A stretch of DNA of 20,000 nucleotides from Psammoneis japonica. Lineage: Eukaryota. The translations under genes were made by a program, and so were the position numbers. Numbering within the stretch: the first letter of the stretch is position 1; each line of letters begins with the position of its first letter. Below are positions 1-20,000 of the stretch, piece by piece. A model generated the notes under the pieces. The model did not search any database, had not been told where the DNA came from, and saw nothing but the letters and a program-made list of their open reading frames with translations. The stretch spans positions 418,442 to 438,441 of the forward strand of contig QPGO01000069.1 of the NCBI GenBank assembly GCA_008632985.1. Direction: 5' to 3'.

Positions 1-2029
1 TCTGCACAAAGGGCATCAAATTGGTCATCCGGCGGATCATCTGCATCATCTGGCACCTCAACAGAATCATCCTCATCAAGAGACACGTCCGGGACAGACA
101 AAGCATTGACATCAAATGTGGCATGCTTGGGGTCTTCTTGATTCCGGTCCCATTTGTGGTGGATTGCAAGGATTTGCACAAGTGCAAAGTGAAGGACTGC
201 CCAGTTGACGAAGGAAGTCAGAAAGAGTTTCAACAATCTGAGCATCTGTGTGCTTCTTGAGCACACTTGTGGACTTCCATTCATCCCCAGTGGTGTGGGA
301 CAAGTGCTTGGAGCATTTGGTGTTCTTGATGAATGCAGTCATCTCTTGTGGATCATCTGATGTAGAGTCCGCATCAAAGACACAAGTGCACAACTGTGGA
401 AAATCATTGAAAACCATGTGGCAGTCCATCAATGACAGATTGCCTTGAGCAAGACAGGAATCTGCCAATCCAGCAGCTTCATGGTCAAAAGCTGGATGAT
501 TCTTGTGGACACTCTGCTTGAGAGCCTTGCTTCCATTGCCACAGCAGGAGGCAACAATCCGATGGTGCTTGCTGTTCTTGGGGAACATGTCTGACTTGGA
601 TGGAATCTTGTGGAGAGAACTCTGGGCTTCTTTGCAATGGACATGCACGCATTGATGTGAGTCATCATCCTTGCCGTTTCCAATCATGAAACCCTTCTCA
701 CCACCTTGATCCTTGGTGAAACACCACAAAGGGTGGACGCAGTGTCCTGAATTGAAAGAGTGGTGTTGGAAGTTTTGATGCCATGCCTGTGTCCCAGCAG
801 GAGAGTCATCATGACAGATGGGAGGTTCCCTGAACAACATTTTCTGATCAGGAGTTGAGCTCATGACATGAAGCATTCCATCATTGAGAATGATGTGATC
901 AGAAGCATCAACATGATGATGGAAACCATGGTCACAGTGGATGAGAAAACTCTTCAGGGCAGCCGCACCATGTTCCTTGCAGCCGCATTGTTCTCATGCA
1001 TCAGTGGGTGGAGTGTTGGGTTTGAAGAGACACTTCAATGTTGTGGATGATGTGGCACTTCCTGATGTCTTGGCAGTGGCAGTGGAAGGTGGAGCATGGC
1101 TCGACACAAACTTGTGGAGGGCTGTCGCCAAATCATTCACACTGACAGTCGCAGTTCCTGAACCAGTCCAGGATGAGGGTGCAGGCTGTTGCTTCTGCTG
1201 GTGGGGCCCAAGGGAAAACTCTTTCCAATCCTGATGATTCCATGTTGCATCTGGATCAACATGGATGTGTGAGCAGAGATGACAATGAATGAGGTCTGAT
1301 CATGACTTTCTGAAGGTTCATCTTGATCATGGATGACAGAGCTGCAGACATCAAACAAATTGCACAAGGCCTGTTGGGGTCTGCAATGCAGAACAGAGCT
1401 TGGTCCACAATCATTTTGATGGATTGCATGTCCGCAGGGTCCACCGTGCAAGGTGGAAACGCTTGATTGACAAGACAGTCTTGGAGCAAGTCTGCAACAC
1501 TCGTCTTGGGTCAAGCATGCTCTGGATTGTCAAAGAACGGGTCCAGATCAAATGTTGAATCCGCGTGGATCTCATTCAGGCATGCATGGAGATGTGGCAT
1601 CGTCGTGTGTGCTTGGAATTCACGCAACAGATCTCTGCAACAGACGCAGGAGCAGCCTTTGCAAGGTCGGGAGACGCCATGGTTTTACTTGGGGAAAACA
1701 TTTTTGGTCATGCACGTGCAGAAATCTGGCGTGTTTCTACGGTCGTGAAAAATGCGGGAAAACACGAAAAAATTTGTTTCAGGAACAAAGACGAGGCTTG
1801 CTCGATCGGCTCACAAAACAAATGAATCGAAACAGAAAGTGTGGCGCAGAGTTCTGTGACACAGCGCAAGGCCACAACCTGACAGAATGCCGAAGGTCAA
1901 TGACAATGGAGGTGTAAAAGACTCCCCAAGCACTGGGACTGTGACAACATGAGCACCAGCAGATGAGAAGTGAGAGGTCTGGTCATCATCCGTGCACATT
2001 CCATCCATCGTACGATGGACAGGCTGACA
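1..2029 (-). mobile_element. 5' part of a degenerate Ty1/Copia (diatom CoDi-like) LTR retrotransposon: LTR 2029-1880, PBS-like 1879-1868, leader, gag relic ~1680 to <1
   Basis: Minus-strand TGTCAG...CTGTCA unit (150 bp) immediately followed by GGTTGTGGCCTT. The same arrangement recurs at 13023-13285 and 13735-13939. The interrupted reading frame (EFQAHTTMPHLHACLNEIHAD, VADLLQDCLVN, GNGSKALKQSVHKNHPAF) is homologous to other relics in the window and resembles diatom Copia Gag (G.GY.AL..I...HP) once His/Cys are read as Tyr. Confidence 0.7.
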
Positions 2030-2102
2030 ACCCTCTGCTCTCTGCCGGCACTCTAGAGAGCAGATTGGCACCTCTCCCCTTGCAGCTTTGGCAGCACTGG
2101 TT

Positions 2103-2747
2103 AAACCAGGCCTGCGGGGAGCATTGACCACTTGTCTTTCTTTTTGTGGGTGTGGGTGTGTGCCGTTGCATGCTGCATTGCCTGTGCGCACGCAGGTGGC
2201 AGCGTGGCCACCACACCGGTGACGCGGATGACCGTTGTGTCTGATGTCTCATGCCATTTTTGGGGCTGCAGCGAGGTGCACGGACACTCTTTTTTTTCCA
2301 ATTTATCGCCACAATGGCGCATCGCACAAACTCACTTGTTGTTTGATGTGTTTTCCCAGTGTGACTGTCTCGTGCAGAATTCACGATTGATTGTCTTTGT
2401 TCACAACTGAGTGCATTTTTCAACATGCCACGCCGGCAATCCCAATTTTTGAGAACTTTCGAGCTCTCCTGAAAAACCGTGCCACGCACCCGTCGCAGGG
2501 AATTTGTCGATTTTTTAGGATGTCCCCACGACCTCTCATGTCCTCAATGATCATTCTGCGAATCCAAAGAATTCATCTGTGCCAGACAACCCATGCCGTT
2601 CCAAAATCTGAGGGACACACTTTCAAATTCAGATGGACTGCCCGACTGCCCGACTGCCCGACTGCCCGACTGCCTGACTGTCCGACTGCCCGACTGCCGG
2701 ACCGACACGAAAAAGTCTGCAATCACCAACCACTGAGTGGTCAATGA
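2103..2747 (-). mobile_element. Non-autonomous Helentron/HINE (DINE-1-like) element, copy A
   Basis: 11-bp subterminal inverted repeats CATTGACCACT (2122-2132) / AGTGGTCAATG (2736-2746), terminal hairpin ACCACTGAGTGGT, 8-bp tandem array CCCGACTG near that end, and minus-strand end GGCCTGGTTT. Near-identical to 2763-3419. Confidence 0.6.
2641..2696. repeat. 8-bp tandem repeat (CCCGACTG)x7; counterpart x6 at 3321-3368
   Basis: Read directly from the sequence; a few variant units (CCTGACTG, TCCGACTG, CCCGACCC). Confidence 0.95.
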
Positions 2748-2762
2748 AATGTGTGCTTGTGG

Positions 2763-3419
2763 AAACCAGGCCTGCGGGGAGCATTGACCACTTGTCTTTC
2801 TTTGTGGGTGTGGGTGCATGTGTGCCGTTGCATGCTGCATCAGGGCCCTGCTGCCGGGGCCGGCATTGTGGCGGCTGAGTGGCATGGCCACCGCACCGGT
2901 GACGCGGATGACCGTCACATTTGATGTCTCATGCCATTTTTGGGGCTGCAGCGAGGTGCACGGACACTCTTTTTTTCCAATTTATCGCCACAATGGCGCA
3001 TCGCACAAACTCACTTATTGTTCGATGTGTTTTCCCCAATGTGACTTTTTCGTGTAGAATTCACGATAAATTGTCTTTGCATGTAACTGAGTGCATTTTT
3101 GAACATGCCACGCCGGCAATCCCAATTTTTCAGAACTTTCGAGCTCTCCTGAAAAACCGTGCCACGTGCCCGTCGTAGGGAATTTATCGATTTTTTAGGA
3201 TGTCCCCACAACCTCTCATGTCCTCAATGATAATTCCAAGAATCCGAAGAATTCATCTGCACTAAACAACCCACACCCTTTCAAAATCCAAGGGACACAC
3301 TTTCAAATTCAGACGGACAACCCGACTGCCCGACTGCCCGACTGCCCGACCCCCCGACTGCCCGACTGCCGGACCGACACGAAAAAGTCTGCAATCACCA
3401 ACCACTGAGTGGTCAATGA
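2763..3419 (-). mobile_element. Non-autonomous Helentron/HINE (DINE-1-like) element, copy B
   Basis: Direct repeat of 2103-2747 after a 15-bp spacer. Same subTIRs (2782-2792 / 3408-3418), hairpin and CCCGACTG array (3321-3368). Confidence 0.6.
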
Positions 3420-3610
3420 TCTGCACCTGTTTCTGCGGACCCCTTCATACCCTGCACTACATCTGAACCAAATTCAGTAGACCAGATTTTCGATGACTAG
3501 GAAATTTGTGCCAAGATGAAACGGGAAACTCTAACCTAAAGTACAAGCATGAATTTGCTGAAATCTGAGAGAATGCATTATGTTTAGTTGTGAAGTGTGG
3601 TTGATCTAGT

Positions 3611-6321
3611 TCATAGCTTCTCAATCTCAGCCTTGAGGTTCTCGGGGGACATGCCGAGCTCCTTCATGACAATGTCACCTGGGGCAGAGAATCCGAAGCG
3701 ATCAACTCCGATGACATTGTCGGCGTACTTGTACCAGAGTCCAGAGACACCGGCTTCCATTGCAATGCGCTTGGTGCACGAAGCAGGGAGGACGCTTTCC
3801 TTGTAGTCATCGCTCTGGCGTTCGTAAAGCTCCATGCAAGGCATAGAAACAACACGGGCACCTGGCATGTCAGCGGTGGCCTTAAGTGCGTGCTGAACCT
3901 CAGATCCAGTGGCAATAACAATAACGTCCAAGTCTTCAGTCTCCTTCTTGGCAATGTATGCTCCCTTGAGGGTTCCCTCACGACGTTCAGCAACGGACAA
4001 GTCGTTGTTCTGGTCGACATTTTGACGAGAGAAGATCAAGGCAGTGGGTCCCTCCTTGCGGGTGACAGAGTGAACCATGGCGGCAACAGTTTCCTCGGCA
4101 TCAGCAGGGCGCATGACATCAACATTAGGGAAAACACGGAGACCACTGACGGTCTCAACAGGCTGGTGGGTAGGACCATCCTCACCAACACCAATAGAGT
4201 CGTGGGTAAGGATCCAGGACACACGGTTGAGCTCAGCAAGACCAGCAACACGGACAGTAGGACGGAAGTAGTCAACAAACACAAGGAAGGTAGATCCAGA
4301 GATCTTGAAAAGACCGTGGTAAGCAAATCCGTTCATGATGGAACCCATGGCGTGTTCGCGGATACCGAAGTAAAGGTTCTTTCCAGCGTAGCTCTTGTCG
4401 AAACCGGCGCCGAAGTTTCCTCCGTCTTCGATGTAGTTACGGGTGGAGCCATGAAGGTCGGCGGATCCAGAAACGTAATACGGGACGGCCTTGGAAATTT
4501 CCTGAATGGCCTTGTTCTGAGAGACACGGGTGGCCTCGGCATCAGTGCCCATGTCGGGGATGGACTTGATCATTTCCTCGGCAGAGGCAGTCTTGTCATT
4601 GATGGCATCGTCAAGCTGCGAGGCAAGGTCGGGGTTGGCCTCCTTCCAAGCGGAGAAGGTCTTTTGCCATTCATCGTAGGCAGCCTCGTTCTTGGCCTGT
4701 ACGTCCTTGAAAAAGTCGCGGGTTCCTTCCGAAACATACCACTTTTCTCCATCAGGAAGACCAATGTTCTTCTTGGCCTTGTCAACGTAAGGAACACCGG
4801 CTTCTCCGTGAGCAGCGTTGGTTCCCTCGGTTTCTTCCATGCCCTTACCAATGATAGTGTTGCACTTGATGAACTTGGGCTTGCCGTTGTCGCTGGCCTT
4901 GGCGGAAGCGATGGTTTCCTCAACAGTGGCAAGATCGTGACCGTCAATATCATAGACTTCCCATCCGTACGCCTCGTAACGCTTGAGAATATCCTCGGAC
5001 TGAGTGTACTCCGCCATCTTATCAAGGGTGACCTCGTTGGCGTCGTAGAGAACAATGAGGTTATCAAGCTTCTCGTGGGCCGCAAAGGCAGCAGCCTCGG
5101 CGGAGACACCCTCTTGGAAGCAACCATCTCCAGCTAGAGCAAAGATGTGGTGGTCAAAGATCTTGTGGTCATCGGTGTTGTAAACTGCCTCGGCCATCTT
5201 CTCGGAAGCGGCGAAACCAACCGCGTTGGCAACACCCTGTCCAAGGGGTCCCGTAGTGCACTCAATTCCGGGTGTGTTGTGTTCAGAGTTGGGGAACTCG
5301 GGGTGACCAGGGGTCATGGAGTGATGTTGACGGAAGTTCTTCAACTCCTCCATGGGGAGGTCGTATCCGGCAAGGTTGAGCCATGAGTAGATGAACATGG
5401 AGCCATGTCCGGCAGAAAGGATGAAACGATCACGGTTAATCCATTCGGGGTCCTTGGCATTGTAGCTCATCTACATTTTGTGAAGAGAATTCGGAAAAAG
5501 AACAAAGTCGTGAGCGCAAAAAATCGAAACGACATCATATCACTTGCGGTCGCCAGCCCACGTCACTGATCGCAGTAGAAAGTGTACAGATTTCTACGCG
5601 CGACAAATGGACTCAGTACCTGACCACGTATGTGTTTTCAAAAAAGGAACGCAATGATGTCTCACGTACCTGGGAGCCGTAAAGCGAGGCACCAATCTCA
5701 GCAGCACCAAGAGGAAGACCCATGTGTCCAGAGTGAGCTGCAGCAATGGAGTCCATAGCAAGACCACGTGCTTCGTTGGCAGCAGTGGCGAGAGCGGCCA
5801 AAGTGTCCGTCTCGGTGGCAGTGCTCATCTTGAGAACATTGCTCTGCATGACACCAAGAAAGATCGAGAGTATACCAACAAGCATAATGGACCAAGTAAA
5901 TGCATTAATATTGGAGAGTATCATTGTTTCATTGTCAAGAGTGCGTACGAGAGAGAAAACGGGGAGAGAAAAAATGTGAGTTAGTCGTAGGATTCTGAGA
6001 AACTTGCTCCATGCCACACAAAATCCGACAAATCACATGCAAGACAAAATAGCTGAATTTCTCCAAGTCAACAAGCGATCATTGCAGCCCTCGCTGTGAC
6101 GAAGCAAGTCGACAAAGACTGAACGTCGTATTTCCTTTGCAGGCGCGAACCAGAAGGTGTTTTCCCGACACAGTTACGGGGAACAAGCGCATATTGTGCA
6201 TATCTTTCTTGTTACGTACCTGGCGGACTGCAAAGCGAGCAGATTTAAGAGGAGTTCCGGCAAATCCGTTGACACCGGCGGACAAAGCCGTCGCGGCGAT
6301 AGCAAGCATGGAGAACTTCAT
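3611..6321 (-). CDS. TKL: Plastid-targeted transketolase, 3 exons (6321-6220, 5843-5670, 5470-3611), ~711 aa
   Basis: Transketolase motifs [40 protein letters not shown] (ThDP-binding), [24 protein letters not shown]. Two phase-0 introns with GTACGT donors (6219, 5669) and CAG/TAG acceptors (5844, 5471) join in frame. N-terminus [30 protein letters not shown] is a signal peptide plus Phe-initiated transit peptide, typical of diatom/heterokont plastid proteins. Confidence 0.95.
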
Positions 6322-6664
6322 CGTGAAAGAAAGCGTGGTTAGAGAACCCACAAGCTTTTTATGAGAAGGCATCAATCAAAGCCGAATGGTTGTTGTGCAG
6401 ATCAACAGCGCGACACGTACGTACGCGTCGTCGACGTTGGATCTTTATTTTTTTCGTGGCGGGAAAAAGCGTGGCGAAGTGCCACCTTTCCTTCACTCTT
6501 TCCCATTGAATACTAATTTTTTCGAAACAGATGGAGGAATCGTGGCCAAGATTCAATCTTTTCAAAAAACATTCCAAATCACAAGTCCGAAGCCAAGATT
6601 CCTTCTCAAAAGATTCCTGTGGTGACGGGCAGACCGCCCGAAAATGCTGAACTAAGATAGATAG

Positions 6665-7281
6665 ACAGACAGTCGCGACGACCAGACTGTTGGCAGGGGT
6701 TGGCCACGACATGTCATTCGTTCATTCAAGCAAAGCGGAAGACTTCACAGTTGAACAATGCAGAGCAGATTGAGACTGGTGAGGCCCGAACACAAAACGA
6801 AGACGAGGCTGTCCCCAAAATCATCTGTGGGAGGAGGCAAAATGCTGCTTTGCATTGGTTTTTGCTTCCAGCATGCAGGCTGTGGCTGCAAGCCAATGTG
6901 CGCCAGGCTGCCCATGTTGTGACTCCTCCTCCTCACTGTTTCAAGCTGGAGGCAGGCCAGAGTTTTGCAACCGTGCCAGGTTCTTGTAGGAGCAAAACGC
7001 TGCGTTGTTGTGCCGCACAGTGCATGCTGGCAAGGACAGAGCAGCTGCTTTCTCTCTTTTCTCTGGAGGAGAAAGCTGGCCAAGAACAGCTCTTTGCCCA
7101 GACTCCTCTGTTCTTCGTTGGCATCTCTTGACCCTTCAACAACTGGGAAGTGAAGAGAGTTCTTGCTCAATGCCACTGGCTGCCCTCCATCTCCTGGGCA
7201 CTGCTGCCATGCTGTTTGTCAAATTTCGTGTCTCTCAAATTTCTCTGAACAGATGGACCTGCCTTGTTGTTTGTGGTTTGA
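6665..7281. other. TpA-depleted island of unknown origin in the TKL/ASF1 divergent intergenic region
   Basis: Only one TA (~6987) seen in ~620 bp, with TA common on both sides. No termini or family motif confidently recognised. Confidence 0.6.
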
Positions 7282-7679
7282 CTAATCAAACGTCTTTCAA
7301 AAGAGTTTATTTTTATCTTTTGATGAGTGCCGTTGCGTTGTGTTGGGTTTTCTCTGCCGTGTGTCTTCGAGCTCCGAAAAGTAAACCTCGCGCGCCAGGA
7401 ATGAAGAGAAAGCAAGCCCGTAGAATTTGTACCTGGGTGCTACCACCCGGTGATCGAGCTGTCGCGTTGCGTTTCGCCGCATTTTCTGCTTCAGCTTCAG
7501 CGACGACACAACACCCTTGATCGGTTTGTGCTTTGAGAGTTCGACACAGCGTTTGCTATTCTTATCGCTATACCAGCCGTTTCTCAGCAGGATCATCTCT
7601 ACGTTTATCAGTCATTTTTGCTTCGAGTTATTCCGAAATTAGCAATTAGAACTGCATCATACAACATAAATCTTTCACA

Positions 7680-8484
7680 ATGGCGCTCGTCAATGTATGC
7701 AACATGGTAAGTCACCGCAAACGCTCTGCCCGATTCGTAAGGAGGCAATTGCCGCACTCAATGTCTTTTTCTTGTATATAACGCACCAGGTGGTTCTCGA
7801 TAATCCAACAAACTTTAGCAATCCGTTTCAATTCGAAATTACCTTTGAATGCTTACAAGAGCTCGAAGACGGTACGTGAGCAATCTCTGTATGAGACTTG
7901 AAGCTAGCTCCTTATCTATCACCCCATAAACCTCACAGCTTTTCCCGTTATTTATTATAGATTTGGAATGGAAGGTGCTGTATGTTGGCTCAGCAGAGTC
8001 ATTTACACACGATCAAGTTCTGGATGAAGTCATGGTGGGTCCGGTGCCGGTGGGCCTCAACAAGTTTGTCTTGCAGGCGGACGCCCCCGATCCACAATCG
8101 ATTCCTCGTGAAAGTCTCTTGGGGGTCACGGTGGTCTTGGTTACTTGCAGCTACCGAGAACAGGAGTTTGTTCGGATTGGATACTATGTCAACAATGAAT
8201 ACGAGGGACACGATGCAACTCAGGAAGACGCTCCTCCACTCCCAGAGACGCTCGATATGAACAAGGTGTTGAGAACAATCTTGGCGGATAAGCCACGTGT
8301 CACGAGATTCCCCATTACGTGGAATAGCGACGGCAGACAGGCTCAGCAGGAAGCACAAGGCGATGAAAACATGACGTCTCCGGCCAAGGTTGCTGATGCG
8401 AATACTCATGCAGCTTCTGAAGATATGGATATTGGCACAGGTATGCATGTGGTTACACCCATGGATACCGCCATGCAAATGTAA
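7680..8484 (+). CDS. ASF1: Histone H3-H4 chaperone ASF1, 3 exons (7680-7706, 7790-7871, 7961-8484), ~210 aa
   Basis: Spliced product MALVNVCNM-VVLDNPTNFSNPFQFEITFECLQELED-DLEWKVLYVGSAES..HDQVLDEVMVGPVPVG..KFVLQADAPD..GVTVVLVTCSY..QEFVRIGYYVNNEY..KPRVTRFPITW matches the ASF1 fold. Canonical GTAAGT/GTACGT donors and CAG/TAG acceptors keep frame. Confidence 0.95.
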
Positions 8485-8920
8485 AGCAGATATTTTGCTC
8501 ATGGCATGATTCTTCGGTTTCGTTTTATTTTCAGAAGAAACATGATATTGTAAGTCCTACAAGTTGAGACAGGGGTGATTGGTGGTTTACCGCAACAATT
8601 ATTGAGCTTCTGTTAGGTATGTTGTAAACTAAGACACCAGAGACACGGGATATAGAAATTGAGCCAAACAAGAACTATCGCTTTAGCTTGAAAATCGCTG
8701 TTAAATTGTAGCTTGCAGCAAAGTCACTCTTGAACCTCTAAAGCACACACGCGACGACGATTCAAAGCTCTTGTCGAGAAACTGAAAACTAAAATACATG
8801 TTTTCTCTACCGACAATCCATTCTTATGTGAGAAAACCAAAGCCCTTATGCCCCCATCGCGTGATTGCTCTTGTTACTCACGTAGCCGTCTATGATTTTC
8901 ACCGAAAGCTTGTAAGTTTT

Positions 8921-9205
8921 CTACCGTTGCATGTTGGTTGGCCTAGCTCCACCGTCGACCCGTTTATCCCACATTTTGAGCCATGTACACAAGGTACAGG
9001 TACGTTCAAATAGAAACGGCTTTGACCACTGCTTGTCTGGAAACCCATCGCGGGCCTTTGTTTCGCGGCAGTATCCGCACATAACCATACCGACAACATG
9101 ACGTTGCCTCTTGCAGGGAGGCTCTGATGCGTCGGAGTGACGGATCATATGATGGCTGTTAGTTGTGTCAACCATGACGACGTCCGGTACGGATTCGACT
9201 TGCAT
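8921..9205 (-). CDS. Putative small (94 aa) zinc-finger protein, CxxC..K..F..QW..R.CxxC (Stc1-like finger)
   Basis: ORF from ATG 9205 reads MQVESVPDVVMVD...PPCKRQR (NLS-like)...CGYCRETKARDGFPDKQWSKPFLFERTCTLC. It lies in normal-composition DNA, head-to-head with the BAP31-like gene (~325 bp apart) and tail-to-tail with ASF1. Confidence 0.55.
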   Translation of the reverse strand: MQVESVPDVVMVDTTNSHHMIRHSDASEPPCKRQRHVVGMVMCGYCRETKARDGFPDKQWSKPFLFERTCTLCTWLKMWDKRVDGGARPTNMQR

Positions 9206-9531
9206 GATACCGAGTACAATCCCTTTCTTACACACACAAATGTCTCTCGACAGACTCTTGAGAAATGAAGTGAGAAGTGAGAGCGTCGCTTTGTCGCTTC
9301 AGAAAAAACCGAGGGAAAAAAAATGGCGCGAGGAGACCACAAGCAGAGAGCTCGCGCTGATGACGTCGACCTCGCAAGATTTCATTCCGGCCCGATTCGA
9401 TATTCATTCCCGCCAAAAAAGATCGCCTACTCGCTACTCGCAGAAGCATCAACAAAAAGGACTCAAACCGAAGCGTTTAGAGCCACTTGAGTAGATCGTT
9501 TGCATACACACATTCTATACGCTCTATCATC

Positions 9532-10092
9532 ATGGGACCTGGATGGACACTGTACCTGTTTCTCATGCTGCCACTCCCACTCTTGTCGGTGATGCTTCTC
9601 ACGACGTGCGGCAGGTGGGGTTTTGTGCGAAAGGCGTGTCGAGGCGCCAGCAGTCTGAGCTTTAATGTGGGAAGCTTGGAAATTTCACTCCGCTCTGTTT
9701 GTTTCACGATTTCTGTTATCATGTTTTTGCTTTGCGCCAGAGCAACTACCCAAGTCGCCATGCCAGTAGACGAAGTTCTTTTGACTCCAAGCAGCAAAAT
9801 ACAACTCTATTCCAAAAAGTGGAGAAATGAACGTAATTTTTGGATTAGTGCTCTCATTCTCATCTTATGGTATGTTCTCGGTGGATTGATGAGACTTCAA
9901 GAGGAAAATGCATTATTACGAAACGTGCTCGAAGAACTAGGTTGCGACTTGACGGAATTTCAAGCAAATCAACAAGCCCAGGGGCGAGCGAAGAAGGACA
10001 AAGAGCAACCTGCGAGAGACCCGAAGGACAAGCCAAATGGTAAAACGAACGAAAAACAAGCTTCATCTGGCGAGACAAAAAAAGACAAATGA
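9532..10092 (+). CDS. BAP31: BAP31/BAP29-family ER membrane protein, 186 aa, intronless
   Basis: Three hydrophobic segments, KWRNERNFWIS motif before the third helix, a coiled-coil-like stretch (LQEENALLRNVLEE) and a C-terminal di-lysine ER retrieval signal KKDK. Confidence 0.8.
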   Translation: MGPGWTLYLFLMLPLPLLSVMLLTTCGRWGFVRKACRGASSLSFNVGSLEISLRSVCFTISVIMFLLCARATTQVAMPVDEVLLTPSSKIQLYSKKWRNERNFWISALILILWYVLGGLMRLQEENALLRNVLEELGCDLTEFQANQQAQGRAKKDKEQPARDPKDKPNGKTNEKQASSGETKKDK

Positions 10093-10376
10093 TAGAGAGG
10101 AGTCCATTTTGGCGTGAGGAATCGATCCTGCCATGAGGACAGTTCGTTCTATTAAGTAATTATTGACAGACCCCCACGACCATTATATTGCGGTCATGGT
10201 CTTTTATAATGAAACCTCTATTGACTATGCCCCAGTGTTCAACAATTCGTTAATCGCCAAAGGCTATATCTAGCTTTTTAGCTTCTACTCTCTGCTAGAG
10301 CTAGAATAGTACGGTACAGTAGTAGTAGCTCTCAATTGCGACCAAATTTGAATAAAACATGCCACGCGGCAATTAA

Positions 10377-10780
10377 GGCGGACCGTCGGCTTATTTTTTT
10401 CGCACGTCTTTCCGGGTTTTCAGCATTTTTGACGGGTCGCGACAGAAAATAACACGACAAAAGCACGAGCGACAATGATGATGTTCGCGACGAGCGGTGA
10501 GTTGCAAAGTATCACCTCACGAGGGACACTCATTGGTTTTATTATCATGATGTGGTGCAGATTGATTCACATGCTTTCGTCCCTCGTGCCACTGGGCCAA
10601 TTTTGAGAGACAGCGCAATGGCCGTCATCGTCGTGCTTCGATCGCGGAGCATGGCTGTTCTCGTTTTTCGAGGGCGATCGAACAATTCTTGTATTTAAAA
10701 TTAACAAATGTAAATAAACGCATCCAAACACAATGCCAATTTTAGGATCAAATGCTGAAAAAATATGTCGGCGGTCCCCC
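10377..10780. mobile_element. 404-bp MITE with ~23-bp imperfect TIRs and TTAA target-site duplication (Kolobok-like GG..CC termini)
   Basis: TTAA(10373-10376) GGCGGACCGTCGGCTTATTTTTT ... AAAAAATATGTCGGCGGTCCCCC TTAA(10781-10784); 19/23 TIR match. Internal inverted pair CACGAGGGAC / GTCCCTCGTG. Confidence 0.75.
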
Positions 10781-11010
10781 TTAAACGCTGGGGCCCTGCT
10801 TTGTTGAGGTTGGAGTCCTGTGCTGTCAAAAACATGAATCGCGCCCGCCCACATGCATCGCGAGGTTGGATGCAGCTCTCTGACTCAAGTCACATGAAAC
10901 ACAACCCTTGGAAATGCTTCGCCACCTTCCTCATGCCAGCTTGCAACTCCTTTTCTGAACAAGCCAGAGGCCTGCTGACAGACATCCGAGATGGGGAGTG
11001 CACTCCCTTG

Positions 11011-11520
11011 TGTCGGACAGACTGGCACAGACAGCACAGAGAGATCCGATGATCTCTCTCTGCTCACTTTCTTTCTCATCTGGTGCACAATCATCATCTG
11101 TCCTAGATGTCCGTTGGATCATCCCGACACCGCCAGTCCGCAAGGTTGTGAGCAGCAGTGCGCTGTTTGTCTTCCTCAACACAGCTGCGCTGCAACGTTC
11201 ACTGTGTGATTTGGCGACGTTTCTCCGTTGAAATCGTCATCTTTGTCACAGCCATTTTTCTCACTCGATTTGTGATCATCACGACCACCGTAGACCACAC
11301 ACCAGTGTTCTGCGCGGGATTTTGATTTTTTTCCCGCGCAACCATGGTGCCGACTGAGCAAACTTCTGTCGATTTGACCAAGATCAAGTCGACACAGGTC
11401 GAATTCAAACCGCAAAATCACTTGCCTGATGCCCATCATTGCCTGAATGCACTTCATTCAGATGCGACACCTGCTCCTGAAGATCTTCTGGATGGTCTTC
11501 AATCTTGTTCATTCACCCAT
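11011..11520 (+). mobile_element. Truncated Copia relic: LTR ~11011-11142, PBS 11144-11153, leader, gag start at 11344
   Basis: Begins TGTCGGACAGACTG and is similar to the reverse complement of the 13747-13939 LTR. Followed by GGTTGTGAGC (cf. half-tRNAiMet PBS GGTTATGAGC). The ORF EFKPQNHLPDAHHCLNALHSD aligns with EFQAHTTMPHLHACLNEIHAD of the 1-2029 element. Confidence 0.65.
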
Positions 11521-12149
11521 GCCAACCTCCCCAACTCAGCCCCGCCAACCCTTCTCCTGCGCTCAAGCCGCCAAGCAACCTTCCCAAGACACCCATTCTG
11601 AAACCACCTTTTCTCTCTTTGCTGTGTCTTGGCACCCTCCTCTGCCCTCCTGACTCTCCTCACCTGCCCAGAAGTGCTTCTTCCCACCCTGCCGAGACAT
11701 TGACACCAACACTGATGCAGAAGCTCTGTGCCGCACCTCTTTTCACACCACCTCTTGGTTGGAAGGGGGTGCTGGGTGAGGTGGAGGTGCCAGAGGGCTC
11801 CATTTCTGGAGGGTGGACCTGAGGAGTTGGGGCTGTGATTGGAGCAAATGGCTTCTCTTGCAGCAGGGCAACCTGCTCCAGGGAGTGACAGGTGACATGG
11901 CATTGAGCACGTGCAGCAAAGGTGTGTCAACAGCATGGCAGTCATGTTGGCAGTGAACAAGATCCATGCTTTCAGAGGGGGTTGTGTTGTCAGGACCTGG
12001 CCCACCTCCTCTGGGACCATCTTGTCATGGCCCACAAGCACCAAAGCATTCTTTGAAATGTCCTTCTTGACTCCTTCTTTGAGCAACACAATCTTTGCCC
12101 TTGTTGATGCCATCAAAAAATGCTGAGATTTGTCTGTGCAACTCCTGCC

Positions 12150-12850
12150 TCAATGCCCACATTGCCAACAAGCACCATTGCCCCCACACCTCTGCCAGCC
12201 TTTGACTCATGTCTTCTGGCCACCCTTCAAAAAAAAATGCCTGGCTGGACCTCTTCCCTCCAGTGGCCTGAAGCCCTCACTCTCACACCTTTCCCTTTTT
12301 TGAGCCTCCCTCTGGCACAAGCTGTCCTCATCCTCCTGCCTCCAAGCTTGTCACACCCTCCACCCTCTCATCAGCATTGACACCTCTGCCCCCTTTTGGA
12401 CAATGACTCCCCTCCCCTTGGCAAACCTCTTCAGCCCCTTGTTGGAAACTCCTTTTTCTTTTCAAGTCCCTTGTTCTTTGCCCCCAACCCAAGACATCTG
12501 ACCAGCCACACTTGTTCTCTGCCCTCATCTCCAAGTGCCTTCCCTTTTTTGAAACAGCCCAGTTTGCTCTTTGGATGACTCCTCTCAAGTCTCAAGCAGA
12601 GCCTCCCCCACCACCCCTTCTGATGACCCACCCAATTTGATGCCTCTTTGCCAGCATCCCAACCAGCACCATGACCACCATCTTCAATGGCCACCCTTCC
12701 TTCAGCATGAAGGTTTTGTCCAAGGTTGCCCCCCTGGCCCCACTTTCTTGAGCCTTGTCCTCATGTGTGTGCTCACCCCACTTGACCAAGAACTGCATGC
12801 CAGTGCTTCTTCCCTCCCCACTCCTCCCCAGATCCAGCACACCAGCCATT
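12150..12850 (+). mobile_element. CRE-like non-LTR retrotransposon relic, reverse transcriptase N-half
   Basis: PLGKPLQPLVG (~12410-12450; cf. RPI..G..LRRL) and QHEGFVQGCPPGPTFLSLVL (12703-12762; RT motif G..QGCPLSP). Strongly C/T-rich sense strand. Boundaries approximate. Confidence 0.6.
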
Positions 12851-12879
12851 GGAGTGCAGATCACAGACAGAAAATGGAA

Positions 12880-13285
12880 GGTGTCATTGTTCTGCAGGCT
12901 GAAAAAATGGTCGGGAGACAAAGAAAAATCCTTTTGGGAACAAAAAATGATGTTGGCTTGATTGGATCACAAAATGATGGAGTCAAAAAGAGAGCACATC
13001 ACAGAGTTCAGCAACACAGCTCAAGGCCACAACCTGAAAGAGTGCTGAAGGGCAAAGAGAATGTGGTGACATGACAGGCTCCCCAAATGCTGGGGCTGTG
13101 GCGGTGGTGCAAGCACCAGCAGAAGAGAATGAGAGGAGGACAGCAATGTGGCAGACTCCATGAGCACCAGGGCTGTGACAACATGAGCACCATCAGAAGA
13201 GAATGAGAGGTGGATCTCAGAGAGATTTGCTCATCAGTCCAAAAGGGTGGTCTGGTCATCATCCATGTTCAGTCTGTCCATGGTG
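12880..13285 (-). mobile_element. Copia LTR (partial, ~13285-13035) + PBS-like (13034-13023) + leader fragment
   Basis: Clear nucleotide similarity to 1770-2005 (CAGAGTTC..ACACAGC.CAAGGCCACAACCTGA, CTGTGACAACATGAGCACCA, GGTCTGGTCATCATCC). Confidence 0.7.
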
Positions 13286-13289
13286 TGAA

Positions 13290-13939
13290 GATTGCTTTCT
13301 GGAAAAGATTTGCAACCAGCAGCTCTTCTGCAGGGTCTTTGGTCTCTGGTGGGCTCACATGATTGAGGGCATGTTCTTGCAAGAGATCAGCCACAGCATC
13401 TTATGATTTTGCACGTTTGGCATCACAAAAAAAAGTTGAGCCCAACGGTTCTTGAGCCACCACAAAGGCAGCACAAGTGCTCAGAAGCCCCACTGCAGTG
13501 AGGACACAGTTGGAACACTGTGCTGATCTCCACAAGGGAGTCAACGACAGTCTTTTTGAGGGTCAGATGTGCCACGGTGGAGGGCAAAAAATGCACACAC
13601 ACCACAAAACAATTTTGTTGACAATGCTGGGAAATGTCAGCTGCAGAAACAAAAAATGGGCTGGCTTGATTGGCTCACAAGCAAAACAAGCCATGGTGGA
13701 ATTTTCAACACAGAAAAGAGCACAAACTGCTCACAAGGCCACAACCAGTCAGAACAGCAACAGCCAGCTGAGCTGACAAGCACAAGAGTCCTCTCTGTAA
13801 ACTGGCAACAGCAACAACACATGCACTGGTGAGAAAGAGTGAGAAGAGCAGATCTCAGAGAGATCTCACTCATCTGTCTGAAGGGTCTGGCTGTCATCCA
13901 TGTGCAGTCTGACCATGTGCAATGGTCAGTCTGCTGACA
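13290..13939 (-). mobile_element. Copia relic: LTR 13939-13747 (TGTCAG..CTGACT), PBS-like 13746-13735, leader and gag N-terminus
   Basis: Shares AAGGCCACAACC and LTR sequence with the other copies. Minus-strand VADLLQEHALNHVSPPETKDPAEE aligns with VADLLQDCLVNQAFPPCTVDPADM at ~1500-1425. Confidence 0.7.
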
Positions 13940-15200
13940 CTCTCACAATGACAGCCCAGCTTGCTGCCTCTCTGTTTCTCTTGGCAGCGCTGGCTGCCAT
14001 GACATTCCTGATGCTGCAGCTGTCCTGCCCTCTCTCCATCTCTCTTGCCCACTCTCTCCTCTTTGCCAAACAAGGCATCCACTCAACAGGTGCTGACCAA
14101 CACTTTTGCCTGCCTCCCAGCTGGTCTGCTGCCCTCTCCTCCTGGTCTGACCCGTGCCAATTTTTGATTCCTTGCCACTGCCCTCTTCCAACTTGACTCT
14201 CCCAGCTTTTCCTCTGTGTCTTCTTCTGTCTCCAATCACATCCTCCACAGTCTTCCTCAACAAACAACCCAACTTTGCTGTCATCAGCACAGTGCCCTTC
14301 TCCTGCTCCTGTGCCATCCTGACCTCCAACTGGCCCTCTCTTCCCATTTCTTTTTTCCTTGCTAACTTGTGCCTCCATTCCCTCTCACAAGCCCATCCAA
14401 GTGACCATCTCTCATCCTCGTCCCATGTCTCCCTCCTCCTCTTCCTCTGCAAGCTCCACCCCCCTGCTGTCCTCCCTCCAACCTCTGACACACCTGCCTT
14501 GTTGCCCCTGTGGACAGCACGGCTCAGAGATCCCTTTGGTGGCCATGCGCTCACTTGCTCCAAGATGCGTGCAAGGGCCCTCTCTCCAGTGGCGTCTTTG
14601 ACAAAATCTGTGATGTCATTGAAAACTGCGGTCCTCTCAGCAGCATTTGTCACTCTTGTCATCTCATGTCCTTCTCAAACTGCTGGCTGGTCATCCCAAT
14701 CCCTGACTGCCATCTCAAGTGACCTGCCAACATTGAAGCACAGCTTGCGCCAGGCTCAATGTGGCCTCCCTGTGCTCTGTGCTCCCTCCATCCACCACTT
14801 CCTTGCTTTCAATGTCATGGTCCCTCCAGCTCCTCCCCATCCTGCACTTGGTTGCCTGCTCCTTCCAGCTCACTTGCCAAGGCTTGCCTCAGCTGCACTT
14901 GTGACAACCTTCTGGGGTGCAGCGCCCCTTCCAACAGCAGCTCTTTTGTCATCATTGCAGTCAACCAATCCAGCCTTTTTCTTCTCCCCTTCACTCTTGA
15001 TCACTGGGGTGGAATGGGCTGCCATTTCCACACCCTCTTCTTTGGCCACTCACCCAACAACTCTTCCTCTGTCCCACCCCTGCATCCCAAGCTCCCCTGG
15101 AACAACCAGTCCAACTTCTCTCATTCTCATGCTTCATTTTTTTCATCCCACAAATCTTCTCTTGCTCCTTTTGCCAGTCAACCTCCTTGTCCAAGCCACC
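13940..15200 (+). mobile_element. CRE-like non-LTR retrotransposon relic, C-half: RT thumb, CCHC finger, restriction-like endonuclease
   Basis: In order across frameshifts: VSLGSAG (cf. LP...GGLG, ~13975), CPCG..DPFGGHALTCSK (14503-14564), DKICDV (cf. H..IRD), K*PANI (cf. RPADI, 14717-14734), LAFNVMV (cf. AFDVTV, ~14805), PFTLDHWGGMG (14987-15019). Confidence 0.65.
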
Positions 15201-15944
15201 ATCACCTGGAAACAACTTCCCGCCAATTGTTTTGGCTCTGTCCATCATTCATCTGCCCCCCAGTCAATGGTCTGTTCAATTTCTTGGTGCCTCAACCTTG
15301 GCCTGGCTCTTTCCAACCACCTGCCAATCCTTTCTTTGCTTTGCTGCCCCCCTCTGCTTCCTTCCATCCATCTGTCTGCATCTCTGAGCCCAGCCTTGTT
15401 TTCCAAACCCAGTCACCACACACACTTGCACTGCCCCCCTGATCCTTTTGTGCTGCAATTTTCCCTTTGTTGCCACAAAACAACTTGGCCAAGTTGGAGC
15501 AGACCCTGATGGCTTCTGCAGCATTGCACAATTGAGTGGCAAGTCAATGCTTCCACACAGACATCTGCTTGTGTCAGTGCCTCCACATGCAAAATGTCAA
15601 GTGACTGTTGCATCCTGCAGCCTCATTGGAGCTCTTTTCAAATGAAAAGAAAGGCGCCATTGGTGCTGGGAGGCAGAACACAGCAGCGCACACTCTCAAG
15701 AAAAGAATGACAGGTGCAAAAACAGAGCAGAGGAAAGAAAAGCAACCACACAATGATGGCTGATTTGTCATCATCCATCCATCCATTTTCATCTTGTGGC
15801 AGAGAATTTGGATGTTGGATGTGAGCCCAATGAAAACTTCCATTGTCCAGATCATGATGGATTGGGGGGGGGGGGGGGATCTCTTGCTTGTTGCAGTGCT
15901 TTCATGTGTGCCAAACAACAGATTGTCAAAGGCTGGCTGTTGTG

Positions 15945-16190
15945 CCAAGTTGAATGCCATCTGCAATGCCACCCCACAGTGTCATGTTGAAATGCTGGCC
16001 ACCACCACATTGTGTTGAATGCCATCTGTGCAGTGTCATGTTGAATGCTGGCCATCATCATGTTGCATCAAACACCATCTGCAGTGTTTTGTGCTGTCAT
16101 GTTGAGTGTTGAATGCTGGCTGTCACATCACATCAAATGCCGTCCTGTGTGTTGCGTCAAATGCCAGCTGTTGCATCATGTCAAATGCAG
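15945..16190. repeat. Degenerate minisatellite with core (TG/CA/CG)T(TG/CA)AATGC
   Basis: Repeated TGTTGAATGC, CATCAAATGC, CGTCAAATGC and TGTCAAATGC units with variable spacers. Confidence 0.75.
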
Positions 16191-16415
16191 TTGATCAAGA
16201 TGCTTCAGAGCAGCAAAGTTCAGTTGACACATCAAAAAACAAAATTAGACAAACCAACAGCAACAGAGGCACAGGTGAAAAAGTTGTCAAAATCATTGCT
16301 GCCTGCTTCACTTTTCTTGCTGCATTCTGGAACCCTGGCCTTTTGAAAAAGTTGTGGGCTCTTGTTGGCATCATTTCTGCCAACACAAGCTCATGACCCC
16401 AGTCCCTTGCAGCAT

Positions 16416-17294
16416 CTAAATTGCGCTAATTCCACCTTGCATGAGCTTCCCACTGTTGCCCTCAATGAGGTCACAAACTCTGTTGGAGATGTGAACAGAT
16501 GCATTGTCTGCAACCACAGCCAAGCCTGGTTCATAAAGACAGCATTTCCAAAGTGCAGGAACCACTTTTTCTTCCACACGAGCCTTGAATCTGGCCATGT
16601 CCACTGTTCCACATTCTGTGTCTTTGTTGTTGGGATGATTGCGCACATGCTCCACCATCTTGCAAGATTCTTTCACAAACCCAGCATGTCATCAGAGGCA
16701 ATTGGGGGTTGCACCACTTGTGGAAATCTTTCTCAAAATGCAAATCAACCACAGGTGGATTGTCCAGTTCCTCCCACCCTCCAGCAGGCACATTTTGTTT
16801 TGGCTGTTTCATCAAGAAATGCAGCTGTTGTGGGTTTTGGTGGGAACACATCCAGCCATCTTTGATGCCACTGCTTTTCAGCTTCACACCTCTGTTGGGC
16901 ACAGACTGCAGCCTTCTACAAGCTGTGGCCAAGTCAAAACAGTTGGCACCATGTGTCACTTGGGCTCCATGTTTTGCCATGTCTCTCCTTTCTGTTGCCA
17001 GCTGCATCTCATCAAGGTGCAAATGGGGCATCTCTCTTTGATGGCATGGAGCACATCATGATTGTCAGCTTCAGAAAATGAACAAGCAGCTCTTGTTGTG
17101 ACATCATGCCATCTTTTCCAGCTTCTTGCTCTGTGATGAGTTTCAGCTTTCATCTCACCAGGCTGGAGCAGATGAAGCCACTTCCAAAAGGTTTTGCATG
17201 GGGTGCTCTTCATCCAAGAGCCATCTGTTTCCTGCCAATCATCTTTGTTGAATGTTTGCACTTTGTTCCCATCATTCTTGCCAGCACAGCTCAA
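16416..17294 (-). mobile_element. IS630/Tc1-mariner-type (DDE_3) transposase relic, frameshifted and 3'-truncated
   Basis: In order: PHLHLDEMQ (cf. P.LYLDE.Q, ~17030), FLDETAK (first catalytic D, ~16810), GFVKESC, GTVDMARFKARVEEKVVPAL, VVADNASVH (second D, ~16505), RVCDLIE. The PYSPDLNPIE segment is absent. Confidence 0.75.
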
Positions 17295-18257
17295 AGACTT
17301 GCCACCTGGCTAATCTGTTGTTGTTTCAACGTGTGCCTTTGGGATTTTCTTGTCATCATGCTGAACTCCACCATGGCTTCATGAGGCTGGAGGACACAAA
17401 CAAGCAAAGCAGTGCACTCCAGGTTTCACAGACCCCCCTGAATTGCATTGATTCTTTCTGTGCCCCCAAAATGGTTTTTGCTTCTTTCTTCTTGCCACAA
17501 AAAGAAGCCAGAGCAACCGCGATGCAGGAAGCTGCATCAAAAAAAAAAGTGCCATTGTTTGCATGGTGCATGACCACAACAAAAGGAGCACAGATTGTCA
17601 TGACAACAATGCTTGCCATGACAGTGCAGCATTCAGACACTCTTCTCAGTGCAACAAACAAATGATGTGAGCCACAAAAGCCAGTGGATGAAGCCAAATC
17701 AACAAAGCACAAACAACATGGCCAATGGCATGTGGTCAAAGCCCACAATTGTGTGGTGTGCAAAATGACTTTTTGTTGTGTGATGACACAACAATGCAAC
17801 AATCAGGCCTTTCTCAATGCAGTGAACAAACAATGCAGGCCATGAAAGCCAACAGATGAAGCTGAGTCAATGAAGCACAAACAACATCGTGGGGCTGCTG
17901 ACAGATGCAAAAACACGCAACATCAGTGGAAGTGGCTCTTTGAGTGCTTCTCAATGAGCCCACAATCAATTTTTGAAAAAAAAGGCAAAAAAGCAGATTC
18001 TTGCATTGATTTCTGATTCAATGATGCCTGGCTGAATTTCAAAAGAGGTCAAATGGGGACAAAAGTGTGACAGCATCTCAACAAGTGCCACTGTGTGGCA
18101 CAGCTGCATTGAAAAAACTCACATTTTGCTTCTGCACATGCAAGATTTCATGCTTGGGGCAAAGTGTGCAGAGTGCTGGAGGGGCAAAAGTTGCAAGCTC
18201 AGAGTGGGGTTAATGGCAAAGAACAGAGACAATGGCAACAAATGCACGTGCACACAC

Positions 18258-18395
18258 GTGGTGCCACAAGGGCATGTTTGGTTGGAGGGTGATGCCCCGT
18301 TGTGCTCAACAGATTCCTGTCATTGTGGTCTGCCCAGCTCATTTGCAAACTTGCTTTGAGGTTGTTTGGGCTTTTGTTTGTGGCCTCTGGGGTGA
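18258..18395 (+). pseudogene. Fragment of mitochondrial inner-membrane peptidase IMP1/IMP2 (S26) C-terminus
   Basis: VVPQGHVWLEGDAPLCSTDSCHCG..LL*GCLGFCLWPLG versus family consensus VP.GHVWLEGDN...S.DSR.YGP....L.GR...R.WP; internal stop. Confidence 0.75.
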
Positions 18396-18779
18396 AGTCT
18401 GGACATGCATGGCTCCTCCAGTCTGTTTCTTCAATGAGAACAACCTGTGCTGCTGCTGTCGCCAGAACAAATGCTCTGAGACAGATGATGCAAGCTTCAC
18501 AGCTGACCTCACTCTGAATGGCCGCGGTCCAAAGTCAATGAATGCACTCTGTTTGTGCTTGACTGCCAGCCTGGCAAAGGCAAAAAGACACAGACCTGGT
18601 TTAAAGTTCTGTCACACCATTGACTGGCATGTTCAACATGGGCCAACCCACACTTCTGGCACACTGACATGCAGCAGAAGGGGAAAGGATTGGCCAGAAC
18701 TGGCATCACCTGATGGCAACACCTTTCAGAAATGACTGACAATGGGGTGGGCACCACAAATTGCAAAGTGCGTCACCTC

Positions 18780-19870
18780 CTTGATTGTGCTCCATTTGAG
18801 ACAACGCTTGCATGCAGAAACCCAGCTCTGCATTTTAGCCACACAGAGTGGGTGGGGTGTTTTCCTCTGCTGAGTCCAAAAGCAACTCTTGATCCTCTGC
18901 AAAACGGTTTTGACACCTGTTGCACACAGCCATGGATTCAGCCTCAGGAGCAAGACAATGATGTTGAGAAGTCTTTCTTGAGTCAACATCACAACCATGA
19001 ACTTGTTTGTTGTGTGACTGCCACATGCTGTGTAAATTGTGGGGAGCACAAAGCACTGTTGGGTGGCACCAGATGTTTAACAGGTGCCTGCTCAAGTTCT
19101 GGAACACTTTCCAAACCACTCACCTTCATGAAACTGGAGCCCACAACAAGCACCAAGCTCAAGAGGAGAACAAACCCCCTCCTGATTGAGTGCTCTAAGT
19201 TGGGCACTTCATTTGGAAATTGTGATGGGAGGTGCCATTTCATCATGGGTCCAAGCTTCAGGTGCAAAGAAGAGAAAATCTTCTGGAGAGGATGTGTGTG
19301 GTGTCAAGTTTGTTGCCATGCTTGTGAAGCCCTTGAGGGAACTTCCCATGCTGAGGCTCATCCGAGGGACACTTGACAGCGTGGTCACAGTCTTCCATGG
19401 GTGCTCACAAGACAAGCATCAGTGCCATCAGGCAGGATTGCACCTGCAAAGAACAATCTGTTTGTGGAAGAAGCAGACACAAGTGTCATCTGTTCTGACA
19501 ATGAACCAAGCTGGCGTGAGCGACCGTCCAGTCAATGAGAGCTGAGTCAGATGAGTGTTGCCAGCTGCACTCACACATGCACTCCAACAAGGGAGAAGCA
19601 ATGGCAGCACATTGCTTGGGGGTGCTTGAGCCTGGCAGAAACAATGCCATCTGATGACAAAAGTCAAGCTTGACAGCAAGGAAAGGGAGTTGCAACAGGC
19701 ATGTCATGAGAATGTCACCCATGAAGCTGATTGGCCAATCCATCAACTCCAACATTGACCCAAGCATTGAGGGGCAACAAGTCTACCAGGGATGTGCAAT
19801 TTTGATGACTTGTGAACCAAGACACTGGTGAGCCAACCATGAGGAGGAAGAATCCAAGTGAGAAACAATG
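18780..19870 (-). mobile_element. 3' part of an RNase H-containing non-LTR retrotransposon ORF2 (Ambal-like), degenerate
   Basis: In order: WFTSHQ...LPLNAWVNVGVDGLA (RNase H C-terminus, 19819-19730), CLSC..P.EDCDHAVKCP (CCHC knuckle, ~19420-19366), MWQSHNKQVHG (cf. W..RN...HG, 19027-18994). Boundaries approximate. Confidence 0.6.
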
Positions 19871-20000
19871 GCACACAACAGCTGGCAAACTTTGTTGACA
19901 ACACCCCAGTCTGAAGATGGGACATGTGCGCTGACAGGATTTGAACAGGATTTGGGGTGCGCGCGAAATGTCGCGCGCTGTTTGTTTGCCGCGCACAGTT

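Follow-up and report, generated by a model that had tools for sequence, protein, structure and literature searches.

The locus

The window, i.e., the whole 20-kb stretch of DNA from which all results presented here derive, contains a transketolase gene and, divergently oriented to it, an ASF1 gene. Two neighbouring copies of a repeat, A and B, lie just past the 3' end of transketolase. The features are (o/e, observed over expected):

1..2102, unstranded: left flank, repeat-rich and depleted; 6 TA (o/e 0.04), CG o/e 0.37, TG+CA 1.74
2103..2747, unstranded: copy A of a dispersed repeat of ~650 nt; 2 TA (o/e 0.05), 36 CG (o/e 0.83), TG+CA o/e 1.59
2122..2132, unstranded: 11-nt word CATTGACCACT in A, with an inverted copy at 2736-2746
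2179..2201, unstranded: hypervariable segment of A, present in a short form; B counterpart 2841-2881
2636..2702, unstranded: (GACTGCCC)n microsatellite within A; B counterpart 3321-3374
2748..2762, unstranded: spacer of 15 nt between A and B, flanks compared by eye
2763..3419, unstranded: copy B of the same ~650-nt repeat; 10 TA (o/e 0.26), 37 CG (o/e 0.87), TG+CA o/e 1.43
3420..3610, unstranded: stretch from B to transketolase with ordinary TA; 10 TA, o/e 0.60
3611..6348, minus strand: transketolase gene; exons 3611-5470, 5670-5843 and 6220-6348+
5471-5669 and 5844-6219, minus strand: transketolase introns, GT..AG; TA o/e 0.54 and 0.59, CG kept
6663..7282, unstranded: depleted single-copy island separating transketolase from the divergent ASF1 gene; 1 TA (o/e 0.03), CG o/e 0.38
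10400..11140, unstranded: another multi-copy repeat, bordering the gene block on its right; copies elsewhere have TA where the window has CA or TG
11341..20000, unstranded: depleted block of 8.7 kb, mostly single-copy by depth; 16 TA (o/e 0.03)

The transketolase gene is represented by a spliced contig of 2175 nt in run X2, and an ESM Atlas search of the protein returned 'transketolase' and nothing further. X2 is RNA-like, as its spliced contigs indicate, and next to no coverage of the twins is present in it; nothing is concluded from this about their transcription. When 39 of the 85 listed open reading frames were searched against Pfam, the only results were the N-terminal exon of transketolase, ASF1 and a sub-threshold Bap31. 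The 31 non-genic frames among those searched gave no match, and in 11341..20000 no Pfam family was recognised among them.

The twin repeats

The twins are adjacent members of a multi-copy, dispersed, non-coding repeat, and B ends 191 nt from the transketolase stop codon. Within the window a self-BLAST of copy A finds A and B as the only matches. Beyond it the family is large: summed contig depth is 5200-9300 compared with ~57 for single-copy DNA, depth not being equivalent to copy number, and 327 contigs can be placed at two positions each. The left flank reaches a summed depth of 700-2870 on the same scale. One X1 contig, covering 3391-8777, bridges the end of B and the unique gene region. 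The 3' end of the element is marked by 17 X1 contigs which part from the window past 2749; set from A, B and contig divergence, the element ends are approximate.

The sole feature reminiscent of terminal inverted repeats is the CATTGACCACT pair, which is subterminal and is also present in B (2782-2792 and 3408-3418). With regard to the MITE, SINE and LTR classes of transposon, a tRNA scan yielded no tRNA genes, Rfam no families and Pfam no matching reading frames. In the hypervariable segment a consensus of seven contigs from other copies resembles the long form of B (by eye, with a loose end behind 2196); at two positions with TG or CA in B it carries CG. An exact scan of metagenome contigs with a conserved 27-nt word of the element gave no match, nor did BLAST of 1-3419, 10006-11400 and 11341-20000 against 80 related metagenome loci.

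A tandem duplication of equal age is contradicted by the 15-nt spacer, on account of which the copies are not strictly head to tail and in which a comparison by eye reveals no clear resemblance to the 15 nt preceding A, and by the dispersed nature of the family, evident from the 17 diverging contigs and from depth. Because the family is multi-copy and dispersed, A and B need not share one age; instead of having arisen by tandem duplication, they may have inserted at different times.

Depletion of TA and CG outside the genes

The composition of the window is divided into compartments. In non-genic DNA TA o/e is 0.00-0.09 and CG o/e 0.00-0.38; computed over whole non-genic stretches, the values are 0.03-0.06 for TA, 0.12-0.76 for CG and 1.57-1.77 for TG+CA. 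Depletion covers positions 1-2001 and 11340-20000, the latter being 13 consecutive bins of 667 nt, with a TG+CA o/e of 1.6-2.0; the block 11341..20000 contains 64 CG (o/e 0.12) at a TG+CA o/e of 1.77. The gene blocks have TA o/e values of 0.46-0.63 and CG values of 0.8-1.1, and the introns are normal. The switch from depleted to normal is step-like and tracks the transcription units, as seen at 6662/6663 and 7282/7283. Multi-copy repeats and single-copy stretches are depleted alike, and transcribed blocks are spared together with their introns.

Throughout the window the o/e of pyrimidine-purine steps is 0.90-1.03, which a conversion of TA and CG by transitions would predict. TA is nearly absent also from DNA in which CG o/e is still 0.76-0.87. 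These data support the view that the non-genic half of the window has been stripped of almost all its TA (and CG) by a rare TA-destroying mutation process. In related diatoms the picture is different. Fifteen loci of at least 4500 nt, out of 80 metagenome loci, have TA o/e values of 0.55-0.93, and none of these 15 contains a 500-nt window with a TA o/e <0.2. The depletion is thus lineage-specific and no general feature of diatoms.

A sequence-only reading of the window had proposed a gradient toward the gene, TA loss being lower near it or in the younger copy. The gradient is not supported in this form: it was drawn from two copies, and elsewhere the borders are step-like at transcription units. 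Within B retained and lost TAs show no positional trend (Mann-Whitney p=0.57).

Comparison of A and B

A is the more decayed and B the less decayed of the twin copies. Their alignment comprises 636 columns with 63 substitutions, 42 of them transitions; the dinucleotide table has 629 aligned dinucleotide columns. The same reading had named six sites with a TA unique to B, opposite TG or CA in A, and each of them is as described: B carries TA at 3016, 3055, 3084, 3176, 3185 and 3263, A carries TG at 2337 and 2505 and CA at 2375, 2404, 2496 and 2583. Correctly, too, it had listed two additional B-only TAs (3067 and 3231, where A reads TT and TC), found no TA private to A (0 reverse cases in the 629 columns), and pointed out sites at which TG in one twin is paired with CA in its counterpart. 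We count eight such doublets, at 2237, 2239, 2402, 2487, 2557, 2580, 2594 and 2609 in the coordinates of A. In its homologous core A has two TAs only, at 2304 and 2516, and each is kept in B, at 2983 and 3196. Another TA, at 2102/2103, spans the left edge of A and is outside the repeat.

Most CGs are retained in both copies, again as claimed: 31 of the 38 aligned CGs persist in both, five are lost in A only and two in B only. The six TA versus TG/CA sites and the eight TG/CA doublets together account for 22 of the 42 transitions. Five transitions outside pyrimidine-purine steps (2241, 2359, 2369, 2585, 2601) all read C or G in A and T or A in B. Plain C>T in B would account for them, and so would A>G in A next to a 5' A; a strictly TA-only process leaves them unexplained. 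Several differences at TA sites are transversions, with TT, TC or AA in one copy. Inspected by eye, TG and CA outcomes form no clear strand-specific runs along either copy. Two-base inversions and tandem-base mutation were set aside as an origin of the doublets after inspection by eye: TA is found there as a third state, and longer inverted words exist for some doublets only.

Other copies of the repeats

The window was also compared with the X1 contigs, of which the best-supported 40 of 899 difference rows were read; none of these 40 falls on the six named sites. X1 probably is the sample behind the window assembly and is, therefore, not independent. A third copy of the twin element (by eye) reads CA at 3016/2337, a position with TA in B and TG in A. 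It reads CA at 3046, where A has TG and B has TT, and CA at three positions which are TG in both A and B. Compared with B it has 16 differences in 40 nt, 15 of which are transitions.

The second repeat family (10527-11092) behaves similarly. In 10 of its 18 listed difference rows the window has CA or TG and the other copies TA; the reverse is seen in none of the 18. At 10568 and 11092 TA is present in every aligned contig (9 and 22, respectively). Among 19 listed differences in single-copy DNA 14 are transitions, all 14 in pyrimidine-purine steps, and TA is involved in six rows (five sites).

The ancestral dinucleotide and the direction of change

The 6:0 asymmetry of TA alone proves nothing; the TG/CA doublets are the real signal. 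When 42 random transitions were placed on A, a mean of 7.7 B-only TAs resulted, with P(≥6)=0.81. From a B-like starting sequence the mean was 1.24 and P(≥6)=0.00035. B-only TA in the absence of A-only TA thus gives no direction by itself, since random transitions on the TA-poor A yield as many, and as proof of direction the argument of the sequence-only reading is lost. The doublets are a different matter. Simulated from either start they had a mean of ~0.5 and a maximum of 5, and at least 8 were obtained in 0 of 20,000 runs.

The doublets had been ascribed to a palindromic ancestor, either TA or CG, hit on opposite strands. Of this pair TA is clearly favoured over CG. With TA as the hub generating the eight doublets and CG as a hub generating none, the log-likelihoods are -7.43 and -5.85, together -13.28. 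With the doublets assigned to the CG hub and none to TA they are -19.48 and -3.19, together -22.67. The TA hub is better by ~9.4 log-likelihood units because 31 of the 38 aligned CGs survive in both copies, compared with 2 of ~23 inferred TAs. The TA-hub fit is imperfect in that two TAs are retained in both copies where 0.72 are expected (deviance ~4.7). According to the fit the ancestor had ~23 TAs, of which roughly nine tenths are gone from A and about two thirds from B.

The proposed loss of TA by transition is, then, supported from four sides: the TA-hub doublets, the third copy, the second repeat family and the unchanged frequency of pyrimidine-purine steps. With a probability of roughly 0.7 we hold that the twins were degraded by a region-specific mutation of TA to TG or CA, alongside a slower decay of CG, and that the genes were spared. 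At the six named sites the direction from TA to TG or CA is what we infer from the copies themselves. B may be less decayed as the younger insertion or through a less exposed position. As the insertion ages possibly differ, the effects of age and position are inseparable for the twins.

Alternative explanations

The most serious competitor, although an unlikely one, is that the ancestor was TA-free like A and that B gained its TAs by ordinary or RIP-like C>T changes (CpA>TpA), the doublets being of other origin. The mean of 7.7 B-only TAs from random transitions on A is in its favour, as is the uniform polarity of the non-CG single transitions, 11 of 11 of which are C or G in A and T or A in B. 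If these are taken as C>T in B, the contexts are CpA 6, CpT 4 and CpC 1, and the context preference of RIP has a similar order. Diatom DNMT4 enzymes are presented as relatives of fungal RID in a study of diatoms (PMC9998398). Yet a gain in B leaves the eight doublets unexplained, and the two private TAs of B which differ from A by transversion do not fit. RIP raises TA and lowers CA/TG, whereas B has TA at 0.26 and TG+CA at 1.43 and all repeats of the window are TA-poor. At 10568 and 11092 TA is present in all other copies, which independent gains would not produce, and an equilibrium TA o/e of ~0.03 implies that loss far exceeds gain. Still less probable is an origin of the doublets from ancestral CG, i.e., deamination of methyl-CpG on opposite strands in a heavily methylated subset, with nothing special about TA. 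Decay of CG to TG/CA clearly is active (CG o/e 0.12 in 11341-20000), seven CG versus TG/CA differences separate A and B, and restoring CG at the doublets creates plausible CG clusters (by eye). But with 31 CGs kept in both copies and seven lost in one, ~0.16 discordant double losses are expected and eight are observed, and the likelihood is worse by the ~9.4 units given above. Moreover, a CG ancestor accounts neither for TA in B where two other copies read TG and CA nor for the near-absence of TA where CG o/e is 0.76-0.87.

That the pattern is an artefact we regard as very improbable. A modified TpA base might be misread in a strand-dependent manner, or the copies might be assembly mosaics of family members. 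The family is indeed multi-copy (depth 5200-9300 against ~57, 327 contigs with two placements), the A-B junction is inside a multi-copy repeat, and some differences between window and X1 are at TA sites. Misreading, however, would generate long blocks of only CA or only TG, and the two are finely mixed at 88-130 each per kb. X1 contigs of kilobase length match the window, from which they differ at 8 positions over 2063 nt and at 14 over 3788 nt of depleted DNA, and a mosaic assembly would still display TG/TA/CA variation across the family. Equally slim are the chances of selection, by which TA (and CG) would be purged from non-genic DNA as harmful, e.g., as targets of nucleases, transposases or binding proteins. 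Composition alone cannot tell selection from mutation bias, and a depletion as extreme and regional as this one is compatible with it. But introns and UTR-like DNA keep TA and apparently functionless single-copy and repeat DNA loses it; under constraint the reverse would be expected. In decaying repeat copies the losses of TA are independent, to TG or to CA, and in Bigelowiella natans the same mutational signature was measured directly (bioRxiv 10.64898/2026.01.13.699255).

A possible mechanism

A targeted loss of TA by transition, which we prefer, would operate as follows. A palindromic TA would become TG by an A>G change on one strand, or CA by the same change on the other. A and B would have been hit independently of each other, so that an ancestral TA would by now have turned into TG in one of them and into CA in its twin, or would be left in B only. 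In the same DNA a slower decay of CG to TG/CA, of the methyl-cytosine type, would proceed, and the two processes together would shift every pyrimidine-purine step of the non-genic DNA toward TG/CA, with transcribed gene blocks, introns included, escaping. By analogy, the likeliest chemistry would be an enzymatic deamination of adenine at TpA by an ADAT2/TadA-like enzyme; the alternative is a symmetric, miscoding base modification at TpA. Either chemistry might be aimed at silent, untranscribed chromatin, or its lesions might be repaired in transcribed DNA.

A further-reaching proposal, to which we give even odds, is that this diatom possesses a TpA-directed hypermutation system which acts on essentially all untranscribed DNA, outpaces methyl-CpG decay and exempts transcription units. 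If so, its targets would be repeat families, single-copy intergenic DNA and even the spacer between divergent genes, and together with methyl-CpG decay it would erase both palindromic pyrimidine-purine dinucleotides. The exemption of transcription units would point to targeting by chromatin state or to transcription-coupled lesion repair. The twin repeats would then constitute a natural time series for the rate of the process, and repeat families in general would serve as molecular clocks for it. The borders between genes and intergenic DNA would inform about the targeting rule, and the co-occurring loss of CG possibly is a link with DNA methylation. There are consequences for annotation as well: TA-free DNA loses the stop codons TAA and TAG, which gives spurious long open reading frames. 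The dating of repeats and mutation models for the lineage are also affected.

Comparison with known systems

In fungi RIP degrades repeats by context-specific transitions; CpA is converted to TpA, which results in an excess of TpA and a deficit of CpA/TpG. The present case resembles RIP in that context-specific transitions hit repeated or foreign DNA, genes are spared and linked duplicates record the process. It differs in that TA is destroyed, CA/TG is enriched and single-copy DNA is also affected. RIP was rejected on the composition of the twins (TA o/e 0.05 in A and 0.26 in B, TG+CA 1.59 and 1.43) and of all repeat-rich bins, which are TA-poor.

The decay of methyl-CpG in vertebrates, plants and diatom transposons is similar insofar as a palindromic dinucleotide turns into TG or CA on either strand, and in the window it affects the same compartments. 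Methylation of diatom transposons is reported in PMC9998398. Here, however, the target is TA, and in the twins CG is the slower one to go, with 31 of 38 CGs kept compared with ~2 of 23 TAs. As sole cause of the twin differences methyl-CpG decay was dismissed, the eight discordant double losses being far above its prediction. ADAR-type A-to-I hyperediting has a 5' U preference and acts on RNA, and ADAT2-type DNA editing is known in amphioxus and trypanosomes only, both as cited in bioRxiv 10.64898/2026.01.13.699255. With these enzymes the process would share an A>G outcome with preference for a 5' T/U neighbour. Should the five non-TA changes in A be A>G, each of them has A as its 5' neighbour, which ranks second.

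The closest parallel, and the sole relevant match of a literature search which found nothing on TpA depletion or hypermutation in diatoms, is the chlorarachniophyte Bigelowiella natans. The following is taken from the preprint (Mettrop et al., bioRxiv 10.64898/2026.01.13.699255). In mutation-accumulation lines two silent viral insertions acquired 231 mutations, of which 230 were A>G or T>C and fell on TpA, at ~6e-7 per site per generation, and adenine deamination at TpA of the ADAT2/TadA type was proposed. TpA-poor sequences of B. natans are enriched in reverse transcriptase and DDE endonuclease domains. The two cases share their products, TpA>TpG and the complementary TpA>CpA. In both, the changes are confined to certain regions next to DNA that mutates normally, and the long-term footprint is a clustered TpA depletion with enrichment of CpA+TpG. 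By this analogy the process in the window may be the same as the TpA-only hypermutation of B. natans. There are differences. De novo mutations were recorded there, whereas the present evidence comes from sequence comparison. The host here is a diatom, a stramenopile, and B. natans is a rhizarian. TA o/e is 0.00-0.09 over >10 kb here, compared with a Rho of 0.45 in an NCLDV region there. The affected DNA here consists of short non-coding repeats, single-copy intergenic DNA and the spacer of divergent genes, and viral genes are not recognisable in it. Here the loss of TA is accompanied by that of CG, and CpG is not mentioned in the text of the preprint. Finally, the changes there are nearly pure transitions, and some of those at TA sites here are transversions.

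A context-specific hypermutation from A:T to G:C goes against the common GC>AT bias; it has so far been documented in one preprint and one organism. A footprint in a diatom would mean that the process is not peculiar to one alga, and its presence in Stramenopila and Rhizaria would suggest an old, SAR-wide mechanism of genome defence or mutation. New in comparison with B. natans are the much deeper footprint, its extension to transposon-like repeats and plain intergenic DNA, and the sharp borders at transcription units.

Twin repeats beside a transketolase gene

The window carries two copies, A and B, of a ~650-nt sequence, which are 87% identical, separated by a 15-nt spacer and located beyond the 3' end of a transketolase gene, 191 nt from its stop codon.

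Genes and repeats
2103-2747, copy A, ~650-nt sequence, direct orientation
2763-3419, copy B, ~650-nt sequence, direct orientation
3600-5470, 5670-5843, 6220-6348, minus strand, transketolase exons (spliced 2175-nt X2 contig)
~7495-7705, 7960-8649, plus strand, exons of the ASF1 histone chaperone (Pfam E 5.6e-49; X2 contig)
9487-10092, plus strand, Bap31-like ORF (weak, sub-threshold Pfam match)
10400-11140, second multi-copy repeat (other copies from X1 contigs)

The transketolase ORF (3611-5470, minus strand) ends in TGA; the spliced contig defines two GT..AG introns of 199 and 376 nt. Its nearest relatives are diatom transketolases (best match 89% identity; Cylindrotheca, Odontella, Nitzschia and a Bacillariaceae MAG at 83-86%). 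The public sequencing runs X1, X2 and X3 stem from one sample. X1 is DNA-like and may be the window's own source; X2 is labelled 'DNA?' and behaves RNA-like.

Summed X1 contig depth across the twins is 5,220 and 9,310, sums which are not equal to copy number, against about 57 for single-copy DNA. From 2,466 X1 contigs aligned to the window, 327 match two places and 17 depart after 2749. Thus, the twins are members of a dispersed multi-copy family. Their only inverted-repeat-like feature is an 11-nt subterminal inverted word; a tRNA head, an Rfam match or a Pfam match was not found in the element. Each twin contains a (GACTGCCC)n microsatellite (2636-2702 and 3321-3374) with units reading TG always and CA never.

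Doublets, not TA asymmetry, carry the signal

The twins differ by 63 substitutions in 636 aligned columns, 42 being transitions. Across 629 aligned dinucleotide columns TA is present in both copies twice, in A against TG/CA in B never, and in B against TG/CA in A six times. All six sites of the sequence-only reading (B/A 3016/2337, 3055/2375, 3084/2404, 3176/2496, 3185/2505, 3263/2583) are correct, as is the absence of the reverse; its two further B-only TAs exist and differ from A via transversions. It had also described sites where one copy has TG and the other CA, of which we count eight (doublets), and CGs mostly kept in both copies: 31 are retained in both, five are missing in A only and two in B only.

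The 6:0 asymmetry had been taken as a sign of direction. This did not hold. A is rich in TG/CA (127) and has only two TA; consequently, 42 random transitions simulated on A yield a mean of 7.7 B-only TAs (P(>=6) = 0.81). Random transitions on B destroy a mean of 1.24 TAs (P(>=6) = 0.00035). The outcome depends on the starting copy; the asymmetry thus restates TA content (2 vs 10), gives no direction and is by itself non-diagnostic. A doublet requires two neighbouring transitions. About 0.5 are expected against eight observed, and none of 20,000 simulations reached eight from either copy (maximum recorded on A, five). It is the doublets that carry the signal.

A single transition converts either TA or CG into TG or into CA; doublets therefore indicate a palindromic ancestor struck on opposite strands. 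The sequence-only reading admitted either dinucleotide, of which TA fits and CG does not. With losses independent in each copy, 31 CGs kept in both and seven lost once predict about 0.16 discordant double losses, compared with eight seen. A TA ancestor is fitted with about 23 sites and losses of 0.91 in A and 0.65 in B, giving expected counts of 0.72/1.35/7.33/6.8 vs 2/0/6/8 observed. The TA ancestor reaches a combined log-likelihood of -13.28, the CG ancestor -22.67. The TA model is imperfect (deviance about 4.7); the two TAs shared by A and B may sit at slowly changing positions. At five transitions outside pyrimidine-purine (Y-R) steps, A always has C/G and B has T/A; C>T in B would explain these, and so would A>G in A following a 5' A.

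Hence TA would change to TG or CA by transition on either strand, independently in each copy. That the twins are losing TA by transition is the best-supported reading, with a probability of about 0.68; at the six sites we infer the direction. It draws chiefly on evidence initially ranked secondary.

Other repeat copies and single-copy differences

A third, diverged copy of the twin family was compared by eye with the twins over a 40-nt stretch (between 3015 and 2376). It reads CA at one site with TA in B and TG in A, at another with TG in A and TT in B, and at three more with TG in both twins; of the 16 changes that separate it from B, 15 are transitions. The simplest account of a site with all three states, TA, TG and CA, is that its ancestor was TA. 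Behind 2196, the consensus of seven contigs is similar to the long form that B has of a variable segment and contains CG in place of B's TG or CA; this is ordinary CpG decay in B.

Difference rows are the best-supported 40 of 899 across the window. Among the 18 listed for the second repeat, ten have CA/TG in the window and TA in other copies (10527, 10554, 10568, 10611, 10654, 10705, 10710, 10721, 10737, 11092) and none the reverse. TA is present in 9/9 aligned contigs at 10568 and in 22/22 at 11092. The second family thereby appears to give polarity to the loss of TA. Of 19 single-copy rows listed against X1, 14 are transitions, every one in a Y-R step, and six of these rows (5 sites) involve TA. 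At 9160-9161 the window has TA and an X1 contig CG, both positions differing; this matches hits on both palindrome strands and would allow TA to turn into CG.

TA and CG along the window

The window is sharply bimodal in observed/expected (o/e) TA, CG and TG+CA between non-genic and genic stretches.

Dinucleotide o/e (TA, CG, TG+CA)
1-2102, non-genic: 0.04, 0.37, 1.74
3611-5470, transketolase long exon: 0.46, 0.82, 1.18
6663-7282, island between divergent transketolase and ASF1: 0.03, 0.38, 1.57
7283-10800, ASF1 and Bap31-like block: 0.63, 1.09, 1.12
10801-11340, non-genic: 0.06, 0.76, 1.58
11341-20000, non-genic: 0.03, 0.12, 1.77

Total Y-R steps remain at 0.90-1.03 throughout, so TA and CG were turned into TG/CA via transitions. 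The series of TA/CG values, B 0.26/0.87, A 0.05/0.83, 10801-11340 0.06/0.76, island 0.03/0.38 and right block 0.03/0.12, shows that TA is lost first and CG later. The transketolase introns have TA of 0.54 and 0.59 (CG 1.0-1.5), similar to exons, so selection on coding sequence is unlikely to be responsible; unequal exposure to mutation would be a simpler explanation.

Neither a gradient toward the gene nor a younger age of B, as first proposed, is established by these data. Binned TA o/e does climb toward the gene (0.02, 0.00, 0.07, 0.14, 0.24, 0.49), but retained and lost sites within B show no trend (mean positions 3126 vs 3143, p=0.57) and the other depleted/normal borders are abrupt. The higher CG retention in B (single losses 2 vs 5) fits a younger insertion and a less exposed position alike.

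The single-copy island (620 nt) has one TA, at 6987, which is CA in an X1 contig. It adjoins the 5' ends of both genes; depletion thus extends to DNA expected to hold promoters. The right block (8.7 kb) is mostly single-copy by depth, with strong GC skews (-0.36 at 12001-13000, -0.41 at 14001-15000). Its long ORFs (maximum 451 aa, 14154-15509) have no Pfam match and probably exist because TAA and TAG stops are absent. It contains a 53-nt tandem repeat (two copies, 15977-16081). X1 and X2 contigs omit 2485, 147 and 94 nt at 15772-18258, 17194-17342 and 18316-18411, which could be deletion alleles, alternative haplotypes or spliced transcripts. Several X1 contigs link 1939-1969 to places near 13190-13884 with few letters between, suggesting another dispersed repeat common to both depleted flanks.

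Alternatives and known systems

Strand-dependent misreading of modified TpA predicts long all-CA or all-TG blocks; TG and CA are finely mixed instead. Kilobase X1 contigs match the depleted DNA with 8 differences in 2,063 nt and 14 in 3,788 nt. A general diatom trait is ruled out by related metagenome loci: the 15 examined, which reach 4,500 nt or more and come from 80 encoding transketolases at 80-89% identity, have TA o/e between 0.55 and 0.93, and none of their 500-nt windows is under 0.2. Fungal RIP leaves a footprint of TA gained and CA/TG lost. The window shows the opposite, TA lost and CA/TG gained, and RIP is rejected. Diatoms possess RID-related DNMT4 enzymes of unknown function (PMC9998398).

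For diatoms, we found no report of TpA depletion or hypermutation. The closest parallel is Bigelowiella natans, described in a preprint whose accessible portion mentions neither diatoms nor CpG (bioRxiv 10.64898/2026.01.13.699255). Its mutation-accumulation lines acquired 231 mutations in two silent viral insertions; all but one (230) were A>G or T>C, each of these at TpA, at ~6e-7 per site per generation. Its genome has clusters of windows poor in TpA and rich in CpA+TpG, and the enzyme suggested is an ADAT2-like adenine deaminase (same preprint). The window's signature matches this TpA hypermutation in a far more advanced state, and is probably a new instance, in a diatom, of a process reported so far in this one preprint.

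Follow-up and report, generated by a model that had tools for sequence, protein, structure and literature searches.

Probable in-place erasure of TpA by context-specific transitions in DNA flanking a gene island of the diatom Psammoneis japonica

TA dinucleotides are nearly missing from two tracts on either side of a gene island in the window, the 20,000-nucleotide stretch of Psammoneis japonica contig QPGO01000069.1 analyzed here. The best overall explanation, which we consider likely, is that the tracts, lying beside a gene island of the diatom nuclear genome, are silenced, transposon-derived DNA rewritten in place by two separate context-specific transition processes. The first would be fast and TpA-directed, turning TA into TG or CA with equal probability through an A:T→G:C change on either strand of the palindromic TpA, and would be about 97% complete here; the second would be the usual conversion of methylated CpG to TG/CA, which is slower and would have reached only the tract cores. 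Judged from its letters, the tract bears a signature that matches the TpA hypermutation of Bigelowiella natans, here apparently run to completion.

Relative to counts expected from base composition (observed/expected, o/e), TA occurs 18 times versus 578.8 at positions 10785-20000 (o/e 0.03) and once versus 110.5 at 1-1680 (o/e 0.01), in line with the roughly 17 and 1 counted in a first-pass annotation; AA, TT and AT, there called plentiful, have o/e values of 1.27, 1.14 and 0.83 in 10785-20000. The gene island (3450-10370) holds 245 TA versus 459.9 expected (o/e 0.53), with a CG o/e of 0.91. As had been claimed, its TA content is ordinary: nine intact metagenome loci related to an element in the window span 0.51-0.82. 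CG depletion, absent from the first-pass annotation, amounts to 92 versus 563.8 expected in 10785-20000 (o/e 0.16) and an o/e of 0.29 in 1-1680. CA and TG are raised, to 1.67 and 1.85 in 10785-20000 (together 2014 versus 1148 expected, o/e 1.75) and to 1.92 and 1.70 in 1-1680. TA, CG, CA and TG sum to 23.0% of dinucleotides in the tract versus 23.7% in the gene island, and tract GC is unchanged at 0.50; since the gain in CA and TG matches the loss and the pyrimidine-purine total stays at about 23%, the changes are transitions. The longest runs without TA cover 11292-13401 and 14364-16245. The two strands share the changes evenly, and neither CA nor TG clusters in runs (CA fraction 0.47-0.54; z for neighbour identity of the CA/TG pattern -0.7 to 1.6). 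Strand-coordinated CA/TG clusters, frequent with processive single-strand deaminases, were not seen in the tract pattern, from which saturation could have wiped them out.

Besides the window itself, the analysis covered X1, a DNA run represented by Logan contigs, and X2, a run with spliced cDNA-like contigs. The left core tract (1-1430; 1 TA), depleted in TA and CG and enriched in CA/TG, gives way to a left flank (1431-2983) that is TA-poor (9 TA) with normal CG and consists of high-copy repeat, its summed X1 depth reaching 2000-8700 versus ~57 for single-copy DNA; over 1681-3449, o/e is 0.18 for TA and 0.79 for CG. The TA-erasure border (~2983) falls within copy B of a ~680-bp unit present twice in tandem (2103-3419, plus strand; copies 2103-2762 and 2763-3419). 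The gene island (3450-10782) has ordinary dinucleotide content and three genes supported by Pfam and spliced X2 contigs: transketolase (minus strand; CDS exons 3614-5470, 5670-5843 and 6220-~6348), whose protein is 83-89% identical to diatom proteins, ASF1 (plus strand; 7930-8481 and an upstream exon) and a Bap31-like gene (plus strand; 9481-10089). The right flank (10783-11570), sharply bounded on its left at 10782/10783, is essentially TA-free (2 TA), has normal CG and is partly high-copy, with a summed X1 depth of 3596 over 10673-11339; an X2 contig from a related copy stops at 10784. The right core tract (11571-20000; 16 TA), depleted in TA and CG, extends past the window end. TA is thus scarce in 1-2983 and in all of the window after 10782, CG only in 1-~1430 and ~11571-19900. 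The TA-poor domain is broader than the CG-poor one and ends short of the transcribed genes, which agrees with the proposal that the loss is confined to silent, repeat-derived DNA adjoining normal genes.

The sole coding remnant identified is an ORF1/Gag pseudogene of a Ty1/copia-type LTR retrotransposon (127-1275, minus strand), recognized by phmmer and tblastn homology. Its open part (115-993, 293 aa) exceeds the length of ORFs in 199 of 200 Markov simulations, weak similarity carries on to ~1654, and the element continues past the window start. The remnant has 203 phmmer homologues (best E 1.3e-56); Gag residues 132-527 of metagenome locus L001 align with 1275-127 (tblastn E 3e-48), and loci L003, L004 and L007 carry the homologous ORF ahead of a Pol with gag_pre-integrs, SH3_retrovirus and RVT_2. 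Five unrelated element types had been proposed; the copia element stands (1-~1654), and the non-LTR, Tc1-like and host-pseudogene labels found no backing, six-frame read-through of 1-3450 and 10785-20000 yielding no Pfam family at E ≤ 0.1. No protein family is recognizable in the right core tract. An origin of 10785-20000 as transposon or foreign DNA is assumed, and its TA would have been lost, to judge from composition and from the parallel cases of the Gag remnant and the tandem duplicate.

None of the eight conserved Tyr columns of the Gag remnant keeps Tyr: four read Cys (TGY), three His (CAY) and one Ser (AGC), bearing out at seven of eight the earlier reading of conserved Tyr as Cys or His. 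At conserved Arg columns, 7 of 12 are CAN or TGN, and the two still encoding Arg are AGR codons. Other conserved residues are kept (Lys 5/5, Cys 4/4, Trp 2/2, Gly 10/11). In 26 normal homologues the Tyr columns comprise 314 cells; Tyr fills 279 of them, and Cys and His together just 4. Of the 57 conserved columns that have changed, 27 regain the family residue when TA/CG→TG/CA is reversed, 14 through TA alone and 13 through CG alone, versus 6 and 8 under two control dinucleotide rules; the other 30 indicate that ordinary decay is also present. Together with AA, AT and TT near expectation, the Tyr codons uphold a TpA-specific transition of TA to TG or CA. Three database homologues (P0121, P0132 and P0140) have Cys or His at 11/13, 8/9 and 9/13 Tyr columns and retain Arg at 17/19, 9/11 and 15/19; P0121 retains 163/183 other conserved residues. 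Since Tyr-free homologues keep Arg and CG persists in TA-poor flanks, TpA erasure can be told apart from CpG decay and is probably the faster of the two. If the source contigs of the Tyr-free database proteins are transcript assemblies, RNA editing could account for their residues instead of a change in the DNA.

The tandem copies differ by 64 mismatches in 637 aligned columns, including 8 CA↔TG double swaps, 6 TA↔CA/TG and 7 CG↔CA/TG changes. A CA↔TG swap between duplicates must pass through a TA or CG intermediate. Together with 2 TA that both copies share and ~8 conversions that went the same way in each and so left no trace, the 8 double swaps and the 6 TA↔CA/TG changes imply ~24 ancestral TA, a density of 3.8% that is normal (gene island, 3.5%). 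In a sample of 40 of the 165 positions at which X1 and the window differ, the allelic spectrum includes CA→TG doubles at 11300/1 and 14345/6 and TA↔TG at 14364 and 156. The double swaps, the loss of Tyr from Gag and the intact relatives with Tyr and normal TA place the loss after insertion, as had been suggested.

Repeat-induced point mutation (RIP) of ascomycete fungi likewise inactivates mobile or duplicated DNA irreversibly via context-specific transitions, leaving long tracts of extreme dinucleotide skew that spill into adjoining sequence. However, RIP converts C to T mostly at CpA, makes TpA and lowers GC, whereas in the diatom tract TpA is destroyed at constant GC. RID and DIM-2, the cytosine methyltransferase-like enzymes behind RIP, have no evident part in an A:T→G:C change. 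RIP also requires duplicated DNA and a sexual stage. In X1, 12007-19343 is for the most part single-copy at ≥90% identity; the hypermutated giant-virus (NCLDV) insert of B. natans is single-copy too (bioRxiv 10.64898/2026.01.13.699255, available part), and a repeat-induced process is not supported. The first-pass annotation had rejected both RIP and 5-methylcytosine deamination; neither yields TA loss, but CpG is eroded in the tract cores, where 5mC-type decay has acted as well. This decay accounts for the CG→TG/CA part in 1-1430 and 11571-19900. In diatoms, methylation falls mostly on transposons and in CG context. Diatom genomes are ~6% methylated (Krasovec et al., 2019, PMC6604790, as excerpted). 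TA loss is beyond the reach of methyl-CpG decay; of the two depleted domains the TA-poor one is the broader, and TA is erased in Gag copies with intact CGN Arg codons.

No described mechanism was known to the first-pass annotation, yet TpA→TpG/CpA hypermutation was measured in B. natans mutation-accumulation lines in a 2026 preprint (Mettrop et al., bioRxiv 10.64898/2026.01.13.699255). According to its available part, A→G and T→C, always on TpA, accounted for 230 of the 231 single-nucleotide mutations seen across two integrated viral regions; they appeared in place in the integrated DNA as the Illumina-sequenced lines grew clonally, at ~6e-7 per site per generation. Both systems display solely TpA→TpG/CpA on both strands, confined to regions of apparently silent foreign DNA, and the two hosts are members of the SAR supergroup. 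The diatom tract, at 0.03 and 1.75, passes the B. natans thresholds (Rho_TpA ≤ 0.43, Rho_CpA+TpG ≥ 1.52), and low-TpA coding sequences of B. natans are enriched in reverse transcriptase and DDE domains. The two differ in host (a chlorarachniophyte, i.e., a rhizarian, versus a stramenopile), in extent (Rho 0.45 in the active NCLDV region versus near saturation, o/e 0.03) and in identified target (giant virus or virophage versus an LTR retrotransposon and its surroundings). CpG decay coexists in the diatom tract, whereas the available part of the preprint does not mention CpG; the B. natans process was measured in real time, the diatom one deduced from its end state. A literature search for TpA hypermutation in diatoms found no report.

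We infer that an enzyme carries out the TpA-directed process and that silenced or foreign chromatin is its target; the leading candidate is a TadA/ADAT2-type adenine deaminase that would act on DNA. TadA and ADAT2-ADAT3 deaminate an A that follows U or T; the natural tRNA substrate of TadA/ADAT2 is A34, preceded by U33, which would account for the TpA preference. Such an enzyme would convert A to inosine, which pairs with C and would be read as G, giving A→G at the next replication, although natural DNA editing at this scale is unproven for these enzymes. The B. natans authors propose an ADAT2-like adenine deaminase, and DNA editing is reported for amphioxus ADAT2 (bioRxiv 10.64898/2026.01.13.699255). 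If this is correct, mobile elements would be inactivated irreversibly, all Tyr codons, many Leu/Ile codons and TA-containing signals being destroyed.

The strongest alternative, though an unlikely one, acts on thymine: a TET/JBP-type dioxygenase would mark the T of TpA in silenced repeats as 5-hydroxymethyluracil (5hmU), possibly 5-formyluracil, and G mispairing or error-prone repair after excision would fix T→C, which shows up as TA→CA if it falls on the strand read and as TA→TG if it falls on the other. TpA being palindromic, A→G and T→C chemistries are indistinguishable and all data suit T→C equally; a 50:50 result without strand runs also suits a symmetric mark on double-stranded DNA. However, 5hmU pairs well with A, so that near-100% T→C would require further steps. 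In dinoflagellates, also of the SAR lineage, TET/JBP homologues make repeat-enriched, transposon-silencing 5hmU, which in Crypthecodinium replaces T preferentially in TA and TC (PMC11572971); the accessible portion of that article presents it as an epigenetic mark and does not report it as mutagenic. TC, the second preferred context, is not depleted in the tract (o/e 1.05; GA 0.98), and the B. natans authors favor adenine deamination (bioRxiv 10.64898/2026.01.13.699255).

Compared with deamination of integrated DNA, editing during the retrotransposition cycle is already disfavoured and very improbable. Here an ADAR- or ADAT-like editor would mutate element RNA or minus-strand cDNA before the copies integrate, as in APOBEC3-edited retroelements; the sole identified element is indeed an LTR retrotransposon, near-full-length Gag ORFs lacking Tyr occur in databases, and ADARs prefer a 5' U (bioRxiv 10.64898/2026.01.13.699255). 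Yet the strands are hit about equally (Tyr→Cys versus Tyr→His is 4:3 in the remnant and 20:15 across four sequences), and erasure also covers non-coding flanks and ~8 kb devoid of a retroelement signature. The copies of a DNA-level tandem duplication had independent outcomes, same-locus differences between the window and X1 include CA↔TG swaps, and the B. natans mutations arose in integrated DNA (same preprint).

A technical artefact, in which base modification or library or base-calling bias makes heterochromatic TA (and CG) read as TG/CA, has hardly any chance of being the cause. Some platforms can make systematic errors at modified bases, and the tracts are probably modified heterochromatin. 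Nevertheless, k-mer contigs of X1 spanning 11496-12484, 12487-13446, 13817-15878 and 16143-19928 agree with the window to within 1-14 letters each at a depth of 43-60, similar to 54-58 over the genes; the tract being reproduced at single-copy depth, an assembly artefact is unlikely. X1 rules out assembler error; it may come from the assembly's own sample, so a sample- or library-level effect may persist. Where X1 and the window differ by TA/TG or CA/TG, they do so discretely, as alleles or copies would, the Gag remnant shows ordinary decay too (30/57 columns), and the Tyr→Cys/His signature recurs in predicted proteins of other contigs, drawn from JGI, ENA and Logan. It also arose de novo in the Illumina-sequenced B. 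natans lines (bioRxiv 10.64898/2026.01.13.699255). Just as improbable, and already disfavoured, is that no mutator acted, TA being scarce from the outset (a TA-free master copy, conceivable for the flank units that are partly high-copy at ≥90% identity, or a foreign donor) or lost via selection or GC-biased gene conversion: losing every conserved Tyr codon where relatives keep Tyr is damage rather than design, the swaps between duplicates require their intermediate, biased gene conversion would deplete AA, AT and TT, which are normal, and an o/e of 0.03 lies far past selection-driven TA avoidance, the genes standing at 0.53.

The erasure of TpA at both ends of the window is real and extreme. 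At 10785-20000, 18 TA dinucleotides stand where base composition predicts 579 (observed/expected, o/e, 0.03), and 1-1680 holds 1 where 110 are predicted; counting by eye, the first-pass annotation had arrived at about 17 in 9.2 kb and about 1, respectively. The other A/T steps in 10785-20000 are spared (AA 1.27, TT 1.14, AT 0.83 o/e) and TA in the genes at 3450-10370 is ordinary, both as that annotation had described; the gene value, 0.53, lies inside the 0.51-0.82 span of nine related intact metagenome loci. Three further features were absent from it: CG is strongly reduced as well (o/e 0.16 in 10785-20000, 0.29 in 1-1680), CA and TG have gained almost twofold in the right tract (1.67 and 1.85; 1.75 combined), and the summed share of the four pyrimidine-purine steps is constant, at 23.0% of the dinucleotides in the tract vs. 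23.7% in the genes. Since transitions leave the purine/pyrimidine pattern untouched, this constant total is what wholesale conversion of TA and CG into TG or CA predicts. The two conversions offset each other, so the GC content of the tract, 0.50, is in net effect the same as before erasure. All 18 of the 500-bp windows across 11001-20000 have TA o/e of at most 0.09 and CA+TG of at least 1.57, with sharp edges, and stretches with no TA at all are up to 2.1 kb long.

TA is scarce in 1-2983 and again from 10783 to the end of the window, and CG only in 1 to ~1430 and ~11571-19900, so that the TA-poor domains left and right of the gene island each enclose a narrower CG-poor core. The flanks at 1431-2983 and 10783-11570 have thus lost TA and retained CG. 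The right edge is abrupt, with 22 TA in 10302-10782 and only 2 in the following 2.6 kb, and matches the 10784 terminus of a contig that comes from a related copy in X2, a second public run. The left edge is gradual and lies within copy two of a tandemly duplicated 680-bp unit. Pfam searches of the 84 ORFs of at least 90 aa across the window return three gene families only: a transketolase (3614-5470, minus strand), ASF1 (7930-8481) and a Bap31-like gene (9481-10089). The transketolase shares 83-89% identity with proteins from sources named as Cylindrotheca, Odontella, Triceratium, Nitzschia and a Bacillariaceae MAG, and spliced X2 contigs place introns of the transketolase and ASF1 genes at 5471-5669, 5844-6219 and 7706-7959. 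X2 is listed as "DNA?" yet is cDNA-like, with cover limited to the genes and 10466-10784; among the runs listed for the tract none was RNA, and missing cover is not counted as evidence.

The left tract contains a Ty1/copia Gag pseudogene on the minus strand (127-1275, with a weak extension to 1654), delimited by tblastn with an intact Gag. Its 293-aa ORF (115-993, minus) is longer than those of 199/200 Markov simulations, and exhaustive searching with HMMER gives it 203 homologues (best E 1.3e-56), which are proteins of ~650-750 aa; ten full-length Gag homologues matched no Pfam family. In three metagenome loci (L003, L004, L007), a Pol with gag_pre-integrs, SH3_retrovirus and RVT_2 domains lies immediately downstream of the homologous ORF. 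ORF1 and then a Pol in protease-integrase-RT order is the Ty1/copia arrangement, which identifies the remnant as a copia Gag and bears out the Copia label of the first-pass annotation; the window has ORF1 alone because Pol would fall outside, past base 1. Protein Atlas gave no usable match to the 293-aa ORF; with P0121, a near-full-length homologue that has 33 relatives in a homologous-protein search, it gave unnamed clusters, two of which have zf-CCHC in 20-41% of their members (a lead only).

Gag codons record what happened to TA. Tyr codons are TAY only, so functional Gag relatives cannot be TA-free. At the eight alignment columns with Tyr in at least 60% of 29 homologues, the window has four Cys (TGY), three His (CAY), one Ser and no Tyr, so that the change from Tyr to Cys or His proposed earlier holds for 7/8 columns; 26 homologues of normal Tyr content keep Tyr in 279/314 cells at the Tyr columns of their alignment and have Cys or His in 4. 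Like the TA content of the nine intact loci, this argues against intact relatives being equally TA-free. At 12 conserved Arg columns, seven residues are Gln, His, Cys or Trp encoded by CAN or TGN, and the two Arg kept are both AGR. Other conserved residues remain: Lys 5/5, Cys 4/4, Trp 2/2, Gly 10/11. Undoing TA/CG to TG/CA conversion brings back the family residue at 27 of the 57 changed conserved columns (14 through TA alone, 13 through CG alone), and under two control dinucleotide rules the numbers are 6 and 8. Codons, the reversion test and the tandem copies described next agree with the earlier view that the loss was imposed after insertion, and indicate that this is so at least where it is testable.

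The tandem copies at 2103-2762 and 2763-3419 differ at 64 of 637 aligned columns, and the differences include 8 CA/TG double swaps, 6 TA to CA/TG and 7 CG to CA/TG exchanges in either direction. A CA/TG swap takes two adjacent transitions and CG is mostly intact there, so ancestral TA resolved separately in each copy explains the swaps best. The ancestral TA number would be ~24 per 637 bp (3.8%), made up of 2 shared, 6 half-converted, 8 opposite and ~8 invisibly co-converted sites; the density in the gene island is 3.5%. As a rough estimate from these alignments, the rate of change at TpA would exceed the copies' background divergence by a factor of about 25 or more. Both copies also carry an 8-bp microsatellite (GACTGCCC), at 2636-2702 (8.4 copies) and 3321-3374 (6.8 copies).

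Public sequences contain what look like other products of the same process. Among 158 Gag-family proteins examined, Tyr makes up 0-0.1% of P0121 (689 aa), P0271, P0132, P0253 and P0269 and 0.6% of P0140; the family median is 3.8%. These low-Tyr, near-full-length Gag "proteins" resemble translations of TA-erased elements, and TA-free DNA has no TAA or TAG stops, so that gene calling reports these pseudogenes as long ORFs. Three of them are present in the homologue alignment. Conserved Tyr is replaced by Cys or His at 11/13 positions in P0121, 8/9 in P0132 and 9/13 in P0140, Arg is kept at 17/19, 9/11 and 15/19, respectively, and other conserved residues at 163/183, 93/131 and 138/187. The three, known here as protein sequences alone and of DNA or transcript origin, thus appear to be TpA-erased copies whose CpG loss and other decay are almost nil. 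They parallel the TA-poor, CG-normal flanks of the window (1431-2983 and 10783-11570). Copies and flanks that are TA-erased with CG intact mean that TpA erasure is independent of the CpG process, and it is probably the faster of the two.

Sequencing data suggest that the TA-poor sequence lies in the DNA itself. X1, a public DNA run, contains 80% of sampled words from 10001-20000; its Logan contigs over 11496-12484, 12487-13446, 13817-15878 and 16143-19928 have 1-14 differing letters apiece, with depths of 43-60 in the tract and 54-58 in the genes. X1 may be the assembly's own sample; an assembler artefact is thereby ruled out, and the support is not fully independent. Of 165 differences between the window and X1, 40 are listed and 36 of these were placed in context. 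The tract accounts for 14 events among those listed, 8 of them pyrimidine-purine interconversions; they include CA to TG doubles (11300/1, 14345/6), TA to TG at 14364 and four CG to TG/CA changes. Among the listed differences, too, X1 has TA and the window TG at 155-156 in the Gag region. The TA/TG differences at 156 and 14364, the two CA to TG doubles and the TpA rate estimated from the tandem copies are hints that the change may occur de novo at a raised rate in living lineages. In the gene island (6987-9176), 10 of the 11 listed transitions fall in pyrimidine-purine steps (~46% by chance), including TA exchanged with CA or TG at 6987, 7315, 9089 and 9176 and a TA to CG double at 9160/1.

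The outcomes are symmetric, with CA/(CA+TG) at 0.47-0.54 in each sub-tract and Tyr to Cys vs. Tyr to His at 4:3 within the window, or 20:15 across the four mutated sequences. Hits on both strands argue against editing of sense RNA alone. In a runs test of strand coordination, neighbouring steps behaved like shuffles (z -0.7 to 1.6), although saturation would blur long runs. Of the 19 TA that survive in the core tracts (1-1430, 10783-20000), 14 are in a TTA/TAA context, vs. 109/258 gene-island sites (Fisher p 0.015). This is a weak hint of a neighbour preference of the mutator, or it may reflect how new TA sites originate.

The first-pass annotation proposed a TpA-specific mutator and knew of no described mechanism. 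The latter no longer holds: according to the accessible portions of an April 2026 preprint on mutation-accumulation lines of Bigelowiella natans carrying an integrated giant virus and virophage, 230/231 single-nucleotide mutations in the two are A to G or T to C, at TpA every time, at about 6e-7 per site per generation and in some lines only (10.64898/2026.01.13.699255). The same source describes 324 coding sequences at a TpA frequency of 0.0018, enriched in reverse transcriptase and DDE domains, and puts forward an ADAT2-like DNA adenine deaminase; those portions make no mention of diatoms or CpG (10.64898/2026.01.13.699255). The mutator proposal itself was right and comes strikingly near the mechanism now proposed for B. 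natans. The TpA to TpG/CpA change is found here as well, but it is read from an end state, not from observed mutations. Literature searches, with term look-ups in three diatom papers (PMC6604790, PMC2806351 and PMC8147415), did not bring up the signature for any diatom.

The chemistry could also start from thymine. The 5hmU that dinoflagellates produce with TET/JBP enzymes is enriched at repeats and silences transposons, and in Crypthecodinium it replaces T preferentially in TA and TC, according to the accessible text of PMC11572971. A 5hmU-type modification that leads to T to C change at TpA would give the same data here as A to G, since TpA is palindromic, but the tract shows no loss of TC (o/e 1.05), which is mildly against this route. 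Methyl-CpG decay has left its signature (CG at 0.16 and 0.29, conserved Arg CGN changed to CAN/TGN at 7/12) and accounts for the CG component only, just part of the finding. Editing in the retrotransposition cycle (ADAR/APOBEC-like) would act on one strand of the reverse-transcribed unit; here both strands are hit equally and the change spreads over the flanks and the 680-bp DNA-level duplication, which makes it unlikely. Fungal RIP, C to T at CpA with excess TpA and AT-rich tracts, is the opposite of a window with TpA removed and GC at 0.50.

The best explanation is TpA-directed A:T to G:C hypermutation of silenced mobile DNA, which would be of the B. natans type and saturated in a diatom, with ordinary methyl-CpG decay presumably added in the older core of the tracts. 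The diatom case would belong with this very recently described type of hypermutation. A broader proposal, which we take seriously but rate somewhat short of probable, is an enzyme-driven defence common to diatoms and chlorarachniophytes and possibly ancestral to SAR, which would recognise silenced or foreign chromatin and erase TpA on both strands, more quickly than cytosine-methylation decay and without relying on it, through a natural TpA-specific DNA adenine deaminase or a mutagenic thymine modifier. If true, it would mirror fungal RIP in function and amount to an A-to-G DNA base editor that exists in nature.

Before one 2026 preprint on one rhizarian alga, no TpA-destroying mutational defence was known. 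A saturated end state among diatom transposons suggests that the process is phylogenetically wide, that it targets transposons besides integrated viruses, that TpA erasure comes before CpG decay, and that it has shaped large genome parts of ecologically dominant algae. Annotation is affected as well: heavy TA and CG erosion masks transposons from homology-based methods, tracts without two of the three stop codons yield long spurious ORFs, and Tyr-free "proteins" such as P0121 are already present in public databases. Diatoms offer genetically tractable species and ample MMETSP and genome data, in which the phyletic pattern of TA-erased DNA vs. deaminase and dioxygenase families could reveal the enzyme, itself of interest as a natural A:T to G:C DNA editor.

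The mobile target is identified in 1 to ~1654; homology searches of 10785-20000 were all empty. Pfam found no family in 137 tract ORFs of 45-89 aa, nor in the six-frame read-through of both tracts with X at stops (E<=0.1); Rfam gave no matches; and tblastn with the intact Gag and Pol sequences of L001, L003, L004 and L007 gave no E below 0.17 in 10785-20000. A non-LTR reverse transcriptase suspected from a faint motif in a 474-aa read-through (16084-17505, minus) gained no support, with no hit at E<=0.001 among 2175 candidates in a word-based search. The earlier argument from unrelated elements therefore has a narrower base than first supposed: the copia Gag is verified, and no homology was found in 10785-20000 for the two non-LTR, Tc1-like and host pseudogene labels. 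A 452-aa stop-free frame (14151-15506, plus), rich in Leu, Ser and Pro, has neither homologues nor a Pfam family and is probably a side effect of TA loss and strand composition; 14001-15000 is strongly pyrimidine-rich (GC skew -0.41, AT skew -0.30). The polypyrimidine character of 14000-15600 must be ancestral, since the purine/pyrimidine pattern survives transitions.

Self-comparison in a purine/pyrimidine alphabet, which is blind to transitions, shows no repeats other than the 680-bp duplicate, a 168-bp-spaced pair (17639/17807), 48- and 53-bp repeats near 16000 and short matches of 1919-1971 to ~13076-13879. At 77-84% identity, a short dispersed repeat lies on either side of the gene island, at 1830-1969 and 12985-13203 (also ~13822-13900), and X1 contigs link these sites, pointing to more copies elsewhere in the genome. 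As to duplication as a trigger, a feature of fungal RIP, the TA-poor flanks are high-copy and the stretch 12007-19343 is at single-copy depth in X1 at >=90% identity; heavy mutation itself would drop copies under that threshold. Summed contig depth in X1 is 1000-8700 over 1335-3400, 10006-11339 and 19344-20000 (single-copy ~57; maximum ~41000 at 19955), so that high-copy repeat families adjoin the gene island and the window end. The last positions, 19929-20000, contain the start of a CG-rich unit, unlike the CG-poor tract that precedes it.

Follow-up and report, generated by a model that had tools for sequence, protein, structure and literature searches.

Two dinucleotides have been removed from the repeat DNA of Psammoneis japonica over territories that do not coincide. 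In the 20,000-nucleotide stretch analysed here (the window), TA loss follows the outlines of repeats, without leaking into the unique flanks, while CG decay stops short of the repeat ends that face genes. The reading that we favour, with a probability of roughly 0.6, is that two independent mutators with different territories both drain into TG and CA, with element age adding to their effect.

The window consists of a gene island between two blocks depleted of TA and CG, in which G+C content is unchanged. On the right, positions 10785-11700 hold 2 TA against 52 expected by composition (observed/expected, o/e, 0.04) and 38 CG against 63 (o/e 0.60), and the core beyond (11701-19950) holds 16 TA of 526 expected and 46 CG of 505. 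The TA count of this margin is far too low for the gene-island TA rate (P(≤2) = 1e-10); its CG count is far too high for the core CG rate (P(≥38) = 3e-19) and also somewhat under the island level (P = 5e-4). The initial annotation was thus correct in describing a right margin without TA in which CG is largely kept, and a core without both. Change-points on the right lie at 10783 for TA (2-log-unit interval 10783-10826) and 11570 for CG (11412-11608), and on the left at 2983 (2905-3016) and 1433 (1389-1562), respectively. On the left too, TA loss reaches past CG loss, but this margin is not TA-free as far as 3420, as had been proposed, since 2981-3419 retains 10 TA (o/e 0.33). A third margin, at 19955-20000, is too short to inform, because only about 2 TA are expected in 19951-20000 and zero fits chance (P = 0.33). 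That segment closes a repeat whose summed depth in run X1, 35000-41000, is greater than that of any other in the window.

Throughout the depleted DNA, TA stands at o/e 0.03-0.04 and TG/CA at 1.5-1.8, and AA/TT shows no depletion (1.10-1.25). TA o/e is 0.45-1.09 in the island versus 0.00-0.15 in the elements, a mild TA deficit being present everywhere (island o/e 0.47-0.63), and the non-coding DNA of the island is CG-rich (CG o/e 1.1-1.2). Surviving TAs in depleted DNA are more often flanked by T or A (19 of 28 versus 98 of 243, P = 0.008), possibly a sequence preference of the TA process.

One sample, sequenced in three coded runs, provided contigs for comparison. X2 contigs skip two introns and were read as RNA-derived, though labelled 'DNA?'; they leave the margins uncovered, and no conclusion is drawn from this. 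Five single-depth X1 contigs differ from the depleted stretches at 0, 6, 1, 8 and 14 positions in 721, 989, 961, 2063 and 3788 bases, a comparison in which X1 may be the source sample; as far as testable, the depletion is not an assembly artefact. The genes of the island are given in Table 1 with the other features; the named homologues of the transketolase, at 83-86% identity, are from diatoms. The unique flanks on either side retain TA (o/e 1.09 in 10101-10371 and 0.60 in 3420-3610) and the TA edges are repeat edges, from which it follows that TA loss is confined to repeats. The initial annotation had suggested that TA erasure spreads further than CG decay. The geometry is better described the other way round: it is CG decay that stops short, and the nested zones arise because it spares the 5', gene-facing part of elements.

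Table 1. Features of the window (two figures separated by a slash are observed/expected counts)
Feature	Position	Strand	Remarks
Interior of gag-like ORF of element L	170-1433	-	TA 1/85.9, CG 11/72.4
5' end of L gag frame (ATG 1680)	1434-1680	-	TA 0/13.9, CG 12/17.1
Leader and LTR-like end of L	1681-2102	-	Leader CG 13/15.6, TA 3/19.6; LTR-like part CG 4/10.7
dup1, inner copy of 660-bp tandem pair	2103-2747		11-bp inverted ends; TA 2, CG 36
dup2, outer gene-side copy	2763-3419		TA 10, CG 37
Transketolase gene	3611-6348	-	Pfam; spliced X2 contig; 3' end toward left margin
TA-less single-depth block between two genes	6663-7282		TA o/e 0.03, CG o/e 0.38
ASF1 histone chaperone gene	7680-8484	+	PF04729, E 5e-50
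BAP31/29-like gene	9510-10227	+	Weak Pfam match, E 5e-4; 3' end toward right margin
413-bp terminal-inverted-repeat (TIR) element, TTAA-flanked	10372-10784		38-bp imperfect inverted ends; TA o/e 0.46 (part lost), CG o/e 1.54 (kept)
LTR-like end of retrotransposon remnant R	10785-11080	+	TA 0/15.9, CG 10/21.4; putative LTR, from its place before the PBS-like motif
PBS-like TGGTGC (11081-11086, putative PBS) and 5' leader of R	11081-11343	+	TA 2/15.9, CG 18/16.9 (all kept)
Gag-like ORF of R, first 50 codons, then broken off	11344-11493	+	TA 0, CG 6/8.9
Start of unrelated single-depth DNA	11496-11740		Last CGs are decaying
Core, mosaic of old repeats	11741-19950		TA 16, CG 45 among 1886 YR steps; mostly near single-copy depth at 80% likeness
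Core copy C1 of LTR/leader	12890-13161	-	CG 2 vs 16 in left-margin copy; CG to TG/CA 9, reverse 1
Core copy C2, more distant subfamily	13645-13950	-	CG 1 vs 11 in left-margin copy; CG to TG/CA 9:1
CG-rich end of very high-depth repeat	19951-20000		Too short for TA-loss test

One LTR-retrotransposon-like family, represented by its LTR end, its leader and the start of gag, appears to make up both margins, together with inverted-repeat elements. In reverse complement the right margin can be aligned to 1542-2057 of the left one at a score of 131, against a shuffled maximum of 51.5, and a PBS-like TGGTGC is present in both. The sharp TA change-point at 10783 is explained by the right end of the TIR element, within which TA loss is already partial, outside 10785. 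Its other copies in X1 and X2 have TA where the window has TG or CA in 8 of the 17 listed differences, CG against CA in one and the reverse in none; this is a selected sample, 40 of 1131 differences being listed. Remnant R follows. Its gag start matches positions 3-43 of the family profile (E 9e-5), a conserved Tyr column reads His, and homology ends near 11493. At site 11092 the window has CA and all 22 X1 contigs aligned there have TA. Two short palindromes lie in the leader and LTR-like end of R, at 11311-11338 (CGs kept in both arms) and 11039-11059.

The right CG boundary is the junction of two elements, with the gag homology ending at about 11493 and a single-depth contig starting at 11496. 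At 11543, 11560 and 11693 an X1 contig has CA or TG, so that at least 3 of the 6 CGs of 11496-12484 differ, among 6 differences in 989 bases. These are transitions of the CG to TG/CA type, as 5-methyl-CG deamination predicts, and they imply that CG just inside the boundary is highly mutable; remnant R, outside it, retains 34 CGs. Within the right remnant alone neither CG nor TA shows a change-point (P = 0.47 and 0.79, respectively). Because the boundary is an element junction, the right-margin coordinates of the initial annotation cannot part age from position, and the left margin is the informative one.

There, a 660-bp tandem pair lies next to the gene. Eight TA sites are unique to dup2 and none to dup1 (8:0, P = 0.008), and of the 10 TA sites 8 are missing from dup1, against just 5 of the 38 CG sites (P = 1.2e-4). 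Six of the eight TA differences are TA against TG or CA and two are transversions; the direction was read without an outgroup, and 8 TG/CA mismatches fit a TA or a CG origin. The direction of change is TA to TG or CA in the TIR element, at site 11092, in most of the TA differences of the tandem pair and, as described below, in the conserved Tyr columns of element L. The 11-bp inverted ends of the tandem unit (in dup1 at 2122-2132 and 2737-2747, in dup2 at the corresponding positions) contain TTGA at one end and TCAA at the opposite one; by eye, these would fit a former TTAA target site changed at TA.

Further inside lies element L, in which the match to the family runs in a single frame from 1627 to 1322 and so spans the CG boundary at 1433. 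CG occupies 13 of 63 YR sites on the gene side of that position and 11 of 303 in the interior (permutation P = 0.001), and TA is found at 1 of 366 YR sites over the whole of L gag. The interior is not generally decayed, because 46 of 57 control columns are kept versus a median of 0.83 in 43 reference relatives; among conserved columns it has kept 0 of 8 Tyr and 1 of 10 Arg, and over element L Tyr has become Cys or His in 9 of 9 scorable conserved columns. Many copies of 80% likeness still exist for this interior (summed X1 depth 704-1234 versus about 57, a rough copy measure). TA is uneven along L (1/367 vs 5/99, P = 0.015). CG retention peaks in the leaders (1.07 and 0.84) and is lower in the outermost LTR parts (0.47 and 0.37), and so follows anatomy rather than distance. 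Gene distance and element anatomy are confounded, as each of the two margin elements has its 5' end toward a gene.

The CG boundary on the left thus falls within a single collinear gag frame, and age by itself does not account for this. Age is nonetheless the strongest competitor, although we consider it unlikely: both processes would cover the same DNA, TA erasure being some 5-13 times faster, and young insertions would lie at block edges. Summed X1 depth, a rough copy measure, is 2872-9311 in the left margin and 4508 in the right, against about 57 in the genes and across much of the core, which is what an age gradient would give. On the right, the TA and CG boundaries both fall where two elements meet, the outermost elements show just partial TA loss, and core copies C1 and C2 are without their gag. 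An early count of unique transversions (L 6, C1 37, C2 40) made the core copies look far older but proved an alignment artefact. Anchored realignment gave 7 for L, 10-12 for C1 and 33-34 for C2, the distant subfamily; C1 shows no clear excess over L (10-12 vs 7 of 194 columns, or 7 vs 5 of 177 with four copies), in a weak test for which a small age gap would suffice. Against age alone stand the CG step within one frame and the tandem copies, which are of shared origin and differ in TA by position. Element L, the one element that supplies the within-element test, could be chimeric, with a young 5' part joined by recombination to an older body.

Evidence from outside the window comes from the proteins related to the gag-like frames. 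The family comprises 642 proteins at E ≤ 0.001, of which the best 150 were listed. Its members end in C-x2-C-x3-H-x4-C, a zinc-knuckle-like motif, and Retrotrans_gag/zf-CCHC is found in the Atlas clusters closest to it, at a score of 0.87 that amounts to no more than a lead. Pfam searches of 27 members gave no family beyond one weak DUF match, no relative of solved structure was found, and DNA of gag relatives was not confirmed in metagenome contigs, viral contigs or prokaryote genomes. The window contains no pol, second LTR, Rfam family or tRNA, and none of the 103 stop-to-stop frames of the depleted blocks passed the cut-off when scanned against Pfam. A weak DDE_3 transposase match (E 0.029, under the cut-off) lies at 16419-16688 on the minus strand, and a decayed minus-strand frame at 12770-12850, with no Pfam match, has a QFLVKW motif that presumably recalls a chromodomain. 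Loose ends of X2 contigs resemble core stretches 15663-15692 and 17708-17731 but, by eye, show TA and CG where the window has CA or TG, which suggests intact, possibly expressed relatives of these stretches.

Of 155 gag relatives 7 were too short, leaving 148 scorable, with Arg only a proxy for CG. Both residues are intact in 132, 7 have lost Tyr and kept Arg, 7 have kept Tyr and lost Arg, and 2 have lost both. The Tyr-lost set, from five clusters, retains 10 of 85 Tyr and 100 of 123 Arg; the Arg-lost set retains 32 of 40 Tyr and 9 of 56 Arg, one member, from Nitzschia inconspicua, being scored on 6 columns only. At the level of protein sequence this double dissociation appears to run across lineages. 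Two 97%-identical relatives (P0126 and P0272) differ at 21 of 689 columns; six of these are Cys/His swaps, and Arg is the same in 52 of 52. Such swaps would be the mark of independent TA to TG and TA to CA hits on one Tyr codon. One Tyr-free gag-like member (P0175, MDX1409856.1) lies on a contig of 1181 bases that is assigned to a bacterial metagenome-assembled genome, and is probably a mis-binned eukaryotic fragment.

TA change is therefore independent of G:C to A:T change in the margins, the tandem pair and the gag relatives. That the two losses are separable, as first suggested, is borne out by the tandem pair, by relatives with either loss alone and by mutation-accumulation data from the alga Bigelowiella natans (Mettrop et al., bioRxiv 10.64898/2026.01.13.699255). 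The further proposal that TA loss is no by-product of CG decay agrees with dup1, with the Tyr-lost, Arg-kept relatives and with B. natans. For the margins, so does the proposal that TA loss is the faster: -ln retention is 2.5 for TA and 0.33 for CG in the right remnant and 2.4 and 0.19 in dup1, a crude rate ratio of 5-13 on an assumed ancestral o/e of 0.6 (TA) and 1.0 (CG).

Of the five differences of a 5393-base X1 contig, four lie in 6987-7315, every one at TA or CG, in the single-depth block that separates the transketolase promoter from that of ASF1. This 620-bp block (6663-7315) is a hot spot: 2 of its 5 TA sites and 2 CG sites differ in X1, whereas the remainder of the contig differs at one CG site and at 0 of 166 island TA sites. 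A second cluster lies in apparently unique intergenic DNA, where 8 of the 10 listed X1 differences of contig 8851-10372 fall in 8916-9176. Three TA sites differ at 9089-9176: TA against TG (9089), TA against CG at both bases (9160-9161) and TG against TA (9176). This stretch is possibly an early target.

Co-occurrence of TA and CG differences in the small block 6663-7282 would fit a single trigger with two zones, in which TA loss is collateral damage from long-patch, error-prone repair of T:G mismatches at methylated CGs up to at least 1 kb away. Such a coupling would also account for a TA zone that reaches 0.8 and 1.5 kb past the CG zone and fades toward the gene. Polymerase eta-like error-prone resynthesis acts in somatic hypermutation, but polymerase eta also hits AA, and AA/TT is undepleted here. 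TA loss ends at repeat edges, full-length gag relatives have lost Tyr with Arg intact, and just one change of 231 in the hypermutable regions of B. natans, as the preprint describes them, is other than A:T to G:C (bioRxiv 10.64898/2026.01.13.699255). We regard repair coupling as improbable.

Still less probable is that decay was even throughout and that 5' ends were CG-richer from the start, or that CG motifs were selected in active master copies. Leaders and promoters are indeed CG-rich here (compare the island non-coding DNA and the TIR element), and a search of metagenome, viral and prokaryote sets for an intact family DNA copy by which to gauge starting CG found none. However, the homologous leaders C1 and C2 of the core lost CG site by site (Table 1), so that their low CG was not inherited, the copies are dead and under no selection after insertion, and the spared zone takes in 250 bp of coding gag (CG at 12 of 62 YR sites vs 11 of 303, P = 6e-5). 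That the TA deficit simply follows, mathematically or through mutation, from CG decay, or was introduced by the assembly, is scarcely credible despite TA being mildly low everywhere, given TA at 0.04 where CG is 0.60-0.72, X1 contigs that reproduce the depleted sequence, a CG decay that feeds TG/CA and would raise TA, and Tyr-kept, Arg-lost relatives in which CG decay alone leaves or adds Tyr.

Two independent mutators remain the reading that we prefer. The first would be a TpA-specific A:T to G:C process that covers repeat DNA right up to the edge of the element and rapidly removes most TA without requiring any CG decay; its chemistry, most simply, would be deamination of adenine to inosine on either strand. 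The second would be deamination of 5-methyl-CG, with CG lost only where DNA is methylated, presumably by a DNMT5-type activity on transposon bodies as in Phaeodactylum. Gene-facing 5' ends (the leader, the first 150-250 bp of gag and adjoining inverted-repeat elements, 0.7-1.5 kb) would be spared from CG decay, and older or deeper-lying copies would finally lose both dinucleotides. The nested zones would then mark the strip that a TA mutator covering whole repeats reaches and a narrower methylation domain does not. As the TA territory is wider than that of CG decay, 5-methyl-CG is unlikely as its guide, leaving RNA, histone marks or repeat pairing as candidates.

It is conceivable, though we put it at somewhat less than even odds, that diatoms of this lineage have a second, methylation-independent layer of genome defence, in which adenine editing recognises repeats as whole units and reaches the promoters and gene-proximal copies that methylation spares. 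If so, the sequence itself would be a readable map in which TA loss means 'recognised as foreign' and CG loss 'methylated', and, judging by the five clusters of Tyr-less gag proteins, other lineages would share it. A protein-level screen (Tyr lost, Arg kept) could find the TA process in metagenome data. Caution is due in annotation, as TA-erased transposons retain long open frames and get annotated as genes. In our searches, with most subscription journals outside them, neither TA erasure in diatoms nor a nesting of TA and CG zones turned up; genome-wide dinucleotide plots that supplement the B. natans preprint may bear on CG in that alga.

Among known systems, repeat-induced point mutation (RIP) of ascomycete fungi is also repeat-directed and dinucleotide-specific, and kills transposons by transitions. 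RIP, however, uses cytosine chemistry to make TA from CA/TG, the opposite direction, and leaks into unique flanks, which are spared here. It would raise TA and is therefore rejected.

Diatom methylation offers a closer parallel to the inner zone. Diatom transposons are CG-methylated by DNMT5 (PMC9998398), and in the Cyclotella methylome repeats occur in a hypomethylated zone upstream of genes (PMC5124317). These methylomes are divided in two, with repeat blocks methylated and gene islands not, which resembles the layout of the window, where methylation is deduced from sequence. DNMT5 methylation predicts decay of CG to TG/CA in element bodies, as seen in the core leaders and in 11496-12484, but explains the inner zone only; the passages on diatom methylation in these papers are silent on TA loss. 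The spared elements here adjoin gene 3' ends, in contrast to the upstream zone of Cyclotella (PMC5124317).

For the outer zone, the nearest relative is the TpA hypermutation of integrated viral DNA described in B. natans in a 2026 preprint (Mettrop et al., bioRxiv 10.64898/2026.01.13.699255); by the searches made, this one rhizarian alga is the only organism in which targeted A-to-G mutation of nuclear DNA has been published. According to the preprint, two viral inserts gained 231 new mutations, of which 230 were A:T to G:C, all at TpA, at a per-generation rate raised about 1000-fold and in some lines only, and an ADAT-like (ADAT2-like) adenine deaminase is proposed, as yet unproven. Features of this type found here are the TA to TG/CA direction, confinement to repeats with genes spared, and independence from G:C to A:T change. 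As in B. natans, TpA becomes TpG or CpA on both strands of foreign or silent DNA, with no accompanying excess of G:C to A:T; TpA-poor genes of B. natans itself are enriched in reverse-transcriptase and DDE domains. Unlike there, the targets here are LTR and TIR elements in a diatom-like genome, and erasure is near-complete (o/e 0.03-0.05 vs 0.45 in the viral region). The rate of TA mutation was measured in B. natans and is one that we infer here. Finally, TA loss is here overlaid on a CG decay with its own inner boundary, whereas the words 'CpG' and 'diatom' do not occur in the main text of the preprint.
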